Assembly: GCA_965203235.1 (NCBI GenBank) | Contig: CBDBCH010000002.1 | Span: forward strand, 94 to 64,093 | DNA length: 64,000 nucleotides | Direction of reading: 5' to 3' | DNA from: Longimicrobiales bacterium | GTDB lineage: Bacteria > Gemmatimonadota > Gemmatimonadetes > Longimicrobiales > Gaopeijiaceae | In this document: positions 1-64,000 of the stretch, piece after piece | Layout: each line of letters starts with the position of its first letter | Numbering within the stretch: position 1 is the first letter of the stretch | Translations under genes and position numbers: made by a program | Notes under the pieces: generated by a model | What the model was told of the DNA's origin: nothing | What the model saw: the letters and a program-made list of their open reading frames with translations, nothing else | Databases searched by the model: none

Positions 1-2419
1 CCGCGATTTTCCGAATGAGTCAAGCGACTGGCGGGACGATTCCGGCGAACGGGGACGAGGTTCAGGTGCTCGACCGGGCTACCCGGCGAGTCCTGTTCGC
101 GGGCAACATCAGGAATCCGCGCTGGCGTGGGCTGATCTCCGATTCGTGGATACGGGTAGATGCTGCGGCGATTGGCGCGGAAGGCGTCTCCGGGACAGGC
201 TGATACCGCCAGCGGACGGGGTGCGTATCGCCAAGATGACCACCGGGCAGGCGCAGGTCGTCGCGCTGGTGGGCTTGTTTTCGGGCGAGGGATTTACGCT
301 CGACGGGACCGTTGGAGACCTTGCTCCGATTCCCAGACGATGTTCGGCTCCAGTCCGTCGAGTCGGTGCTCTCACGGTTGCTAGATACGGGTGACTTCAT
401 TTTCACTGTCTCGAACGACAAGGTGGTGCGAGTTCGGGCGCGGGGGTCTCTCCCGACTTCCGCCCTGATAGCCGGACCGGACAACGTGTCGCTCATCAGC
501 ACGGAGACTGACGCGAGCAACCACCGGACGCGCCAGTGGGTGCGACATGGATCGTCACCGGCAAGCGGACTTTCAACGGGATGGCCGCTCCCGGCGGTTT
601 CCGGTGGTGGTTTCCAGCGCGGAGGAACTGGATTTTTTCTCCGATTCCGCCACCACGACGGCGAAGAACGCTGACCGGGACCGGGGGCTTCGGTGGCGGT
701 TCGATGCGCGGGCGGCGATTCGGACTGACCTGAATGGGGGGATCGACTTCGTCGGGGGCAATGCGCTGACGGCGGCTTCCGGGACGGTCTACATGGGGGA
801 AGTCGGGTATCCGCCTACCGGGGTTGATGTGGAGGAAGCGGGCGGCGCGGGGACCCTGATGTCAATGGAGATTCCGGCTGCGCCCACCTTCCTTCCGGGG
901 TACGCGTTGGGGATTCGGCATACGGCGAGCGGTGACGTTTGGACGTTCGAGGATCAGAGGATCGTCGATAGCTACGGGGGAAACAATGTTCGCCGGGAGG
1001 CCTCGCAAGACAGGCTGCTCGGACACTATCGGGCGGATGACCAGTACCCCGGACAGGCTGTGGGTGGTTAGCGGCAGAACGGCGCGGGCGTACCATTTCA
1101 ATGGGGTTCGGGACGCGGCGCGGGACGTGACGTTCACCGGCTTGATTCACAGCATCGCAGGAATCGGGAATCGGCTCTACGCGCTGACCGGCGAGCTTTC
1201 GATTGGCGGCTCAGCTTTCCCTGTCGCTTTCGAGGTGGAAGTCCGGGACGCGAATACGAAGAACGAGATAACCCAGACGGGGGCACCGAGCTTCCTGAAC
1301 CGACCGGATGATGGCACCTTGATATGGGGACCTTGCCGTTGGGGGCGGAATCGTTTGGATGCTCCGGGGCACGACGGAAGCGGCGCGGCGGGGCGGCAAC
1401 ACTCTTGGCTGGAAGGCGGAGGCCTACGATCAGGACGACTGGACGCGGTTGACCGACCGGGACATCACCGTGAACACCCCGGAGGATACGCAGATTGCGG
1501 CTACGCGGCTCTACGTTTGGGGGAACCACCTGTACTACCGGGGGCAGAGAAACTGGCACACGGCGTACAACATGTCGACTGGCGAGAGCGAGGCTGCGCA
1601 CGTCGTTGATTCGTTCAACCTGACCCGCCCGACCATCGGCGAGGGAGAGGAACCCGTCGCGGGCAACTCCCGGCTCTGGATTCGCCCTTCATCGACTTCC
1701 GGGCAGCTTCGGGCTTGGCGGCTTGGGCGGGCGCGAGGGCAGTTCCGAAAGCCCACCACCACCGAGGCTCTGGCGATGCGCTCCCGGCTCTCGCAGGACG
1801 ACCGCTTCCGGGTCATCCTCATGGACGCCAGCGTTCCGGGCGTCTCCGCTACCCGCGCTCGCTACGAACCCGTCTCCGTGGATGTTCAGGAAATCACTTC
1901 CCTGAGCGTTGACGGTACCGACATCGAGCTTGGGGGCTCCGGGTGGCACTTCGACGCCGCCACCCAAGAGCTTGCCATCCATATCGGGAGCGTGGGAACC
2001 CCGACCACCAGTCAGCAGATAATCATCGAGTGGGTCGGGCGCGCGCTTGCGCTGGCGAGTAAGGAAGGGCTTGCGGTGGACCGGCTGACCGAGTTCGAGG
2101 GGCAGGACGCCTTGCGCTTCGACGAGCGCAGCGGGCGGCGCAAATCCTCTTGGGGCAGCACGGGGAGGTAGCCGAGCGGCTGATAGTCCGCTTCGTCTGG
2201 GGCACCCCCATCCATGTGGAGGTCGGGCAGCGGCTACAAATTGACAGTAGCTTGGCGGCGAAGTACGGTGTGAAGAACCCCACCGGCGCCGACCGTTGGC
2301 TGGTTTCCGAAGTCGTTATTACCGAGCAGGGCGATTTGATTCGCTACGAGGTTCGGTGTATCCGGGATCGGTTCCAGCAGCGGTGGGCGGATTTCTGGCG
2401 TAGCATTGCGAGGAACTGA
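1..2419 (+). pseudogene. Frameshift-disrupted copy of the 1225-aa tail protein gene, truncated at the window edge
   Basis: Fragments 15..203, 146..394, 312..674, 547..1071, 932..1609, 1359..2171 and 2150..2419, in rotating frames, reproduce consecutive stretches of the intact ORF 30379..34056(-). There are at least 6 frame changes. Confidence 0.8.
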
Positions 2420-2420
2420 C

Positions 2421-2711
2421 ATGGCGCAAACCCGATTCGTCACTCTCGAACCAGGGGTGGTCGTGGATATTGCTACGGCGGCGGGTATCGGGGATGGGCG
2501 GTACACGCTTGATAATGTCGGGGTCTACTCTGTGCGGGTCGCCTTCGTGGATTCGCTTCCGGCGAACCTGCAGGATGATTCCATAACTAGCTTTGCTCCT
2601 ATGATTCCTCCGCATGGCTACGGCAGTTCGCGGGGGTTCTCGCTGAACGGCGACCACATGCTCGTGGTGAGTGGCGAGGGTTCCACGGTGGCTATCACCG
2701 AGGACGAGTAA
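2421..2711 (+). CDS. Hypothetical tail-module protein (96 aa), intact copy
   Basis: Translation identical to 30087..30377(-). ATG at 2421 follows the upstream stop at 2417..2419. The ORF-track start at 2406 would overlap the upstream gene. Confidence 0.55.
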   Translation: MAQTRFVTLEPGVVVDIATAAGIGDGRYTLDNVGVYSVRVAFVDSLPANLQDDSITSFAPMIPPHGYGSSRGFSLNGDHMLVVSGEGSTVAITEDE

Positions 2712-5700
2712 TGGGTCTCTCTCCGGCAGGCGGGCATGGCGGATTCGCTGGCGACGCCTTCAAGATCGGCCCTTCCCCTAACCGGTTCGCGGCGGCTTCG
2801 CTGACCGCTGCCGAGGCAGCAAGGGACGCGCAGGCGGCAACGGCGGCGTGGGTTGCCCGCTACGAGGCGGACCGGCTGGCGGTCATCCTCCTCCAGGACA
2901 CGACGGCTGACCGGCTCTACGTGCAGTCGCTCGAACCGACGCTGGTTACGGGGAGCGGCAACAGCAAGGACTACTCGAACGCGTGGCTGACCCTTGCGAT
3001 TGCTCCGGGTGGCTTCACCCGGGACCAAGCCCTTGCGCTGATCGCGGATTGGGCGGAACAGGGCAATGCGACCCTGATTCCCGACACGAAGCTCGCGGCG
3101 GACATTGCGCGGGATTCGGACGTCACGGCTGCGATTGCGACTGCGGTGGCGCGGGTGCGCGGAGGAGTGGCGGCTGACCGGGACACGCTGGAGAAAGTCG
3201 CGGACGCCCTGGCGGTGGTGACGGCGCGTGGCGCGGTCATCAATGTGGAGCGGTCGGGGGACAACATCGTCGTTCACCAGCGGGATGGCTCCACTGACTC
3301 GTTGTCGGTGGCTCCGCTGACCCCGGCGATTGACCGGGCGGGCGTACTGGCCCTGATAGCGGATTGGGCGGAGGCGGGGAACACCACCCCGTTGCCGGAC
3401 TCGAAAGTCCCCGCGAGCATCGCCCGCGACAGTGAGTTGAACAATGCTGTCGCCAATGTGTTGACGGCGATCAGGGGGAATGCGCCAAGCAACCGGAACA
3501 CGCTGGAGGAGATCAACAATGCGCTGGCCGTTGTGGAGAACAGGAACCCGGTCATTGCGGTCAGTCTCTCCAGCAATGTGCTGTCCTTCCGGTTCCGGGA
3601 TGCCACGACACAAAATGTCACCCTGCCCGCTGGCGGGGGTGGCGGCACTTCGGGCTGGACCAGGCTGCCGTAGATGCGCGGGTCAGGGCGGGCGTCGCGG
3701 ATTGGGCGGAAACAGGGGATACAAGCGATGTCCCCGACACCAAGCTCTCAAGCAATATCGCTCGCACCAGTGCGATCCCGTCGATCACCGGGCTACAGGA
3801 CGCTGCGGGCGTAAGGAACACAGTCGAACCTTCCTGGCGGCGGGCAGCAATGTGACGCTGACCCGCGTGGGTGACACGCTGACCATCGCCTCTACTGGCG
3901 GCAGCGGTGGCGGCCTGACGCAGGAGCAGGTGCGTGACACCATTGCGGGCTTCATCCGTGGCGTCGGGATTTCCGTCGTTCACGATGACACCGCGAATAC
4001 GCTGACTCTGACGCGCTTGCCGCTTGAGTTCGGCGAGCAGATGATCGGGGAGAGTCTTGGTGCCTACTCGCGCACCACTTCCCAGACGCCGAACGCGAGC
4101 GAGTTCTACAGGGTGTCGGCAGTTCGATTCGGATTCGGACAAGCAATGCGGAGCACACCGAGTTGGCGAATGCGACTCACATCTTCGTCAACAAGTCTGT
4201 CTCCACATTGGCGGTGGCGCGGTTCGGGGTCAACTACAGCGACCTGACGCTGAATATCAATATCCCTGACACCAACGACCCGATAAATCTCCACTACGCC
4301 TCCACGCTGATCGGTAGACGATGGGCGGAAGCGCGTCACGCTACGACCCTTTTCCACTATCTTGGGGAATCCTCCGGCGAACCGCAACACGCTGGAGAAG
4401 ATTGCCACCGCTTTGTTGGCAGTCGAGAACAGGAACCCGGTCACGGCAGTCGCTGTTTCCGGCAACGACATCATCACGTCTAACCAGCAGGGTCAGACTA
4501 CGACTATCACCACTGGTTGGCAGGATGCGGTGGGCGTCAGGAGCGTCGTCACCGACTTCATCAAGCCCGGCACCAACGTACAGGTGGTGCGGCAGGGCGA
4601 TGAATTGACGATCAGTTCCACCACCGGTGGCAGCGGCACCGCGCCGCAGAATGAGATCATCGTGGTGACTGGCGACAGGACTTTCACTGTCGCTGAATCG
4701 ACACAGCTTCACCGCAAGATCATACTGACGCACAGCGACAGTGACATCACGATCACGCTGTCCGAGCCGACCGGCAGTACCGACTTGGGCACCTTGGTGT
4801 TCAACATGGGTTCCGGTGCTGTGCGTATCACCGCCACGCCCACTTCCCGGATCGATGGCCCCGATTGCCCTGAACAAGCAGGGCGACAGCGCAGCCATCA
4901 ATTGGGATGACAGCACTCGCAAGTGGGAGCCGCGACAGCTTGGCGGCATCACCCACATTGACAGCGACTACGTGTCGCTTACCAATGAAGACACCGCCCG
5001 TCTTTCGGGGAGGATACTGATATGTACGGCGACTTCGGATATTCGAGTCTCACTCCGGTCTGGCGTTGGTGCTCTGTTAGTGATAAACGCTTCGCCCAAC
5101 AACTCCAACGTATTGTTGACGACGAGCGCGAGCAACTTGCGTTCGAGGGAACTTACAAGCACGACGAGCGGCCAGACGATGTTCGGTCGGTGGACGGGAA
5201 GCGTGTGGGAGTTCCAGGGCGATTGGGAGACTGTCGCTGCAATGGGCGAGGGAAGGATCGAGTTCCCTGGTTCCAGATGCGAAGATTGCGGCGAGCATTG
5301 CTCGTGACTCCGAAGTCAACACGGCTGTCGCCACTGCGCTGACGACTGTTCGGGGTGGGGCACCGGCGAGTCGGGGACACGTTGAAGGAAATCAACGATG
5401 CGGTGGTCACGCTGGAGTCGCGGAACCCGATCATCAGTGCCTCGATTACGAACCGGATCATCACCTTCACCCGGCAAGACGGACGACGCAGACTGTCACC
5501 GTTCCGGCGCGCTCCGGGCAGACCACAGGCCTGATTGAATCGGAAGTCCGGGCACTGGTGGAGCAGTATGCCGAAGTCGGGCAGACGGGGACTATCCCTA
5601 TCACCCGCTTCGGGGACGGGGTTATCACCGAGGGCGAAGTTGGCGCAGGCGGTGAAGGACAAGCTCGATGAGAGCGACCATGTTTTCATCTCCGCTTCGC

Positions 5701-6514
5701 GTACCTTCACCGCTTCCGAGGCGCAAGAGCTTCACCGCAAGAGTCTCTGGTACATCGGGAGCGCAACCGGGACTATCACTCTGCCCGCCCTGACCGGGCA
5801 CTCTTCCCGCGTGGAAGTGGCTCTGTTGGCGAACACGTCCTCACACAGCGTGGGCATGCAGGTCAATGCGCAGCAGACTACCGGACCGCAACTGGCGCAG
5901 GCTCTGGTAGATGGCGACATCGGGTTGCTTGTTTGGGACGGGGCGCAGTGGTCTATCAACAGCACCGGCTTCGCTTTCACCTTCCGGGAAGCGACCATAT
6001 CCGGCAAGCAGATCACGCTGATTCGCCACAACCGGAACTTTCCGAACCGGGTGCTTGACATCCCCATCCCCCGACATCGCTTCGGAGGCGGAAGCCGTGG
6101 CCGGAACTGATAATGTAGACTACATGACTGCACTTCGCGTCAAGGAGGCGATTGACCATGCACAAGGCACCCGCTCCGGGGCGCATGACTTCTTTTTTGG
6201 TGGTCTGGCGGCTGATCCAACTAGCAGCCTGGACCTTTCTACTCTGCAAAGCACTCGCGTCAGTACATCGGGTAATCAGGAAGTTGTCGTCAATCGCACC
6301 TGGAGGCGGTGCCGACCGACATTTTTACGTCATCCAGCGCGTCACCGACGGCGACATCATTGGATGGACTTTGGACGGCGGCACAAGCACCGGATGGACA
6401 AAAGGAACAACTACATTGACCATCGGGGGCGTCCAGTACGAGTGGTACAAGAGCGAGTACACGTGGCGTAGCTCTGTGACGCAGGGACTCCGGTTGGGGA
6501 TTACGAGGGCGTAA
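2711..6514 (+). pseudogene. Frameshift-disrupted copy of the 1266-aa tail fibre gene
   Basis: Fragments 2711..3673, 3480..4247, 4163..4483, 4362..4910, 4741..5307, 5535..6110, 6055..6471 and 6152..6514 tile the intact ORF 26287..30087(-). The indels I compared are 1-nt changes in short runs: cttcgggctgg at ~3652 vs cttcggggctgg, and gtcgaacctt at ~3827 vs gtcgaaacctt. At least one substitution is also present (LLVIN vs LIVIN). Confidence 0.85.
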
Positions 6515-9130
6515 TGAGCTTCCGAATCGAGAAGGGGATCACAGTTCTCCACGGGGTACGGCTATCGTTCCCGGCACGTCCACCAGTCCTATCGGCGTGG
6601 ATGTTGGGCTTGGCGATTGGAACCTCGTCGTTGAGCCGGGCACCTACTACCCGACCGGAGAGATGGACCACAGGCCGTTCGACGGCACCAAGTGGTCTAT
6701 GCGGGTGGCGGTGCTCGCTGGCGGAAGCCCGCCTGACATTGAGCAACACGCCCAACAGGGTGATCGCGGCAAGAGCCGCGTGAGGACGCTCCGGGATTTG
6801 GAGCCAGTGGGTCGGTTGGGAAGACACGCTGCCTCGTTCGTGCCGAATGGCAACGCGGACAGGGTTGCCATGCAGAACATCCAAACGCAGCAAAGGCACA
6901 TCCACGAGGTCGAACTGACTGTCACTTCGGGGATCGTTGCAACTACTCCGAATGTTTACGGATGGTCTATCGCGCCTTCCACCGCTACGCAGACATTGCC
7001 GCAGGGCGGAGACCTTGCGAGGGTGGATGGCGGAGAACTTTCTGACGTTCCGAACCACCTTTTGGTGGCTATGTACTCCACTTCGGCTGCTACGCCCGTC
7101 AGTAAGTTCAGGTTCAAGAGCTTCGTCAATACCTTGATTCGGGTGAAGATAGGAGACACCGAGTACGCCCTGACGCGAACTGTCAACAACAGCACTGTCG
7201 CCTCATGGGGAGACTTCCAGTTTGACGAGTATGAGATTTCGAGTTCGGAAACGAACCGAGACCCCTTGGGGTTCAGTGCTACTGGTGTCACGAAGAACGG
7301 CATCCAGTTCTTCCAGTCTCGTCACCGCCCGCTCTATACCGCCACGTTTGATGAAGAGCGGTCTTTCGATCTCTATGGATTGCAGGCACTGACGGGGCAC
7401 ATCGCACAGCGCGTTGAGATTGAATCTTTGCAGGGCACCAACAAGGTGCTTGAGACTGCCTACAGTCTCGCCGACGAGCGGACGATTCACACATTCCGGC
7501 ATCATCCCCGCGTGTCTGTCACGGGTATGACCAGCGCGATCATCGATCTGGAGAACCAACACTATCCACTCCGATTGGTGCGTGGAGACACTCGCATCTT
7601 CGGCGCGGATGAAAGTCCGGGTGAGGAGGACTTGGGTCGCAGATCACAGACCGCCGATGAGTTGGTCGATTTTACGCTCCAAAACTACGGGATTACCACC
7701 GAGACAGTGAAGGACGGACTGTTGGTGATGGAGTTCGGGACGCTCTCCCGTGTCATCTTCAACATGAACTCCCGGCGCATGGAGACGGCTGCTGCTGGCG
7801 ATCTTGAGATTCCTCGGCGTAGGACAACGAATCACTGTCCGGTACTTCCCGACCGGAAGCGCGATGGATGTCGTTGACGGCAACTTCGTGGCGGAGAACA
7901 CGTCAGGCGGGGCTAGCGCGGCCAAGCAGTACCGCATCTACGGCAGTCCAACAGCTATCCAAGCTCTGAAAGACCACCATGTGGCGTATGTCGGGAGAGG
8001 CGACCTTTCCATCCTCCCGACTCTAAAGACTGTTGGGCCTATGGGCGCGATTCATAGCCTGAATGTGGATTCGATGGGGGCTGTGAGTACCGATACAGCG
8101 AACTCGGCGTACAGGTACGTTGACCTGACGATCAATGCGGGGACGGCTCCCCGTCCGAGCAGAGGCAGCGCGGTGGTGCTTGGCATCCCGAAGGCTCTGA
8201 TTCGCACCCTGACAGCAACCCCGACCATGTGAGGACGCCGCTTGAGTGGACGGAAGACCTTTCGGGAATCGGGATTGATCCTCTTAGTCCTTACCCCGGA
8301 ACGATTTATCTGCCCTGGCCGGAGGAAGCGAATGTTCTTCGGTTGACTATGAACACGCCGCAGATCAGTGGCACTTCCGGCACAAAGATGCGGATTCAGT
8401 ACCTGACCACCGGGACGCCCACGCGATTCGATTGGGTGCTGTCGCGCACCAGTGATGGCCCTATCGAGTTCACCAGCGGCGCGAGCCATACCTACGAGTT
8501 CCATAAGGATTCGTTCCGCTTCGATGACAAGTTGAAGCTGCGCATGGTCGCTGTGGATGCCACTGGCGACCCAAGCGGTGCCGTGAACTTCGGAAGTGGG
8601 GACACTCTCAAGGCGAAGCTGGAGTATCTCAATCTCCCCAACATCGCAGACGAGGACGCACCCATTCATCGGGAGTTCGCAGCGTGTCATCAAGACCGCC
8701 AAGACGAACAACATCGCCGGGACGACGATGACTAACATCTCCTTCGGGAGAGCGATAGAAATCGCCCGGATCGATGAGATTGCGATGCGCGTGAACCCGG
8801 ATTCGGATCAAGGCGAGACGCAAGGCGCGGGCGAGCGGATTATCCGGCTGACTCGTGCGGACATCGATATTGGAGACCTGTTCGGGGCGGGGAGCTTCAC
8901 CCTGCCTACCAGCACGACCGCGAAGATGGCTGTGCTACTTTTCCTGGGGCTTGCGGACAACCTTCGCGAACCTATGGCGGGACCGAGTCGCGCGTTCATA
9001 GCGGGCGTGTCGAGCGATCCTGTTATGATTCTTTCTATGGTTGAAGATGGTGTCTACGCAACTGGCGTTGGCATCGCCTGCTTCAACGTCGACCACAACA
9101 TTCTTGCGGGTCAAGTGAGGTTTTATCTGA
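6514..9130 (+). pseudogene. Frameshift-disrupted copy of the 871-aa tail protein gene
   Basis: Fragments 6514..6783, 6597..7877, 7804..8232, 8229..8735 and 8596..9426 tile the intact ORF 23672..26287(-). One example is an extra g at ~8655 (gacgaggacgc vs gacgagacgc). Confidence 0.85.
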
Positions 9131-9131
9131 T

Positions 9132-10099
9132 ATGGCATCTGCCACCGACACGTTGCTCTACATTTTTCGGGACCCCGACACGCCACGACCGAGAGAATTC
9201 CCGACTTTCTTCGGGCGCGACCAGATTACCCCTACTGGATGGGTTGGAGTTTGTATCGGGACTATCGCGGAGGCGCGGGAGGCGGCTTCGGAAGGTATCG
9301 GTCTGCGTATGGAGCACCCCGACTTCGACGATGAGAGCTACGACCACCATTTCCCTGCTAGCTACTCGCCTTATGGCTATGTCCCTATTCCTTCGGGGAA
9401 AAAGCGTTGGCTGGAAAGGGCTGTGAACTGGGGGGTTGACGGCTGCCAATCCGCAGTTCAAGCCAGTTGAAATCGAACACGGGCAATACGACATTCAGTT
9501 CAGGTATCCGAACTCGTACTCTGCGATCACGCCAACATTCTCGCTCCCGGCTGACGCTGACTTGAAGATGGCTGCGCATGTCAAGAACGGAGTTATGCGG
9601 GGACTCACCGAACGGGTGTTTGCGGTCTACTCGCATTGGAGCGGTATGAAGGAGGTCTACGACCATTGGCGTCCGGCGGCCGAGCGGATCATCAAGGGGG
9701 CGAACCGGGAGCAAGAGCTTTCCGCAATGGCGAGCTACATGACCGGAAAGGCGGCGGCGGCGAAATGCGAACAAGGACCGGGCAACGCTCGCGCTAATCG
9801 AAGTGGGGATGGCTCTGGAAGCCGACTTCGCACGGGCTAGCACCTTCGCACAGGTGGAGAAAGCGGCGAAGAAATACCTTGCCGGGACCTTCGGGGAGGA
9901 TTGGCATGTCGCTGACTTCTTCAAGTCGGACCGGGCGTATGTTCAGTGGAAGGCTCAGGAAGCGAAGCTCGAGGAGAGTCGCAAGGCTATCGAGGATACC
10001 CACCTTGGGCGCATTTCCAATCCCTTCAACATAGTCGCGTTGAAGCCCCTGTTGAAGGCTCACCCTCGACTGTCCTACACCTATGGGGTACAACGATGA
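9132..10099 (+). pseudogene. Frameshift-disrupted copy of the 321-aa hypothetical gene
   Basis: Fragments 9132..9470, 9436..9840 and 9803..10099 tile the intact ORF 22705..23670(-). Confidence 0.8.
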
Positions 10100-10333
10100 C
10101 CGACTTGATTGTCGAGATCGCCGTCCTGTTCGTCTCTCTCGGCGCCTCCGTCTGGTACATGATGGCTGAGGTCAAGAAAATGGTGGAGGATCAGGGCAAG
10201 CGAATGGAGCAGGGCTTTCGGGATGTCGTTCAAGCGATTCGGGGACATGGAACGTTCTGTCTCTGAGGCGCATAACCGCCAGCAAGAGGATTTGACGCAC
10301 CTTCGGGCGCGGATCAATGGAGGGGGCAAGTGA
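10096..10333 (+). pseudogene. Copy of the 78-aa membrane protein gene with a 1-nt insertion
   Basis: An extra g at ~10243 (attcggggacatgg vs attcgggacatgg in 22472..22708) truncates the reading frame at 10266. Confidence 0.7.
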
Positions 10334-10500
10334 TGAGCGAGGAGCTTTTCATTCTGATTTACCTGGGGATGCTCATGGCCTTCGTGGGCTTCGTCCTCTA
10401 TGCGGTGGAGGCGCGGATTGACCGCACCGACAGGCGTATCCGGCGGGCGGCAAGCGAACCCCTCTGGAAGGTGGAGCGGGGACCTGCGGGGAAAAAGTGA
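10333..10500 (+). CDS. Small membrane protein (55 aa)
   Basis: MSEELFILIYLGMLMAFVGFVLYAVEARIDR... has one hydrophobic helix. TGATG start/stop coupling upstream and GTGA coupling downstream. Below the 60-aa ORF-track cutoff. Mirror copy at 22305..22472(-). Confidence 0.55.
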   Translation: MSEELFILIYLGMLMAFVGFVLYAVEARIDRTDRRIRRAASEPLWKVERGPAGKK

Positions 10501-11174
10501 ACGCCGTTGCCCCGCAAATCATCCGCCACGAGATACGGGAAGGGGCGCGGGTTCCGTGGCAAGTTATTCCGCCGGTGCTCTTCGGGGGCTTGCTGGTCGG
10601 GGCTATACTTGGGGGACTGACTATCCGGTCTTGCTATGATCCCCCGGAAGTGCTGGAGGCGACGCAAGCCGCGTATGAGGAGCGGATCGTGGAGCTTGAA
10701 AAAGCGGGAAAGGAAGCGCAGGAAGCGGCTTCGGAGGCGGCGCAGGAAGCCTACGAGCACCGGTTGAAGGCTACCGGGCTGGAGGACCAGCTTCGGAGAT
10801 ACCGGGAACAGGTTACTGACCGTCGCCGGGAGGCGGTAGAGGAGGTCAAGCGGGAAATCTCCGAGTTGCCGGAGGGCGCGTCCACTTACGAGGTCGCAAA
10901 GGTGGCGAACTTGGGGTTCCGGCAGATGTCGCTTTTCGCTGAGTCCCTGGAGCATGAGCTTGACCTGCAGACGGTTAGGGCGGCGCAGTCGGAGGCGGCT
11001 ATCGCTGACCTGCAGTACGCCTACTCCGAAGAACGGGCGGCGCGGGAGTACGCGGAAAAGCGGGCGGAAACCGCAGAGGCGCGGGTCGAGGAGTGGCGGG
11101 GCACGAACCGGCGGCGTATCGCCACTGCCGGGGCTATCGCCCTCGCGGTCGCTGTGGTACTCTTGGCGTCATGA
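10497..11174 (+). CDS. Membrane-anchored coiled-coil protein (225 aa)
   Basis: N-terminal (PPVLFGGLLVGAILGGL) and C-terminal (AIALAVAVVLLAS) hydrophobic helices flank a long E/A/R-rich coiled-coil region. Differs from the mirror copy 21631..22308 by one residue (S vs L, c/t at ~10990). Confidence 0.6.
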   Translation: MNAVAPQIIRHEIREGARVPWQVIPPVLFGGLLVGAILGGLTIRSCYDPPEVLEATQAAYEERIVELEKAGKEAQEAASEAAQEAYEHRLKATGLEDQLRRYREQVTDRRREAVEEVKREISELPEGASTYEVAKVANLGFRQMSLFAESLEHELDLQTVRAAQSEAAIADLQYAYSEERAAREYAEKRAETAEARVEEWRGTNRRRIATAGAIALAVAVVLLAS

Positions 11175-11407
11175 GCGACAAGCCGAACAAGGTCAGGTTC
11201 CTGTCGCGGAAACTTCATGGGGAGGCGGGGCACCCCGGATACGACGTCAAGCGGGCGGATGGTCCGGGAGAACTGACCGAGGATTGGGGAATACTCATGC
11301 AGGTCTTGAACAAGAGTTGGCTTTGGATGTCGCGCTCCGGGACCGAGTTCGGCACCTACCCTTCCTTCGCGGAGGCCAAGCGGCGTATCCGCGCTGAGCT
11401 AGAGTAG
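11171..11407 (+). CDS. Hypothetical protein (78 aa)
   Basis: ATG at 11171 overlaps the upstream stop (ATGA). The coding-like composition begins there, so the ORF-track 11093 start is trimmed. Mirror at 21398..21634. Confidence 0.5.
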   Translation: MSDKPNKVRFLSRKLHGEAGHPGYDVKRADGPGELTEDWGILMQVLNKSWLWMSRSGTEFGTYPSFAEAKRRIRAELE

Positions 11408-11411
11408 ACCC

Positions 11412-11723
11412 ATGCTCTCGATTCTGACGAACATCTTTTCCGGTCTCCGGGCTTGGCGCAGCACCGAGCGGATTCTGAACGAACCCCGGTATCAGGTGGG
11501 GACGATTCTGCACGAGATTCGGGATTCTTCGGGCGGACCGGCTCTGATGAAGAAGTCGGTGATTCGCTCGATGAGCTTGAAAGCCTACAACGCTGGCCGG
11601 GTCGAGGTTCAGTCGTTGACCGGGGGGGGAGTCTTGGGGGACCGGGTCATGGTGTTTTCCGCGAGGGAGTTCGACGCGCTTCACCCGGTGATTGCGCTGG
11701 TTCCGCCAAAGGCGAAAAGATGA
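11412..11723 (+). CDS. Hypothetical protein (103 aa)
   Basis: ORF-track ORF. Identical mirror at 21082..21393(-). Tightly packed in a co-directional gene string. Confidence 0.5.
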   Translation: MLSILTNIFSGLRAWRSTERILNEPRYQVGTILHEIRDSSGGPALMKKSVIRSMSLKAYNAGRVEVQSLTGGGVLGDRVMVFSAREFDALHPVIALVPPKAKR

Positions 11724-11851
11724 CCGAGACGGAAGCCATTTGGATATTCGTCGCCTTCGTTGCGACTATCACCCTGTCGGCTGCGGTGCTGATGTTCGTA
11801 TCGGAATACACCATGTTCCACATGGGGCGCGGGAAGCGAAAGCGGAAATGA
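11720..11851 (+). CDS. Small membrane protein (43 aa)
   Basis: MTETEAIWIFVAFVATITLSAAVLMFVSEY... has one TM helix and a basic tail. ATGA coupling at both ends. Mirror at 20954..21085. Confidence 0.5.
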   Translation: MTETEAIWIFVAFVATITLSAAVLMFVSEYTMFHMGRGKRKRK

Positions 11852-12144
11852 AGCGATCACTACTGGCGGCGGGCTTCGCCGTGACCGTCGCGGGCTTCGT
11901 CGGCTCCACTTGGCTCCTGTCCTTCGGCACCGACCCGGTGACCGGCGAGGCCTACCGGGCGATACCGAGAGATGTCATGTACCAGTGGTCCACCAGTCTC
12001 GCCGGGATTCTGCTGGCGGCGTGTACCGCCTACTTCCTGCCGCTCGATTGGATCACCCCCAAGACCGAGAAAGAGCGTATCGCCGGAGTGGTTTGCTTGA
12101 CCGCGCTGTGGTGCGTCATCATCCTGAGCATGGCGAGGCACTGA
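11848..12144 (+). CDS. Multi-pass membrane protein (98 aa), holin-like candidate
   Basis: MKRSLLAAGFAVTVAGFVGSTWLL..., ...LAGILLAACTAYFL... and ...VVCLTALWCVIILSM give about 3 hydrophobic helices. ATGA coupling. Mirror at 20661..20957. Confidence 0.5.
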   Translation: MKRSLLAAGFAVTVAGFVGSTWLLSFGTDPVTGEAYRAIPRDVMYQWSTSLAGILLAACTAYFLPLDWITPKTEKERIAGVVCLTALWCVIILSMARH

Positions 12145-12458
12145 TGGCGAAAGTCCTGTTCGTTCCGATTCGCCCGATTGACCGGCGGTACAAGGTCGCC
12201 AGCTACGAGGTCTACTACGCCGCCCGGATGCGGGGCTATCTCCAGTGGCTCTCGCCAATGGAGGGCGACCCAACAGAGAAAAAGTGGAACTGGAATCCCT
12301 GGGTTGGCATGGGCTGGAAGGACGGATTCGATACGCTGGAGGAAGCGCAAGAGTTCATTCGGGGGCTCACCGAGGGATGGGACCGGGAGGACGCCGAAGT
12401 TCGCCAGACGATGAGTAGTATCCGGGAGGAGGGGAAGTGCGGCGAAAAGTCTGCCTGA
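12144..12458 (+). CDS. Hypothetical protein (104 aa)
   Basis: The ATG at 12144 overlaps the upstream stop (TGATG). Mirror at 20347..20661. Confidence 0.5.
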   Translation: MAKVLFVPIRPIDRRYKVASYEVYYAARMRGYLQWLSPMEGDPTEKKWNWNPWVGMGWKDGFDTLEEAQEFIRGLTEGWDREDAEVRQTMSSIREEGKCGEKSA

Positions 12459-12628
12459 ACTGCGCCAACGAGACGCTGAACGGCGCCCCGTACTGCCTCC
12501 GGTGCGGGCGGGAGATCGGGCGCAGGCGCCAGCGGGCGGCGGAGGAGCGGCGGCTGCGCTACGTCCCCGCGACCCAGCGGGATTCGGGGGAAAAGGTCGA
12601 GGTCGGCGCCGCCTTCACCCCGAATTGA
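12437..12628 (+). CDS. Small zinc-ribbon protein (63 aa)
   Basis: CLNC...(10 aa)...CLRC motif. GTG start. Mirror at 20177..20368. Confidence 0.5.
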   Translation: MRRKVCLNCANETLNGAPYCLRCGREIGRRRQRAAEERRLRYVPATQRDSGEKVEVGAAFTPN

Positions 12629-12648
12629 AGCGAGGGGGTGGGCTGCCC

Positions 12649-13215
12649 GTGAGGTGGCTCGGAGCGGTCGCGGCGACGCTCCTGATGGCGACCATCGGCT
12701 ACGCCTGGCCGCCGGAAGCGGCGCCATACAGAGACACGTGGGACATGGAGTGGCGCCGGTGCGGACTCCGGCAGGTCTACGAACCCTGGATGCTCGGTCA
12801 GGTCACCCAGGAATCGCGCTGGCGCCCGGATGCCGTATCCCCGGCTGGCGCCATCGGTCTGGCGCAGGTCATGCCCGGAACGATGCGCGCGGTGCGTCGC
12901 GTCTACCGGGCGCGTCTTGCGGGCGCGGCGGGCGGCCCCGACTCTCCTGTGGTGGCGTTCCGCGTCCAGTGCGCCCTGACTCTCGAGAATCTGCGCGCGT
13001 TCCCTGGCGCCCCGGACCGTCGCACCCGGTGGGCTTGGGCGGCAGCGGCCTACAACGGCGGCGCCTCCTACCTGTTCCGGGAGCAAGAGGCAATGGCGGA
13101 CCGGTGGGATTGGCGGAACCGGACGGAGTGCCGCCGGTTCCGGTCGGCGGCGTCCTGCCGGGAAAATGAGGCCTATCCGGCGCACTGTCTCCGTTGGGTT
13201 CGGCTGTTCGAGTAG
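12649..13215 (+). CDS. Lytic transglycosylase (SLT domain), probable endolysin with N-terminal signal-anchor
   Basis: QESRWRPDAVSPAGAIGLAQVMPGT plus AYNGG match the SLT catalytic-Glu signature. GTG at 12649 lies about 10 nt after GAGGGGG and just after the upstream stop (12628). N-terminus: VRWLGAVAATLLMATIGYAW. Confidence 0.85.
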   Translation: MRWLGAVAATLLMATIGYAWPPEAAPYRDTWDMEWRRCGLRQVYEPWMLGQVTQESRWRPDAVSPAGAIGLAQVMPGTMRAVRRVYRARLAGAAGGPDSPVVAFRVQCALTLENLRAFPGAPDRRTRWAWAAAAYNGGASYLFREQEAMADRWDWRNRTECRRFRSAASCRENEAYPAHCLRWVRLFE

Positions 13216-13405
13216 CGGCTCGCCTGTCGGCTTCCTTCCACCCCGCTGGAAGGGACATGATTTGCTTCGTGGTGCGGGCAAGCTCCGGGTTGGCTTCGTT
13301 GAATCGCTTTTTCCAGTTTCGGAGCAGCTTCGTGTTGTCGGCTCGCCATTGCTGGTCGGGGTACAAATCCACCCAGTTCCCGTTCGGGAGTTGAACGCGA
13401 GGCAT
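12869..13405 (-). CDS. Hypothetical protein, 3' end uncertain (mirror of 19400..19936)
   Basis: The N-terminal part (MPRVQLPNGNWVDLYPDQQWRADNTKLLRNWKKRFNEANPEL...) looks coding. The distal ~350 nt overlap the convergent SLT gene and are low-complexity. Confidence 0.35.
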   Translation of the reverse strand: MPRVQLPNGNWVDLYPDQQWRADNTKLLRNWKKRFNEANPELARTTKQIMSLPAGWKEADRRAATRTAEPNGDSAPDRPHFPGRTPPTGTGGTPSGSANPTGPPLPLAPGTGRRRRRCRPLPPKPTGCDGPGRQGTRADSRESGRTGRGTPPQESRGRPPRPQDAPGRRDAPRASFRA

Positions 13406-13972
13406 CACACGTCGATGGGCTTGCGCCCGTTGCGTTTGCGGATTTGATTCACCACCGAGAGGAACGTGTGGATCCAAGCGGACTGGTCGCCTGGCAGCTT
13501 GTTCCGGGAGGCGATTATGTTTTCCGCAATGTCGGGGCGACCGGCGACCCACTTCAAGGATGTTTCCTTCGAGCAGGTCTGGCACTTCAACTTGGCGACA
13601 TTCACCTTCGGGGTCATGTAGCGGTGCGGGGGGCACTTGCGTGCGCCAGCATCGGCAGTTGATTCGCTACTGCCGGCGGATTCTCCAATCCCCACGAAGT
13701 TGATTCCGCCGTTGTTCTGCTTTCCAGGCTCGAACACTCCAACCGCCTCGCCGGTATCAGGATCGACGGTTGGGTCGATCATGGATTCCGGGACGGTCTC
13801 CGGCGGCTGCACGTAATCGTCAATCACAGGGGCTTCGCCCTTCGGCCAGACGCGCAGGACTCGCCGCAAGACCATACGCAGCGCGACGGAGCGGGTCCTC
13901 GCCGATTCGGGCGGCTTCCCGGTCAATGGCCTCGGTGAGGTCGTCGGGGGCGGAAAAGCTGATTGTAGTCAT
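13405..13972 (-). pseudogene. Copy of the RHH-domain gene with a 1-nt insertion near its 5' end
   Basis: An extra g at ~13893 (ggagcgggtcctc vs ggagcggtcctc in 18834..19400) takes the N-terminal ribbon-helix-helix segment out of frame. ORF-track shows only 13405..13926. Confidence 0.65.
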
Positions 13973-14343
13973 TGGGCGCAGAGCAACCTTCGCACACCGA
14001 CGATTCTTCCCTCTTCGTTCCGCACGACGGAATCAGGGCCGGTGTCGGGTGCGAAAACCACCGGCTTCAATGAATCGGGGACATAGGGGAGCAGCATCGT
14101 GGGGACGATGACATACTCTGTTCCGCCATTCGAGTAGGTGTCGAGGGCTTGCTGGATGTGCCGGATGGCTTCCTTTGACGGCTTCCCCGCGCTGAATACG
14201 GGAATGGTGTGCCCTTCGACGCGGATTGTCGAGACCTTTTCCTGTTCGAGTTTCAGACGGAGCGGTCTGTTGAAAGTCGGGGGAATCTCCACGACGAAAT
14301 CGTCGTCATAGATGCTGATGGCGTGTGGGGTCAAGTTATTCAT
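13969..14343 (-). CDS. Hypothetical protein (124 aa)
   Basis: Mirror of 18463..18837 (x+y=32806), identical translation. Confidence 0.5.
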   Translation of the reverse strand: MNNLTPHAISIYDDDFVVEIPPTFNRPLRLKLEQEKVSTIRVEGHTIPVFSAGKPSKEAIRHIQQALDTYSNGGTEYVIVPTMLLPYVPDSLKPVVFAPDTGPDSVVRNEEGRIVGVRRLLCAQ

Positions 14344-14560
14344 GGCTCTCCTCGTCGAGCATTGGCACCCATCCACTATCGAAAGTGTCGGCGACTTCCT
14401 GAACGGCGTCACAGAGGTCAAGCAGTTCCTTCCGGTAGAAGAGGCCGGAATGGTGCTCGATGTGAAGCCGGATGATGTCAATGGGCTGTTGGGGTTCGTC
14501 TCCGCGCAAGATGGAAGCAAGCGCGGAGATGGCTTCGGGCATAGTCATGGATTCGGTCAT
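14336..14560 (-). CDS. Hypothetical protein (74 aa)
   Basis: Mirror of 18246..18470, identical translation. Confidence 0.5.
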   Translation of the reverse strand: MTESMTMPEAISALASILRGDEPQQPIDIIRLHIEHHSGLFYRKELLDLCDAVQEVADTFDSGWVPMLDEESHE

Positions 14561-14561
14561 G

Positions 14562-14837
14562 CTACGCCTCCTTCGGGGGATTCAGGATCATCCTGCGGAC
14601 GGTATCCATAGCCTTCGCTTGGGTCTTACCGCCCATGTAGATGTCGCAACCTTCCTCGAAAGGGGTTCCCTTCAACAGCGTGGAAGCCTCCGCGTGCACC
14701 ACGTGCGGGCAGAACTGGTATCCGTGCGAGTAGGAGTAGAAGTACCCGACCAGCACGGGCGGCTTTGTGTCAGATAGGACGAGGACATCGAACGAATCGA
14801 CCGCGGCCGTCCTGCGGAAGCAGACGGTGCGTCTCAT
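14562..14837 (-). CDS. Hypothetical protein (91 aa)
   Basis: Mirror of 17969..18244, identical translation. Confidence 0.5.
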   Translation of the reverse strand: MRRTVCFRRTAAVDSFDVLVLSDTKPPVLVGYFYSYSHGYQFCPHVVHAEASTLLKGTPFEEGCDIYMGGKTQAKAMDTVRRMILNPPKEA

Positions 14838-15085
14838 GCGTCCGCCTCTCGCTGGCACAGCCAGCATATGTTCGCCGGGGCGATCCAATCCATGCCCCGG
14901 TCGCAGGTGGGGCAGGGTCCGCGCTTCGGGCGCGGCGCAGGCGGCCCGTAGTCCTGGACGACCTCGTACTGGATGGTGGGGGTGTCGTCCCCCGCTTCGC
15001 GGCGCCGGGCGATCTCGGCGAGCCGGTCGCCGGGGCGGTATGTGGGGGCCCGACCATCGTCGAGCCCCCGCCGGAACATGCCCAT
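14834..15085 (-). CDS. Small zinc-ribbon protein (83 aa)
   Basis: Mirror of 17721..17972, identical translation. Confidence 0.55.
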   Translation of the reverse strand: MGMFRRGLDDGRAPTYRPGDRLAEIARRREAGDDTPTIQYEVVQDYGPPAPRPKRGPCPTCDRGMDWIAPANICWLCQREADA

Positions 15086-15498
15086 CAGTATGCATCCTCG
15101 TATTCACACCGCGGGCACTGCCCGCATCGGGTGCCAATCGGGGTCGCGTCGATTGGGGTCTTGCGCACCACGCGGTAGGTGATGGAGGAGTGCCCGGTCT
15201 CGTCCTCATCCTCGTATCGGATGAGCGAGACCGTCTCCGGGTCGCGCCCCCAATCCTCTGCCGCCACCGCAATCGCATCGGCGCGACCGGCAGCAGAGTC
15301 GAGCGCGTCCCAGTCCGCGCTGGAGTCGATAGCGATCTCCAGTGCTTCCGAGACATCGACCTCAGCGGAATAGATGACCGCGCCATCGTGGGAGTAGGCG
15401 CAGGCGGCCCGGAGCTCGTCGCTCCAGCACTCGCCAGCGGCCCCGTGCGGTTCGCCGAACTCGGGAACTTCAGCGCGGTAGATGGTGAGCTTTCTCAT
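15085..15498 (-). CDS. Telomere-proximal hypothetical protein (137 aa)
   Basis: Mirror of 17308..17721, identical translation. Confidence 0.6.
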   Translation of the reverse strand: MRKLTIYRAEVPEFGEPHGAAGECWSDELRAACAYSHDGAVIYSAEVDVSEALEIAIDSSADWDALDSAAGRADAIAVAAEDWGRDPETVSLIRYEDEDETGHSSITYRVVRKTPIDATPIGTRCGQCPRCEYEDAY

Positions 15499-15505
15499 GT
15501 GACTG

Positions 15506-15612
15506 CCCTCCTTTGTGGCAGACGGGAATCCTAGCGTGCCCGAATTCGCCCTGTCAAGTGCCAATTCGCCCAAATCGGCACTTTTTTCGCCCAAATCGCA
15601 TTTTTTTTCGCC
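15506..15612 (-). promoter_or_regulatory. ITR promoter/operator/RBS module (mirror of 17194..17300)
   Basis: Reverse complement of the module described at 17194..17300. tgtcaa at 15552..15557 and atccta at 15528..15533. Confidence 0.55.
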
Positions 15613-15827
15613 TCCTGCGGCCGGAAAACGAAAAAACGCACGAAAGGGGTTCAGACGCCACCGGAACGACCGAGGGGATAGCTGGCTAGCCGTAGCGCGC
15701 CAGGATGCCCACAGCGCGCCACAGAATCGCATTCAGGGGAACATCTGACCGGCAGACGCCCCCGGATTCGGACCGCCGGGGCGGAAAAGACCGGCCGACC
15801 GCTCCGAAAAATCGCCTCCCCATCTCC

Positions 15828-15887
15828 GAGTCGCCTCCCCCCCGACTCCCCCCTGAGGGGGAGGAGGAGTCGGGGTGGAGGCGTCTC
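15828..15887. repeat. G/C-rich 60-bp imperfect palindrome inside the ITR
   Basis: gagtcgcctcc (15828..15838) pairs with ggaggcgtctc (15877..15887) at 10/11. ccgactcc (15842..15849) pairs with ggagtcgg (15866..15873) at 8/8. Both share one axis (sum 31715). Also present in the other three ITR copies (about 16919..16978, 51357..51416, 52351..52410). Confidence 0.7.
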
Positions 15888-15992
15888 TCCAAAACACCCT
15901 CGAAAACGGCGCAAATCGGGGGAGCGAGGGCGGGACGCCAGGGACGCGGGTTCGACCGGGGGGTTCGAGGGCGGAAATCGGGGTTCTGAAAC

Positions 15993-16288
15993 CTGTCATT
16001 CGCGCTTCATTCTCGCTTCATTCTCGCTTCATCAAGGCGATGAAAGCTAACATCCCTGGGGGGGGAGTTCGGGAAATGAACCGGGGGGCTTCCACCGCTG
16101 GCGGGGATGATTCGCGGATGAAGCGCGGATGATAGAGACATCAGCGAGACATCAAGGCTAACATCAAGGGCGGATGAAGCGCGGATGATAGAGACATCCG
16201 GCGTGTCATACGGCGATGAAAAGCTAACATCAAGCTGTCATCAAGCCCACGAGCGCTATGCATAAGGCGTGTCATGTATCATTTTCGC
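15993..16288. repeat. Subtelomeric iteron-like repeat array (ITR copy A)
   Basis: An 11-bp tandem repeat gcttcattctc occurs at 16004, 16015 and (degenerate) 16026. A 29-bp direct repeat gcggatgaagcgcggatgatagagacatc occurs at 16114..16142 and 16170..16198. gctaacatc(aag) occurs 3 times (~16046, 16157, 16223). gatgatag occurs at 16128 and 16184. Confidence 0.85.
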
Positions 16289-16517
16289 AAGCGGGAGTTT
16301 GCACCTATCATCGTTCTCCGGCGCGAAACATGCTGGGGCTAGCGGGGCTTGCGGGCTATCATCGTCCCCAAGAGCTTCTAGCGGTCCCCGGCTTCTAAGG
16401 CTGTGCCTTAGACGCCGGGGATCGCAAGAATCTCTAGGGGAGGATGATAGACCGCTAGCCCCGCTTGCCCCACCATGATTCGCGGCGGGGAAGGATGATA
16501 GGTGCATACTCCCGCTA
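16289..16517. other. Junction-1 core: 229-bp imperfect palindrome, candidate duplex copy of a mismatched hairpin telomere
   Basis: Pairing i with 32806-i gives 96 complementary and 16 non-complementary pairs per 112-nt half, with no indels. The 5-nt apex ctgtg is at 16401..16405. The flanks are exactly complementary from 16288/16518 outward. Confidence 0.85.
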
Positions 16518-17317
16518 GCGAAAATGATACATGACACGCCTTATGCATAGCGCTCGTGGGCTTGATGACAGCTTGATGTTAGCTTTTCATCGCCGTATGA
16601 CACGCCGGATGTCTCTATCATCCGCGCTTCATCCGCCCTTGATGTTAGCCTTGATGTCTCGCTGATGTCTCTATCATCCGCGCTTCATCCGCGAATCATC
16701 CCCGCCAGCGGTGGAAGCCCCCCGGTTCATTTCCCGAACTCCCCCCCCAGGGATGTTAGCTTTCATCGCCTTGATGAAGCGAGAATGAAGCGAGAATGAA
16801 GCGCGAATGACAGGTTTCAGAACCCCGATTTCCGCCCTCGAACCCCCCGGTCGAACCCGCGTCCCTGGCGTCCCGCCCTCGCTCCCCCGATTTGCGCCGT
16901 TTTCGAGGGTGTTTTGGAGAGACGCCTCCACCCCGACTCCTCCTCCCCCTCAGGGGGGAGTCGGGGGGGAGGCGACTCGGAGATGGGGAGGCGATTTTTC
17001 GGAGCGGTCGGCCGGTCTTTTCCGCCCCGGCGGTCCGAATCCGGGGGCGTCTGCCGGTCAGATGTTCCCCTGAATGCGATTCTGTGGCGCGCTGTGGGCA
17101 TCCTGGCGCGCTACGGCTAGCCAGCTATCCCCTCGGTCGTTCCGGTGGCGTCTGAACCCCTTTCGTGCGTTTTTTCGTTTTCCGGCCGCAGGAGGCGAAA
17201 AAAAATGCGATTTGGGCGAAAAAAGTGCCGATTTGGGCGAATTGGCACTTGACAGGGCGAATTCGGGCACGCTAGGATTCCCGTCTGCCACAAAGGAGGG
17301 CAGTCACATGAGAAAGC
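16404..17317. repeat. Inverted terminal repeat, copy B (left end of the complete genome unit)
   Basis: Reverse complement of 15489..16402. Shares its outer 800 bp (16518..17317) with 51950..52749, the same 790-nt distance from core edge to ATG. Confidence 0.9.
17194..17300 (+). promoter_or_regulatory. ITR promoter with phased GGCGAA boxes and RBS for the telomere-proximal gene
   Basis: TTGACA at 17249..17254, 18-nt spacer, TAGGAT at 17273..17278, AAGGAGGG at 17293..17300, ATG at 17308. GGCGAA boxes sit at 17194, 17215, 17236 and 17256 (spacing 21/21/20 nt). The last box lies in the promoter spacer. Boxes 2 and 3 belong to a longer repeat, tgc(c)gatttgggcgaa. Confidence 0.6.
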
Positions 17318-17721
17318 TCACCATCTACCGCGCTGAAGTTCCCGAGTTCGGCGAACCGCACGGGGCCGCTGGCGAGTGCTGGAGCGACGAGCTCCGGGCC
17401 GCCTGCGCCTACTCCCACGATGGCGCGGTCATCTATTCCGCTGAGGTCGATGTCTCGGAAGCACTGGAGATCGCTATCGACTCCAGCGCGGACTGGGACG
17501 CGCTCGACTCTGCTGCCGGTCGCGCCGATGCGATTGCGGTGGCGGCAGAGGATTGGGGGCGCGACCCGGAGACGGTCTCGCTCATCCGATACGAGGATGA
17601 GGACGAGACCGGGCACTCCTCCATCACCTACCGCGTGGTGCGCAAGACCCCAATCGACGCGACCCCGATTGGCACCCGATGCGGGCAGTGCCCGCGGTGT
17701 GAATACGAGGATGCATACTGA
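17308..17721 (+). CDS. Telomere-proximal hypothetical protein (137 aa), acidic, C-terminal CxxCxxC
   Basis: The ATG lies 8 nt after AAGGAGGG. The first 3 codons (MRK) lie inside the ITR. ORF-track 17074..17721 is trimmed to the RBS-supported start. Ends ...CGQCPRCEYEDAY. Confidence 0.6.
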   Translation: MRKLTIYRAEVPEFGEPHGAAGECWSDELRAACAYSHDGAVIYSAEVDVSEALEIAIDSSADWDALDSAAGRADAIAVAAEDWGRDPETVSLIRYEDEDETGHSSITYRVVRKTPIDATPIGTRCGQCPRCEYEDAY

Positions 17722-17972
17722 TGGGCATGTTCCGGCGGGGGCTCGACGATGGTCGGGCCCCCACATACCGCCCCGGCGACCGGCTCGCCGAGATCGCCCG
17801 GCGCCGCGAAGCGGGGGACGACACCCCCACCATCCAGTACGAGGTCGTCCAGGACTACGGGCCGCCTGCGCCGCGCCCGAAGCGCGGACCCTGCCCCACC
17901 TGCGACCGGGGCATGGATTGGATCGCCCCGGCGAACATATGCTGGCTGTGCCAGCGAGAGGCGGACGCATGA
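17721..17972 (+). CDS. Small zinc-ribbon protein (83 aa)
   Basis: CPTC...(13 aa)...CWLC. TGATG coupling at 17719..17723 and ATGA coupling at 17969..17972. Confidence 0.55.
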   Translation: MGMFRRGLDDGRAPTYRPGDRLAEIARRREAGDDTPTIQYEVVQDYGPPAPRPKRGPCPTCDRGMDWIAPANICWLCQREADA

Positions 17973-18244
17973 GACGCACCGTCTGCTTCCGCAGGACGGC
18001 CGCGGTCGATTCGTTCGATGTCCTCGTCCTATCTGACACAAAGCCGCCCGTGCTGGTCGGGTACTTCTACTCCTACTCGCACGGATACCAGTTCTGCCCG
18101 CACGTGGTGCACGCGGAGGCTTCCACGCTGTTGAAGGGAACCCCTTTCGAGGAAGGTTGCGACATCTACATGGGCGGTAAGACCCAAGCGAAGGCTATGG
18201 ATACCGTCCGCAGGATGATCCTGAATCCCCCGAAGGAGGCGTAG
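17969..18244 (+). CDS. Hypothetical protein (91 aa)
   Basis: MRRTVCFRRTAAVDSFDVLVLSDTKPPVLVGYFYSYSHGYQF... The ATG at 17969 overlaps the upstream stop. The longer ORF-track ORF (17420..18244) upstream part is Arg/Pro shadow sequence. Confidence 0.5.
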   Translation: MRRTVCFRRTAAVDSFDVLVLSDTKPPVLVGYFYSYSHGYQFCPHVVHAEASTLLKGTPFEEGCDIYMGGKTQAKAMDTVRRMILNPPKEA

Positions 18245-18245
18245 C

Positions 18246-18470
18246 ATGACCGAATCCATGACTATGCCCGAAGCCATCTCCGCGCTTGCTTCCATCTTGC
18301 GCGGAGACGAACCCCAACAGCCCATTGACATCATCCGGCTTCACATCGAGCACCATTCCGGCCTCTTCTACCGGAAGGAACTGCTTGACCTCTGTGACGC
18401 CGTTCAGGAAGTCGCCGACACTTTCGATAGTGGATGGGTGCCAATGCTCGACGAGGAGAGCCATGAATAA
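18246..18470 (+). CDS. Hypothetical acidic protein (74 aa)
   Basis: ATG lies 2 nt after the upstream TAG. Co-directional tight packing. Confidence 0.5.
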   Translation: MTESMTMPEAISALASILRGDEPQQPIDIIRLHIEHHSGLFYRKELLDLCDAVQEVADTFDSGWVPMLDEESHE

Positions 18471-18837
18471 CTTGACCCCACACGCCATCAGCATCTATGA
18501 CGACGATTTCGTCGTGGAGATTCCCCCGACTTTCAACAGACCGCTCCGTCTGAAACTCGAACAGGAAAAGGTCTCGACAATCCGCGTCGAAGGGCACACC
18601 ATTCCCGTATTCAGCGCGGGGAAGCCGTCAAAGGAAGCCATCCGGCACATCCAGCAAGCCCTCGACACCTACTCGAATGGCGGAACAGAGTATGTCATCG
18701 TCCCCACGATGCTGCTCCCCTATGTCCCCGATTCATTGAAGCCGGTGGTTTTCGCACCCGACACCGGCCCTGATTCCGTCGTGCGGAACGAAGAGGGAAG
18801 AATCGTCGGTGTGCGAAGGTTGCTCTGCGCCCAATGA
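18463..18837 (+). CDS. Hypothetical protein (124 aa)
   Basis: MNNLTPHAISIYDDDFVVEIPPTFNRPLRL... ATG at 18463 (residue 60 of ORF 18286..18837), with an 8-nt overlap with the upstream gene. Confidence 0.5.
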   Translation: MNNLTPHAISIYDDDFVVEIPPTFNRPLRLKLEQEKVSTIRVEGHTIPVFSAGKPSKEAIRHIQQALDTYSNGGTEYVIVPTMLLPYVPDSLKPVVFAPDTGPDSVVRNEEGRIVGVRRLLCAQ

Positions 18838-19400
18838 CTACAATCAGCTTTTCCGCCCCCGACGACCTCACCGAGGCCATTGACCGGGAAGCCGCCCGAA
18901 TCGGCGAGGACCGCTCCGTCGCGCTGCGTATGGTCTTGCGGCGAGTCCTGCGCGTCTGGCCGAAGGGCGAAGCCCCTGTGATTGACGATTACGTGCAGCC
19001 GCCGGAGACCGTCCCGGAATCCATGATCGACCCAACCGTCGATCCTGATACCGGCGAGGCGGTTGGAGTGTTCGAGCCTGGAAAGCAGAACAACGGCGGA
19101 ATCAACTTCGTGGGGATTGGAGAATCCGCCGGCAGTAGCGAATCAACTGCCGATGCTGGCGCACGCAAGTGCCCCCCGCACCGCTACATGACCCCGAAGG
19201 TGAATGTCGCCAAGTTGAAGTGCCAGACCTGCTCGAAGGAAACATCCTTGAAGTGGGTCGCCGGTCGCCCCGACATTGCGGAAAACATAATCGCCTCCCG
19301 GAACAAGCTGCCAGGCGACCAGTCCGCTTGGATCCACACGTTCCTCTCGGTGGTGAATCAAATCCGCAAACGCAACGGGCGCAAGCCCATCGACGTGTGA
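18834..19400 (+). CDS. Ribbon-helix-helix (CopG/Arc-like) DNA-binding protein with C-terminal Cys cluster (188 aa)
   Basis: The N-terminus TISFSAPDDLTEAIDREAARIGEDRSVALRMVLRRVL fits a beta-strand/helix/helix RHH pattern. The C-terminal part has CPPH...CQTC. ATGA coupling upstream. Confidence 0.6.
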   Translation: MTTISFSAPDDLTEAIDREAARIGEDRSVALRMVLRRVLRVWPKGEAPVIDDYVQPPETVPESMIDPTVDPDTGEAVGVFEPGKQNNGGINFVGIGESAGSSESTADAGARKCPPHRYMTPKVNVAKLKCQTCSKETSLKWVAGRPDIAENIIASRNKLPGDQSAWIHTFLSVVNQIRKRNGRKPIDV

Positions 19401-19936
19401 TGCCTCGCGTTCAACTCCCGAACGGGAACTGGGTGGATTTGTACCCCGACCAGCAATGGCGAGCCGACAACACGAAGCTGCTCCGAAACTGGAAAAAGCG
19501 ATTCAACGAAGCCAACCCGGAGCTTGCCCGCACCACGAAGCAAATCATGTCCCTTCCAGCGGGGTGGAAGGAAGCCGACAGGCGAGCCGCTACTCGAACA
19601 GCCGAACCCAACGGAGACAGTGCGCCGGATAGGCCTCATTTTCCCGGCAGGACGCCGCCGACCGGAACCGGCGGCACTCCGTCCGGTTCCGCCAATCCCA
19701 CCGGTCCGCCATTGCCTCTTGCTCCCGGAACAGGTAGGAGGCGCCGCCGTTGTAGGCCGCTGCCGCCCAAGCCCACCGGGTGCGACGGTCCGGGGCGCCA
19801 GGGAACGCGCGCAGATTCTCGAGAGTCAGGGCGCACTGGACGCGGAACGCCACCACAGGAGAGTCGGGGCCGCCCGCCGCGCCCGCAAGACGCGCCCGGT
19901 AGACGCGACGCACCGCGCGCATCGTTCCGGGCATGA
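19400..19936 (+). CDS. Hypothetical protein, 3' end uncertain
   Basis: The ATG at 19400 overlaps the upstream TGA. The first ~70 codons look coding. No in-frame stop occurs until 19936, so the ORF overlaps the convergent SLT gene by ~350 nt with a Pro/Gly/Arg-rich tail. Confidence 0.35.
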   Translation: MPRVQLPNGNWVDLYPDQQWRADNTKLLRNWKKRFNEANPELARTTKQIMSLPAGWKEADRRAATRTAEPNGDSAPDRPHFPGRTPPTGTGGTPSGSANPTGPPLPLAPGTGRRRRRCRPLPPKPTGCDGPGRQGTRADSRESGRTGRGTPPQESRGRPPRPQDAPGRRDAPRASFRA

Positions 19937-20156
19937 CCTGCGCCAGACCGATGGCGCCAGCCGGGGATACGGCATCCGGGCGCCAGCGCGATTCCTGGGT
20001 GACCTGACCGAGCATCCAGGGTTCGTAGACCTGCCGGAGTCCGCACCGGCGCCACTCCATGTCCCACGTGTCTCTGTATGGCGCCGCTTCCGGCGGCCAG
20101 GCGTAGCCGATGGTCGCCATCAGGAGCGTCGCCGCGACCGCTCCGAGCCACCTCAC
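19590..20156 (-). CDS. Lytic transglycosylase (SLT domain), probable endolysin
   Basis: Mirror of 12649..13215 (x+y=32805). SLT signature QESRW...AGAIGLAQVMP and AYNGG. Confidence 0.85.
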   Translation of the reverse strand: MRWLGAVAATLLMATIGYAWPPEAAPYRDTWDMEWRRCGLRQVYEPWMLGQVTQESRWRPDAVSPAGAIGLAQVMPGTMRAVRRVYRARLAGAAGGPDSPVVAFRVQCALTLENLRAFPGAPDRRTRWAWAAAAYNGGASYLFREQEAMADRWDWRNRTECRRFRSAASCRENEAYPAHCLRWVRLFE

Positions 20157-20176
20157 GGGCAGCCCACCCCCTCGCT

Positions 20177-20368
20177 TCAATTCGGGGTGAAGGCGGCGCC
20201 GACCTCGACCTTTTCCCCCGAATCCCGCTGGGTCGCGGGGACGTAGCGCAGCCGCCGCTCCTCCGCCGCCCGCTGGCGCCTGCGCCCGATCTCCCGCCCG
20301 CACCGGAGGCAGTACGGGGCGCCGTTCAGCGTCTCGTTGGCGCAGTTCAGGCAGACTTTTCGCCGCAC
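20177..20368 (-). CDS. Small zinc-ribbon protein (63 aa)
   Basis: Mirror of 12437..12628. CLNC...CLRC. Confidence 0.5.
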   Translation of the reverse strand: MRRKVCLNCANETLNGAPYCLRCGREIGRRRQRAAEERRLRYVPATQRDSGEKVEVGAAFTPN

Positions 20369-20661
20369 TTCCCCTCCTCCCGGATACTACTCATCGTCTG
20401 GCGAACTTCGGCGTCCTCCCGGTCCCATCCCTCGGTGAGCCCCCGAATGAACTCTTGCGCTTCCTCCAGCGTATCGAATCCGTCCTTCCAGCCCATGCCA
20501 ACCCAGGGATTCCAGTTCCACTTTTTCTCTGTTGGGTCGCCCTCCATTGGCGAGAGCCACTGGAGATAGCCCCGCATCCGGGCGGCGTAGTAGACCTCGT
20601 AGCTGGCGACCTTGTACCGCCGGTCAATCGGGCGAATCGGAACGAACAGGACTTTCGCCAT
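20347..20661 (-). CDS. Hypothetical protein (104 aa)
   Basis: Mirror of 12144..12458. Confidence 0.5.
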   Translation of the reverse strand: MAKVLFVPIRPIDRRYKVASYEVYYAARMRGYLQWLSPMEGDPTEKKWNWNPWVGMGWKDGFDTLEEAQEFIRGLTEGWDREDAEVRQTMSSIREEGKCGEKSA

Positions 20662-20957
20662 CAGTGCCTCGCCATGCTCAGGATGATGACGCACCACAGC
20701 GCGGTCAAGCAAACCACTCCGGCGATACGCTCTTTCTCGGTCTTGGGGGTGATCCAATCGAGCGGCAGGAAGTAGGCGGTACACGCCGCCAGCAGAATCC
20801 CGGCGAGACTGGTGGACCACTGGTACATGACATCTCTCGGTATCGCCCGGTAGGCCTCGCCGGTCACCGGGTCGGTGCCGAAGGACAGGAGCCAAGTGGA
20901 GCCGACGAAGCCCGCGACGGTCACGGCGAAGCCCGCCGCCAGTAGTGATCGCTTCAT
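20661..20957 (-). CDS. Multi-pass membrane protein (98 aa), holin-like candidate
   Basis: Mirror of 11848..12144. Confidence 0.5.
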   Translation of the reverse strand: MKRSLLAAGFAVTVAGFVGSTWLLSFGTDPVTGEAYRAIPRDVMYQWSTSLAGILLAACTAYFLPLDWITPKTEKERIAGVVCLTALWCVIILSMARH

Positions 20958-21085
20958 TTCCGCTTTCGCTTCCCGCGCCCCATGTGGAACATGGTGTATT
21001 CCGATACGAACATCAGCACCGCAGCCGACAGGGTGATAGTCGCAACGAAGGCGACGAATATCCAAATGGCTTCCGTCTCGGTCAT
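20954..21085 (-). CDS. Small membrane protein (43 aa)
   Basis: Mirror of 11720..11851. Confidence 0.5.
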   Translation of the reverse strand: MTETEAIWIFVAFVATITLSAAVLMFVSEYTMFHMGRGKRKRK

Positions 21086-21393
21086 CTTTTCGCCTTTGGC
21101 GGAACCAGCGCAATCACCGGGTGAAGCGCGTCGAACTCCCTCGCGGAAAACACCATGACCCGGTCCCCCAAGACTCCCCCCCCGGTCAACGACTGAACCT
21201 CGACCCGGCCAGCGTTGTAGGCTTTCAAGCTCATCGAGCGAATCACCGACTTCTTCATCAGAGCCGGTCCGCCCGAAGAATCCCGAATCTCGTGCAGAAT
21301 CGTCCCCACCTGATACCGGGGTTCGTTCAGAATCCGCTCGGTGCTGCGCCAAGCCCGGAGACCGGAAAAGATGTTCGTCAGAATCGAGAGCAT
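21082..21393 (-). CDS. Hypothetical protein (103 aa)
   Basis: Mirror of 11412..11723. Confidence 0.5.
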   Translation of the reverse strand: MLSILTNIFSGLRAWRSTERILNEPRYQVGTILHEIRDSSGGPALMKKSVIRSMSLKAYNAGRVEVQSLTGGGVLGDRVMVFSAREFDALHPVIALVPPKAKR

Positions 21394-21397
21394 GGGT

Positions 21398-21634
21398 CTA
21401 CTCTAGCTCAGCGCGGATACGCCGCTTGGCCTCCGCGAAGGAAGGGTAGGTGCCGAACTCGGTCCCGGAGCGCGACATCCAAAGCCAACTCTTGTTCAAG
21501 ACCTGCATGAGTATTCCCCAATCCTCGGTCAGTTCTCCCGGACCATCCGCCCGCTTGACGTCGTATCCGGGGTGCCCCGCCTCCCCATGAAGTTTCCGCG
21601 ACAGGAACCTGACCTTGTTCGGCTTGTCGCTCAT
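21398..21634 (-). CDS. Hypothetical protein (78 aa)
   Basis: Mirror of 11171..11407. Confidence 0.5.
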   Translation of the reverse strand: MSDKPNKVRFLSRKLHGEAGHPGYDVKRADGPGELTEDWGILMQVLNKSWLWMSRSGTEFGTYPSFAEAKRRIRAELE

Positions 21635-22308
21635 GACGCCAAGAGTACCACAGCGACCGCGAGGGCGATAGCCCCGGCAGTGGCGATACGCCGCCGGTTC
21701 GTGCCCCGCCACTCCTCGACCCGCGCCTCTGCGGTTTCCGCCCGCTTTTCCGCGTACTCCCGCGCCGCCCGTTCTTCGGAGTAGGCGTACTGCAGGTCAG
21801 CGATAGCCGCCTCCAACTGCGCCGCCCTAACCGTCTGCAGGTCAAGCTCATGCTCCAGGGACTCAGCGAAAAGCGACATCTGCCGGAACCCCAAGTTCGC
21901 CACCTTTGCGACCTCGTAAGTGGACGCGCCCTCCGGCAACTCGGAGATTTCCCGCTTGACCTCCTCTACCGCCTCCCGGCGACGGTCAGTAACCTGTTCC
22001 CGGTATCTCCGAAGCTGGTCCTCCAGCCCGGTAGCCTTCAACCGGTGCTCGTAGGCTTCCTGCGCCGCCTCCGAAGCCGCTTCCTGCGCTTCCTTTCCCG
22101 CTTTTTCAAGCTCCACGATCCGCTCCTCATACGCGGCTTGCGTCGCCTCCAGCACTTCCGGGGGATCATAGCAAGACCGGATAGTCAGTCCCCCAAGTAT
22201 AGCCCCGACCAGCAAGCCCCCGAAGAGCACCGGCGGAATAACTTGCCACGGAACCCGCGCCCCTTCCCGTATCTCGTGGCGGATGATTTGCGGGGCAACG
22301 GCGTTCAC
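21631..22308 (-). CDS. Membrane-anchored coiled-coil protein (225 aa)
   Basis: Mirror of 10497..11174. Two terminal TM helices flank a coiled coil. Confidence 0.6.
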   Translation of the reverse strand: MNAVAPQIIRHEIREGARVPWQVIPPVLFGGLLVGAILGGLTIRSCYDPPEVLEATQAAYEERIVELEKAGKEAQEAASEAAQEAYEHRLKATGLEDQLRRYREQVTDRRREAVEEVKREISELPEGASTYEVAKVANLGFRQMSLFAESLEHELDLQTVRAAQLEAAIADLQYAYSEERAAREYAEKRAETAEARVEEWRGTNRRRIATAGAIALAVAVVLLAS

Positions 22309-22472
22309 TTTTTCCCCGCAGGTCCCCGCTCCACCTTCCAGAGGGGTTCGCTTGCCGCCCGCCGGATACGCCTGTCGGTGCGGTCAATCCGCGCCTCCAC
22401 CGCATAGAGGACGAAGCCCACGAAGGCCATGAGCATCCCCAGGTAAATCAGAATGAAAAGCTCCTCGCTCAT
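22305..22472 (-). CDS. Small membrane protein (55 aa)
   Basis: Mirror of 10333..10500. Confidence 0.55.
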   Translation of the reverse strand: MSEELFILIYLGMLMAFVGFVLYAVEARIDRTDRRIRRAASEPLWKVERGPAGKK

Positions 22473-22708
22473 CACTTGCCCCCTCCATTGATCCGCGCCC
22501 GAAGGTGCGTCAAATCCTCTTGCTGGCGGTTATGCGCCTCAGAGACAGAACGTTCCATGTCCCGAATCGCTTGAACGACATCCCGAAAGCCCTGCTCCAT
22601 TCGCTTGCCCTGATCCTCCACCATTTTCTTGACCTCAGCCATCATGTACCAGACGGAGGCGCCGAGAGAGACGAACAGGACGGCGATCTCGACAATCAAG
22701 TCGGTCAT
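22472..22708 (-). CDS. Small membrane protein (78 aa), N-terminal TM helix plus charged tail, holin-like candidate
   Basis: MTDLIVEIAVLFVSLGASVWYMMAEVKK... The ATG overlaps the upstream stop (ATGA). ORF-track 22472..22858 is trimmed to this start. Confidence 0.55.
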   Translation of the reverse strand: MTDLIVEIAVLFVSLGASVWYMMAEVKKMVEDQGKRMEQGFRDVVQAIRDMERSVSEAHNRQQEDLTHLRARINGGGK

Positions 22709-23670
22709 CGTTGTACCCCATAGGTGTAGGACAGTCGAGGGTGAGCCTTCAACAGGGGCTTCAACGCGACTATGTTGAAGGGATTGGAAATGCGCCCAAG
22801 GTGGGTATCCTCGATAGCCTTGCGACTCTCCTCGAGCTTCGCTTCCTGAGCCTTCCACTGAACATACGCCCGGTCCGACTTGAAGAAGTCAGCGACATGC
22901 CAATCCTCCCCGAAGGTCCCGGCAAGGTATTTCTTCGCCGCTTTCTCCACCTGTGCGAAGGTGCTAGCCCGTGCGAAGTCGGCTTCCAGAGCCATCCCCA
23001 CTTCGATTAGCGCGAGCGTTGCCCGGTCCTTGTTCGCATTCGCCGCCGCCGCCTTTCCGGTCATGTAGCTCGCCATTGCGGAAAGCTCTTGCTCCCGGTT
23101 CGCCCCCTTGATGATCCGCTCGGCCGCCGGACGCCAATGGTCGTAGACCTCCTTCATACCGCTCCAATGCGAGTAGACCGCAAACACCCGTTCGGTGAGT
23201 CCCCGCATAACTCCGTTCTTGACATGCGCAGCCATCTTCAAGTCAGCGTCAGCCGGGAGCGAGAATGTTGGCGTGATCGCAGAGTACGAGTTCGGATACC
23301 TGAACTGAATGTCGTATTGCCCGTGTTCGATTTCAACTGGCTTGAACTGCGGATTGGCAGCCGTCAACCCCCAGTTCACAGCCCTTTCCAGCCAACGCTT
23401 TTTCCCCGAAGGAATAGGGACATAGCCATAAGGCGAGTAGCTAGCAGGGAAATGGTGGTCGTAGCTCTCATCGTCGAAGTCGGGGTGCTCCATACGCAGA
23501 CCGATACCTTCCGAAGCCGCCTCCCGCGCCTCCGCGATAGTCCCGATACAAACTCCAACCCATCCAGTAGGGGTAATCTGGTCGCGCCCGAAGAAAGTCG
23601 GGAATTCTCTCGGTCGTGGCGTGTCGGGGTCCCGGAAAATGTAGAGCAACGTGTCGGTGGCAGATGCCAT
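22705..23670 (-). CDS. Hypothetical protein (321 aa) between the tail and lysis genes
   Basis: Intact ORF, 1 nt downstream of the 871-aa gene. No motif recognised. Confidence 0.6.
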   Translation of the reverse strand: MASATDTLLYIFRDPDTPRPREFPTFFGRDQITPTGWVGVCIGTIAEAREAASEGIGLRMEHPDFDDESYDHHFPASYSPYGYVPIPSGKKRWLERAVNWGLTAANPQFKPVEIEHGQYDIQFRYPNSYSAITPTFSLPADADLKMAAHVKNGVMRGLTERVFAVYSHWSGMKEVYDHWRPAAERIIKGANREQELSAMASYMTGKAAAANANKDRATLALIEVGMALEADFARASTFAQVEKAAKKYLAGTFGEDWHVADFFKSDRAYVQWKAQEAKLEESRKAIEDTHLGRISNPFNIVALKPLLKAHPRLSYTYGVQR

Positions 23671-23671
23671 A

Positions 23672-26287
23672 TCAGATAAACCTCACTTGACCCGCAAGAA
23701 TGTTGTGGTCGACGTTGAAGCAGGCGATGCCAACGCCAGTTGCGTAGACACCATCTTCAACCATAGAAAGAATCATAACAGGATCGCTCGACACGCCCGC
23801 TATGAACGCGCGACTCGGTCCCGCCATAGGTTCGCGAAGGTTGTCCGCAAGCCCCAGGAAAAGTAGCACAGCCATCTTCGCGGTCGTGCTGGTAGGCAGG
23901 GTGAAGCTCCCCGCCCCGAACAGGTCTCCAATATCGATGTCCGCACGAGTCAGCCGGATAATCCGCTCGCCCGCGCCTTGCGTCTCGCCTTGATCCGAAT
24001 CCGGGTTCACGCGCATCGCAATCTCATCGATCCGGGCGATTTCTATCGCTCTCCCGAAGGAGATGTTAGTCATCGTCGTCCCGGCGATGTTGTTCGTCTT
24101 GGCGGTCTTGATGACACGCTGCGAACTCCCGATGAATGGGTGCGTCTCGTCTGCGATGTTGGGGAGATTGAGATACTCCAGCTTCGCCTTGAGAGTGTCC
24201 CCACTTCCGAAGTTCACGGCACCGCTTGGGTCGCCAGTGGCATCCACAGCGACCATGCGCAGCTTCAACTTGTCATCGAAGCGGAACGAATCCTTATGGA
24301 ACTCGTAGGTATGGCTCGCGCCGCTGGTGAACTCGATAGGGCCATCACTGGTGCGCGACAGCACCCAATCGAATCGCGTGGGCGTCCCGGTGGTCAGGTA
24401 CTGAATCCGCATCTTTGTGCCGGAAGTGCCACTGATCTGCGGCGTGTTCATAGTCAACCGAAGAACATTCGCTTCCTCCGGCCAGGGCAGATAAATCGTT
24501 CCGGGGTAAGGACTAAGAGGATCAATCCCGATTCCCGAAAGGTCTTCCGTCCACTCAAGCGGCGTCCTCACATGGTCGGGGTTGCTGTCAGGGTGCGAAT
24601 CAGAAGCCTTCGGGATGCCAAGCACCACCGCGCTGCCTCTGCTCGGACGGGGAGCCGTCCCCGCATTGATCGTCAGGTCAACGTACCTGTACGCCGAGTT
24701 CGCTGTATCGGTACTCACAGCCCCCATCGAATCCACATTCAGGCTATGAATCGCGCCCATAGGCCCAACAGTCTTTAGAGTCGGGAGGATGGAAAGGTCG
24801 CCTCTCCCGACATACGCCACATGGTGGTCTTTCAGAGCTTGGATAGCTGTTGGACTGCCGTAGATGCGGTACTGCTTGGCCGCGCTAGCCCCGCCTGACG
24901 TGTTCTCCGCCACGAAGTTGCCGTCAACGACATCCATCGCGCTTCCGGTCGGGAAGTACCGGACAGTGATTCGTTGTCCTACGCGAGGAATCTCAAGATC
25001 GCCAGCAGCAGCCGTCTCCATGCGCCGGGAGTTCATGTTGAAGATGACACGGGAGAGCGTCCCGAACTCCATCACCAACAGTCCGTCCTTCACTGTCTCG
25101 GTGGTAATCCCGTAGTTTTGGAGCGTAAAATCGACCAACTCATCGGCGGTCTGTGATCTGCGACCCAAGTCCTCCTCACCCGGACTTTCATCCGCGCCGA
25201 AGATGCGAGTGTCTCCACGCACCAATCGGAGTGGATAGTGTTGGTTCTCCAGATCGATGATCGCGCTGGTCATACCCGTGACAGACACGCGGGGATGATG
25301 CCGGAATGTGTGAATCGTCCGCTCGTCGGCGAGACTGTAGGCAGTCTCAAGCACCTTGTTGGTGCCCTGCAAAGATTCAATCTCAACGCGCTGTGCGATG
25401 TGCCCCGTCAGTGCCTGCAATCCATAGAGATCGAAAGACCGCTCTTCATCAAACGTGGCGGTATAGAGCGGGCGGTGACGAGACTGGAAGAACTGGATGC
25501 CGTTCTTCGTGACACCAGTAGCACTGAACCCCAAGGGGTCTCGGTTCGTTTCCGAACTCGAAATCTCATACTCGTCAAACTGGAAGTCTCCCCATGAGGC
25601 GACAGTGCTGTTGTTGACAGTTCGCGTCAGGGCGTACTCGGTGTCTCCTATCTTCACCCGAATCAAGGTATTGACGAAGCTCTTGAACCTGAACTTACTG
25701 ACGGGCGTAGCAGCCGAAGTGGAGTACATAGCCACCAAAAGGTGGTTCGGAACGTCAGAAAGTTCTCCGCCATCCACCCTCGCAAGGTCTCCGCCCTGCG
25801 GCAATGTCTGCGTAGCGGTGGAAGGCGCGATAGACCATCCGTAAACATTCGGAGTAGTTGCAACGATCCCCGAAGTGACAGTCAGTTCGACCTCGTGGAT
25901 GTGCCTTTGCTGCGTTTGGATGTTCTGCATGGCAACCCTGTCCGCGTTGCCATTCGGCACGAACGAGGGCAGCGTGTCTTCCCAACCGACCCACTGGCTC
26001 CAAATCCCGGAGCGTCTCACGCGGCTCTTGCCGCGATCACCCTGTTGGGCGTGTTGCTCAATGTCAGGCGGGCTTCCGCCAGCGAGCACCGCCACCCGCA
26101 TAGACCACTTGGTGCCGTCGAACGGCCTGTGGTCCATCTCTCCGGTCGGGTAGTAGGTGCCCGGCTCAACGACGAGGTTCCAATCGCCAAGCCCAACATC
26201 CACGCCGATAGGACTGGTGGACGTGCCGGGAACGATAGCCGTACCCCCGTGGAGAACTGTGATCCCCTTCTCGATTCGGAAGCTCAT
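23672..26287 (-). CDS. Large tail/baseplate-associated protein (871 aa)
   Basis: Intact ORF. The ATG overlaps the stop of the upstream fibre gene (26287). Position is within the tail module. No catalytic motif recognised. Confidence 0.6.
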   Translation of the reverse strand: MSFRIEKGITVLHGGTAIVPGTSTSPIGVDVGLGDWNLVVEPGTYYPTGEMDHRPFDGTKWSMRVAVLAGGSPPDIEQHAQQGDRGKSRVRRSGIWSQWVGWEDTLPSFVPNGNADRVAMQNIQTQQRHIHEVELTVTSGIVATTPNVYGWSIAPSTATQTLPQGGDLARVDGGELSDVPNHLLVAMYSTSAATPVSKFRFKSFVNTLIRVKIGDTEYALTRTVNNSTVASWGDFQFDEYEISSSETNRDPLGFSATGVTKNGIQFFQSRHRPLYTATFDEERSFDLYGLQALTGHIAQRVEIESLQGTNKVLETAYSLADERTIHTFRHHPRVSVTGMTSAIIDLENQHYPLRLVRGDTRIFGADESPGEEDLGRRSQTADELVDFTLQNYGITTETVKDGLLVMEFGTLSRVIFNMNSRRMETAAAGDLEIPRVGQRITVRYFPTGSAMDVVDGNFVAENTSGGASAAKQYRIYGSPTAIQALKDHHVAYVGRGDLSILPTLKTVGPMGAIHSLNVDSMGAVSTDTANSAYRYVDLTINAGTAPRPSRGSAVVLGIPKASDSHPDSNPDHVRTPLEWTEDLSGIGIDPLSPYPGTIYLPWPEEANVLRLTMNTPQISGTSGTKMRIQYLTTGTPTRFDWVLSRTSDGPIEFTSGASHTYEFHKDSFRFDDKLKLRMVAVDATGDPSGAVNFGSGDTLKAKLEYLNLPNIADETHPFIGSSQRVIKTAKTNNIAGTTMTNISFGRAIEIARIDEIAMRVNPDSDQGETQGAGERIIRLTRADIDIGDLFGAGSFTLPTSTTAKMAVLLFLGLADNLREPMAGPSRAFIAGVSSDPVMILSMVEDGVYATGVGIACFNVDHNILAGQVRFI

Positions 26288-29200
26288 TACGCCCTCGTAA
26301 TCCCCAACCGGAGTCCCTGCGTCACAGAGCTACGCCACGTGTACTCGCTCTTGTACCACTCGTACTGGACGCCCCCGATGGTCAATGTAGTTGTTCCTTT
26401 TGTCCATCCGGTGCTTGTGCCGCCGTCCAAAGTCCATCCAATGATGTCGCCGTCGGTGACGCGCTGGATGACGTAAAAATGTCGGTCGGCACCGCTCCAG
26501 GTGCGATTGACGACAACTTCCTGATTACCCGATGTACTGACGCGAGTGCTTTGCAGAGTAGAAAGGTCCAGGCTGCTAGTTGGATCAGCCGCCAGACCAC
26601 CAAAAAAGAAGTCATGCGCCCCGGAGCGGGTGCCTTGTGCATGGTCAATCGCCTCCTTGACGCGAAGTGCAGTCATGTAGTCTACATTATCAGTTCCGGC
26701 CACGGCTTCCGCCTCCGAAGCGATGTCGGGGATGGGGATGTCAAGCACCCGGTTCGGAAAGTTCCGGTTGTGGCGAATCAGCGTGATCTGCTTGCCGGAT
26801 ATGGTCGCTTCCCGGAAGGTGAAAGCGAAGCCGGTGCTGTTGATAGACCACTGCGCCCCGTCCCAAACAAGCAACCCGATGTCGCCATCTACCAGAGCCT
26901 GCGCCAGTTGCGGTCCGGTAGTCTGCTGCGCATTGACCTGCATGCCCACGCTGTGTGAGGACGTGTTCGCCAACAGAGCCACTTCCACGCGGGAAGAGTG
27001 CCCGGTCAGGGCGGGCAGAGTGATAGTCCCGGTTGCGCTCCCGATGTACCAGAGACTCTTGCGGTGAAGCTCTTGCGCCTCGGAAGCGGTGAAGGTACGC
27101 GAAGCGGAGATGAAAACATGGTCGCTCTCATCGAGCTTGTCCTTCACCGCCTGCGCCAACTTCGCCTCGGTGATAACCCCGTCCCCGAAGCGGGTGATAG
27201 GGATAGTCCCCGTCTGCCCGACTTCGGCATACTGCTCCACCAGTGCCCGGACTTCCGATTCAATCAGGCCTGTGGTCTGCCCGGAGCGCGCCGGAACGGT
27301 GACAGTCTGCGTCGTCCCGTCTTGCCGGGTGAAGGTGATGATCCGGTTCGTAATCGAGGCACTGATGATCGGGTTCCGCGACTCCAGCGTGACCACCGCA
27401 TCGTTGATTTCCTTCAACGTGTCCCGACTCGCCGGTGCCCCACCCCGAACAGTCGTCAGCGCAGTGGCGACAGCCGTGTTGACTTCGGAGTCACGAGCAA
27501 TGCTCGCCGCAATCTTCGCATCTGGAACCAGGGAACTCGATCCTTCCCTCGCCCATGCAGCGACAGTCTCCCAATCGCCCTGGAACTCCCACACGCTTCC
27601 CGTCCACCGACCGAACATCGTCTGGCCGCTCGTCGTGCTTGTAAGTTCCCTCGAACGCAAGTTGCTCGCGCTCGTCGTCAACAATACGTTGGAGTTGTTG
27701 GGCGAAGCGTTTATCACTATCAGAGCACCAACGCCAGACCGGAGTGAGACTCGAATATCCGAAGTCGCCGTACATATCAGTATCCTCCCCGAAAGACGGG
27801 CGGTGTCTTCATTGGTAAGCGACACGTAGTCGCTGTCAATGTGGGTGATGCCGCCAAGCTGTCGCGGCTCCCACTTGCGAGTGCTGTCATCCCAATTGAT
27901 GGCTGCGCTGTCGCCCTGCTTGTTCAGGGCAATCGGGCCATCGATCCGGGAAGTGGGCGTGGCGGTGATACGCACAGCACCGGAACCCATGTTGAACACC
28001 AAGGTGCCCAAGTCGGTACTGCCGGTCGGCTCGGACAGCGTGATCGTGATGTCACTGTCGCTGTGCGTCAGTATGATCTTGCGGTGAAGCTGTGTCGATT
28101 CAGCGACAGTGAAAGTCCTGTCGCCAGTCACCACGATGATCTCATTCTGCGGCGCGGTGCCGCTGCCACCGGTGGTGGAACTGATCGTCAATTCATCGCC
28201 CTGCCGCACCACCTGTACGTTGGTGCCGGGCTTGATGAAGTCGGTGACGACGCTCCTGACGCCCACCGCATCCTGCCAACCAGTGGTGATAGTCGTAGTC
28301 TGACCCTGCTGGTTAGACGTGATGATGTCGTTGCCGGAAACAGCGACTGCCGTGACCGGGTTCCTGTTCTCGACTGCCAACAAAGCGGTGGCAATCTTCT
28401 CCAGCGTGTTGCGGTTCGCCGGAGGATTCCCCAAGATAGTGGAAAGGGTCGTAGCGTGACGCGCTTCCGCCCATCGTCTACCGATCAGCGTGGAGGCGTA
28501 GTGGAGATTTATCGGGTCGTTGGTGTCAGGGATATTGATATTCAGCGTCAGGTCGCTGTAGTTGACCCCGAACCGCGCCACCGCCAATGTGGAGACAGAC
28601 TTGTTGACGAAGATGTGAGTCGCATTCGCCAACTCGGTGTGCTCCGCATTGCTTGTCCGAATCCGAATCGAACTGCCGGACACCCTGTAGAACTCGCTCG
28701 CGTTCGGCGTCTGGGAAGTGGTGCGCGAGTAGGCACCAAGACTCTCCCCGATCATCTGCTCGCCGAACTCAAGCGGCAAGCGCGTCAGAGTCAGCGTATT
28801 CGCGGTGTCATCGTGAACGACGGAAATCCCGACGCCACGGATGAAGCCCGCAATGGTGTCACGCACCTGCTCCTGCGTCAGGCCGCCACCGCTGCCGCCA
28901 GTAGAGGCGATGGTCAGCGTGTCACCCACGCGGGTCAGCGTCACATTGCTGCCCGCCGCCAGGAAGGTTTCGACTGTGTTCCTTACGCCCGCAGCGTCCT
29001 GTAGCCCGGTGATCGACGGGATCGCACTGGTGCGAGCGATATTGCTTGAGAGCTTGGTGTCGGGGACATCGCTTGTATCCCCTGTTTCCGCCCAATCCGC
29101 GACGCCCGCCCTGACCCGCGCATCTACGGCAGCCTGGTCCAGCCCCGAAGTGCCGCCACCCCCGCCAGCGGGCAGGGTGACATTTTGTGTCGTGGCATCC

Positions 29201-30087
29201 CGGAACCGGAAGGACAGCACATTGCTGGAGAGACTGACCGCAATGACCGGGTTCCTGTTCTCCACAACGGCCAGCGCATTGTTGATCTCCTCCAGCGTGT
29301 TCCGGTTGCTTGGCGCATTCCCCCTGATCGCCGTCAACACATTGGCGACAGCATTGTTCAACTCACTGTCGCGGGCGATGCTCGCGGGGACTTTCGAGTC
29401 CGGCAACGGGGTGGTGTTCCCCGCCTCCGCCCAATCCGCTATCAGGGCCAGTACGCCCGCCCGGTCAATCGCCGGGGTCAGCGGAGCCACCGACAACGAG
29501 TCAGTGGAGCCATCCCGCTGGTGAACGACGATGTTGTCCCCCGACCGCTCCACATTGATGACCGCGCCACGCGCCGTCACCACCGCCAGGGCGTCCGCGA
29601 CTTTCTCCAGCGTGTCCCGGTCAGCCGCCACTCCTCCGCGCACCCGCGCCACCGCAGTCGCAATCGCAGCCGTGACGTCCGAATCCCGCGCAATGTCCGC
29701 CGCGAGCTTCGTGTCGGGAATCAGGGTCGCATTGCCCTGTTCCGCCCAATCCGCGATCAGCGCAAGGGCTTGGTCCCGGGTGAAGCCACCCGGAGCAATC
29801 GCAAGGGTCAGCCACGCGTTCGAGTAGTCCTTGCTGTTGCCGCTCCCCGTAACCAGCGTCGGTTCGAGCGACTGCACGTAGAGCCGGTCAGCCGTCGTGT
29901 CCTGGAGGAGGATGACCGCCAGCCGGTCCGCCTCGTAGCGGGCAACCCACGCCGCCGTTGCCGCCTGCGCGTCCCTTGCTGCCTCGGCAGCGGTCAGCGA
30001 AGCCGCCGCGAACCGGTTAGGGGAAGGGCCGATCTTGAAGGCGTCGCCAGCGAATCCGCCATGCCCGCCTGCCGGAGAGAGACCCAT
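26287..30087 (-). CDS. Tail fibre-like protein (1266 aa) with repeated ADWAE...IARDSE...NRNTLE modules
   Basis: There are 4-5 copies of a module such as LIADWAEQGNATLIPDTKLAADIARDSDVTAAIATAV..RGG...DRDTLEKVADALAVV. Gly-rich linkers (GGGGGTSG, STGGSGGG, TTGGSG) separate them. Follows the tape measure and distal tail genes. Confidence 0.65.
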   Translation of the reverse strand: MGLSPAGGHGGFAGDAFKIGPSPNRFAAASLTAAEAARDAQAATAAWVARYEADRLAVILLQDTTADRLYVQSLEPTLVTGSGNSKDYSNAWLTLAIAPGGFTRDQALALIADWAEQGNATLIPDTKLAADIARDSDVTAAIATAVARVRGGVAADRDTLEKVADALAVVTARGAVINVERSGDNIVVHQRDGSTDSLSVAPLTPAIDRAGVLALIADWAEAGNTTPLPDSKVPASIARDSELNNAVANVLTAIRGNAPSNRNTLEEINNALAVVENRNPVIAVSLSSNVLSFRFRDATTQNVTLPAGGGGGTSGLDQAAVDARVRAGVADWAETGDTSDVPDTKLSSNIARTSAIPSITGLQDAAGVRNTVETFLAAGSNVTLTRVGDTLTIASTGGSGGGLTQEQVRDTIAGFIRGVGISVVHDDTANTLTLTRLPLEFGEQMIGESLGAYSRTTSQTPNASEFYRVSGSSIRIRTSNAEHTELANATHIFVNKSVSTLAVARFGVNYSDLTLNINIPDTNDPINLHYASTLIGRRWAEARHATTLSTILGNPPANRNTLEKIATALLAVENRNPVTAVAVSGNDIITSNQQGQTTTITTGWQDAVGVRSVVTDFIKPGTNVQVVRQGDELTISSTTGGSGTAPQNEIIVVTGDRTFTVAESTQLHRKIILTHSDSDITITLSEPTGSTDLGTLVFNMGSGAVRITATPTSRIDGPIALNKQGDSAAINWDDSTRKWEPRQLGGITHIDSDYVSLTNEDTARLSGRILICTATSDIRVSLRSGVGALIVINASPNNSNVLLTTSASNLRSRELTSTTSGQTMFGRWTGSVWEFQGDWETVAAWAREGSSSLVPDAKIAASIARDSEVNTAVATALTTVRGGAPASRDTLKEINDAVVTLESRNPIISASITNRIITFTRQDGTTQTVTVPARSGQTTGLIESEVRALVEQYAEVGQTGTIPITRFGDGVITEAKLAQAVKDKLDESDHVFISASRTFTASEAQELHRKSLWYIGSATGTITLPALTGHSSRVEVALLANTSSHSVGMQVNAQQTTGPQLAQALVDGDIGLLVWDGAQWSINSTGFAFTFREATISGKQITLIRHNRNFPNRVLDIPIPDIASEAEAVAGTDNVDYMTALRVKEAIDHAQGTRSGAHDFFFGGLAADPTSSLDLSTLQSTRVSTSGNQEVVVNRTWSGADRHFYVIQRVTDGDIIGWTLDGGTSTGWTKGTTTLTIGGVQYEWYKSEYTWRSSVTQGLRLGITRA

Positions 30088-30377
30088 TACTCGTCCTCGG
30101 TGATAGCCACCGTGGAACCCTCGCCACTCACCACGAGCATGTGGTCGCCGTTCAGCGAGAACCCCCGCGAACTGCCGTAGCCATGCGGAGGAATCATAGG
30201 AGCAAAGCTAGTTATGGAATCATCCTGCAGGTTCGCCGGAAGCGAATCCACGAAGGCGACCCGCACAGAGTAGACCCCGACATTATCAAGCGTGTACCGC
30301 CCATCCCCGATACCCGCCGCCGTAGCAATATCCACGACCACCCCTGGTTCGAGAGTGACGAATCGGGTTTGCGCCAT
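30087..30377 (-). CDS. Hypothetical tail-module protein (96 aa)
   Basis: MAQTRFVTLEPGVVVDIATAAGIGDGRYTLDNVGVYSV... The ATG at 30377 lies just after the upstream stop (30379..30381). Confidence 0.55.
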   Translation of the reverse strand: MAQTRFVTLEPGVVVDIATAAGIGDGRYTLDNVGVYSVRVAFVDSLPANLQDDSITSFAPMIPPHGYGSSRGFSLNGDHMLVVSGEGSTVAITEDE

Positions 30378-30378
30378 G

Positions 30379-33300
30379 TCAGTTCCTCGCAATGCTACGC
30401 CAGAAATCCGCCCACCGCTGCTGGAACCGATCCCGGATACACCGAACCTCGTAGCGAATCAAATCGCCCTGCTCGGTAATAACGACTTCGGAAACCAGCC
30501 AACGGTCGGCGCCGGTGGGGTTCTTCACACCGTACTTCGCCGCCAAGCTACTGTCAATTTGTAGCCGCTGCCCGACCTCCACATGGATGGGGGTGCCCCA
30601 GACGAAGCGGACTATCAGCCGCTCGGCTACCTCCCCGTGCTGCCCCAAGAGGATTTGCGCCGCCCGCTGCGCCTCGTCGAAGCGCAAGGCGTCCTGCCCC
30701 TCGAACTCGGTCAGCCGGTCCACCGCAAGCCCTTCCTTACTCGCCAGCGCAAGCGCGCGCCCGACCCACTCGATGATTATCTGCTGACTGGTGGTCGGGG
30801 TTCCCACGCTCCCGATATGGATGGCAAGCTCTTGGGTGGCGGCGTCGAAGTGCCACCCGGAGCCCCCAAGCTCGATGTCGGTACCGTCAACGCTCAGGGA
30901 AGTGATTTCCTGAACATCCACGGAGACGGGTTCGTAGCGAGCGCGGGTAGCGGAGACGCCCGGAACGCTGGCGTCCATGAGGATGACCCGGAAGCGGTCG
31001 TCCTGCGAGAGCCGGGAGCGCATCGCCAGAGCCTCGGTGGTGGTGGGCTTTCGGAACTGCCCTCGCGCCCGCCCAAGCCGCCAAGCCCGAAGCTGCCCGG
31101 AAGTCGATGAAGGGCGAATCCAGAGCCGGGAGTTGCCCGCGACGGGTTCCTCTCCCTCGCCGATGGTCGGGCGGGTCAGGTTGAACGAATCAACGACGTG
31201 CGCAGCCTCGCTCTCGCCAGTCGACATGTTGTACGCCGTGTGCCAGTTTCTCTGCCCCCGGTAGTACAGGTGGTTCCCCCAAACGTAGAGCCGCGTAGCC
31301 GCAATCTGCGTATCCTCCGGGGTGTTCACGGTGATGTCCCGGTCGGTCAACCGCGTCCAGTCGTCCTGATCGTAGGCCTCCGCCTTCCAGCCAAGAGTGT
31401 TGCCGCCCCGCCGCGCCGCTTCCGTCGTGCCCCGGAGCATCCAAACGATTCCGCCCCCAACGGCAAGGTCCCATATCAAGGTGCCATCATCCGGTCGGTT
31501 CAGGAAGCTCGGTGCCCCCGTCTGGGTTATCTCGTTCTTCGTATTCGCGTCCCGGACTTCCACCTCGAAAGCGACAGGGAAAGCTGAGCCGCCAATCGAA
31601 AGCTCGCCGGTCAGCGCGTAGAGCCGATTCCCGATTCCTGCGATGCTGTGAATCAAGCCGGTGAACGTCACGTCCCGCGCCGCGTCCCGAACCCCATTGA
31701 AATGGTACGCCCGCGCCGTTCTGCCGCTAACCACCCACAGCCTGTCCGGGGTACTGGTCATCCGCCCGATAGTGTCGAGCAGCCTGTCTTGCGAGGCCTC
31801 CCGGCGAACATTGTTTCCCCCGTAGCTATCGACGATCCTCTGATCCTCGAACGTCCAAACGTCACCGCTCGCCGTATGCCGAATCCCCAACGCGTACCCC
31901 GGAAGGAAGGTGGGCGCAGCCGGAATCTCCATTGACATCAGGGTCCCCGCGCCGCCCGCTTCCTCCACATCAACCCCGGTAGGCGGATACCCGACTTCCC
32001 CCATGTAGACCGTCCCGGAAGCCGCCGTCAGCGCATTGCCCCCGACGAAGTCGATCCCCCCATTCAGGTCAGTCCGAATCGCCGCCCGCGCATCGAACCG
32101 CCACCGAAGCCCCCGGTCCCGGTCAGCGTTCTTCGCCGTCGTGGTGGCGGAATCGGAGAAAAAATCCAGTTCCTCCGCGCTGGAAACCACCACCGGAAAC
32201 CGCCGGGAGCGGCCATCCCCGTTGAAAGTCCGCTTGCCGGTGACGATTCCATGTCGCACCCACTGGCGCGTCCGGTGGTTGCTCGCGTCAGTCTCCGTGC
32301 TGATGAGCGACACGTTGTCCGGTCCGGCTATCAGGGCGGAAGTCGGGAGAGACCCCCGCGCCCGAACTCGCACCACCTTGTCGTTCGAGACAGTGAAAAT
32401 GAAGTCACCCGTATCTAGCAACCGTGAGAGCACCGACTCGACGGACTGGAGCCGAACATCGTCTGGAATCGGAGCAAGGTCTCCAACGGTCCCGTCGAGC
32501 GTAAATCCCTCGCCCGAAAACAAGCCCACCAGCGCGACGACCTGCGCCTGCCCGGTGGTCATCTTGGCGATACGCACCCCGTCCGCTGGCGGTATCAGCC
32601 TGTCCCGGAGACGCCTTCCCGCGCCAATCGCCGCAGCATCTACCCGTATCCACGAATCGGAGATCAGCCCACGCCAGCGCGGATTCCTGATGTTGCCCGC
32701 GAACAGGACTCGCCGGGTAGCCCGGTCGAGCACCTGAACCTCGTCCCCGTTCGCCGGAATCGTCCCGCCAGTCGCTTGACTCATTCGGAAAATCGCGGAG
32801 TTCGAGACCTCCAACCGATTGGCGATACGAACGCTCCCGGTCAGAACCCCGCCCAGTTCGGTGCCATTCAGCCGGACTTCCAGCCCCCGGTGTCCCGCAA
32901 GCGGAACCCCCCGCGCCGCGATCCGAACCGCGAAACTGATGCTCGCCCTTTGCGGTGGCGTCGAACTATCCGTAGCCGTCCATGTGAACGTCTGAAAGCT
33001 CACCGCAGCCGTCGGGGTCCCCGTAATCCGAATCAGCGATGGGTCGTACGAAAGCCCCGCAGGAAGCACGGAAGGGGTCAGGGTGCGCGTAATCGTCCCT
33101 ACCCCCCCGGTAGGCCTAGGAAGCTGGATACTCGCAGCCCGCCCCACTTCAAGGTACTGGTCAGCGACGGTTCCGGTGAAGGTCAACGCTGGCGGGTCAA
33201 GAATCCGCCCAGTCACCGAAAGCTGCGCGATATCGATGTCAGCGTCTATAGCCGTCAGCGTCCAAGTGAAGCTCGCCGCCGCCTCGGTAGGGAGCGCGGT

Positions 33301-34056
33301 CAGGACGAAGGTGTCCTCATCGAAAGAGTAGTCCTCCGGGAACCCCGCGCCTCTGCTATCCGAAAAGGTGATAGGCGGGTCGCCGCCAACCGGCCTCGGA
33401 AGCTGCAGGTTCACCCGTTGCCCCACATACCATGTCTGCGCCGGAACGGGAGTCGGGAAGCTCGGTTGCGTATCCTCCAGCCACTGGAACTCCCGGAACC
33501 CAACATCGTGGTTGTAGCTGCTCCCGCCCGGACCTACCACATATCTTGGGCGCATCCGAACCCGCGTAGCCGTGTCAGGGATGTTGACGGTGAAGTCAAC
33601 CCATCCGCCGTTCGCCGCAACAGTTTGCGTGTCCCCGCACTCGTCGGTCAGGGTGTCTCCAGCGTCGTACTCGTTCGAGTACGCCCATCCGCAAATGAAA
33701 GGGAGCGACACCCAACCACCGCTACTGCCCCGGTGTTGAATCAGCATCCCCTCGTTGCCATCCCCCCACTCGCCCTGCATACAGAGCCGCAAGCGCAACC
33801 GCCGGTCGGTTCCAGCAGGCACCGTGGTGAACTCCAGCGTCCCGTTGTTGCCCGCCTCAATCAGCGTCCCCGTAATGCTCGAAGTCTCGGTGTAGCAGTA
33901 GTCGAACCCGTTGTTGTTGCCGGGTCCGGTGTTCTGCGTAGGGGTGGACGCAGAGCTACCACGAACTTGCCACTCACCGTTGGAAGCCCCCGCATTGACA
34001 TTGCGGAAGTTCGCCCGCAGGTCCGCAATGGAATCAACGACTACGGTTGCGGCCAT
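30379..34056 (-). CDS. Large tail protein (1225 aa): N-terminal lectin/MAM-like region, cadherin-like Ig repeats, then a distal-tail/tip-like body
   Basis: Lies immediately downstream of the tape measure, and its ATG overlaps the TMP stop. Two repeats resemble the 'putative Ig' (cadherin-like) domain: ...NLQLPRPVGGDPPITFS... and ...SIQLPRPTGGVGTITRTLTPSVLPAGLSYDP..ITGTPT. Confidence 0.6.
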   Translation of the reverse strand: MAATVVVDSIADLRANFRNVNAGASNGEWQVRGSSASTPTQNTGPGNNNGFDYCYTETSSITGTLIEAGNNGTLEFTTVPAGTDRRLRLRLCMQGEWGDGNEGMLIQHRGSSGGWVSLPFICGWAYSNEYDAGDTLTDECGDTQTVAANGGWVDFTVNIPDTATRVRMRPRYVVGPGGSSYNHDVGFREFQWLEDTQPSFPTPVPAQTWYVGQRVNLQLPRPVGGDPPITFSDSRGAGFPEDYSFDEDTFVLTALPTEAAASFTWTLTAIDADIDIAQLSVTGRILDPPALTFTGTVADQYLEVGRAASIQLPRPTGGVGTITRTLTPSVLPAGLSYDPSLIRITGTPTAAVSFQTFTWTATDSSTPPQRASISFAVRIAARGVPLAGHRGLEVRLNGTELGGVLTGSVRIANRLEVSNSAIFRMSQATGGTIPANGDEVQVLDRATRRVLFAGNIRNPRWRGLISDSWIRVDAAAIGAGRRLRDRLIPPADGVRIAKMTTGQAQVVALVGLFSGEGFTLDGTVGDLAPIPDDVRLQSVESVLSRLLDTGDFIFTVSNDKVVRVRARGSLPTSALIAGPDNVSLISTETDASNHRTRQWVRHGIVTGKRTFNGDGRSRRFPVVVSSAEELDFFSDSATTTAKNADRDRGLRWRFDARAAIRTDLNGGIDFVGGNALTAASGTVYMGEVGYPPTGVDVEEAGGAGTLMSMEIPAAPTFLPGYALGIRHTASGDVWTFEDQRIVDSYGGNNVRREASQDRLLDTIGRMTSTPDRLWVVSGRTARAYHFNGVRDAARDVTFTGLIHSIAGIGNRLYALTGELSIGGSAFPVAFEVEVRDANTKNEITQTGAPSFLNRPDDGTLIWDLAVGGGIVWMLRGTTEAARRGGNTLGWKAEAYDQDDWTRLTDRDITVNTPEDTQIAATRLYVWGNHLYYRGQRNWHTAYNMSTGESEAAHVVDSFNLTRPTIGEGEEPVAGNSRLWIRPSSTSGQLRAWRLGRARGQFRKPTTTEALAMRSRLSQDDRFRVILMDASVPGVSATRARYEPVSVDVQEITSLSVDGTDIELGGSGWHFDAATQELAIHIGSVGTPTTSQQIIIEWVGRALALASKEGLAVDRLTEFEGQDALRFDEAQRAAQILLGQHGEVAERLIVRFVWGTPIHVEVGQRLQIDSSLAAKYGVKNPTGADRWLVSEVVITEQGDLIRYEVRCIRDRFQQRWADFWRSIARN

Positions 34057-36263
34057 CAGAGCACTCCGTCAAGCCCATGCTTCATGTGCTCCGCGACGAC
34101 CTCCGCCAGCACCCGCCCGTCTACGGTCAGGACGACCGGGGTGCCGGGACCGGGGATAGGCACACCGGGTTTCGGGGTGACGTCAGGAGGCGTCGCTGGC
34201 GTGTTGCCGCCCTCGCCCTCGCCGGGTCTCCCGGAGCCGGGTCTCCCGCCTCCCGGTCGAGGCGTTGGCGGACCGTTCGGCCAGGGGGGTTCCGGTAGTC
34301 CGCTGTTGGGGTCGCCATGTCCCGGCAGGTGCGGATTTCGGGGTATCCGCCTCGTGGGGTCAATCCGGCTAGGGTCCGCTCCAGCAAGTGGCGGTCTCGG
34401 GGTCGGTCCGCGCGGTTTGATCTCCGGCGGTCCCATGTTCAGGATGCTCTTGGCGATGTCGATACCGGCGAGTATCGCCCCGATGATGCCAGGCAGTTTC
34501 GCACCCACCACTTCCCCGAACAGGTTGGAGAAGGCGTCCCCGAAGAAACGAATCGAGTTGTTGACGAACTCCGACTTGAACGCGGTCGAAAGCGTGTCCG
34601 CGACATTCTGCCCGTTGATCATCGCTTGAATCATCGTCCCGCCAATGTTTCCCCACACCTCCTTGTTGTTCGCCATCTGACTCATCTTCGTGACGACTTG
34701 CGCGTTTCGCCGGTCGAGTTCCTTCCCCTCCGCCGCGAACCATGTCTTGTGGAGCGAAGCGAGATTCCCTATCGCCACCTGGTTCGCCTCCTTGTGCTTC
34801 TGCTCGGAGCGGGTCCAGTAGTCCGTTTGGATCTGTAGCCCGGTAGTAGACCACCCCCGCCAATCGTTCAAGATGCTCTGGAGCAAGCCCTCGTTCTTGG
34901 TCTTGTACCCTTCGAGCATATCCCCCAATCCTTCGTACATTTCTCGCGCCCTATCCTCCATTTCGGGAAGCGATCTCTCGACCTCCTCGATCTTGGTTCC
35001 AGCCGCTTTCGTGCTGCTAACGAGTTGATCGAAAGTTGAAGCCAGCTTACTAACCTCTTCTTCCGCTTCCTTCGTCGCCGTTTCAAGGTCAAAGATTTCA
35101 TTTCCAGTTTCATCCAATTCCTTTTTCGTCTTGTCGAGCGCGTCTCCAGTATCTTCGACCTTCCCCTCGAACTCGTCCAGCACCTTTGATATGTTGGGTC
35201 CCGTTGCGTTCTTCAACTCAGCCAATTCTTCGGTGATTTCTTTCGACTTCTGAATCCACCCAGGGAACTTTTGCGACAGCGCATGAACCGCCCCCAGCAT
35301 CGCCACCAGCCCCGCCACAACCGCGCCCGGACCCAAGAGAGCCTTCCCCAGTCCAAGTAGCGAAGTCTTGACGGTCGTCAACCCCGCCGTAAGCCCACCC
35401 GCGCCGCCTATCTGACTTACGAGCAGTATCGCGGAAGTCGCCACCGACCCGATAGCCCCTGCCGCCTCGCCGGAAGGCCCAACGACCGCCCCCATCTTCT
35501 CTTTGACCTGCACGAGCTTGTCTTTCAGTGTGACCCCCGACTCAGCCAGATCATCCACCGCGCCGGTCGTGTCCCCAAGCTGATCGCGCAGCGACGGGAT
35601 AGAGACCCGCAGCCCCTTATCCATCTCCTGCACCAGCTCGGACATCGCGCCGCGTAGTCCACGCTCGCCGCGGAACTTCGTAGCGAGATTCACGATCAGA
35701 GGGAGCAAGTCATTGATGTCTCCGCCCGCAGCCTGGAAGCGAGCGGATTGCCTGGAGAAAACTCCGGTGAGTCCGTCAACGCTCACTCCCGTATCTTGCG
35801 AAGCCCGAACTAGATCATCGAGCAACTGGATCGCCTCTTCCGCGCCAAGCCCCATCTGATTCACCATCCCGCCAAACAACTCGGTGTTCACGCCCGCTTT
35901 CAACGCCTGCGCAGCCACCGCCTCCAGTTCATCATCGAGCAACCCCATGTGCGTATTCAGATCGGCGAGAGCCGTAGCGACTTGCTGGTTGCCGACCTTC
36001 GGGATTTCGCCCGCCAAGTCCTTCACCGACTGCTTCAGTGCGTCGAGCTTGACGCCAGTTGCTCCGGTGCCCTCGACCAGCGTCCGCTCGATAGCCTGCC
36101 AGTCGCTCCCGAATTTCAGGAGAGCAGCAGACCCCGCACCCATCCCCGCGGTGATCGCCTTGCGGAGCTTCTTGTTCGCCCCTTCAACCTTCCCCGCCGG
36201 ACCGGAGAACTTGTCTTTGAGTTGCGCGACGGCTTCCAGGGTGCCCGCGCTAATGACCGCCAT
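34056..36263 (-). CDS. Tail tape measure protein (735 aa)
   Basis: The size, the position after two small chaperone-like genes, long helical A/L/G-rich segments (GAGSAALLKFGSDWQAIE..., IGGAGGLTAGLTTVKTSLLGLGKALLGPGAVVAGLVAMLGAV) and a Pro/Gly-rich C-terminus all fit a tape measure protein. Confidence 0.85.
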   Translation of the reverse strand: MAVISAGTLEAVAQLKDKFSGPAGKVEGANKKLRKAITAGMGAGSAALLKFGSDWQAIERTLVEGTGATGVKLDALKQSVKDLAGEIPKVGNQQVATALADLNTHMGLLDDELEAVAAQALKAGVNTELFGGMVNQMGLGAEEAIQLLDDLVRASQDTGVSVDGLTGVFSRQSARFQAAGGDINDLLPLIVNLATKFRGERGLRGAMSELVQEMDKGLRVSIPSLRDQLGDTTGAVDDLAESGVTLKDKLVQVKEKMGAVVGPSGEAAGAIGSVATSAILLVSQIGGAGGLTAGLTTVKTSLLGLGKALLGPGAVVAGLVAMLGAVHALSQKFPGWIQKSKEITEELAELKNATGPNISKVLDEFEGKVEDTGDALDKTKKELDETGNEIFDLETATKEAEEEVSKLASTFDQLVSSTKAAGTKIEEVERSLPEMEDRAREMYEGLGDMLEGYKTKNEGLLQSILNDWRGWSTTGLQIQTDYWTRSEQKHKEANQVAIGNLASLHKTWFAAEGKELDRRNAQVVTKMSQMANNKEVWGNIGGTMIQAMINGQNVADTLSTAFKSEFVNNSIRFFGDAFSNLFGEVVGAKLPGIIGAILAGIDIAKSILNMGPPEIKPRGPTPRPPLAGADPSRIDPTRRIPRNPHLPGHGDPNSGLPEPPWPNGPPTPRPGGGRPGSGRPGEGEGGNTPATPPDVTPKPGVPIPGPGTPVVLTVDGRVLAEVVAEHMKHGLDGVL

Positions 36264-36574
36264 TACGCCCGCCCCGCCTGCGCAAGGGCATCCCGATGCT
36301 CTTCCAGCCGCTCGGACGCAACCTGCGCCTCATGCTCCCGGTACATGTCTACCATCCTACCACTCGGTGCGCCAATCCCCCGTTGCGCAGCAGCGTCCAG
36401 CGAGTCGTATCGCTGGATCATCCTCGCCGCGTCGGAGTAGTACGCCGTCGCCAGAGCCATAATCGCCTCCGGGTTGCGGTCAATCTCTTTCGCCGCTTCC
36501 AGCGGGGTGCACCGGAAGCGATCGCAAATCCGCACCAGCAGCAGAGACCGTGGAACGGGTCCGCCGTGCTCCAA
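36263..36574 (-). CDS. Hypothetical protein (103 aa), possible tail assembly chaperone
   Basis: Directly upstream of the tape measure, with start/stop overlap at 36263. Confidence 0.45.
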   Translation of the reverse strand: MEHGGPVPRSLLLVRICDRFRCTPLEAAKEIDRNPEAIMALATAYYSDAARMIQRYDSLDAAAQRGIGAPSGRMVDMYREHEAQVASERLEEHRDALAQAGRA

Positions 36575-36591
36575 GGCCCGGTGGACCCGAA

Positions 36592-37038
36592 TCAGTTTCC
36601 CTCGATGTCCTCTTCGGTCGTCGGCTTCGCCCGCTCCCAGACCTGTTCATGAACCCAATCCCGCGTCTTGCGGTCCAGGGCCTCGATGTGAGGCCGGGAT
36701 ACCTTGATCCGCTTGCCGTCGCTGGTCCGGTAGCTCCAGGCCTCGATCATGTAGAGCGCCAACATGTCGAGATCGAAATCATCGGGAGACGGCGACTTGC
36801 CCGCGTCGTCCTTTCCGGGTTGGGGACTCGGAGCGGGAGCCTGCCGCTCCTGAATCGCCTGCACCGCCTCCCATCCGAGATTCTTGACCGCCTCCCCCGC
36901 GATCTCCATCTGGCGCCGGGTTTGCGCGTCCTGCGCCTTCCCAACGAGGAAGGGCGGGATCGAGTCTCGAAGCTCCATCCACTCGCCGTCCTCGTGCGGG
37001 ATAGGCACCCGGGTGGTCGTCAGTCCAAGAATCGCCAT
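36592..37038 (-). CDS. Hypothetical protein (148 aa), possible tail assembly chaperone
   Basis: Position is two genes upstream of the tape measure. Acidic C-terminus. Confidence 0.45.
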   Translation of the reverse strand: MAILGLTTTRVPIPHEDGEWMELRDSIPPFLVGKAQDAQTRRQMEIAGEAVKNLGWEAVQAIQERQAPAPSPQPGKDDAGKSPSPDDFDLDMLALYMIEAWSYRTSDGKRIKVSRPHIEALDRKTRDWVHEQVWERAKPTTEEDIEGN

Positions 37039-37039
37039 A

Positions 37040-37477
37040 TCAGTCTCCCTTCGGTCGTGCGGCGCTCGCCGCGAAAAGGCGTACCGCCGCCCACCAGTAT
37101 GTGCTGCGGAACCAGGTCATGCCATCCTCCCGGAGGATACGCCGGAACTCCCGATCCGCCAACGGTCGGTATCCCTGGGGAATCTGCCCGGAGCGCATCA
37201 GGTGGTAGAGGCAGTCGTGGATGAAGGCCGCTCGCATCCCGTCCTGCGAATCGACGGTGGGGCCGCTGGGGCCGTCCCAAGTCCAGCCGGGGAGTGCGAC
37301 GAGGACTCCCGCCCCCGATAGCGAGACCTTGCCCGCTATGGCGACCATTCCGCCCCACACGCCCTCGCGCCCGCCGGGTAGGGGATGTATCCAGCGATCC
37401 TCCAGGATGTACCCACGGAGCGTTTTTCGCGCCCTGTAGCTCCCAGCGAAGCGCACCGCCACGGGGACGCGCCTCAC
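37040..37477 (-). CDS. DUF1353-like phage protein (145 aa)
   Basis: LPGWTWDGPSGPT...AAFIHDCLYHLMR...ADREFRRIL...AAVRLF resembles the DUF1353 pattern (G-x-x-D-G-x-S...HD-x-LY...AD). GTG at 37477 overlaps the upstream stop (GTGA). The 5' part of ORF-track 37040..37930 is shadow sequence. Confidence 0.6.
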   Translation of the reverse strand: MRRVPVAVRFAGSYRARKTLRGYILEDRWIHPLPGGREGVWGGMVAIAGKVSLSGAGVLVALPGWTWDGPSGPTVDSQDGMRAAFIHDCLYHLMRSGQIPQGYRPLADREFRRILREDGMTWFRSTYWWAAVRLFAASAARPKGD

Positions 37478-37848
37478 TTCAAGCCCGCCATGAACTCCTT
37501 GCCGGCATCCGCCAGCTTGCCGGAGTCTTGCGCGACCGCTCGCATCGCCTTCTCCAGGTAGCGATTCTCCCGCCCGCGCCCGTAGTTGTAGGGCTTGGCG
37601 TGGGTTTCGGGAGCGTAGTCGACCCGCGAATCGCCGTAGGTGATCTTCGCCTCCTCCCCGGATTGAACCACCTTCCCGGTGTCGTGCAGGTCGCCACGCC
37701 GGAAGGGAACGCGCCTGTGCGATTCCGCCAGCACTTTCTTCGCCACCGCCAAGTTGTACCGCCGGAAGGCCTCCGCCCGGTTCCGGAAGATCGAACTCAT
37801 GGTTCGCCCACCCGGTCCCGGAACCTCGCGGATGGTGAACTCGATCAT
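37474..37848 (-). CDS. HK97 gp10-like head-tail joining/tail completion protein (124 aa)
   Basis: ...RRVPFRRGDLHDTGKVVQSGEEAKITYGDSRVDYAPETH... resembles the gp10-family core (P-x-D-T-G-x-L ... YA-x-x-x-E/H). Confidence 0.5.
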   Translation of the reverse strand: MIEFTIREVPGPGGRTMSSIFRNRAEAFRRYNLAVAKKVLAESHRRVPFRRGDLHDTGKVVQSGEEAKITYGDSRVDYAPETHAKPYNYGRGRENRYLEKAMRAVAQDSGKLADAGKEFMAGLK

Positions 37849-38285
37849 CAGACGCCAGTCTCGACGTAGCCGGTGGCCGCGCCGGAAGCAGCCGCAAGCT
37901 CCACCTCGTACATGATGTGCCCTCGCGCATCAGGGGTGAGCTTCTTCGATACCACGGAGACCTCGAGAGCCTGCGTCACGCCGGTGCGGTGGGTGATCGT
38001 GAAAGTTCGGGGAGGGGTGGCCGCATCCGCCACGGGGCCGAGCCGCTGGTAGTCGCCGGTCGCGCCAGCCTCGAAGAACCCCTTGAGGGTGATCCGAGGG
38101 AATTCCCGGACGCCAACCGAGCCTTCGGAAGCGATCTCGTCGCCGAGAGTGGTTGTGTCCGCCATGATCGCATTGACCTGGATGCCGGAGCATTCCATGA
38201 CGTCGTCGAGCGCGACGGCGGAACCGACGGTGTTGCTCGAGATCGAGTCGATGGAGAATTGGTAGTCGCGGGGGCCGATAGGCAT
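37848..38285 (-). CDS. Putative tail tube-like structural protein (145 aa)
   Basis: The size and beta-rich composition are typical of small tail tube proteins, and it sits in the structural module. Confidence 0.4.
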   Translation of the reverse strand: MPIGPRDYQFSIDSISSNTVGSAVALDDVMECSGIQVNAIMADTTTLGDEIASEGSVGVREFPRITLKGFFEAGATGDYQRLGPVADAATPPRTFTITHRTGVTQALEVSVVSKKLTPDARGHIMYEVELAAASGAATGYVETGV

Positions 38286-38297
38286 GGTGGGTCTCCT

Positions 38298-39068
38298 CTA
38301 CCGCTCTGCTACAGCGGCGAAAATCTTGGCGGACGTGTCGCTTCCCGGAGTGCCGCCCCATTGGTAGTCCAAGTAGAGATAGCGACGGGTTGCGGAAGTG
38401 TTGGCCTCGAATACGAAGCCACCGGTTGCGGAAGGCGTGATTACCAACGGGTTCGAGTGGACGATCCAGTTGCTCGTACCGTTGTTGGAGCCACGCACCT
38501 GAACAGTGAGTTGGGTCGCTCCGTCCCATTCGATGTCCTCAACGGCGAGGACGTAATCGAGAGCCTTGCGACTCTCCTGATCGTAGATGCGAGAATCTGT
38601 GACTGCCGAGGGTTGGGTTGGGTTGGTGTTCCCGACTCGTTGTCCGCCAGCGAGAATCTTCCCATCGATCAACTCCCCGTTGGCGCCTTGTACCCACCGC
38701 ACCCGCATCTTCGAGATTCCCCGGACTTCCGGGGTGATTGACTTCTCGCCGACGAACATCCGGGTGGCGACCTGAATCGGGGAGCCTACGGAGGCGCCTT
38801 CCACGCCGAAGCTCAGCGTCCTGAGCGCGGACTGGTCCCCGAACACCCTGCGCAGCGAGACATCCGCGCTATCCAGGTAGCCGGACTGCTCCATGCCGAA
38901 GCTCCGAAGCCCGATGGGGATTTCGTGCGCCATCCGCCCCGGGGGGCCGATGTAGGCGGACGCCTCGAACTCGCCGGTCTCGCTAGGCAGCATCTCGGTG
39001 AGCGCGCCGGAGCCCGCAAGGTCGTAGCCGTCAGCCCACGCGACGACGTTGGTGCTGGAGAGGGGCAT
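38298..39068 (-). CDS. Putative major structural (tail or decoration) protein (256 aa)
   Basis: Intact ORF in the structural module. No motif recognised. Confidence 0.4.
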   Translation of the reverse strand: MPLSSTNVVAWADGYDLAGSGALTEMLPSETGEFEASAYIGPPGRMAHEIPIGLRSFGMEQSGYLDSADVSLRRVFGDQSALRTLSFGVEGASVGSPIQVATRMFVGEKSITPEVRGISKMRVRWVQGANGELIDGKILAGGQRVGNTNPTQPSAVTDSRIYDQESRKALDYVLAVEDIEWDGATQLTVQVRGSNNGTSNWIVHSNPLVITPSATGGFVFEANTSATRRYLYLDYQWGGTPGSDTSAKIFAAVAER

Positions 39069-39548
39069 CTAGCGTTCCTTCGTGAGGATCATAACAGCCT
39101 CGTACTGCGACCGCCCTTGCGGGTTGATCTCCACGAACTGGGGTTCCTGCTCGCAACGCACATCCGAATACCAAGTGTCGGGCGGGGGTTGCGGCGCATT
39201 GGGGTCGGTAGGGTCAGGACGCGGTCCCTGTGCGAGACTACGCCCGGAAGGTTGCCATGAGTTGGCCATTTTTTCGATGCTTTGAACCGCCGCGAAAACC
39301 GCCTCCCGCGCCTCGCGGGGCATCCCCCGCGCCACCCCCTCGGTCGGAACGACCAGCACCACGACGTGCATATCCGCCTTCGGGACGCCCCCAAGCAAGT
39401 GGAGTGGAGAGCCGCCTCGTGCGGCCACCTCGATAAAGACATCCGACGGAAACTCCCGAAGCTCCGGCCAGCGGGTATCCCATACCTTCCACCGGTCTCC
39501 GTGATCCGCCTTGATCCGCGCCCGAATATCCTGCACGAGTTCGGCCAT
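39069..39548 (-). CDS. Putative neck/tail-completion protein (159 aa)
   Basis: Position is between the connector-like genes and the tail genes. Confidence 0.4.
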   Translation of the reverse strand: MAELVQDIRARIKADHGDRWKVWDTRWPELREFPSDVFIEVAARGGSPLHLLGGVPKADMHVVVLVVPTEGVARGMPREAREAVFAAVQSIEKMANSWQPSGRSLAQGPRPDPTDPNAPQPPPDTWYSDVRCEQEPQFVEINPQGRSQYEAVMILTKER

Positions 39549-39549
39549 G

Positions 39550-39921
39550 TCAGTTCACCCCCACCCGGGTTATGTAGCGAGAGTTGTCCGAGGGGTCCCG
39601 AACCCGCCCCGCAATCGAAACCACCGCGTGTCGCTCCCCAGAGCTTCCCCACTCGAAGTAGTCCGTCAACCCCACCTCCACAGGATCGTAGAAGGTCAGA
39701 GTCCAAACGCTACCCGGTTCGATAGTGTCCGAAGCCGCCCGCGCCGCCTCGTTCCCCACGATCTCCGCCTTCAATTTGCGGGAATCGTAGCTCGTAGGAC
39801 GACCGGTTTCCTCATCCAGTGTAGAGCCGCCGTGGTAATGGACGACATCCTCCAGCAGTTCAAGGTCATCCAGCGTCTCCCGGACAGCCTCCACCGTGTC
39901 GTCGAGCCAGTCGGCAGGCAC
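39550..39921 (-). CDS. Putative head-closure/neck protein (123 aa)
   Basis: VPADWLDDTVEAVRETLDDLELLEDVVHYHGG... The GTG start lies 2 nt after the upstream stop (seen in the mirror at 63846). ORF-track 39550..40260 is trimmed. Confidence 0.45.
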   Translation of the reverse strand: MPADWLDDTVEAVRETLDDLELLEDVVHYHGGSTLDEETGRPTSYDSRKLKAEIVGNEAARAASDTIEPGSVWTLTFYDPVEVGLTDYFEWGSSGERHAVVSIAGRVRDPSDNSRYITRVGVN

Positions 39922-39923
39922 GA

Positions 39924-40436
39924 TCAAACCCTCCGAAGCGGATAGTTCAGGTTGCCGCTTCCCGCCACTGTCCCCCAAGCCTCCGGGAGCATGTCCGTCA
40001 CCGCTTCCGGGATAACCCGGCGAATCGCCCCGCCAGCGAACTGCGAACTGCCCGTCTGACGAATCGCAAAATCCTTCAACGGCAAATCCTTCGTCCGCTC
40101 TTTCCGGTGGAGCGCAAGCCCAAGAAGTGCGGTCATCTGTTGAATCCGGGTAGGAATCTCGGTTGAACTGATGTAGCCGCCATGACCGAAAACCGCAGGC
40201 ATCCACGCCCTCGGCCAAGCGAGCGGTTGCTCCATGTGCGAGGCACGACCGTTCCACCATATCCCCGAACTCAGCACCTCACTCGCAAGACGCAACAGAG
40301 CCTCCTTCCTTGCGAGCGTGGCATCAGCCGAACCTTCGTCAATGGACGCCCAACCAGCCCCATACGGGTGCCCGGCGAGATAGGCGTCTGCCACCGACAC
40401 CACGCAGAGGGTGTCGGTGGCGAGAGTAAGCGCCAT
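39924..40436 (-). CDS. Head-tail connector (gp6-like adaptor) candidate (170 aa)
   Basis: Directly downstream of the major capsid gene. ...ADAYLAGHPYGAGWASIDEG..ATLARKEALLRLASEVL....GRASHMEQPLAWPR resembles the gp6-like adaptor pattern ending in Q-x-L-x-x-PR. Confidence 0.5.
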   Translation of the reverse strand: MALTLATDTLCVVSVADAYLAGHPYGAGWASIDEGSADATLARKEALLRLASEVLSSGIWWNGRASHMEQPLAWPRAWMPAVFGHGGYISSTEIPTRIQQMTALLGLALHRKERTKDLPLKDFAIRQTGSSQFAGGAIRRVIPEAVTDMLPEAWGTVAGSGNLNYPLRRV

Positions 40437-40450
40437 CAGACGCTCCCGTA

Positions 40451-41602
40451 TCAGACCACCGGGGTGGCGATACGGACGATCATCTCCGGGCGGACGACGG
40501 TGAAACCGTAGAGAGCCGAGAGAGTGTACCGAGTACCGCTCTGAATCCGGGTTTCCTCCAGCGTAAGGGAGAACCCGGTTCCGGGGTCAACCAGAGACCG
40601 AATACTCCCGTTGCCCTGCTGCCGGGGAGCGACGGTAGGCCGCATGGCCAAAGCGAAAGCATTGGGGTTCATCGCCCAAGCCGGACGGTGGGTGAACCGC
40701 CGCCCCAGTGCGGTGTTATCGGCCACATTAGCCGCCAGCGGACGGTCAATAGTGATGTTGCCCGCAACCCCGGAGATTCCAGCCTTGACCGCGTAGAGTT
40801 GGCCTCCGAACAGCACGACCTCGCCGGGGTTGATGCCAGACGCGCCCGCAGCATCCACCGGGATCACAGTCGCGCCTGCGGTGACGCCGCCAGCGCGATT
40901 GACCGCGCCCGAGTTCGCTCCCCGCGTGACAGAGGGAATGTTGTTCGAGACAATGAACCGGAATCCGAACGAAGTGCCAAGGTCGCCGGTAGTCTGAATC
41001 TCCGTAGCGGGAACCTGTCCCCGGAAGTCCGCCCGGGTGAAGTCCGACGCACCGAGGAAGTCCTCCTGATCGGTAGGACTGACGAACATGAAGAACTGCC
41101 CCATGTCCGCGTCCCGCGAAGCCAGCAAGCGAAGCGCGGTACGAGTCGCGTTGGTGTTGTTGAAGGCGGTCCCCTGCGCGGTAGTCCCGTGGTTGATCGC
41201 GCCTTCCGCGACATTTTCCGCGACATGCTGGAACATGTCAGCCTCGATCTGGTCAGCCAGAGCCGCCCCGTAGGTCGCCCCAATCGCGGTAAATCCCTCG
41301 CCTCCAACGGAGTAGGAATCCCGATCGTTGACATCCCAATAGACCCGCTTCCAGTGGTCGAGGGTCAGGGTCCGGGTGGTGGTCTGCGGTTCCGCGACGG
41401 CGCCGCCAAGCGAAGTGGCGAGAGTCGGGACATCCCCGACAGTCGGCTTCGTGATGTAGTTGAATTGCAGGGTTTCGCCCTGCGCCGCAGCGTTCAGACG
41501 AGCCGAAAGGTCGCGGTACGCCGCCCGCGCAAAGGTAGCCCGCTTCCGAAGCGCAGCAAGAGCCTGCGCCAAGATGGTGAGCTTAAAATCATTGAGAGCC
41601 AC
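40451..41602 (-). CDS. Major capsid protein (383 aa)
   Basis: Its size, its position after a coiled-coil scaffold-like gene and near the portal gene, and a composition typical of HK97-fold coat proteins support the call. There is an AAGGAGGGAG RBS upstream. Confidence 0.7.
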   Translation of the reverse strand: MALNDFKLTILAQALAALRKRATFARAAYRDLSARLNAAAQGETLQFNYITKPTVGDVPTLATSLGGAVAEPQTTTRTLTLDHWKRVYWDVNDRDSYSVGGEGFTAIGATYGAALADQIEADMFQHVAENVAEGAINHGTTAQGTAFNNTNATRTALRLLASRDADMGQFFMFVSPTDQEDFLGASDFTRADFRGQVPATEIQTTGDLGTSFGFRFIVSNNIPSVTRGANSGAVNRAGGVTAGATVIPVDAAGASGINPGEVVLFGGQLYAVKAGISGVAGNITIDRPLAANVADNTALGRRFTHRPAWAMNPNAFALAMRPTVAPRQQGNGSIRSLVDPGTGFSLTLEETRIQSGTRYTLSALYGFTVVRPEMIVRIATPVV

Positions 41603-41623
41603 GACGCTCCCTCCTTACCGCCC

Positions 41624-42313
41624 TTACTGAACGGTGGTCTGGAGGACGACTTTGCCGGAAGCAATGTCATCCAGGTTCGACAGCACGAAGTCGTCCGAAG
41701 CGTCAACCTCTATCTTCGCGCCATTCTTGCCAAAGGGCACCGCCCTGTCAGTCCCGCCACCGGAGGGACCCCTGAAAAGGTGCTTGGCGTCTCCGAACTT
41801 CGCATCGTTCAGGTACGCGCCTAGCGTTTCGGGAAGCGAACCGCGCCGCACTTGCTCGCCTTGCGGGTCAAGGCGCACCGCGTTGCCTTCCTGCATCGTC
41901 CACCCATCAAGCTGCGCCCGCCGCTCCAAGTCGGGCAGCGCGCCTTCGGTCAGCCCCATCCCGTGAACCGCCTTGCTTAGCGTAGACCGGAAGTCAGCCT
42001 GAATCTGCTTGGTCTCCAGAGCCTTTTTCTCGCTCTCCAGAGCCTCCATTTGCTCCCGGAGCTTGTTGACTTGCTCCGCCAAGGCTGTGTTTTCAGCCGG
42101 GTTCCCGGACCGCTTGGCCTCCGCCATCCGCTTTTCCAACGAGATGTTGTTCTGTCTGAACTCGTCGACCTTGCCGCGCAACTGCTTCACTTCGGGGTTA
42201 TCCCCTTCCGTGTGAAGCAGATACGAGCCATCGTCCTGCTTGACATAATGGTCCCGGAGAGCCTCCGGGAGTTGCGCGTGGGCTTGCTCGTCGAGCGAAA
42301 ACTGAAGTGCCAT
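41624..42313 (-). CDS. Scaffolding protein candidate (229 aa)
   Basis: Central heptad-rich E/K/L/Q segment (VKQLRGKVDEFRQNNISLEKRMAEAK...LREQMEALESEKKALETKQ). Located immediately upstream of the capsid gene. Confidence 0.5.
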   Translation of the reverse strand: MALQFSLDEQAHAQLPEALRDHYVKQDDGSYLLHTEGDNPEVKQLRGKVDEFRQNNISLEKRMAEAKRSGNPAENTALAEQVNKLREQMEALESEKKALETKQIQADFRSTLSKAVHGMGLTEGALPDLERRAQLDGWTMQEGNAVRLDPQGEQVRRGSLPETLGAYLNDAKFGDAKHLFRGPSGGGTDRAVPFGKNGAKIEVDASDDFVLSNLDDIASGKVVLQTTVQ

Positions 42314-42333
42314 ACGCGCACTCTAGCACATAT

Positions 42334-43176
42334 TCAGAACGCAAGTTTTCTCTGTATCGGTCCCGGATCAAAGTTCAACCACAGCACCTCCGTGCGCCGC
42401 GTGTCTTTCCGCTTGCCGTGCTCCCCGAAGCTGGAGCATTGGGCTTGAAGCTCCAGCCGATTCCAGCCAAGATGATTCCACTCCTCGCCGTAGCCGGAAA
42501 TCGCCACCGCGCCGCGTTGCGCTATCAGAGCCTCGGATATGGCTTCCACATCAAGCGTCTGCCCGTTGTCTTTGTATGCCCGACAGTCTGCAGTCCGGTA
42601 GGGAGGATCGCAGTAGACCACGGCGTCCTCGTATTCGGAGACCCGGTTCAGGATGGTCTCCGCCGGTCGGGAATCCAGTTGAACCTTGCGCAGCCGCTGC
42701 GCCAGTCGGAAAACCCGCGAGCCGTCCCGCCAACTGCCCGTGTGGGGGTGGTGCTTGAAGTTCAACCCGAAGCTCGCCGCCCGCGCCGACCCGCCCACCG
42801 CCGCGCCAAGCAGCACCGTCCAAATCGCCGTCGCCCGCTCGACATTCCCGTCCGGTTCCTTTCCCGCCGTCGCCGCCATGGTCCGATGCGCCAACTCATA
42901 GTGCTTGCGCGAGTGCGGCGTAAGTTCAAGGTGCTGCGCCAGCCGCTCCGGGTCATCCCGAACTGCCAACCACCAGTTCACCACATGTCCGTCAAGGTCG
43001 TTGACTATCTCGACGGGGGAAGGTCGCCGTTGGAGCAGCACCCCAAGCATCCCCGAAAACGGTTCGATGTAGCGCGTCCGGTAGGGCAGTAGCTCGGTGA
43101 TCCACCGACCTGTGCCTGACTTGCCGTTCACAGATTTGCCGCCGTAGTAGTAGGGACCGGAGAGGGGTCGCCGCAT
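42334..43176 (-). CDS. DNA N6-adenine methyltransferase (Dam-like, D12 class)
   Basis: N-terminal YYGGK, AdoMet motif IEPFSGMLGV, ...IVNDLD..., and catalytic motif VVYCDPPY. Confidence 0.85.
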   Translation of the reverse strand: MRRPLSGPYYYGGKSVNGKSGTGRWITELLPYRTRYIEPFSGMLGVLLQRRPSPVEIVNDLDGHVVNWWLAVRDDPERLAQHLELTPHSRKHYELAHRTMAATAGKEPDGNVERATAIWTVLLGAAVGGSARAASFGLNFKHHPHTGSWRDGSRVFRLAQRLRKVQLDSRPAETILNRVSEYEDAVVYCDPPYRTADCRAYKDNGQTLDVEAISEALIAQRGAVAISGYGEEWNHLGWNRLELQAQCSSFGEHGKRKDTRRTEVLWLNFDPGPIQRKLAF

Positions 43177-44618
43177 CAGGACTCGTCGTCCTCGCCGTCC
43201 CCTTCCTCGCTTTCTCCGGGTTCGGGAGCCTGCCCCTGCGCAGCCGCAAGCGCGGGAGGCATGGGCGCGGGTTCCTTGATTTCAGGCACGTAGCGTTCCG
43301 CCGGGCGGAGCCACTCGCCGCGAACCAACGCATTGGCAAAGGCTTCCGGCGAGATGAGCCGGTCTTGAACCAGTTGAACCAGCCCGCTGATGTCCGCAGG
43401 CGACAACCGGGTGTCAATCCAGTCGCGGTTCAGGGTGATGCTCGGCTCCTCCCCGGCGTAGCCCATCCACCGCTGGTGGAGCCGAAGCGCATTGCCAACC
43501 ACCCGTTCCACCTCGTCAACTACGCAATGGAGCAGGGTTCGGTCGCCGCTCGCCTTGATTTGCGCAGCGGTGGCGGTCTCGGCGTGGCGCACGGGTTCGG
43601 TGACTACCCGCGCCCCCGCCCCGGCAAGCTGGCGAGCCTTGCGGCCAAGCGCGGTCTCCAGCGCAGCCATACCAGGACCTTGTACTTCAAGGATTCCGGC
43701 GGAACCGGTGGAACCCAAGTACCAGACTTCGGAGCTTCCGATCTTCGCGTTCTTGGGCGGTTGCGGAGCCGAAATCCACGGAGTCGGCAGCGCGACGAAG
43801 TGGAGCGCATGCTCCAAATCGGCGGAAGTTCGGAAGTAGCTCAGCGACAAATCCGCCACATCCAGCATGGTCGGCTTGGGTGGCGAGTAGGGAATCGCCG
43901 TTTCGCTCGGCAAATCCCCGACATGAACCGGGAGGACGTCTAGCGGTTGCCCGGAAGGGAGCCGCAGCGGGAACTCGGCGGCAAGCTGGAACCCAGAGGC
44001 GTCGTCCCGCCATTCCTGCCGCAACGCGCCGAAGCCCGGTTCGCCGATAGACGAATCCGGGGTGTCCCCGAACCGGTAGCGAATCAGGGTAGAGGATTCT
44101 TGAATCTCAGGGATTTCGTCCTCGCTAGCCGGTCGCCAGCCGCGTTCCTCGACGATCGCCTCGGACAGCCCGCCGCCCATTACGGGGGTCGGTCCTCCCC
44201 ACCAGTAGCGCAGGTCAACCGCTTGATGCACGCGCCAGTAAATCCGCTGACCGTAGACATCCTGCAAGAGAATGACCCGCCCGGAGATCAGGATTTCCCG
44301 AATCACCTGTTCGACGATCCGGTTGATCCCGCTCCCGAACAGGTCAAGGTCCTCCATGTCTTTCTCCATGACGGCGGGGACGGAGACTTCGGGCGGATGC
44401 CGCAAGACCACACCGATCAGAGCCTCCACGGTGCGGGAGAACGCGGGGTAGAAGTGCGCCCGCTCCAGGTACGCCCGGTAGTCGGTGCCCTCGGAGAGGG
44501 GGGGCAGGTACTCGATCCCGCGACCGCGCACCGCGTCCACGCCCTCGAAGCAGTCCCGGCACCGCCGCCATTGGTCGCGTCGCTCCGTCCACTGGGGGTG
44601 CACGCTCTGGATCGCCAT
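43176..44618 (-). CDS. Portal protein (480 aa; DUF4055-like N-terminus)
   Basis: MAIQSVHPQWTERRDQWRRCRDCFEGVDAVRGRGIEYLPPL...YRAYLERAHFYPAFSRTVEALIGVV matches the DUF4055 portal-family pattern as I recall it. The ATG at 44618 is preceded by AAGGTGGGA. The 75-codon 5' extension in the ORF track is rejected. Confidence 0.7.
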   Translation of the reverse strand: MAIQSVHPQWTERRDQWRRCRDCFEGVDAVRGRGIEYLPPLSEGTDYRAYLERAHFYPAFSRTVEALIGVVLRHPPEVSVPAVMEKDMEDLDLFGSGINRIVEQVIREILISGRVILLQDVYGQRIYWRVHQAVDLRYWWGGPTPVMGGGLSEAIVEERGWRPASEDEIPEIQESSTLIRYRFGDTPDSSIGEPGFGALRQEWRDDASGFQLAAEFPLRLPSGQPLDVLPVHVGDLPSETAIPYSPPKPTMLDVADLSLSYFRTSADLEHALHFVALPTPWISAPQPPKNAKIGSSEVWYLGSTGSAGILEVQGPGMAALETALGRKARQLAGAGARVVTEPVRHAETATAAQIKASGDRTLLHCVVDEVERVVGNALRLHQRWMGYAGEEPSITLNRDWIDTRLSPADISGLVQLVQDRLISPEAFANALVRGEWLRPAERYVPEIKEPAPMPPALAAAQGQAPEPGESEEGDGEDDES

Positions 44619-44639
44619 GGTGCTGGAGCGTATCCCACC

Positions 44640-44680
44640 TTGATACAGGTAGCAAGGTTCCGGGTAGAATCCCCACCGTG
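44640..44680 (+). promoter_or_regulatory. Candidate promoter giving a leaderless or near-leaderless mRNA for the + strand ATPase gene
   Basis: TTGATA at 44640..44645, 19-nt spacer, TAGAAT at 44665..44670, GTG start at 44678 only 7 nt after the -10. No RBS fits in between. Confidence 0.3.
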
Positions 44681-45934
44681 GGAAAACAGAATGGCGAGTC
44701 CGGGGGAGCTTCCTACCCGCCTTACAAGGAACTGATTGCGCAAGATGTCGCGTTTCTTGGGGTCCGCCAGCTTGCGTGGCGCGCGTTCTGGCTGCGCCAC
44801 TACATCTACGAGCTAGCCCCGAAAGACCAGGACCCCGAAGCACGAGCGGCGCTGGAGGCGACCCGCAAGGAATACCGCCGCCGCCTCCGCCCCCGGATAG
44901 ACGACGAGGACGAACTCGAGGATCGGGAGCGTCGCGCCGCCGATGCCGAAAATGATGCCGCCGCAGCGCGGATTCTCACCGAGCACCGCCCGCATCTGAC
45001 GCTAGTACCCTTCGGACTGCCAGAGCCGCCAGCTGTAATCAAGCCCGCCCACCGCCAGGGAGTTTTCCTCGGTGAGGGGATGGTCGGGATAATGAGCGGT
45101 CCGGGGGAGACCGGGAAATCCACGAGCTTGCTCGCCTTGCTTCACGCCGCCGGGCCCGCCCACTCGAAAGGAATTGACCCCTTCGGGACTGCGATAGGAC
45201 TGAGCGTCCGGCAGGGCCCGGTAGCCCTCCTGAACTACGAGGACCCGCCCCAAATCATCGCCCGCCGCATGGAATGGTACGGACCCCCTTCGGATTGGTC
45301 GCACGTGAACTTGATGAGCGCAAACTGCGGACCGCTATGGGGGCCGGAAGATAACTTCGCCCGGGTCTATTCGGAGACGGAGGACTGGAGCATTCTCTGG
45401 TCGGAAGTGAAAAAGGTAGGTGCGAAGCTCGTGGTCATCGACCCAGCGAGCGTCGCTTTCGCCGGGAATGCGAACGAAGCGGCCGGGGTACGCGCTTTCC
45501 TGGCCGCCCTGACCGGTCAAGCAGTCAAGAACGCGTGCGCCGTCCTCTTGATCGCCCATGATACGAAGTCAAGCCGCAGGGAAGCTGATGTCGCTGGAAC
45601 AGTCTCCGGGTCCGCCCAATGGGTGGATGGCGCCCGCGCCGTCCTGCACCTGCGACCACTGCCGCCAGCGCATGAACACTCCAACCCGGAGCTAGGGGAA
45701 GATCGCTTGCTGGTCATCGCAAAGGCGAACTACGCCCGGTCGGGTATCGGACACGTGCTGGTGCCTCGCACCGGGAGCGATGGTAGATGGGCGGGATTGG
45801 AGGCCGCCAGCCCCGCAAGGGAGTACAGTCGCCATGAGATCGCCGCCCTCGTCAAGGGCGCAGGCAAGCCGAAACAGAAAAAAGCGAAAGCGGAAGAACC
45901 AGAAGAAGCCGAAACAGACGACGTCGACTTCTAA
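44678..45934 (+). CDS. RecA-like (AAA_25/RepA-DnaB C-terminal type) ATPase, paralog 1 (418 aa)
   Basis: Walker A GPGETGKST, Walker B KLVVIDPASVAF, and LLIAHDTKSSR...SGSAQWVDGARAVLHL. It is the only + strand gene here and is divergent from the portal gene. Confidence 0.7.
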   Translation: MGKQNGESGGASYPPYKELIAQDVAFLGVRQLAWRAFWLRHYIYELAPKDQDPEARAALEATRKEYRRRLRPRIDDEDELEDRERRAADAENDAAAARILTEHRPHLTLVPFGLPEPPAVIKPAHRQGVFLGEGMVGIMSGPGETGKSTSLLALLHAAGPAHSKGIDPFGTAIGLSVRQGPVALLNYEDPPQIIARRMEWYGPPSDWSHVNLMSANCGPLWGPEDNFARVYSETEDWSILWSEVKKVGAKLVVIDPASVAFAGNANEAAGVRAFLAALTGQAVKNACAVLLIAHDTKSSRREADVAGTVSGSAQWVDGARAVLHLRPLPPAHEHSNPELGEDRLLVIAKANYARSGIGHVLVPRTGSDGRWAGLEAASPAREYSRHEIAALVKGAGKPKQKKAKAEEPEEAETDDVDF

Positions 45935-46974
45935 ATCTTGATGGTGTCTACAGGCGCGCTGTAGTTCGCCATCGGCACCGAGAGGAAAGCGTTGTTGTCG
46001 TCGTCCCTTTCGATGTGAAGAATCGCCCGGAAGGTCGCATTCCATTGAACTGACCCTGATACGCCGCGGTCGCCGCCCTTGCCGGAATGCGCCACCGCGC
46101 AGAACGCGAGTCCCTTCGTTTTCGCTTCTTCGTTCATGCTCTGGATGAACTGCCGGGCGGGAGACGCAGTTTCGCCAGCGTCGAACGCTGCCGCCAGGGG
46201 GTCGAGCAGGAGAACGCCGCCCTCGGTGATGCCGAGCTTGCGTCTGGCGTCCCGCGCCGCCAGCCCCACCTCATCCCAGAATCTTGCGAACCAAGGACTA
46301 GGACCGGAGCCGGTTCCGGTGTCGCGGGTCTGCCACAGGGGGCGCGCCTTCATCGGGACGAAAAAGAGGGCGTCAGAGCCCGTGAAGCCGAGTTGCGAAG
46401 CTCGCTGGCGCATTCGGAACGGGGAATCCTCGTAGGAAGCGAGAATCCAGGGGGATACCCGGACGGAAATTCCCATGTGGTTGACGCGGGAGCCGGGCTT
46501 GCCGCCGGTCGCCTTGACCGCAAGCTGGAGCGAGAAAGTGCTCTTGCCCGCCTTTGGCAAACCTGTGATAGCAAGTGGTTCCCCGATTGACAGGAGAGAG
46601 CCGGTTCGGTCGTTCGCCAGGCGGATTTCGGGGTCGGGGAACTGAACCTGCGCCGGAAGCAGGGTAGGCGCGAACTCGCCAAGAGCTTGCCGGACTATCC
46701 GAACCCGATCCTCCTCGCCGGTGTCGGTGTGCGCCGCGAGCTCCAGTTGCGCCAGCTTTTCGGCCTCGTCCGCGTAGTCGGTCGTTTGACCGAACACCTT
46801 TCGGGAAAGCCGAATCATGGCCGCGTTGTACTCCCGGCGAGCTTCCGAGGCCTTGCGGGAGCCTTGATCCCGAAGCGAGCGATACTCTCGCATCTTCGAG
46901 CAGGCAAGCTCGGTCAGGTATTGGGTGTCGGGGTCGTCGGGGACGAGGGTCTTGACCGGAAGTTCGTGACTCAT
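45931..46974 (-). CDS. RecA-like (AAA_25/RepA-DnaB C-terminal type) ATPase, paralog 2 (347 aa)
   Basis: Walker A GLPKAGKST, Walker B GVLLLDPLAAAF, and CAVAHSGKGGDRGVSGSVQWNATFRAILHI. Alignable by eye with 44678..45934. Confidence 0.7.
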   Translation of the reverse strand: MSHELPVKTLVPDDPDTQYLTELACSKMREYRSLRDQGSRKASEARREYNAAMIRLSRKVFGQTTDYADEAEKLAQLELAAHTDTGEEDRVRIVRQALGEFAPTLLPAQVQFPDPEIRLANDRTGSLLSIGEPLAITGLPKAGKSTFSLQLAVKATGGKPGSRVNHMGISVRVSPWILASYEDSPFRMRQRASQLGFTGSDALFFVPMKARPLWQTRDTGTGSGPSPWFARFWDEVGLAARDARRKLGITEGGVLLLDPLAAAFDAGETASPARQFIQSMNEEAKTKGLAFCAVAHSGKGGDRGVSGSVQWNATFRAILHIERDDDNNAFLSVPMANYSAPVDTIKI

Positions 46975-47205
46975 AGCAGCTTCCTCTGCGTCGGGACGAG
47001 CGTCATGGGATGCCCCTACGCGGGTCTTTGCGGGAGAAAGCAGGAAAAAACCGCTCGCCGCGCAGGGGGTCTGTGTAGCCCTCGGCCGGGTCGTCGCGGA
47101 CCAGAACGACCAGCACGGAGTGCGGTGCCCATAAAGGAGTGTTCCGAATTTGGGAAAACAGAACAGTGGGCTACGGGTCGCTCGCCGACCGAGGGCAAGA
47201 TCATC

Positions 47206-47772
47206 CTAGCACTTCTCCGAAGTGCCTTCAAGCTGAAACCGCCTTCGCGACTCGTTTTTCTTCCGCTGGTATTCCAGGAAACAGCCCCGGCACTTCTTGC
47301 GGCGCGCCCGGCGGGGTGCTTCCCACCAGTCTTTCAGAATCCGATCTCCGCAATCCCCGCACAGGTGTCGGGTGTGCGGAACCCACGCTTCCCCGCGCCT
47401 CTTCGCCCGCGCCTTCCCGAGTTGGCAGTCCCGGCACCGGAGCGAACCGCGCCTGGGGTCGTATATCCAGTCGTCGGCAACTTGAATCTCGCAGTCTCTA
47501 CACTGGAACGGTCGCAGTCTTGGGTTTTTCCGATTCCGTTCCATTTGTCTTTCCCGCTTGGCCTCTCGGTTCATCGTTCGGAATTTCATATCTTCTTCGC
47601 TCTGATCATCTTCGCTTTCGTGGATATCAAGTCGAGGCAGGACATCATCTATGTGCTTGCGCAGCAACGCCTCCCGCATTCGCCGGTCTGCATCTTCTTT
47701 GACCCGCTTCAGCCATTCATCGACCGGGTTCCTTTCCGGCGGTTCCTGAATGGGATTGTAGATTTCGTTCAC
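47206..47772 (-). CDS. Cys-rich multi-zinc-ribbon protein (188 aa)
   Basis: CRDC...CRDC, CGDC...CRGC pairs. Acidic and basic N-terminal half. GTG start at 47772. Confidence 0.55.
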   Translation of the reverse strand: MNEIYNPIQEPPERNPVDEWLKRVKEDADRRMREALLRKHIDDVLPRLDIHESEDDQSEEDMKFRTMNREAKRERQMERNRKNPRLRPFQCRDCEIQVADDWIYDPRRGSLRCRDCQLGKARAKRRGEAWVPHTRHLCGDCGDRILKDWWEAPRRARRKKCRGCFLEYQRKKNESRRRFQLEGTSEKC

Positions 47773-47789
47773 CGTGATATGCTATCCCC

Positions 47790-48125
47790 ATGAGAAAGCG
47801 CAGCGCAGCCGAAGAACGTCTGGCGATTCTGATTGACCGTGCGGGAATTCCGAAGCCGGAGCGGGAACTGGTTTTCGCCCGGCCTCGCCGGTGGCGGTTC
47901 GACTTCGCCTGGCCTGACCTGCTGCTCGCGGTCGAAGTCGAGGGGATTTCTCCGGGGTTCGGTTCGAGACATCAGCGGATCGGCGGGTTCTTGAAGGATT
48001 GCGAAAAGTATGAAGCCGCCGTCTTGGGCGGTTGGATGGTGTACCGAGTGCCGACCACCTGGATCGAGCGGGAACCGAACAGGGTCATTCGGAACATCAA
48101 ATCGCTGGTGGAGATGGCGAGTTAG
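47790..48125 (+). CDS. PD-(D/E)XK nuclease (DUF559/Vsr-like) (111 aa)
   Basis: ...RWRFDFAWPDLLLAVEVEG....H......KD.EKYEAAVLGGWMVYRV fits the DUF559 pattern (D-F...E-V-D/E-G...H...D..K/R...GW.V.R). Opposite strand to all neighbours. Confidence 0.6.
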   Translation: MRKRSAAEERLAILIDRAGIPKPERELVFARPRRWRFDFAWPDLLLAVEVEGISPGFGSRHQRIGGFLKDCEKYEAAVLGGWMVYRVPTTWIEREPNRVIRNIKSLVEMAS

Positions 48126-48128
48126 GGC

Positions 48129-48452
48129 TCATCCCTTTTTCTGCTTGCTGCGCCTTGCATTTTTCGCTTCTCGCCGGGCGCAGTATTCGTCCATAGCGGC
48201 GAGAACTGCTTTCCTCTCATCTACGGTGCATTGCTCTATGGGGAGCGTGTAGATTGCGGTACGGACTATCACCGAGACTTGATGCTGTATCCCGGTTGTT
48301 TCATTTGCGACTACCACGCATTCGCCTGCCTTTGCGAAACTGCTGTGTCCCAACACCGCGCCGCAAGCGCAGCTATCAACTTCTTCGACTTTCTTGTCAT
48401 GGGGATGCACTGAAACGTAGCGGTAGACGACCTTCCTCTTGATGGTTCTCAC
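48129..48452 (-). CDS. Hypothetical protein (107 aa)
   Basis: VRTIKRKVVYRYVSVHPHDKKVEEVDSCACG... The GTG overlaps the upstream stop (GTGA). ORF-track 48129..48677 is trimmed. Confidence 0.5.
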   Translation of the reverse strand: MRTIKRKVVYRYVSVHPHDKKVEEVDSCACGAVLGHSSFAKAGECVVVANETTGIQHQVSVIVRTAIYTLPIEQCTVDERKAVLAAMDEYCARREAKNARRSKQKKG

Positions 48453-48754
48453 TTGTCTTTCTCCATAATCTCGTGCCCGACCATCTCCTCGATGCGCGGG
48501 TCGCGGTGGGGATACAGACCGTGGAACTTGGCCGTCCAGTGCTTCCGGTCGCGGGGCCGCTCGCAATTCCCGATGATCGGATAGAGCGCCTCGGAGTCCT
48601 CCCGCCATTCCGGGGACTCCAGCAGCGTCTTGTAGGGGTCGCCGCCGAAGCGCCCGAGATGGTAGATCATCGCCCACATGTGGGGGTGGCGCCGCCAGAT
48701 GACGCGCCAGTGGGCGACGTTCACGGGCCGCAAATCCGCGAGGAACTGGTTCAC
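48449..48754 (-). CDS. Hypothetical Trp-rich protein (101 aa), paralog of 49011..49355
   Basis: WRVIWRRHPHMWAMIYHLGRFGGDPYKTLLESPEWREDSEALYPI can be aligned with QRLWRKQPRYWYVIHAMAKTPAGHFREIAESDEWKRDAKHVFYA. Confidence 0.55.
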   Translation of the reverse strand: MNQFLADLRPVNVAHWRVIWRRHPHMWAMIYHLGRFGGDPYKTLLESPEWREDSEALYPIIGNCERPRDRKHWTAKFHGLYPHRDPRIEEMVGHEIMEKDK

Positions 48755-49011
48755 CGCGTCTCCCTGTGCTCGGAGATCGCCCGCCGCATCTCGTCGACGA
48801 GACGCTCCACGCTCCTGTGCACGCTCGTCACGACCTCGGCATCAACAGCCCATCGCGCCAGTACGTCCCGGACCCGCCGCAAGTCGCGCTCGAGTTGTGT
48901 CGCAGCGTCAAGTCGGAGACCGACGGCCGGTTGCTCGTCCTCGTAGCCTTCGGGAGGCGAGTGCAGATCAGGCTGGTTCTGCGGGAGATTCGGGCGGTTG
49001 CGATAGCTCAT
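48751..49011 (-). CDS. Hypothetical protein (86 aa)
   Basis: MSYRNRPNLPQNQPDLHSPPEGYEDEQ... The ATG overlaps the upstream stop (TGATG, seen in the mirror at 54754..54758). Confidence 0.5.
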   Translation of the reverse strand: MSYRNRPNLPQNQPDLHSPPEGYEDEQPAVGLRLDAATQLERDLRRVRDVLARWAVDAEVVTSVHRSVERLVDEMRRAISEHRETR

Positions 49012-49355
49012 CAGAAAAGGCTCTGCTGTTTGACCGGGGCGCGGTTTCGGTCGTCTGCGGGGTTTTCCAGCATCGCCAGTAGCTTTGCGTGCGTCTCCTG
49101 CTCGCGCCGCTTCACAGCTTCCGGGTCGGGAGCCGTCAATTCGGCGAACGGCTTGGCCCAGTCGGGCACCGAGTAGTTTTCCGGGCGGGTCGCGCCCATC
49201 GCGTAGAACACATGCTTCGCATCCCGCTTCCACTCGTCGCTTTCTGCGATCTCGCGGAAGTGGCCGGCTGGTGTTTTCGCCATCGCATGGATGACGTACC
49301 AGTACCGGGGCTGCTTGCGCCAGAGCCTCTGCTGTGCCTTGATGTCAACCGGCAC
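49011..49355 (-). CDS. Hypothetical Trp-rich protein (114 aa), paralog of 48449..48754
   Basis: See 48449..48754. GTG start. Confidence 0.55.
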   Translation of the reverse strand: MPVDIKAQQRLWRKQPRYWYVIHAMAKTPAGHFREIAESDEWKRDAKHVFYAMGATRPENYSVPDWAKPFAELTAPDPEAVKRREQETHAKLLAMLENPADDRNRAPVKQQSLF

Positions 49356-49869
49356 TTTGCGCCGCCATCCGCTTCTTTCTCCAGTACCTTTCGCGCTCCA
49401 GTCTCCTCTCGCGCACTCGGTAGCAGGGTTCGCATGTGCGTCCCTGCGTGCGGTGCCGCGGCAGTCGGAGACGACCGCAAGCCGAGCACTTGACGCGCCC
49501 GTCGGGACGACGAAGATTCTCAGGTCGACGCAATTCCCGGAGCCGCACCAGGTAGCAGGGGCGGCATCTCCTCATCCGGGGCTTCGCGGGCGGGCGATCT
49601 CGGCCGCAGTCGCGGCACATGATCGGCTCCAGCGACGTGTTGCAGATAGGGCAAATTCCGCCGTGAAGGTCGGCGTCAAACACCTTGTCGCATCGCGCGC
49701 AGCACTGGGAAGGGACATTGATCGGGCGCCTCCTCTTGGGCCCCGGCGGCATCTTCTCGTCGAGCGGGCATGGATCCTCCAGGAGCGCCTTCTCGAACTC
49801 GAGGCGCATGCGCTCCACTCGATCCGCCCGAAGGGATGGCGAGTGTCTGCTATTCGGCATACCTGACAC
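49345..49869 (-). CDS. Cys-rich multi-zinc-ribbon protein (about 171-174 aa)
   Basis: CARC...CPIC, CRDC...CRPC, CSAC...CEPC pairs. The start is either GTG at 49869 or ATG at 49860. Confidence 0.55.
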   Translation of the reverse strand: MSGMPNSRHSPSLRADRVERMRLEFEKALLEDPCPLDEKMPPGPKRRRPINVPSQCCARCDKVFDADLHGGICPICNTSLEPIMCRDCGRDRPPAKPRMRRCRPCYLVRLRELRRPENLRRPDGRVKCSACGRLRLPRHRTQGRTCEPCYRVRERRLERERYWRKKRMAAQSAG

Positions 49870-49875
49870 GCCGAG

Positions 49876-50427
49876 TCATTGCTTGGCGTTCCTCTTCCAC
49901 CACTTCTTGAGGCACGGGTCGCAGCGCATCCGCATCCCCTGCCTGCCGCTCGTCATAGCCGTCCCGCACTCCACGCAAAGACCCGACTGGCGACGCTCGC
50001 GCTTGACGCCCATTTTCCGGGCGCGACTCCGGTGCCGCTCTGCGAGAGCGCGGTTCGCCTGGGCGCGCTTGCCAGTGGTCGATCTGATGCTGGACGGCCC
50101 CACCTTTTCGATAAGCGCCCCCTCGCCGCGCCCCTTCGACTGACGCCTTCCGCCGCCGGGCGGCCGGCTCGACCTGCTCATGGCGTTCCGGTAGGCGTCG
50201 TATTTCCGGCTCCTGCCCTGGGCGCGACCTGTGGTCATCCTGATGCTGGAGGGGCCGACCCGCGTGGCCAGCGCGCCTTCTCCGCGCCCCTTTCCTCCCC
50301 GCTTCCGGACGCGACGGCTGACCTCCTTCTCCTGACACCGGTCGCACTTGGTGAAGTGCGAAGGCTCCCAGCACTGCGTGCACAAGCCGTTGTCCACACA
50401 GTGCCAGTACTCCCAGTATCGAGGCAT
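49876..50427 (-). CDS. Zinc-ribbon protein with an internal ~40-aa tandem repeat (183 aa)
   Basis: N-terminal CTQC...CDRC and C-terminal CVEC...CDPC flank two copies of KGRGEGAL(A/I)x(R/K)VGPSSIR(M/S)TTG(R/K). Confidence 0.55.
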   Translation of the reverse strand: MPRYWEYWHCVDNGLCTQCWEPSHFTKCDRCQEKEVSRRVRKRGGKGRGEGALATRVGPSSIRMTTGRAQGRSRKYDAYRNAMSRSSRPPGGGRRQSKGRGEGALIEKVGPSSIRSTTGKRAQANRALAERHRSRARKMGVKRERRQSGLCVECGTAMTSGRQGMRMRCDPCLKKWWKRNAKQ

Positions 50428-50525
50428 CAGGACTTCCAGCGAATCGTAATCCGGCGGTCAAGCCACCGACGAAAGCGACCGCGCAGGATGCGCAGGCGGG
50501 AGTTCCGGGGGGCATAGTGAATCAT
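50427..50525 (-). CDS. Possible very small basic protein (32 aa)
   Basis: MIHYAPRNSRLRILRGRFRRWLDRRITIRWKS. It exactly fills the gap between two genes, with ATGA and TGATG coupling at both ends (mirror 53242..53340). Confidence 0.35.
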   Translation of the reverse strand: MIHYAPRNSRLRILRGRFRRWLDRRITIRWKS

Positions 50526-50713
50526 TTGTTTTCTCCTACGATGTACCATCCCAATTCGTCGATGGCATCCTCGATGCGATACCTAGCATTACGGAGCGAG
50601 AGTCTATCTTCGACGTCGAGTTTCGCCAGTTCCTCGGCATCGAACTGGTCCAGTTCCTCTAGGGCGGCGATGAGCCGCTCCTGGACCTCTTCCGCTCGCT
50701 CCAGCGTGGTCAT
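50522..50713 (-). CDS. Small acidic coiled-coil protein (63 aa)
   Basis: MTTLERAEEVQERLIAALEELDQFDAEELAKLD... The ATG is preceded by GGAG at 7 nt (mirror 53054). The ORF-track GTG start would add 10 codons. Confidence 0.5.
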   Translation of the reverse strand: MTTLERAEEVQERLIAALEELDQFDAEELAKLDVEDRLSLRNARYRIEDAIDELGWYIVGENK

Positions 50714-50730
50714 GTTCTGCTCCGATCCGA

Positions 50731-51027
50731 TCAGGAGAACCACCCGCGAACCTGCCGATGAGCCTCAGCCTTGCCACCGGCAATGTCCCGGTGGAACAGA
50801 ATGTCTCCCGATTCCTGCATGTAGCAGAACCGGTAGCACCCCCGGAAGGGGAACAGGATTCCGACCTGGTCAACCCGGGTTCTCCCGATGAGCTTGACCC
50901 TCTCCTTGCCCGAACCATCACTGGGTTCGAACTCGATGAGGACGCCCCCGAACTCGAGTTCCAGGACTTCGCCAATGCTCATGGGCCGGTCGGGGAGGCC
51001 GGCGTGGTTTTCGATTTGCTTTCTCAT
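50731..51027 (-). CDS. Telomere-proximal hypothetical protein of the right end (98 aa)
   Basis: MRKQIENHAGLPDRPMSIGEV... It has the same promoter, RBS and first 3 codons as 17308..17721 and is unrelated afterwards. Confidence 0.6.
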   Translation of the reverse strand: MRKQIENHAGLPDRPMSIGEVLELEFGGVLIEFEPSDGSGKERVKLIGRTRVDQVGILFPFRGCYRFCYMQESGDILFHRDIAGGKAEAHRQVRGWFS

Positions 51028-51034
51028 GTGACTG

Positions 51035-51141
51035 CCCTCCTTTGTGGCAGACGGGAATCCTAGCGTGCCCGAATTCGCCCTGTCAAGTGCCAATTCGCCC
51101 AAATCGGCACTTTTTTCGCCCAAATCGCATTTTTTTTCGCC
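51035..51141 (-). promoter_or_regulatory. ITR promoter/operator/RBS module (right end)
   Basis: Same sequence as 15506..15612. atccta at 51057..51062 and cat (start codon) at 51025..51027. Confidence 0.55.
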
Positions 51142-51521
51142 TCCTGCGGCCGGAAAACGAAAAAACGCACGAAAGGGGTTCAGACGCCACCGGAACGACC
51201 GAGGGGATAGCTGGCTAGCCGTAGCGCGCCAGGATGCCCACAGCGCGCCACAGAATCGCATTCAGGGGAACATCTGACCGGCAGACGCCCCCGGATTCGG
51301 ACCGCCGGGGCGGAAAAGACCGGCCGACCGCTCCGAAAAATCGCCTCCCCATCTCCGAGTCGCCTCCCCCCCGACTCCCCCCTGAGGGGGAGGAGGAGTC
51401 GGGGTGGAGGCGTCTCTCCAAAACACCCTCGAAAACGGCGCAAATCGGGGGAGCGAGGGCGGGACGCCAGGGACGCGGGTTCGACCGGGGGGTTCGAGGG
51501 CGGAAATCGGGGTTCTGAAAC

Positions 51522-51817
51522 CTGTCATTCGCGCTTCATTCTCGCTTCATTCTCGCTTCATCAAGGCGATGAAAGCTAACATCCCTGGGGGGGGAGTTCG
51601 GGAAATGAACCGGGGGGCTTCCACCGCTGGCGGGGATGATTCGCGGATGAAGCGCGGATGATAGAGACATCAGCGAGACATCAAGGCTAACATCAAGGGC
51701 GGATGAAGCGCGGATGATAGAGACATCCGGCGTGTCATACGGCGATGAAAAGCTAACATCAAGCTGTCATCAAGCCCACGAGCGCTATGCATAAGGCGTG
51801 TCATGTATCATTTTCGC
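51522..51817. repeat. Subtelomeric iteron-like repeat array (ITR copy C)
   Basis: Same sequence as 15993..16288 (offset +35529). Mirror copies lie at 16518..16813 and 51950..52245. Confidence 0.85.
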
Positions 51818-51949
51818 TAGCGGGAGTATGCACCTATCATCCTTAGCCGGGGACCGCTAGAAGCTCTTGGGGACGATGATAGCCCGCAAGCCCCGCTAGC
51901 CCCAGCATGTTTCGCGCCGGAGAACGATGATAGGTGCAAACTCCCGCTT
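51818..51949. other. Junction-2 core: 132 bp, asymmetric, a shortened and inverted version of the junction-1 core
   Basis: 51818..51842 is the reverse complement of 16493..16517. 51843..51846 is ttag. 51847..51949 is the reverse complement of 16289..16391. Only the outer ~25 nt on each side can pair (22/25). Confidence 0.85.
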
Positions 51950-52749
51950 GCGAAAATGATACATGACACGCCTTATGCATAGCGCTCGTGGGCTTGATGA
52001 CAGCTTGATGTTAGCTTTTCATCGCCGTATGACACGCCGGATGTCTCTATCATCCGCGCTTCATCCGCCCTTGATGTTAGCCTTGATGTCTCGCTGATGT
52101 CTCTATCATCCGCGCTTCATCCGCGAATCATCCCCGCCAGCGGTGGAAGCCCCCCGGTTCATTTCCCGAACTCCCCCCCCAGGGATGTTAGCTTTCATCG
52201 CCTTGATGAAGCGAGAATGAAGCGAGAATGAAGCGCGAATGACAGGTTTCAGAACCCCGATTTCCGCCCTCGAACCCCCCGGTCGAACCCGCGTCCCTGG
52301 CGTCCCGCCCTCGCTCCCCCGATTTGCGCCGTTTTCGAGGGTGTTTTGGAGAGACGCCTCCACCCCGACTCCTCCTCCCCCTCAGGGGGGAGTCGGGGGG
52401 GAGGCGACTCGGAGATGGGGAGGCGATTTTTCGGAGCGGTCGGCCGGTCTTTTCCGCCCCGGCGGTCCGAATCCGGGGGCGTCTGCCGGTCAGATGTTCC
52501 CCTGAATGCGATTCTGTGGCGCGCTGTGGGCATCCTGGCGCGCTACGGCTAGCCAGCTATCCCCTCGGTCGTTCCGGTGGCGTCTGAACCCCTTTCGTGC
52601 GTTTTTTCGTTTTCCGGCCGCAGGAGGCGAAAAAAAATGCGATTTGGGCGAAAAAAGTGCCGATTTGGGCGAATTGGCACTTGACAGGGCGAATTCGGGC
52701 ACGCTAGGATTCCCGTCTGCCACAAAGGAGGGCAGTCACATGAGAAAGC
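51884..52749. repeat. Inverted terminal repeat, copy D (right arm of junction 2)
   Basis: Reverse complement of 51018..51883 outside the core. 51950..52749 is identical to 16518..17317. Confidence 0.9.
52626..52732 (+). promoter_or_regulatory. ITR promoter/operator/RBS module
   Basis: Identical to 17194..17300 (offset +35432). TTGACA at 52681, TAGGAT at 52705, ATG at 52740. Confidence 0.55.
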
Positions 52750-53036
52750 AAATCGAAAACCACGCCGGCCTCCCCGACCGGCCCATGAGCATTGGCGAAG
52801 TCCTGGAACTCGAGTTCGGGGGCGTCCTCATCGAGTTCGAACCCAGTGATGGTTCGGGCAAGGAGAGGGTCAAGCTCATCGGGAGAACCCGGGTTGACCA
52901 GGTCGGAATCCTGTTCCCCTTCCGGGGGTGCTACCGGTTCTGCTACATGCAGGAATCGGGAGACATTCTGTTCCACCGGGACATTGCCGGTGGCAAGGCT
53001 GAGGCTCATCGGCAGGTTCGCGGGTGGTTCTCCTGA
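52740..53036 (+). CDS. Telomere-proximal hypothetical protein of the right end (98 aa)
   Basis: Mirror of 50731..51027 (x+y=103767). Confidence 0.6.
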   Translation: MRKQIENHAGLPDRPMSIGEVLELEFGGVLIEFEPSDGSGKERVKLIGRTRVDQVGILFPFRGCYRFCYMQESGDILFHRDIAGGKAEAHRQVRGWFS

Positions 53037-53053
53037 TCGGATCGGAGCAGAAC

Positions 53054-53245
53054 ATGACCACGCTGGAGCGAGCGGAAGAGGTCCAGGAGCGGCTCATCGC
53101 CGCCCTAGAGGAACTGGACCAGTTCGATGCCGAGGAACTGGCGAAACTCGACGTCGAAGATAGACTCTCGCTCCGTAATGCTAGGTATCGCATCGAGGAT
53201 GCCATCGACGAATTGGGATGGTACATCGTAGGAGAAAACAAATGA
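53054..53245 (+). CDS. Small acidic coiled-coil protein (63 aa)
   Basis: Mirror of 50522..50713. Confidence 0.5.
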   Translation: MTTLERAEEVQERLIAALEELDQFDAEELAKLDVEDRLSLRNARYRIEDAIDELGWYIVGENK

Positions 53246-53340
53246 TTCACTATGCCCCCCGGAACTCCCGCCTGCGCATCCTGCGCGGTCGCTTTCGTCG
53301 GTGGCTTGACCGCCGGATTACGATTCGCTGGAAGTCCTGA
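53242..53340 (+). CDS. Possible very small basic protein (32 aa)
   Basis: Mirror of 50427..50525. Confidence 0.35.
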   Translation: MIHYAPRNSRLRILRGRFRRWLDRRITIRWKS

Positions 53341-53891
53341 TGCCTCGATACTGGGAGTACTGGCACTGTGTGGACAACGGCTTGTGCACGCAGTGCTGGG
53401 AGCCTTCGCACTTCACCAAGTGCGACCGGTGTCAGGAGAAGGAGGTCAGCCGTCGCGTCCGGAAGCGGGGAGGAAAGGGGCGCGGAGAAGGCGCGCTGGC
53501 CACGCGGGTCGGCCCCTCCAGCATCAGGATGACCACAGGTCGCGCCCAGGGCAGGAGCCGGAAATACGACGCCTACCGGAACGCCATGAGCAGGTCGAGC
53601 CGGCCGCCCGGCGGCGGAAGGCGTCAGTCGAAGGGGCGCGGCGAGGGGGCGCTTATCGAAAAGGTGGGGCCGTCCAGCATCAGATCGACCACTGGCAAGC
53701 GCGCCCAGGCGAACCGCGCTCTCGCAGAGCGGCACCGGAGTCGCGCCCGGAAAATGGGCGTCAAGCGCGAGCGTCGCCAGTCGGGTCTTTGCGTGGAGTG
53801 CGGGACGGCTATGACGAGCGGCAGGCAGGGGATGCGGATGCGCTGCGACCCGTGCCTCAAGAAGTGGTGGAAGAGGAACGCCAAGCAATGA
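53340..53891 (+). CDS. Zinc-ribbon protein with an internal tandem repeat (183 aa)
   Basis: Mirror of 49876..50427. Confidence 0.55.
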   Translation: MPRYWEYWHCVDNGLCTQCWEPSHFTKCDRCQEKEVSRRVRKRGGKGRGEGALATRVGPSSIRMTTGRAQGRSRKYDAYRNAMSRSSRPPGGGRRQSKGRGEGALIEKVGPSSIRSTTGKRAQANRALAERHRSRARKMGVKRERRQSGLCVECGTAMTSGRQGMRMRCDPCLKKWWKRNAKQ

Positions 53892-53897
53892 CTCGGC

Positions 53898-54422
53898 GTG
53901 TCAGGTATGCCGAATAGCAGACACTCGCCATCCCTTCGGGCGGATCGAGTGGAGCGCATGCGCCTCGAGTTCGAGAAGGCGCTCCTGGAGGATCCATGCC
54001 CGCTCGACGAGAAGATGCCGCCGGGGCCCAAGAGGAGGCGCCCGATCAATGTCCCTTCCCAGTGCTGCGCGCGATGCGACAAGGTGTTTGACGCCGACCT
54101 TCACGGCGGAATTTGCCCTATCTGCAACACGTCGCTGGAGCCGATCATGTGCCGCGACTGCGGCCGAGATCGCCCGCCCGCGAAGCCCCGGATGAGGAGA
54201 TGCCGCCCCTGCTACCTGGTGCGGCTCCGGGAATTGCGTCGACCTGAGAATCTTCGTCGTCCCGACGGGCGCGTCAAGTGCTCGGCTTGCGGTCGTCTCC
54301 GACTGCCGCGGCACCGCACGCAGGGACGCACATGCGAACCCTGCTACCGAGTGCGCGAGAGGAGACTGGAGCGCGAAAGGTACTGGAGAAAGAAGCGGAT
54401 GGCGGCGCAAAGTGCCGGTTGA
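53898..54422 (+). CDS. Cys-rich multi-zinc-ribbon protein
   Basis: Mirror of 49345..49869. Confidence 0.55.
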   Translation: MSGMPNSRHSPSLRADRVERMRLEFEKALLEDPCPLDEKMPPGPKRRRPINVPSQCCARCDKVFDADLHGGICPICNTSLEPIMCRDCGRDRPPAKPRMRRCRPCYLVRLRELRRPENLRRPDGRVKCSACGRLRLPRHRTQGRTCEPCYRVRERRLERERYWRKKRMAAQSAG

Positions 54423-54756
54423 CATCAAGGCACAGCAGAGGCTCTGGCGCAAGCAGCCCCGGTACTGGTACGTCATCCATGCGATGGCGAAAACACCAGC
54501 CGGCCACTTCCGCGAGATCGCAGAAAGCGACGAGTGGAAGCGGGATGCGAAGCATGTGTTCTACGCGATGGGCGCGACCCGCCCGGAAAACTACTCGGTG
54601 CCCGACTGGGCCAAGCCGTTCGCCGAATTGACGGCTCCCGACCCGGAAGCTGTGAAGCGGCGCGAGCAGGAGACGCACGCAAAGCTACTGGCGATGCTGG
54701 AAAACCCCGCAGACGACCGAAACCGCGCCCCGGTCAAACAGCAGAGCCTTTTCTGA
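54412..54756 (+). CDS. Hypothetical Trp-rich protein (114 aa)
   Basis: Mirror of 49011..49355. Confidence 0.55.
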   Translation: MPVDIKAQQRLWRKQPRYWYVIHAMAKTPAGHFREIAESDEWKRDAKHVFYAMGATRPENYSVPDWAKPFAELTAPDPEAVKRREQETHAKLLAMLENPADDRNRAPVKQQSLF

Positions 54757-55016
54757 TGAGCTATCGCAACCGCCCGAATCTCCCGCAGAACCAGCCTGAT
54801 CTGCACTCGCCTCCCGAAGGCTACGAGGACGAGCAACCGGCCGTCGGTCTCCGACTTGACGCTGCGACACAACTCGAGCGCGACTTGCGGCGGGTCCGGG
54901 ACGTACTGGCGCGATGGGCTGTTGATGCCGAGGTCGTGACGAGCGTGCACAGGAGCGTGGAGCGTCTCGTCGACGAGATGCGGCGGGCGATCTCCGAGCA
55001 CAGGGAGACGCGGTGA
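54756..55016 (+). CDS. Hypothetical protein (86 aa)
   Basis: Mirror of 48751..49011. Confidence 0.5.
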   Translation: MSYRNRPNLPQNQPDLHSPPEGYEDEQPAVGLRLDAATQLERDLRRVRDVLARWAVDAEVVTSVHRSVERLVDEMRRAISEHRETR

Positions 55017-55318
55017 ACCAGTTCCTCGCGGATTTGCGGCCCGTGAACGTCGCCCACTGGCGCGTCATCTGGCGGCGCCACCCCCACATGTGGGCGATGA
55101 TCTACCATCTCGGGCGCTTCGGCGGCGACCCCTACAAGACGCTGCTGGAGTCCCCGGAATGGCGGGAGGACTCCGAGGCGCTCTATCCGATCATCGGGAA
55201 TTGCGAGCGGCCCCGCGACCGGAAGCACTGGACGGCCAAGTTCCACGGTCTGTATCCCCACCGCGACCCGCGCATCGAGGAGATGGTCGGGCACGAGATT
55301 ATGGAGAAAGACAAGTGA
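55013..55318 (+). CDS. Hypothetical Trp-rich protein (101 aa)
   Basis: Mirror of 48449..48754. Confidence 0.55.
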   Translation: MNQFLADLRPVNVAHWRVIWRRHPHMWAMIYHLGRFGGDPYKTLLESPEWREDSEALYPIIGNCERPRDRKHWTAKFHGLYPHRDPRIEEMVGHEIMEKDK

Positions 55319-55638
55319 GAACCATCAAGAGGAAGGTCGTCTACCGCTACGTTTCAGTGCATCCCCATGACAAGAAAGTCGAAGAAGTTGATAGCTGCGC
55401 TTGCGGCGCGGTGTTGGGACACAGCAGTTTCGCAAAGGCAGGCGAATGCGTGGTAGTCGCAAATGAAACAACCGGGATACAGCATCAAGTCTCGGTGATA
55501 GTCCGTACCGCAATCTACACGCTCCCCATAGAGCAATGCACCGTAGATGAGAGGAAAGCAGTTCTCGCCGCTATGGACGAATACTGCGCCCGGCGAGAAG
55601 CGAAAAATGCAAGGCGCAGCAAGCAGAAAAAGGGATGA
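55315..55638 (+). CDS. Hypothetical protein (107 aa)
   Basis: Mirror of 48129..48452. Confidence 0.5.
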   Translation: MRTIKRKVVYRYVSVHPHDKKVEEVDSCACGAVLGHSSFAKAGECVVVANETTGIQHQVSVIVRTAIYTLPIEQCTVDERKAVLAAMDEYCARREAKNARRSKQKKG

Positions 55639-55641
55639 GCC

Positions 55642-55977
55642 CTAACTCGCCATCTCCACCAGCGATTTGATGTTCCGAATGACCCTGTTCGGTTCCCGCT
55701 CGATCCAGGTGGTCGGCACTCGGTACACCATCCAACCGCCCAAGACGGCGGCTTCATACTTTTCGCAATCCTTCAAGAACCCGCCGATCCGCTGATGTCT
55801 CGAACCGAACCCCGGAGAAATCCCCTCGACTTCGACCGCGAGCAGCAGGTCAGGCCAGGCGAAGTCGAACCGCCACCGGCGAGGCCGGGCGAAAACCAGT
55901 TCCCGCTCCGGCTTCGGAATTCCCGCACGGTCAATCAGAATCGCCAGACGTTCTTCGGCTGCGCTGCGCTTTCTCAT
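55642..55977 (-). CDS. PD-(D/E)XK nuclease (DUF559/Vsr-like)
   Basis: Mirror of 47790..48125. Confidence 0.6.
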   Translation of the reverse strand: MRKRSAAEERLAILIDRAGIPKPERELVFARPRRWRFDFAWPDLLLAVEVEGISPGFGSRHQRIGGFLKDCEKYEAAVLGGWMVYRVPTTWIEREPNRVIRNIKSLVEMAS

Positions 55978-55994
55978 GGGGATAGCATATCACG

Positions 55995-56561
55995 GTGAAC
56001 GAAATCTACAATCCCATTCAGGAACCGCCGGAAAGGAACCCGGTCGATGAATGGCTGAAGCGGGTCAAAGAAGATGCAGACCGGCGAATGCGGGAGGCGT
56101 TGCTGCGCAAGCACATAGATGATGTCCTGCCTCGACTTGATATCCACGAAAGCGAAGATGATCAGAGCGAAGAAGATATGAAATTCCGAACGATGAACCG
56201 AGAGGCCAAGCGGGAAAGACAAATGGAACGGAATCGGAAAAACCCAAGACTGCGACCGTTCCAGTGTAGAGACTGCGAGATTCAAGTTGCCGACGACTGG
56301 ATATACGACCCCAGGCGCGGTTCGCTCCGGTGCCGGGACTGCCAACTCGGGAAGGCGCGGGCGAAGAGGCGCGGGGAAGCGTGGGTTCCGCACACCCGAC
56401 ACCTGTGCGGGGATTGCGGAGATCGGATTCTGAAAGACTGGTGGGAAGCACCCCGCCGGGCGCGCCGCAAGAAGTGCCGGGGCTGTTTCCTGGAATACCA
56501 GCGGAAGAAAAACGAGTCGCGAAGGCGGTTTCAGCTTGAAGGCACTTCGGAGAAGTGCTAG
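55995..56561 (+). CDS. Cys-rich multi-zinc-ribbon protein (188 aa)
   Basis: Mirror of 47206..47772. Confidence 0.55.
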   Translation: MNEIYNPIQEPPERNPVDEWLKRVKEDADRRMREALLRKHIDDVLPRLDIHESEDDQSEEDMKFRTMNREAKRERQMERNRKNPRLRPFQCRDCEIQVADDWIYDPRRGSLRCRDCQLGKARAKRRGEAWVPHTRHLCGDCGDRILKDWWEAPRRARRKKCRGCFLEYQRKKNESRRRFQLEGTSEKC

Positions 56562-56792
56562 GATGATCTTGCCCTCGGTCGGCGAGCGACCCGTAGCCCA
56601 CTGTTCTGTTTTCCCAAATTCGGAACACTCCTTTATGGGCACCGCACTCCGTGCTGGTCGTTCTGGTCCGCGACGACCCGGCCGAGGGCTACACAGACCC
56701 CCTGCGCGGCGAGCGGTTTTTTCCTGCTTTCTCCCGCAAAGACCCGCGTAGGGGCATCCCATGACGCTCGTCCCGACGCAGAGGAAGCTGCT

Positions 56793-57836
56793 ATGAGTCA
56801 CGAACTTCCGGTCAAGACCCTCGTCCCCGACGACCCCGACACCCAATACCTGACCGAGCTTGCCTGCTCGAAGATGCGAGAGTATCGCTCGCTTCGGGAT
56901 CAAGGCTCCCGCAAGGCCTCGGAAGCTCGCCGGGAGTACAACGCGGCCATGATTCGGCTTTCCCGAAAGGTGTTCGGTCAAACGACCGACTACGCGGACG
57001 AGGCCGAAAAGCTGGCGCAACTGGAGCTCGCGGCGCACACCGACACCGGCGAGGAGGATCGGGTTCGGATAGTCCGGCAAGCTCTTGGCGAGTTCGCGCC
57101 TACCCTGCTTCCGGCGCAGGTTCAGTTCCCCGACCCCGAAATCCGCCTGGCGAACGACCGAACCGGCTCTCTCCTGTCAATCGGGGAACCACTTGCTATC
57201 ACAGGTTTGCCAAAGGCGGGCAAGAGCACTTTCTCGCTCCAGCTTGCGGTCAAGGCGACCGGCGGCAAGCCCGGCTCCCGCGTCAACCACATGGGAATTT
57301 CCGTCCGGGTATCCCCCTGGATTCTCGCTTCCTACGAGGATTCCCCGTTCCGAATGCGCCAGCGAGCTTCGCAACTCGGCTTCACGGGCTCTGACGCCCT
57401 CTTTTTCGTCCCGATGAAGGCGCGCCCCCTGTGGCAGACCCGCGACACCGGAACCGGCTCCGGTCCTAGTCCTTGGTTCGCAAGATTCTGGGATGAGGTG
57501 GGGCTGGCGGCGCGGGACGCCAGACGCAAGCTCGGCATCACCGAGGGCGGCGTTCTCCTGCTCGACCCCCTGGCGGCAGCGTTCGACGCTGGCGAAACTG
57601 CGTCTCCCGCCCGGCAGTTCATCCAGAGCATGAACGAAGAAGCGAAAACGAAGGGACTCGCGTTCTGCGCGGTGGCGCATTCCGGCAAGGGCGGCGACCG
57701 CGGCGTATCAGGGTCAGTTCAATGGAATGCGACCTTCCGGGCGATTCTTCACATCGAAAGGGACGACGACAACAACGCTTTCCTCTCGGTGCCGATGGCG
57801 AACTACAGCGCGCCTGTAGACACCATCAAGATTTAG
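56793..57836 (+). CDS. RecA-like ATPase, paralog 2
   Basis: Mirror of 45931..46974. Confidence 0.7.
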   Translation: MSHELPVKTLVPDDPDTQYLTELACSKMREYRSLRDQGSRKASEARREYNAAMIRLSRKVFGQTTDYADEAEKLAQLELAAHTDTGEEDRVRIVRQALGEFAPTLLPAQVQFPDPEIRLANDRTGSLLSIGEPLAITGLPKAGKSTFSLQLAVKATGGKPGSRVNHMGISVRVSPWILASYEDSPFRMRQRASQLGFTGSDALFFVPMKARPLWQTRDTGTGSGPSPWFARFWDEVGLAARDARRKLGITEGGVLLLDPLAAAFDAGETASPARQFIQSMNEEAKTKGLAFCAVAHSGKGGDRGVSGSVQWNATFRAILHIERDDDNNAFLSVPMANYSAPVDTIKI

Positions 57837-59089
57837 AAGTCGACGTCGTCTGTTTCGGCTTCTTCTGGTTCTTCCGCTTTCGCTTTTTTCTGTTTCGGCT
57901 TGCCTGCGCCCTTGACGAGGGCGGCGATCTCATGGCGACTGTACTCCCTTGCGGGGCTGGCGGCCTCCAATCCCGCCCATCTACCATCGCTCCCGGTGCG
58001 AGGCACCAGCACGTGTCCGATACCCGACCGGGCGTAGTTCGCCTTTGCGATGACCAGCAAGCGATCTTCCCCTAGCTCCGGGTTGGAGTGTTCATGCGCT
58101 GGCGGCAGTGGTCGCAGGTGCAGGACGGCGCGGGCGCCATCCACCCATTGGGCGGACCCGGAGACTGTTCCAGCGACATCAGCTTCCCTGCGGCTTGACT
58201 TCGTATCATGGGCGATCAAGAGGACGGCGCACGCGTTCTTGACTGCTTGACCGGTCAGGGCGGCCAGGAAAGCGCGTACCCCGGCCGCTTCGTTCGCATT
58301 CCCGGCGAAAGCGACGCTCGCTGGGTCGATGACCACGAGCTTCGCACCTACCTTTTTCACTTCCGACCAGAGAATGCTCCAGTCCTCCGTCTCCGAATAG
58401 ACCCGGGCGAAGTTATCTTCCGGCCCCCATAGCGGTCCGCAGTTTGCGCTCATCAAGTTCACGTGCGACCAATCCGAAGGGGGTCCGTACCATTCCATGC
58501 GGCGGGCGATGATTTGGGGCGGGTCCTCGTAGTTCAGGAGGGCTACCGGGCCCTGCCGGACGCTCAGTCCTATCGCAGTCCCGAAGGGGTCAATTCCTTT
58601 CGAGTGGGCGGGCCCGGCGGCGTGAAGCAAGGCGAGCAAGCTCGTGGATTTCCCGGTCTCCCCCGGACCGCTCATTATCCCGACCATCCCCTCACCGAGG
58701 AAAACTCCCTGGCGGTGGGCGGGCTTGATTACAGCTGGCGGCTCTGGCAGTCCGAAGGGTACTAGCGTCAGATGCGGGCGGTGCTCGGTGAGAATCCGCG
58801 CTGCGGCGGCATCATTTTCGGCATCGGCGGCGCGACGCTCCCGATCCTCGAGTTCGTCCTCGTCGTCTATCCGGGGGCGGAGGCGGCGGCGGTATTCCTT
58901 GCGGGTCGCCTCCAGCGCCGCTCGTGCTTCGGGGTCCTGGTCTTTCGGGGCTAGCTCGTAGATGTAGTGGCGCAGCCAGAACGCGCGCCACGCAAGCTGG
59001 CGGACCCCAAGAAACGCGACATCTTGCGCAATCAGTTCCTTGTAAGGCGGGTAGGAAGCTCCCCCGGACTCGCCATTCTGTTTTCCCAC
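57833..59089 (-). CDS. RecA-like ATPase, paralog 1
   Basis: Mirror of 44678..45934. Confidence 0.7.
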   Translation of the reverse strand: MGKQNGESGGASYPPYKELIAQDVAFLGVRQLAWRAFWLRHYIYELAPKDQDPEARAALEATRKEYRRRLRPRIDDEDELEDRERRAADAENDAAAARILTEHRPHLTLVPFGLPEPPAVIKPAHRQGVFLGEGMVGIMSGPGETGKSTSLLALLHAAGPAHSKGIDPFGTAIGLSVRQGPVALLNYEDPPQIIARRMEWYGPPSDWSHVNLMSANCGPLWGPEDNFARVYSETEDWSILWSEVKKVGAKLVVIDPASVAFAGNANEAAGVRAFLAALTGQAVKNACAVLLIAHDTKSSRREADVAGTVSGSAQWVDGARAVLHLRPLPPAHEHSNPELGEDRLLVIAKANYARSGIGHVLVPRTGSDGRWAGLEAASPAREYSRHEIAALVKGAGKPKQKKAKAEEPEEAETDDVDF

Positions 59090-59148
59090 GGTGGGGATTC
59101 TACCCGGAACCTTGCTACCTGTATCAAGGTGGGATACGCTCCAGCACC

Positions 59149-60591
59149 ATGGCGATCCAGAGCGTGCACCCCCAGTGGACGGAGCGACGCGACCAATGGC
59201 GGCGGTGCCGGGACTGCTTCGAGGGCGTGGACGCGGTGCGCGGTCGCGGGATCGAGTACCTGCCCCCCCTCTCCGAGGGCACCGACTACCGGGCGTACCT
59301 GGAGCGGGCGCACTTCTACCCCGCGTTCTCCCGCACCGTGGAGGCTCTGATCGGTGTGGTCTTGCGGCATCCGCCCGAAGTCTCCGTCCCCGCCGTCATG
59401 GAGAAAGACATGGAGGACCTTGACCTGTTCGGGAGCGGGATCAACCGGATCGTCGAACAGGTGATTCGGGAAATCCTGATCTCCGGGCGGGTCATTCTCT
59501 TGCAGGATGTCTACGGTCAGCGGATTTACTGGCGCGTGCATCAAGCGGTTGACCTGCGCTACTGGTGGGGAGGACCGACCCCCGTAATGGGCGGCGGGCT
59601 GTCCGAGGCGATCGTCGAGGAACGCGGCTGGCGACCGGCTAGCGAGGACGAAATCCCTGAGATTCAAGAATCCTCTACCCTGATTCGCTACCGGTTCGGG
59701 GACACCCCGGATTCGTCTATCGGCGAACCGGGCTTCGGCGCGTTGCGGCAGGAATGGCGGGACGACGCCTCTGGGTTCCAGCTTGCCGCCGAGTTCCCGC
59801 TGCGGCTCCCTTCCGGGCAACCGCTAGACGTCCTCCCGGTTCATGTCGGGGATTTGCCGAGCGAAACGGCGATTCCCTACTCGCCACCCAAGCCGACCAT
59901 GCTGGATGTGGCGGATTTGTCGCTGAGCTACTTCCGAACTTCCGCCGATTTGGAGCATGCGCTCCACTTCGTCGCGCTGCCGACTCCGTGGATTTCGGCT
60001 CCGCAACCGCCCAAGAACGCGAAGATCGGAAGCTCCGAAGTCTGGTACTTGGGTTCCACCGGTTCCGCCGGAATCCTTGAAGTACAAGGTCCTGGTATGG
60101 CTGCGCTGGAGACCGCGCTTGGCCGCAAGGCTCGCCAGCTTGCCGGGGCGGGGGCGCGGGTAGTCACCGAACCCGTGCGCCACGCCGAGACCGCCACCGC
60201 TGCGCAAATCAAGGCGAGCGGCGACCGAACCCTGCTCCATTGCGTAGTTGACGAGGTGGAACGGGTGGTTGGCAATGCGCTTCGGCTCCACCAGCGGTGG
60301 ATGGGCTACGCCGGGGAGGAGCCGAGCATCACCCTGAACCGCGACTGGATTGACACCCGGTTGTCGCCTGCGGACATCAGCGGGCTGGTTCAACTGGTTC
60401 AAGACCGGCTCATCTCGCCGGAAGCCTTTGCCAATGCGTTGGTTCGCGGCGAGTGGCTCCGCCCGGCGGAACGCTACGTGCCTGAAATCAAGGAACCCGC
60501 GCCCATGCCTCCCGCGCTTGCGGCTGCGCAGGGGCAGGCTCCCGAACCCGGAGAAAGCGAGGAAGGGGACGGCGAGGACGACGAGTCCTGA
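59149..60591 (+). CDS. Portal protein
   Basis: Mirror of 43176..44618. Confidence 0.7.
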   Translation: MAIQSVHPQWTERRDQWRRCRDCFEGVDAVRGRGIEYLPPLSEGTDYRAYLERAHFYPAFSRTVEALIGVVLRHPPEVSVPAVMEKDMEDLDLFGSGINRIVEQVIREILISGRVILLQDVYGQRIYWRVHQAVDLRYWWGGPTPVMGGGLSEAIVEERGWRPASEDEIPEIQESSTLIRYRFGDTPDSSIGEPGFGALRQEWRDDASGFQLAAEFPLRLPSGQPLDVLPVHVGDLPSETAIPYSPPKPTMLDVADLSLSYFRTSADLEHALHFVALPTPWISAPQPPKNAKIGSSEVWYLGSTGSAGILEVQGPGMAALETALGRKARQLAGAGARVVTEPVRHAETATAAQIKASGDRTLLHCVVDEVERVVGNALRLHQRWMGYAGEEPSITLNRDWIDTRLSPADISGLVQLVQDRLISPEAFANALVRGEWLRPAERYVPEIKEPAPMPPALAAAQGQAPEPGESEEGDGEDDES

Positions 60592-61433
60592 TGCGGCGAC
60601 CCCTCTCCGGTCCCTACTACTACGGCGGCAAATCTGTGAACGGCAAGTCAGGCACAGGTCGGTGGATCACCGAGCTACTGCCCTACCGGACGCGCTACAT
60701 CGAACCGTTTTCGGGGATGCTTGGGGTGCTGCTCCAACGGCGACCTTCCCCCGTCGAGATAGTCAACGACCTTGACGGACATGTGGTGAACTGGTGGTTG
60801 GCAGTTCGGGATGACCCGGAGCGGCTGGCGCAGCACCTTGAACTTACGCCGCACTCGCGCAAGCACTATGAGTTGGCGCATCGGACCATGGCGGCGACGG
60901 CGGGAAAGGAACCGGACGGGAATGTCGAGCGGGCGACGGCGATTTGGACGGTGCTGCTTGGCGCGGCGGTGGGCGGGTCGGCGCGGGCGGCGAGCTTCGG
61001 GTTGAACTTCAAGCACCACCCCCACACGGGCAGTTGGCGGGACGGCTCGCGGGTTTTCCGACTGGCGCAGCGGCTGCGCAAGGTTCAACTGGATTCCCGA
61101 CCGGCGGAGACCATCCTGAACCGGGTCTCCGAATACGAGGACGCCGTGGTCTACTGCGATCCTCCCTACCGGACTGCAGACTGTCGGGCATACAAAGACA
61201 ACGGGCAGACGCTTGATGTGGAAGCCATATCCGAGGCTCTGATAGCGCAACGCGGCGCGGTGGCGATTTCCGGCTACGGCGAGGAGTGGAATCATCTTGG
61301 CTGGAATCGGCTGGAGCTTCAAGCCCAATGCTCCAGCTTCGGGGAGCACGGCAAGCGGAAAGACACGCGGCGCACGGAGGTGCTGTGGTTGAACTTTGAT
61401 CCGGGACCGATACAGAGAAAACTTGCGTTCTGA
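60591..61433 (+). CDS. DNA N6-adenine methyltransferase (Dam-like)
   Basis: Mirror of 42334..43176. DPPY motif. Confidence 0.85.
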   Translation: MRRPLSGPYYYGGKSVNGKSGTGRWITELLPYRTRYIEPFSGMLGVLLQRRPSPVEIVNDLDGHVVNWWLAVRDDPERLAQHLELTPHSRKHYELAHRTMAATAGKEPDGNVERATAIWTVLLGAAVGGSARAASFGLNFKHHPHTGSWRDGSRVFRLAQRLRKVQLDSRPAETILNRVSEYEDAVVYCDPPYRTADCRAYKDNGQTLDVEAISEALIAQRGAVAISGYGEEWNHLGWNRLELQAQCSSFGEHGKRKDTRRTEVLWLNFDPGPIQRKLAF

Positions 61434-61453
61434 ATATGTGCTAGAGTGCGCGT

Positions 61454-62143
61454 ATGGCACTTCAGTTTTCGCTCGACGAGCAAGCCCACGCGCAACTCCC
61501 GGAGGCTCTCCGGGACCATTATGTCAAGCAGGACGATGGCTCGTATCTGCTTCACACGGAAGGGGATAACCCCGAAGTGAAGCAGTTGCGCGGCAAGGTC
61601 GACGAGTTCAGACAGAACAACATCTCGTTGGAAAAGCGGATGGCGGAGGCCAAGCGGTCCGGGAACCCGGCTGAAAACACAGCCTTGGCGGAGCAAGTCA
61701 ACAAGCTCCGGGAGCAAATGGAGGCTCTGGAGAGCGAGAAAAAGGCTCTGGAGACCAAGCAGATTCAGGCTGACTTCCGGTCTACGCTAAGCAAGGCGGT
61801 TCACGGGATGGGGCTGACCGAAGGCGCGCTGCCCGACTTGGAGCGGCGGGCGCAGCTTGATGGGTGGACGATGCAGGAAGGCAACGCGGTGCGCCTTGAC
61901 CCGCAAGGCGAGCAAGTGCGGCGCGGTTCGCTTCCCGAAACGCTAGGCGCGTACCTGAACGATGCGAAGTTCGGAGACGCCAAGCACCTTTTCAGGGGTC
62001 CCTCCGGTGGCGGGACTGACAGGGCGGTGCCCTTTGGCAAGAATGGCGCGAAGATAGAGGTTGACGCTTCGGACGACTTCGTGCTGTCGAACCTGGATGA
62101 CATTGCTTCCGGCAAAGTCGTCCTCCAGACCACCGTTCAGTAA
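61454..62143 (+). CDS. Scaffolding protein candidate
   Basis: Mirror of 41624..42313. Confidence 0.5.
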   Translation: MALQFSLDEQAHAQLPEALRDHYVKQDDGSYLLHTEGDNPEVKQLRGKVDEFRQNNISLEKRMAEAKRSGNPAENTALAEQVNKLREQMEALESEKKALETKQIQADFRSTLSKAVHGMGLTEGALPDLERRAQLDGWTMQEGNAVRLDPQGEQVRRGSLPETLGAYLNDAKFGDAKHLFRGPSGGGTDRAVPFGKNGAKIEVDASDDFVLSNLDDIASGKVVLQTTVQ

Positions 62144-62164
62144 GGGCGGTAAGGAGGGAGCGTC

Positions 62165-63316
62165 GTGGCTCTCAATGATTTTAAGCTCACCATCTTGGCG
62201 CAGGCTCTTGCTGCGCTTCGGAAGCGGGCTACCTTTGCGCGGGCGGCGTACCGCGACCTTTCGGCTCGTCTGAACGCTGCGGCGCAGGGCGAAACCCTGC
62301 AATTCAACTACATCACGAAGCCGACTGTCGGGGATGTCCCGACTCTCGCCACTTCGCTTGGCGGCGCCGTCGCGGAACCGCAGACCACCACCCGGACCCT
62401 GACCCTCGACCACTGGAAGCGGGTCTATTGGGATGTCAACGATCGGGATTCCTACTCCGTTGGAGGCGAGGGATTTACCGCGATTGGGGCGACCTACGGG
62501 GCGGCTCTGGCTGACCAGATCGAGGCTGACATGTTCCAGCATGTCGCGGAAAATGTCGCGGAAGGCGCGATCAACCACGGGACTACCGCGCAGGGGACCG
62601 CCTTCAACAACACCAACGCGACTCGTACCGCGCTTCGCTTGCTGGCTTCGCGGGACGCGGACATGGGGCAGTTCTTCATGTTCGTCAGTCCTACCGATCA
62701 GGAGGACTTCCTCGGTGCGTCGGACTTCACCCGGGCGGACTTCCGGGGACAGGTTCCCGCTACGGAGATTCAGACTACCGGCGACCTTGGCACTTCGTTC
62801 GGATTCCGGTTCATTGTCTCGAACAACATTCCCTCTGTCACGCGGGGAGCGAACTCGGGCGCGGTCAATCGCGCTGGCGGCGTCACCGCAGGCGCGACTG
62901 TGATCCCGGTGGATGCTGCGGGCGCGTCTGGCATCAACCCCGGCGAGGTCGTGCTGTTCGGAGGCCAACTCTACGCGGTCAAGGCTGGAATCTCCGGGGT
63001 TGCGGGCAACATCACTATTGACCGTCCGCTGGCGGCTAATGTGGCCGATAACACCGCACTGGGGCGGCGGTTCACCCACCGTCCGGCTTGGGCGATGAAC
63101 CCCAATGCTTTCGCTTTGGCCATGCGGCCTACCGTCGCTCCCCGGCAGCAGGGCAACGGGAGTATTCGGTCTCTGGTTGACCCCGGAACCGGGTTCTCCC
63201 TTACGCTGGAGGAAACCCGGATTCAGAGCGGTACTCGGTACACTCTCTCGGCTCTCTACGGTTTCACCGTCGTCCGCCCGGAGATGATCGTCCGTATCGC
63301 CACCCCGGTGGTCTGA
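62165..63316 (+). CDS. Major capsid protein
   Basis: Mirror of 40451..41602. Confidence 0.7.
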   Translation: MALNDFKLTILAQALAALRKRATFARAAYRDLSARLNAAAQGETLQFNYITKPTVGDVPTLATSLGGAVAEPQTTTRTLTLDHWKRVYWDVNDRDSYSVGGEGFTAIGATYGAALADQIEADMFQHVAENVAEGAINHGTTAQGTAFNNTNATRTALRLLASRDADMGQFFMFVSPTDQEDFLGASDFTRADFRGQVPATEIQTTGDLGTSFGFRFIVSNNIPSVTRGANSGAVNRAGGVTAGATVIPVDAAGASGINPGEVVLFGGQLYAVKAGISGVAGNITIDRPLAANVADNTALGRRFTHRPAWAMNPNAFALAMRPTVAPRQQGNGSIRSLVDPGTGFSLTLEETRIQSGTRYTLSALYGFTVVRPEMIVRIATPVV

Positions 63317-63330
63317 TACGGGAGCGTCTG

Positions 63331-63843
63331 ATGGCGCTTACTCTCGCCACCGACACCCTCTGCGTGGTGTCGGTGGCAGACGCCTATCTCGCCGGGCACC
63401 CGTATGGGGCTGGTTGGGCGTCCATTGACGAAGGTTCGGCTGATGCCACGCTCGCAAGGAAGGAGGCTCTGTTGCGTCTTGCGAGTGAGGTGCTGAGTTC
63501 GGGGATATGGTGGAACGGTCGTGCCTCGCACATGGAGCAACCGCTCGCTTGGCCGAGGGCGTGGATGCCTGCGGTTTTCGGTCATGGCGGCTACATCAGT
63601 TCAACCGAGATTCCTACCCGGATTCAACAGATGACCGCACTTCTTGGGCTTGCGCTCCACCGGAAAGAGCGGACGAAGGATTTGCCGTTGAAGGATTTTG
63701 CGATTCGTCAGACGGGCAGTTCGCAGTTCGCTGGCGGGGCGATTCGCCGGGTTATCCCGGAAGCGGTGACGGACATGCTCCCGGAGGCTTGGGGGACAGT
63801 GGCGGGAAGCGGCAACCTGAACTATCCGCTTCGGAGGGTTTGA
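63331..63843 (+). CDS. Head-tail connector (gp6-like adaptor) candidate
   Basis: Mirror of 39924..40436. Confidence 0.5.
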   Translation: MALTLATDTLCVVSVADAYLAGHPYGAGWASIDEGSADATLARKEALLRLASEVLSSGIWWNGRASHMEQPLAWPRAWMPAVFGHGGYISSTEIPTRIQQMTALLGLALHRKERTKDLPLKDFAIRQTGSSQFAGGAIRRVIPEAVTDMLPEAWGTVAGSGNLNYPLRRV

Positions 63844-63845
63844 TC

Positions 63846-64000
63846 GTGCCTGCCGACTGGCTCGACGACACGGTGGAGGCTGTCCGGGAGACGCTGGATG
63901 ACCTTGAACTGCTGGAGGATGTCGTCCATTACCACGGCGGCTCTACACTGGATGAGGAAACCGGTCGTCCTACGAGCTACGATTCCCGCAAATTGAAGGC
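63846..64000 (+). CDS. Putative head-closure/neck protein, truncated by the window end
   Basis: Mirror of the 5' part of 39550..39921. GTG start at 63846. Confidence 0.45.
   Translation, partial: MPADWLDDTVEAVRETLDDLELLEDVVHYHGGSTLDEETGRPTSYDSRKLK

Follow-up and report, generated by a model that had tools for sequence, protein, structure and literature searches.

A 35.5-kb phage unit bounded by inverted repeats, with head, tail and lysis genes, no recognizable terminase, and a RepA/DnaB-like ATPase gene beside the portal gene

Genome unit and gene content

The window, i.e. the whole stretch of DNA analyzed (64,000 nt), is palindromic about positions ~16403 and ~51883 and resolves into a single 35.5-kb unit present in head-to-head and tail-to-tail copies; positions 52740-60591 are an identical copy of the region 43176-51027. 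The left copy (1-13893) contains 29 homopolymer indels, which resemble long-read noise. The source contig (67.7 kb) corresponds to ~1.9 units and therefore holds nothing besides the unit. The gene content is coherent, consisting of early arms, head, tail and lysis genes, and no Rfam families or tRNAs were found in a search of the sequence. The unit is best read as a complete linear genome, that of an uncultured tailed phage of siphovirus-like type.

ORFs of at least ~55 aa were scanned against PHROGs, those of at least 250 aa also against Pfam, and the large unmatched ones also against NCBIfam. The left arm carries an early operon of six small ORFs on the plus strand (17308..19400), which include a Zn-ribbon protein, a member of phrog_30542 and an RHH-plus-Zn-ribbon protein (18834-19400). 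On the minus strand follow lysis-type genes (19590..22708), i.e. an SLT transglycosylase (19590-20303) with small membrane and coiled-coil proteins, and four large proteins of 321, 871, 1266 and 1225 aa in the distal-tail/fiber position (22705..34056), for which the sole family match was one Ig-like domain. The tail/head block (34056..42313, minus strand) includes a tail assembly chaperone, tail tube and neck proteins, and profile searches located the tape measure (34056-36263), adaptor (39924-40436), major capsid protein (40451-41602) and scaffold (41624-42313), all on the same strand. A D12-class N6-adenine DNA methyltransferase (42334..43176, minus strand) sits within the head module. The portal gene, of the DUF4055 type (43176..44618, minus strand; phrog_145, 7e-75), had been given a start at 44843 in an earlier, sequence-only reading of this DNA; the start is most likely at 44618 instead.

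A 59-bp gap separates the portal gene from the divergent gene of a RepA/DnaB-like AAA_25 ATPase of 418 aa (44678..45934, plus strand), and a second such gene, encoding 347 aa (45931..46974, minus strand), is the final one of the right-arm operon. Farther to the right are a 188-aa protein of Zn-ribbon type with four CxxC pairs and no family match (47206..47772, minus strand), a putative PD-(D/E)XK nuclease of the Vsr/DUF559/EDxHD type that retains the conserved acidic, His and Lys residues (111 aa; 47790..48125, plus strand), and the small ORFs of the right-arm early operon (48129..51027, minus strand), which had no family matches. The latter include two Zn-ribbon proteins (49345-49869 and 49876-50427) and a paralogous pair (48449-48754 and 49011-49355). 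Across the unit, ~3,600 aa of large proteins and ~20 small ORFs were without a family match.

Terminal repeats and axis palindromes

The unit ends in inverted repeats of ~0.9 kb, which are identical up to ATGAGAAAGC at 17317 and 51018. The left repeat (16405..17317, plus strand) holds GATGATAG motifs, 11-nt periodic iteron-like repeats, a promoter (17249-17278, plus strand; TTGACA-N18-TAGGAT), and the AAGGAGG ribosome-binding site and start codon of the first left-arm gene. The right repeat (51018..51849, minus strand) has an identical promoter at 51086-51057. One inverted repeat with promoter, ribosome-binding site and ATG closes both ends of the unit and serves two different inward operons. 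GATGATAG occurred 15 times against 0.8 expected, always near the axes and nowhere else.

At axis 1, an imperfect palindrome (16289..16517) would give a 114-bp hairpin stem with a 3-nt loop (16402-16404); folded as DNA, it reached -139.9 kcal/mol (z = -24.9). Its arms are mismatched at 16 of the 114 positions, all by single-base substitutions and with no indels, and 11 of these 16 are N.N homo-mismatches (p = 0.004). Beyond the innermost 114 nt the arms are otherwise identical. The axis-2 junction (51850..51916) is this palindrome in reverse complement (the opposite, 'flop' orientation); it lacks 97 nt, a stretch flanked by CCTT. In this single assembly, axis 1 thus shows one inverted-complement form, and the shortened axis 2 what may be the other. 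Axis 1 does not match the target of a protelomerase, a perfect inverted repeat that is cut at its axis and yields fully paired hairpins; from the known mechanism of protelomerases, the 16 mismatches would not persist if such an enzyme cut and rejoined the DNA there.

The inverted terminal repeats of the window thus end in a palindrome that pairs incompletely, as in a telomere of the poxvirus type. In vaccinia, the telomeres have inverted terminal repeats and incompletely base-paired hairpins in flip-flop, inverted-complement forms, and the head-to-head and tail-to-tail junctions are duplex copies of the hairpin (PMC8956199). The likeness of the window to poxviruses extends to the inverted repeats, the imperfect hairpin palindrome, the two kinds of junction and probably the two complementary forms, whereas extrahelical bases occur in the vaccinia hairpins and the window palindrome has 1x1 mismatches alone. 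Physical (covalently closed) hairpin ends of the phage are inferred from these features, in a long-read assembly with visible error in one copy. Vaccinia possesses the A22 resolvase and the A32 packaging ATPase; in the window, by contrast, no RuvC-like resolvase or FtsK/HerA-type ATPase was found, and the capsid is of the HK97/portal lineage. The Rudiviridae (SIRV1/2) are archaeal rod-shaped viruses having linear dsDNA with inverted repeats, closed hairpins and head-to-head intermediates but no protelomerase; their enzymes include a Rep nickase and an Hjc resolvase, and they lack a portal and an HK97-type capsid.

Search for packaging and replication enzymes

To our knowledge, the terminase is the DNA-packaging enzyme of all known tailed phages. 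Few phage proteins are as conserved as the large terminase (TerL), which was readily detected in distant relatives of the window's portal. The sequence-only reading had described a virion module without a recognizable terminase, protelomerase, integrase, protein-primed polymerase or terminal protein, and had proposed a Pfam/PHROG search; no terminase, protelomerase, PolB or primase was detected in that search, and the description also held in tblastn and motif tests.

Among the unit ORFs, the Pfam, PHROGs and NCBIfam scans revealed no large terminase family, no protelomerase, recombinase/integrase or transposase family, and no PolB or primase family. Nor did the profile scans of the unit detect an RNase H-like terminase nuclease domain, a protein-primed polymerase, a terminal protein, an HUH nickase or a Holliday-junction resolvase family. 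Tyrosine/serine recombinase domains (Phage_integrase, Resolvase/Recombinase, rve/DDE) had zero matches in the unit ORFs, and the resolvase families covered (RuvC/A22, RusA, Hjc, T7 endonuclease I and T4 endonuclease VII) had none in the window. When the window was searched by tblastn with the TerL of Xp15, R5C and L005, the best E was 0.45. Motif scans found no PolA or HUH motifs and, in any frame, none of the PolB motifs (DxxSLYP, KxxxNSxYG, YxDTDS); Walker A was confined, among the credible ORFs of the unit, to the two AAA_25 genes. No unmatched ORF of the early regions exceeded 190 aa, compared with a protelomerase size of 400-650 aa. Structure predictions covered two proteins, the ATPase and the 111-aa nuclease.

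The two AAA_25 ATPases

The 418-aa and 347-aa ATPases are paralogs (30% identical), with Pfam AAA_25 scores of 74.6 and 55.3 bits, respectively (cut-off 27). Walker A, Walker B (D258) and H/K sensor motifs are present in the family, and K144, D258, H296 and K299 were invariant in an alignment of 42 relatives. The family profile matched RSF1010 RepA (PDB 1g8y) at 2.4e-21, some relatives carry fused Toprim or DnaB_N domains or adjoin Toprim primases, and distant homologs were found in primase-helicase modules. On this sequence evidence both proteins belong to the RepA/DnaB replicative-helicase family, and a helicase, ring or replication role is predicted for them. They share the AAA_25 sequence family with RSF1010 RepA, DnaB and T7 gp4, but differ from these in lacking a primase partner or domain, in a distinct, helical N-terminus of ~110 aa, and in their synteny with the portal. 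A single-sequence AlphaFold model of the ATPase had a pLDDT of 40, too low to use.

In phi29, unit-length linear genomes with defined ends are packaged by the gp16 ATPase, which has no nuclease domain. This protein is an ASCE ATPase of the TerL type, and its partners are pRNA, terminal protein and protein-primed PolB. In the window these partners were not found and the ATPases are RepA/DnaB-like; given the RepA match and the Toprim/DnaB_N fusions, a phi29-gp16/TerL-like identity was rejected. We know of no RepA-like ATPase that packages DNA.

The gene physically adjoining the portal gene in the window is that of the 418-aa ATPase, whose ortholog is the second ATPase of L012. The 347-aa gene closes an early-looking operon driven by the inverted-repeat promoter, and its orthologs adjoin DUF4055 portals in four other related metagenomic lineages with the same head and tail module. 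In these, the ATPase gene is divergent from the portal (L016 and L018/L019), co-oriented and 100 nt upstream (L017), or co-oriented and overlapping the portal start by 4 nt (L021-L023), and the portals are merely 26-37% identical. The head/tail module of the window is conserved in L002, L016, L017 and L018. No TerL was found in the L002, L016, L017, L018/L019 and L021-L023 loci, all of which are incomplete genomes, and with the window included the canonical TerL slot was without TerL in 6/6 lineages; the slot beside the portal is held by AAA_25 ATPases in the window, L016, L017, L018 and L021. The L017 contig (63 kb) is apparently no palindromic dimer, and L002 encodes RusA and an HNH/EndoVII-like protein.

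In more distant relatives TerL lies directly upstream of the portal (Xp15, L006, L008 and L010) or ~3.4 kb upstream (R5C). Judged by the portal, the cultured phages closest to the window are Xanthomonas phage Xp15 and Dinoroseobacter phage R5C, to whose group the metagenomic loci L006, L008 and L010 belong; they share with the window the DUF4055 portal, at ~30% identity, and the siphovirus-type order of head and tail genes. This group has a canonical TerL, whereas the window has two RepA-like ATPases in that place and no TerL was found. The portal-adjoining synteny lends independent support to the ATPase as a candidate packaging motor. Of the earlier proposal that the ATPase next to the portal gene is a nuclease-less motor, the association with the portal was strengthened by the syntenic orthologs in the four related lineages, and the phi29-type identity was lost.

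The 111-aa nuclease

The structure model of this protein had a pLDDT of 92. Foldseek matched it to 3r3p at TM 0.72-0.83, and also to 3hrl and 1cw0, the matches including Vsr and NGO0050, and the profile matched 3r3p at 1e-4. D38, E49 and H61 are invariant, and D70 and K73 nearly so. The protein is therefore predicted, with the model as support, to be a PD-(D/E)XK nuclease of the Vsr/I-Bth0305I type, with a modeled fold and conserved residues shared with I-Bth0305I (EDxHD) and Vsr/DUF559; unlike I-Bth0305I it consists of the catalytic domain alone and lacks a DNA-targeting domain. The model had no resemblance to resolvases (MOC1, TM 0.29). Since nucleases of this kind are also common in unrelated, terminase-bearing phages, its suggested candidacy for telomere resolution gained no specific tie.

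Interpretation

The explanation favored here, which we hold tentatively and at somewhat below even chances, is that TerL was displaced in the lineage of this phage, and that a RepA-like ring ATPase packages unit-length, hairpin-capped genomes uncut, with telomeres kept in the manner of poxviruses. One or both AAA_25 ATPases would serve as the DNA translocase at the portal, perhaps acting as replicative helicase too. Monomer genomes would already be bounded by closed hairpin ends, and because these ends delimit the monomers a terminase nuclease would be needless. Replication through the hairpins would produce the head-to-head and tail-to-tail junctions of the assembly, which may be converted into mismatched hairpins again, in the way of poxviruses and rudiviruses, when an extruded cruciform is cleaved or the DNA is nicked and refolds. 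Candidates for the junction-resolving enzyme would be host RuvC, the Vsr-like nuclease or a small protein without a family match.

Because the ATPases are of the RepA/DnaB family, a purely replicative role stays a strong rival, and it is the default annotation since no other replication protein of the phage is recognizable. The two proteins would then be solely replicative helicases, the portal neighborhood would be the boundary between early and late modules, and the terminase would act in trans (from a helper, a prophage or the host) or the phage would be defective or plasmid-like. The homologs in primase-helicase modules, the place of the 347-aa gene at the end of an operon under the inverted-repeat promoter and the opposite strand of the portal-adjoining 418-aa gene all fit this explanation, and TerL may lie elsewhere in the relatives, whose loci are incomplete. 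We nevertheless consider it rather unlikely: we know of no satellite with a full head, tail and lysis set that lacks TerL alone, the adjacency to the portal is kept across highly divergent portals, the translational coupling to the portal in one case (L021-L023) is unexpected for an early replication gene, and TerL is absent from the canonical slot in every lineage compared. It is unlikely, to a clearer degree, that the palindromy of the contig is an artifact of assembly or sequencing (fold-back long reads or template switching) and the unit part of a larger genome with TerL and replication genes. The homopolymer indels of one copy are typical of a noisy long-read consensus, axis 2 is short by 97 nt relative to axis 1, and the related L017 contig does not appear to be a dimer; yet the same 0.9-kb inverted repeat, with its own promoter, start codon and telomere-specific motifs, has its outer end at both axes, and the gene set is coherent. 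Moreover, fold-back would yield perfectly complementary arms, whereas the 16 substitutions are confined to the innermost 114 nt and recur at the other axis as the reverse complement.

Slightly more doubtful still is a packaging enzyme and telomere resolvase too divergent for profiles, hidden among the four large proteins (321, 871, 1266 and 1225 aa) or the Zn-ribbon proteins of 174-188 aa. The amount of sequence without a family match leaves room for such enzymes, fold prediction covered two proteins, L002 encodes the RusA and HNH/EndoVII-like proteins, and small Zn-binding resolvases exist, e.g. T4 endonuclease VII. Against this stand the high conservation of TerL and its ready detection in distant relatives of the portal, the absence of Walker A from every ORF without a family match, and the tail-fiber position of the large ORFs, one of which contains an Ig-like adhesin domain. 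With its palindromic junctions and linear-replicon architecture, the unit also recalls the telomere phages N15, PY54, phiKO2 and VP882, tailed phages whose linear replicons have palindromic junctions of the hairpin type. These phages have a TelN/TelK protelomerase, TerS, TerL and cos-ended virion DNA, and their perfect palindrome is cut at the axis; the window differs in its 0.9-kb inverted repeats and mismatched palindrome, and no protelomerase or terminase was found in it. That the phage is of this type, with a missed protelomerase, hairpins belonging to a linear plasmid prophage and virions packaged from cos sites, is very improbable: the early regions have no unmatched ORF >400 aa and no integrase/telomere-resolvase family match, N15-type phages keep TerS and TerL, neither of which was found here, and cutting at the axis would be expected to erase the 16 arm mismatches in one generation.

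If the displacement of TerL by a RepA-like ATPase is correct, this would be a tailed phage with all virion genes but the terminase, in which a helicase-like ATPase takes the terminase's place beside the portal. The same arrangement of ATPase beside portal recurs in several related uncultured phages.

Gene content of the unit

The analysis showed the 35.5-kb unit to be a complete, self-delimited tailed-phage genome without a homologue of the large terminase (TerL). Two palindrome axes, at about 16403 and 51883, were found in the 64-kb window, which therefore holds one full unit between reverse-complement copies of the same unit. The same sequence of about 0.9 kb lies, inverted, at both ends of the unit. 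The source contig measures 67,717 bp (about 1.9 units) and thus carries nothing beyond unit copies.

Genes were called with a codon-usage model and then scanned in Pfam, PHROGs and NCBIfam. The portal (43176-44618, minus strand; DUF4055 family, phrog_145 at 7e-75) and the major capsid protein (MCP; phrog_283 at 3e-35) were identified, together with scaffold, Ad1 adaptor, tail assembly chaperone, tape measure, Ig-domain tail protein and SLT lysin, and two AAA_25 ATPases of 418 aa (44678-45934, plus strand) and 347 aa (45931-46974, minus strand). The slot between portal and scaffold genes is usually taken by a MuF-like or protease gene. Here it is occupied by a D12-class (Dam-like) adenine methyltransferase (42334-43176, minus strand), and no head-maturation protease was detected in the unit. 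The gene inventory of the sequence-only reading was correct, with the amendments that the portal probably starts at 44618, that an ATPase lies physically beside it on the opposite strand, and that the two ATPases are paralogues (30% identity).

In the same three libraries no gene of the unit matched a terminase (large or small), protelomerase, tyrosine or serine recombinase, transposase, DNA polymerase, primase, HUH nuclease or Holliday-junction resolvase. Searching the window by tblastn with the TerL of Xp15 and R5C (the Xanthomonas and Dinoroseobacter phages nearest by portal) and of L005, a locus from a relative, gave a best value of only E = 0.45. Among credible ORFs a Walker A motif occurs only in the two AAA_25 genes, and PolB, PolA and HUH motifs are absent in all frames. 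The sequence-only reading had recognised no terminase nuclease, protelomerase, integrase, DNA polymerase or terminal protein; profile searches, tblastn, and Walker A and motif scans confirmed that observation, and its interpretation is partly supported. A TerL gene broken by a frameshift, lying between portal and 347-aa ATPase, was ruled out, that 1.1 kb being a bona fide opposite-strand AAA_25 gene, and tblastn detected no TerL fragments either. Neither Rfam families (e.g. packaging RNA) nor tRNAs were found in the window.

The ATPases and their linkage to the portal

Cultured phages include no close relative of the head module, identity to INPHARED phages being at most 30% for the portal and 29% for the MCP. 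MCP-based scans of viral, metagenome and genome collections found nothing, and portal scans found relatives at about 32% identity only. In the set formed by these metagenomic portal relatives and the closest cultured phages, a canonical TerL stands immediately upstream of the portal (Xp15, L006, L008 and L010) or about 3.4 kb upstream (R5C). TerL is absent at the portal in all five phages that share the head and tail genes of the window (26-45% identity), and in four of these the portal neighbour is an orthologue of the 347-aa ATPase. The orthologue is divergent from the portal in L016 and L018/L019, co-oriented and 100 nt upstream in L017, and co-oriented in L021-L023, where its stop codon overlaps the portal start by 4 nt and the ATPase is predicted to be translationally coupled to the portal. 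The L017 (a contig of 63 kb), L016, L018 and L021 sequences come from ENA ERZ25070917 ctg119108, ERZ25068510 contig_11, SRR24576265 and ERZ23491828. In the fifth phage, L002, the portal neighbours are RusA, a VapE-type helicase and an HNH protein, with no ATPase orthologue there. The linkage of ATPase and portal is thus kept over considerable divergence, in the slot held by TerL in the next-closest phages.

HMMER searches of 1.8 billion representative proteins gave 258 relatives of the 347-aa ATPase, with no homologue in INPHARED or PLSDB. In a 42-member alignment the Walker A Lys, Walker B Asp and H..K sensor are invariant, and every member carries AAA_25. Against the PDB the ATPase profile matched RepA of RSF1010, a hexameric helicase (1g8y), at 2e-21, with RadA, KaiC and T7 gp4 next. 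By family both ATPases are ring helicases, not terminases. A single-sequence AlphaFold model of the 347-aa ATPase was too poor for use (pLDDT 40). The two genes are the only NTPases of the unit, both RepA-like and both beside the portal gene. They are convergent and overlap by 4 nt (45931-45934) with no terminator between them, so that transcription from the opposite strands must collide or be separated in time.

Genomic context was readable for seven ATPase homologues, four of which are portal-adjacent, while in one (L012) both paralogues lie in tandem. In L012-L015 (ENA ERZ23491828; NCBI GCA_009836085.1, GCA_009839485.1) these tandem genes, of 414 and 426 aa, are orthologues of both window ATPases, so the two paralogues are conserved as a set beyond this genome. 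After the pair comes a 423-aa protein, seen likewise behind primase-linked AAA_25 genes (L020).

Structure of the putative telomeres

Axis 1 would correspond to an unfolded hairpin with a stem of 114 bp and a loop of 3 nt, and folding it as DNA gave -139.9 kcal/mol (z = -24.9). The stem carries 16 isolated 1x1 mismatches (in 16289-16393 paired with 16413-16517), substitutions throughout, spaced 4-14 nt apart and in several cases within repeated CGC(A/T)(A/T)G elements; outside the stem the arms are identical. Homo-mismatches (A.A, T.T, G.G, C.C) make up 11 of the 16 (p = 0.004), and the pattern suggests designed asymmetry, not random drift. Axis 2 (51850-51916) repeats the axis-1 palindrome (16289-16517) as its exact reverse complement, in the opposite 'flop' orientation, minus 97 nt. 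The lost stretch comprises the loop, 7 nt of one arm and the greater part of the other, and is flanked by a 4-nt CCTT microhomology. The gap may reflect genuine slippage that left one telomere as a deletion variant, or else an artefact of the consensus where a strong hairpin forms.

Poxvirus telomeres are characterised by mismatched hairpins that occur in two inverted-complement forms, and they are regenerated when an extruded cruciform is cleaved (PMC8956199). The ends of the unit may therefore be read as hairpin telomeres of the poxvirus or rudivirus type. L016 and L017 showed no telomere-like palindrome at their ends, and a 20-nt stretch resembling the telomere of the window is at the level expected by chance.

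A possible packaging mechanism and its alternatives

We tentatively favour, at somewhat less than an even chance, a mechanism in which TerL would have been displaced in this lineage and a RepA-like ring ATPase would translocate the hairpin-capped genome, one unit long, into the procapsid; a terminase nuclease would then not be needed. Palindromic junctions would arise by replication through the hairpins and be resolved by structure-specific cleavage or nicking, for which the Vsr-like nuclease, RuvC of the host or one of the small unassigned proteins are candidates. The wider claim is doubtful, namely that a tailed-phage (Duplodnaviria) lineage that lost the terminase packages hairpin-capped genomes of unit length through a DUF4055 portal with a RepA/DnaB-like ring ATPase recruited from a primase-helicase module, and has poxvirus- or rudivirus-like flip-flop telomeres without a protelomerase.

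The ATPases may instead be replicative helicases only, with terminase supplied in trans or the element defective. Fusions to DnaB_N, Toprim or primase Zn-ribbon domains occur in some aligned relatives, and the two most distant of the seven homologues with readable context lie in ordinary Toprim-primase and helicase modules. The idea of the sequence-only reading that the ATPase beside the portal is a nuclease-less motor gained from the portal synteny in relatives and from the position in the TerL slot, but not from the family, and a purely replicative role, though we regard it as unlikely, is a strong rival. Quite unlikely is an incomplete or artefactual assembly. The flanking copy at 1-13893 differs from the central one (18912-32806) at three substitutions and at 29 indels of a single base, located in short homopolymers, and its large tail genes are broken by such changes. 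This indicates consensus noise at the poorly polished contig end of a long-read assembly, and ORFs are to be read from the central copy. The second copy of the 43176-51027 region is identical to the first, and a fold-back sequencing artefact would produce perfectly complementary arms, unlike axis 1.

There is a slim chance that divergent enzymes beyond recognition are hidden among the unassigned ORFs. Two small early proteins (48449-48754 and 49011-49355, minus strand) are paralogues (25% identity over 60 aa, E = 3e-9) without relatives in any library. Arg-rich proteins with multiple CxxC Zn-ribbon pairs (47206-47772, 49345-49869, 49876-50427 and 17721-17972) have no detectable relative of known function. 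They recur in relatives (L002, L021 and the C-terminus of P0098), and the ribbons are fused to an HNH/EndoVII-like domain in L002 and to the ATPase itself in P0098. The large unassigned tail-region proteins matched only an Ig-like adhesin in the PDB. An N15-type phage whose protelomerase was missed is very improbable. Protelomerases (TelK, TelN, ResT) cut at the axis and join each arm to its own complement, so such an enzyme would erase the axis-1 mismatches within one generation. Telomere phages resemble the window as tailed phages with palindromic junctions, but the window is negative in both protelomerase tests.

Phi29 likewise needs no cutting, but the window has no gp16/TerL-type ATPase, terminal protein or PolB. 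Poxviruses share the telomere anatomy, whereas the virion of the window belongs to the HK97/portal lineage and A22- and A32-type genes are absent. Our literature search found no paper on tailed phages lacking a terminase or on hairpin phages lacking a protelomerase. The large terminase counts as a hallmark found universally in tailed phages and herpesviruses, and it is widely used for detecting and classifying them. Should the proposal hold, Duplodnaviria would have a first case in which a non-orthologous protein replaced the packaging motor, with a helicase-family ATPase conserved in the place of the terminase; such a motor would be categorically new. Closed-hairpin genome-end chemistry would be linked to loss of the terminase nuclease, poxvirus-style mismatched telomeres would extend to bacterial viruses, and protelomerase would not be required for hairpin telomeres. 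Terminase-based virus discovery cannot see such phages, and their double-length palindromic contigs are likely thrown out as artefacts.

Candidate junction-processing enzymes

The 111-aa opposite-strand nuclease (47790-48125, plus strand) had been put forward as a candidate for telomere resolution, but no finding links it to that step in particular. It has 94 homologues under varying names (Vsr or DUF559), its catalytic-type residues are conserved, and its structure was modelled with confidence (pLDDT 92). Structurally it comes closest to the catalytic domain of the homing endonuclease I-Bth0305I (TM 0.72-0.83), with NGO0050 and Vsr next, and the model bears no likeness to junction resolvases. 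A 54%-identical homologue occurs in an unrelated phage with a normal terminase, so the protein resembles a common accessory or selfish nuclease more than a dedicated telomere enzyme. Fold and this occurrence rule out an Hjc- or resolvase-like enzyme; nicking at the mismatched telomere is possible.

In L002, the closest head-module relative, 7162-7617 and 152-1054 hold a RusA with a C-terminal Zn ribbon, adjoining the portal gene, and an HNH/EndoVII-like protein that contains 54-nt tandem repeats. Both are possible junction-processing enzymes and are absent from the window.

Repeats and promoters near the ends

Fifteen copies of GATGATAG occur in the window, against 0.8 expected, all within about 300 nt of the axes (16128-16678 and 51657-52110). 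Alongside them lie 11-nt periodic ATGAAGCGAGA repeats and a duplicated 29-mer. These elements look like iterons and are putative binding sites of a telomere or origin protein.

The end-to-end identity of the unit breaks off precisely at ATGAGAAAGC (17317 and 51018), so that each repeat gives a promoter, ribosome-binding site and start codon to a different inward operon. Both repeats close with a TTGACA-N18-TAGGAT promoter, an AAGGAGG ribosome-binding site and ATG AGA AAG (17249-17317 and 51018-51086), and two distinct early operons, inward from both telomeres, thus share their first three codons.

Follow-up and report, generated by a model that had tools for sequence, protein, structure and literature searches.

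A fold-back assembly of a linear tailed-phage genome with putative mismatched hairpin telomeres, one core of which is 97 nt short

The DNA considered here, a stretch of 64,000 nt that we refer to as the window, is a fold-back (read-through) assembly of a linear tailed-phage genome of about 35.5 kb, the strands of which are continuous at both ends. The genome turns around at two junctions, J1 on the left and J2 on the right. We consider it quite probable that these junctions represent mismatched telomeres of a tailed phage that are made without a protelomerase. Since a single strand carries one arm of the terminal core (arm A), an apex and a second arm (arm B) that is not complementary to the first, the assembly must derive either from a hairpin-ended genome or from its inverted-dimer replicative form. 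The ends may accordingly be covalently closed hairpin telomeres or inverted-dimer replication junctions, and it is from the sequence of the junctions that we infer their closure.

Two turn-around points and the genome between them

When the window is compared with itself, J1 and J2 emerge as the centres of very long palindromes, and the order along the window reads reverse complement of the genome, J1, genome, J2, reverse complement of the genome. At J1, positions 1-16288 are mirrored by 16518-32806, with arms of at least 16.3 kb; at J2, positions 39767-51850 are mirrored by 51917-64000 at 100% identity over 12,084 nt. These arms bear out the view of the first-pass annotation that the two junctions are turn-around points ending a single unit of about 35.5 kb. 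The unit between the two cores measures 35,300 bp and has a GC content of about 62%. Its features, and those of the junctions themselves, are collected in Table 1. Note that sequence quality is uneven between the two sides of the window: the distal left arm (1-10241 compared with 22564-32620) contains roughly one homopolymer indel per 350 nt, and the right arms show no difference at all. The right arm could be one that was not independently read.

Profile annotation recognises a structural module of tailed-phage type between the junctions, to which three large tail proteins and an SLT endolysin can be added, and the presence of HK97-type head, portal and tape-measure genes identifies the lineage as that of a tailed bacteriophage. 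No terminase large subunit was recognised anywhere in 16518-51817. A gene resembling the Dam family of adenine methyltransferases (42334-43176, minus strand) is located between the portal and scaffold genes; GATC is scarce in the unit, with 137 occurrences against 226 expected. A tail protein of 1266 aa (26287-30087, minus strand; mirror copy at 2700-6500) has internal repeats with a period of about 315-340 nt, including three 83-nt repeat cores at 60-71% identity, along with a second pair of repeats with a period of about 890 nt. This suggests a modular fibre or receptor-binding protein.

Table 1. Positions in the window of the terminal features and of genes mentioned in the text (rc, reverse complement).
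Feature	Position	Strand	Remarks
800-nt terminal repeat, inbound, left end	15489-16288		
Eight CTATCATC/GATGATAG motifs around J1	16128-16678		four on each side, two inside each core arm
J1 core, 229 nt	16289-16517		arm A 16289-16391; apex 16392-16414 (loop TGT 16402-16404); arm B 16415-16517
800-nt terminal repeat, outbound, left end	16518-17317		
Tape measure	34056-36263	-	
Major head protein	40451-41602	-	
Scaffold	41624-42313	-	
Portal, DUF4055 domain	43176-44843	-	
RepA-like (AAA_25) ATPase, divergent from portal gene	44678-45934	+	profile match
Second RepA-like (AAA_25) ATPase, convergent with the first	45931-46974	-	paralogue, 30% identical
Vsr/DUF559-like PD-(D/E)xK endonuclease	47790-48125	+	profile match; only nuclease recognised in the genome
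800-nt terminal repeat, inbound, right end	51018-51817		
Seven CTATCATC/GATGATAG motifs around J2	51657-52110		one inner copy gone with the deletion
J2 core, 132 nt	51818-51949		rc(J1) without positions 28-124
Outer 27 nt of arm version rc(B)	51818-51844	+	pairs with 51923-51949 at 24/27; outer CTATCATC at 51834-51841
78-nt unpaired centre	51845-51922	+	AG of the apex plus inner 76 nt of arm version rc(A); folds weakly alone
Complete arm version rc(A)	51847-51949	+	103/103 identical to rc(16289-16391)
800-nt terminal repeat, outbound, right end	51950-52749		within the 12,084-nt perfect palindrome arm

The terminal core, its shortened copy and the flanking repeats

Folding of the GC-rich J1 core gives a 113-bp hairpin that is closed by a 3-nt loop and interrupted by 16 one-by-one mismatches (dG -152.6 kcal/mol, z = -27.5). 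Mismatches are spaced 4-14 bp apart and end sharply at the core boundaries, outside which the near arms are identical over 2.4 kb. What the junction sequence describes is an incompletely paired terminal hairpin next to inverted terminal repeats. That the core is an imperfect palindrome implies two isoforms. As to the nature of the mismatches, 11 of the 16 in the J1 stem are homo-mismatches (A.A, T.T, G.G or C.C), in other words complement swaps between the arms (P ~0.004 against an expectation of 1/3), and two are G.T wobbles. In five of the seven A/T swaps, one arm has the palindrome CTAG where the other has CAAG or CTTG. Across the genome CTAG is found half as often as expected (27 copies against 54), and yet 4 copies fall within the 229-nt core. 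Strand-specific, modification-driven base-calling errors were considered as a source of the mismatches and rejected: CTAG and other sites in the perfectly palindromic flanks, which likewise come from opposite strands, are called alike on both arms, the differences halt at the core boundaries, and the supposed miscalls follow no consistent sequence context.

The first-pass annotation had described J2 as a shortened, asymmetric copy of the J1 core (132 against 229 nt), and direct comparison upholds this description together with the two matches on which it was built: positions 51818-51842 equal the reverse complement of 16493-16517 at 25/25 sites and 51847-51949 equal the reverse complement of 16289-16391 at 103/103, so that the same core is common to both junctions. 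Exact matches of such length are not a product of chance. A scripted comparison reduces the relationship to a single clean deletion of 97 nt, with J2 composed of positions 1..27 and 125..229 of rcJ1; 21 of the 23 apex nt are lost together with the inner 76 nt of one arm, and the deletion begins 3 nt past the outer CTATCATC motif. Core bases retained at J2 are identical to J1 throughout (130/130), and the variant positions kept there (18/18) carry the J1 alleles in the same phase, which means that the differences within the core, seen at J1 and again at J2, are not sequencing noise. The ttag that had been noted at 51843-51846 is indeed present but is not an insertion or filler, its TT being part of the arm and its AG the end of the apex. 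An outer pairing of 22/25 was correctly reported and becomes 24/27 once the two T's are added, and the single-copy centre, given as some 80 nt, measures 78 nt. Microhomology at the exact deletion junction is zero. An alternative parse has a 94-nt deletion between CCTT repeats and a separate loss of 3 nt; simple slippage between the CCTT repeats can be rejected as the cause, as it predicts a deletion of 94 nt and not of 97 nt.

One proposal of the first-pass annotation does not survive, namely that the inverse order of the arm versions at J2 is what flip/flop inversion predicts. Fold-back assembly leaves the orientation of each core arbitrary. The flanks of each junction are mutually reverse-complementary and the relative orientation of the J1 and J2 cores is therefore uninformative, a coin toss under every model: an assembler that equates reads with their reverse complements can fit either core orientation to either junction, and the read used as backbone decides. 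This argument from fold-back geometry would have an exception in single reads spanning both junctions.

Both cores are bordered by an inverted terminal repeat of exactly 800 nt, 100% identical between the left and right ends. At each end the repeat stops 9 nt inside the first gene (ATGAGAAAG), after which the sequences diverge. It contains a sigma-70-like promoter that scored as good (17249-17278, TTGACA-18-TAGGAT) as well as an AAGGAGG ribosome-binding site. GATGA/TCATC iterons, phased at 11 nt and present in both orientations, form arrays at 16608-16703 and 16774-16810 that look like putative binding arrays for a telomere, partition or origin protein. Near the right end, three basic ORFs with repeated CxxC...CxxC zinc-ribbon pairs (47209-47781, 49348-49875 and 49879-50457, all on the minus strand) returned no family matches; their products could be candidate DNA-binders of the telomeric or iteron motifs.

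The 64 kb contain 15 copies of the octamer CTATCATC compared with an expectation of 0.87, all within about 290 nt of a junction centre, and there are zero copies away from the two junctions. Copies in the fully paired flanks read CTATCATCC; both copies inside the core arm have a G.G mismatch at +1 (16313/16493 and 16364/16442), which becomes C.C in the other isoform. These telomere-restricted sites are likely to be bound by proteins and, by analogy with the hairpin mismatches of vaccinia, are plausible recognition elements.

Origin of the shorter core

A deletion variant, an aberrant resolution or slippage product and an assembly collapse had been put forward to explain the shorter core, and we judge this to be the right set of candidates. 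The explanation we prefer, to which we nevertheless give no better than an even chance, is that the 97-nt gap was introduced when the fold-back apex was sequenced or assembled and that the two telomeres are equivalent. Sequence would have been lost from the draft or consensus at the right-end apex and left unrestored by polishing; polishers unable to insert some 100 nt would leave an apex error of the draft in place. At 67,717 nt, the contig has the character of a long-read consensus in which errors remain: compared with its mirror, the left arm shows 29 single-base homopolymer indels and 4 substitutions, and frameshifts in this left copy interrupt the 871-, 1266- and 1225-aa tail genes, which are intact in the mirror. 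The deletion falls exactly on the apex, where fold-back reads align worst, and deletions without microhomology are unusual for in vivo slippage in bacteria. Everything that J2 retains is 100% identical to J1, and the difference between them hence has no evolutionary depth. Nanopore reads lose bases past an inverted-repeat junction (PMC7229812), although the re-zipping of nanopore templates should degrade the whole second arm and not excise exactly 97 nt. Other observations also sit badly with an origin in sequencing or assembly. J1, which is equal in sequence and flanks, was assembled intact, and the surroundings of J2 are otherwise flawless, as the perfect 12,084-nt arms attest. Moreover, clean boundaries and correct phasing would be the expected consensus of reads that truly carry the deletion.

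A recent real deletion is indeed a possibility to be taken seriously, if one on which we would not bet. Imagine that in the population, or in the few molecules that were sampled, the right telomere or the right-right dimer junction was without its apex and without the inner 76 nt of an arm. Palindrome instability might then be the cause; so might aberrant resolution, or an SbcCD-type nuclease that attacked the hairpin tip before the end closed again. Long palindromes in bacteria classically lose their centre of symmetry through asymmetric deletions, and what we observe is one clean deletion with perfectly phased retained arms, perfect flanks and both core boundaries kept along with the outer CTATCATC pair. 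Because these elements and the outer 27 bp are intact, the variant might, at a tentative guess, still replicate. Hairpin ends of phages are known to be at risk from SbcCD/Mre11-Rad50 (PMC12624138), and vaccinia tolerates the loss of some hairpin loops (PMC8956199). However, the lack of microhomology counts against a real deletion as well, a hairpin of this shape would expose a 78-nt, little-structured single-stranded loop to nucleases, and the asymmetry of the 78-nt centre should hinder cruciform-based resolution. In addition, the identical 800-nt repeats suggest continual homogenising, so that a deletion at one end should be repaired or spread; in AAV, deletions in the terminal repeat of one end do occur and are repaired from the other. 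Were J2 real all the same, it would be a natural deletion mutant that maps the minimal telomere, showing that ends can be resolved with no more than the outer 27 bp, the outer CTATCATC pair and the core boundaries, and that one end tolerates an unpaired loop of 78 nt. We regard as unlikely the joint proposition that the phage has poxvirus-like mismatched telomeres without a protelomerase and that J2 is a genuine, still-replicating form of them.

Could the two ends be meant to differ? Heterotelomeric parvoviruses provide a precedent for an evolved difference between left and right, as in minute virus of mice, but we find such a design extremely improbable here, and can give next to no credence to the idea that an asymmetric J2 directs one-sided resolution or packaging polarity. 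The sole support in the sequence is that J2 is asymmetric and unlike J1, whereas its 130 retained bases and its 800-nt flank match J1 without exception; had the two ends long differed in function, their sequences would have drifted apart instead of resembling one clean deletion of J1. The database searches described below also yielded no close relatives that might show the difference to be conserved. Nor do we expect, save with a very small probability, that telomeres are absent altogether and that chimeras formed in the library or during assembly have made an ordinary phage genome appear to fold back. Such chimeras would have to stem from amplification, from missed hairpin adapters or from template-complement read-through at open ends, any of which seems very unlikely to us. 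Fold-back contigs are a known long-read artefact, and the complete identity of the right arms is suspicious, as if one sequence had been reused. Chimeras at open ends, however, give perfect palindromes or adapter sequence, whereas J1 is an imperfect palindrome with 16 phased mismatches within 229 nt, the alleles of which are repeated at J2, and the apex is native sequence. Both fold-backs terminate exact 800-nt inverted repeats, both junctions lie inside a motif array that is absent elsewhere, with native end features flanking each of them, and the left arms differ by independent errors and were thus independently read.

If, as we prefer to think, the gap in J2 is an artefact of the fold-back apex, the consequence is a practical one: fold-back apices in long-read viral contigs need checks at the level of reads before ends are compared. 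By itself the shorter J2 is of moderate interest.

Known telomere systems, end resolution and relatives

In functional terms, ends such as these would be closest to the flip-flop hairpins of poxviruses, ASFV and chloroviruses, and next to the hairpins of rudiviruses and parvoviruses. With the termini of poxviruses (vaccinia), ASFV and chloroviruses they would share linear dsDNA, inverted terminal repeats, an incompletely base-paired terminal hairpin of about 100 nt, a replicated junction that is the duplex copy of the hairpin, and mismatches that persist only distal to the resolution sites. Vaccinia needs its hairpin mismatches for packaging and to bind the telomere protein I1 (PMC8956199). 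Yet there are clear differences. Host and virus lineage are not the same, since portal, HK97-type head and tape-measure genes place the present virus among the tailed bacteriophages; in place of extrahelical loops, the mismatches are all 1x1 substitutions, 11 of 16 of the X.X type; the core is GC-rich rather than AT-rich; and no homologue of the RuvC-like A22 was found among the scanned ORFs. Overall, the system appears to resemble poxvirus-type telomeres, with the structural features of that class and no recognisable resolvase.

Rudiviridae (SIRV1/2) and parvoviruses, with their rolling hairpins, likewise have hairpin-ended linear genomes and long inverted terminal repeats, pass through head-to-head and tail-to-tail intermediates, and owe flip/flop to asymmetry inside the hairpin. 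They differ in virion type and host domain, and in using a HUH Rep nickase (with Hjc in addition in the rudiviruses), neither of which was detected here. A further likeness is to the long-read fold-back assemblies of Borrelia, poxviruses and ASFV, in which the contig runs through the end into its reverse complement and the apex is error-prone; in the present case, unlike in those, one apex is affected and its identical counterpart is not, and instead of noisy sequence we see a clean loss of 97 nt.

Protelomerase replicons (N15 with TelN/telRL, PY54, phiKO2 and VP882; Borrelia with ResT; Agrobacterium with TelA) also have hairpin-ended linear DNA and inverted-dimer junctions. A protelomerase makes its cut in the middle of the replicated junction, after which each strand is joined to its own complement; a single round of such central resolution would leave perfectly paired A/rcA and rcB/B ends, which makes the mismatched stem incompatible with resolution by a protelomerase. 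Rather than the fully complementary stem of a centrally resolved palindrome, we find 16 mismatches in the 113-bp stem of J1 and their alleles again at J2. The N15 telRL core is a short palindrome of 56 bp that is cut at the centre (PMC12624138). The hairpins of protelomerase systems are fully paired; the ends described here have their 16 stem mismatches, 800-bp inverted repeats and no detectable protelomerase gene, and both features of protelomerase telomeres that were tested fail to appear. Among the scanned ORFs of the element itself, neither a protelomerase nor a tyrosine recombinase was matched in Pfam, PHROGs or NCBIfam and no unassigned ORF of protelomerase size is left, while the host may have such an enzyme.

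How else might the ends be resolved? As the mismatches cease at the core boundaries, strand exchange probably takes place at or near 16288/16289 and 16517/16518. End resolution would then preserve the arm-apex-arm continuity that each strand has of its own, a logic that would be that of poxvirus concatemer-junction resolution or rolling-hairpin transfer and not that of central cutting and rejoining. Our scan for enzymes took in every stop-to-stop ORF of 70-75 aa or more within 16518-22900 and 44600-51817 as well as the annotated ORFs of the structural region. Across these ORFs, from both non-structural arms and the structural region, there was no match to a HUH/Rep nickase, nor, among the same scanned ORFs, to a RuvC, RusA or Hjc resolvase. 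The Vsr/DUF559-like nuclease is a weak candidate for telomere nicking. Its standing as a dedicated telomere enzyme is weakened by a 54%-identical homologue among the structural genes of an unrelated, terminase-bearing phage. The N-termini of the two RepA-like ATPases are only short and helical, and a sequence search of the PDB with both ATPases and the nuclease produced no matches.

Mismatched hairpin telomeres in a tailed phage seem to be new, in that we did not find them described; the form already known from phages is that of the protelomerase (N15) group. In a search of open-access text, where absence is no proof of novelty, the bacterial examples of hairpin telomeres were protelomerase phages only, and no description of poxvirus-type telomeres in tailed phages was found in the open-access literature. 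Should our interpretation of the ends be true, it would constitute convergence with poxviruses, ASFV, chloroviruses and the archaeal rudiviruses, and would raise the questions of which enzyme resolves the ends, how a closed genome is packaged without a recognisable terminase, and what role the mismatches play.

Searches for related ends gave little. The exact core pattern had no match in IMG/VR. A pattern capturing the three-motif architecture had 18 matches across IMG/VR, GTDB genomes and JGI metagenomes, none of them similar to J1 in self-complementarity; we rejected these as related telomeres, since they appear to be simple repeats or random matches. No INPHARED phage or PLSDB plasmid matched the ends or the right arm in BLAST, and a portal-based search of IMG/VR for loci of close relatives yielded none. 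The best homologues of the portal, metagenomic sequences found among 5.8 billion proteins, are 41% identical, and the nearest cultured relatives by the same protein, Dinoroseobacter phage R5C and Xanthomonas phage Xp15, reach at most 30% identity. The contigs of these best portal homologues (L001, L006 and L007) contain no terminal palindromes in the parts examined. These distant relatives are also without a terminase beside the portal gene, and have RusA and a VapE-like helicase there.
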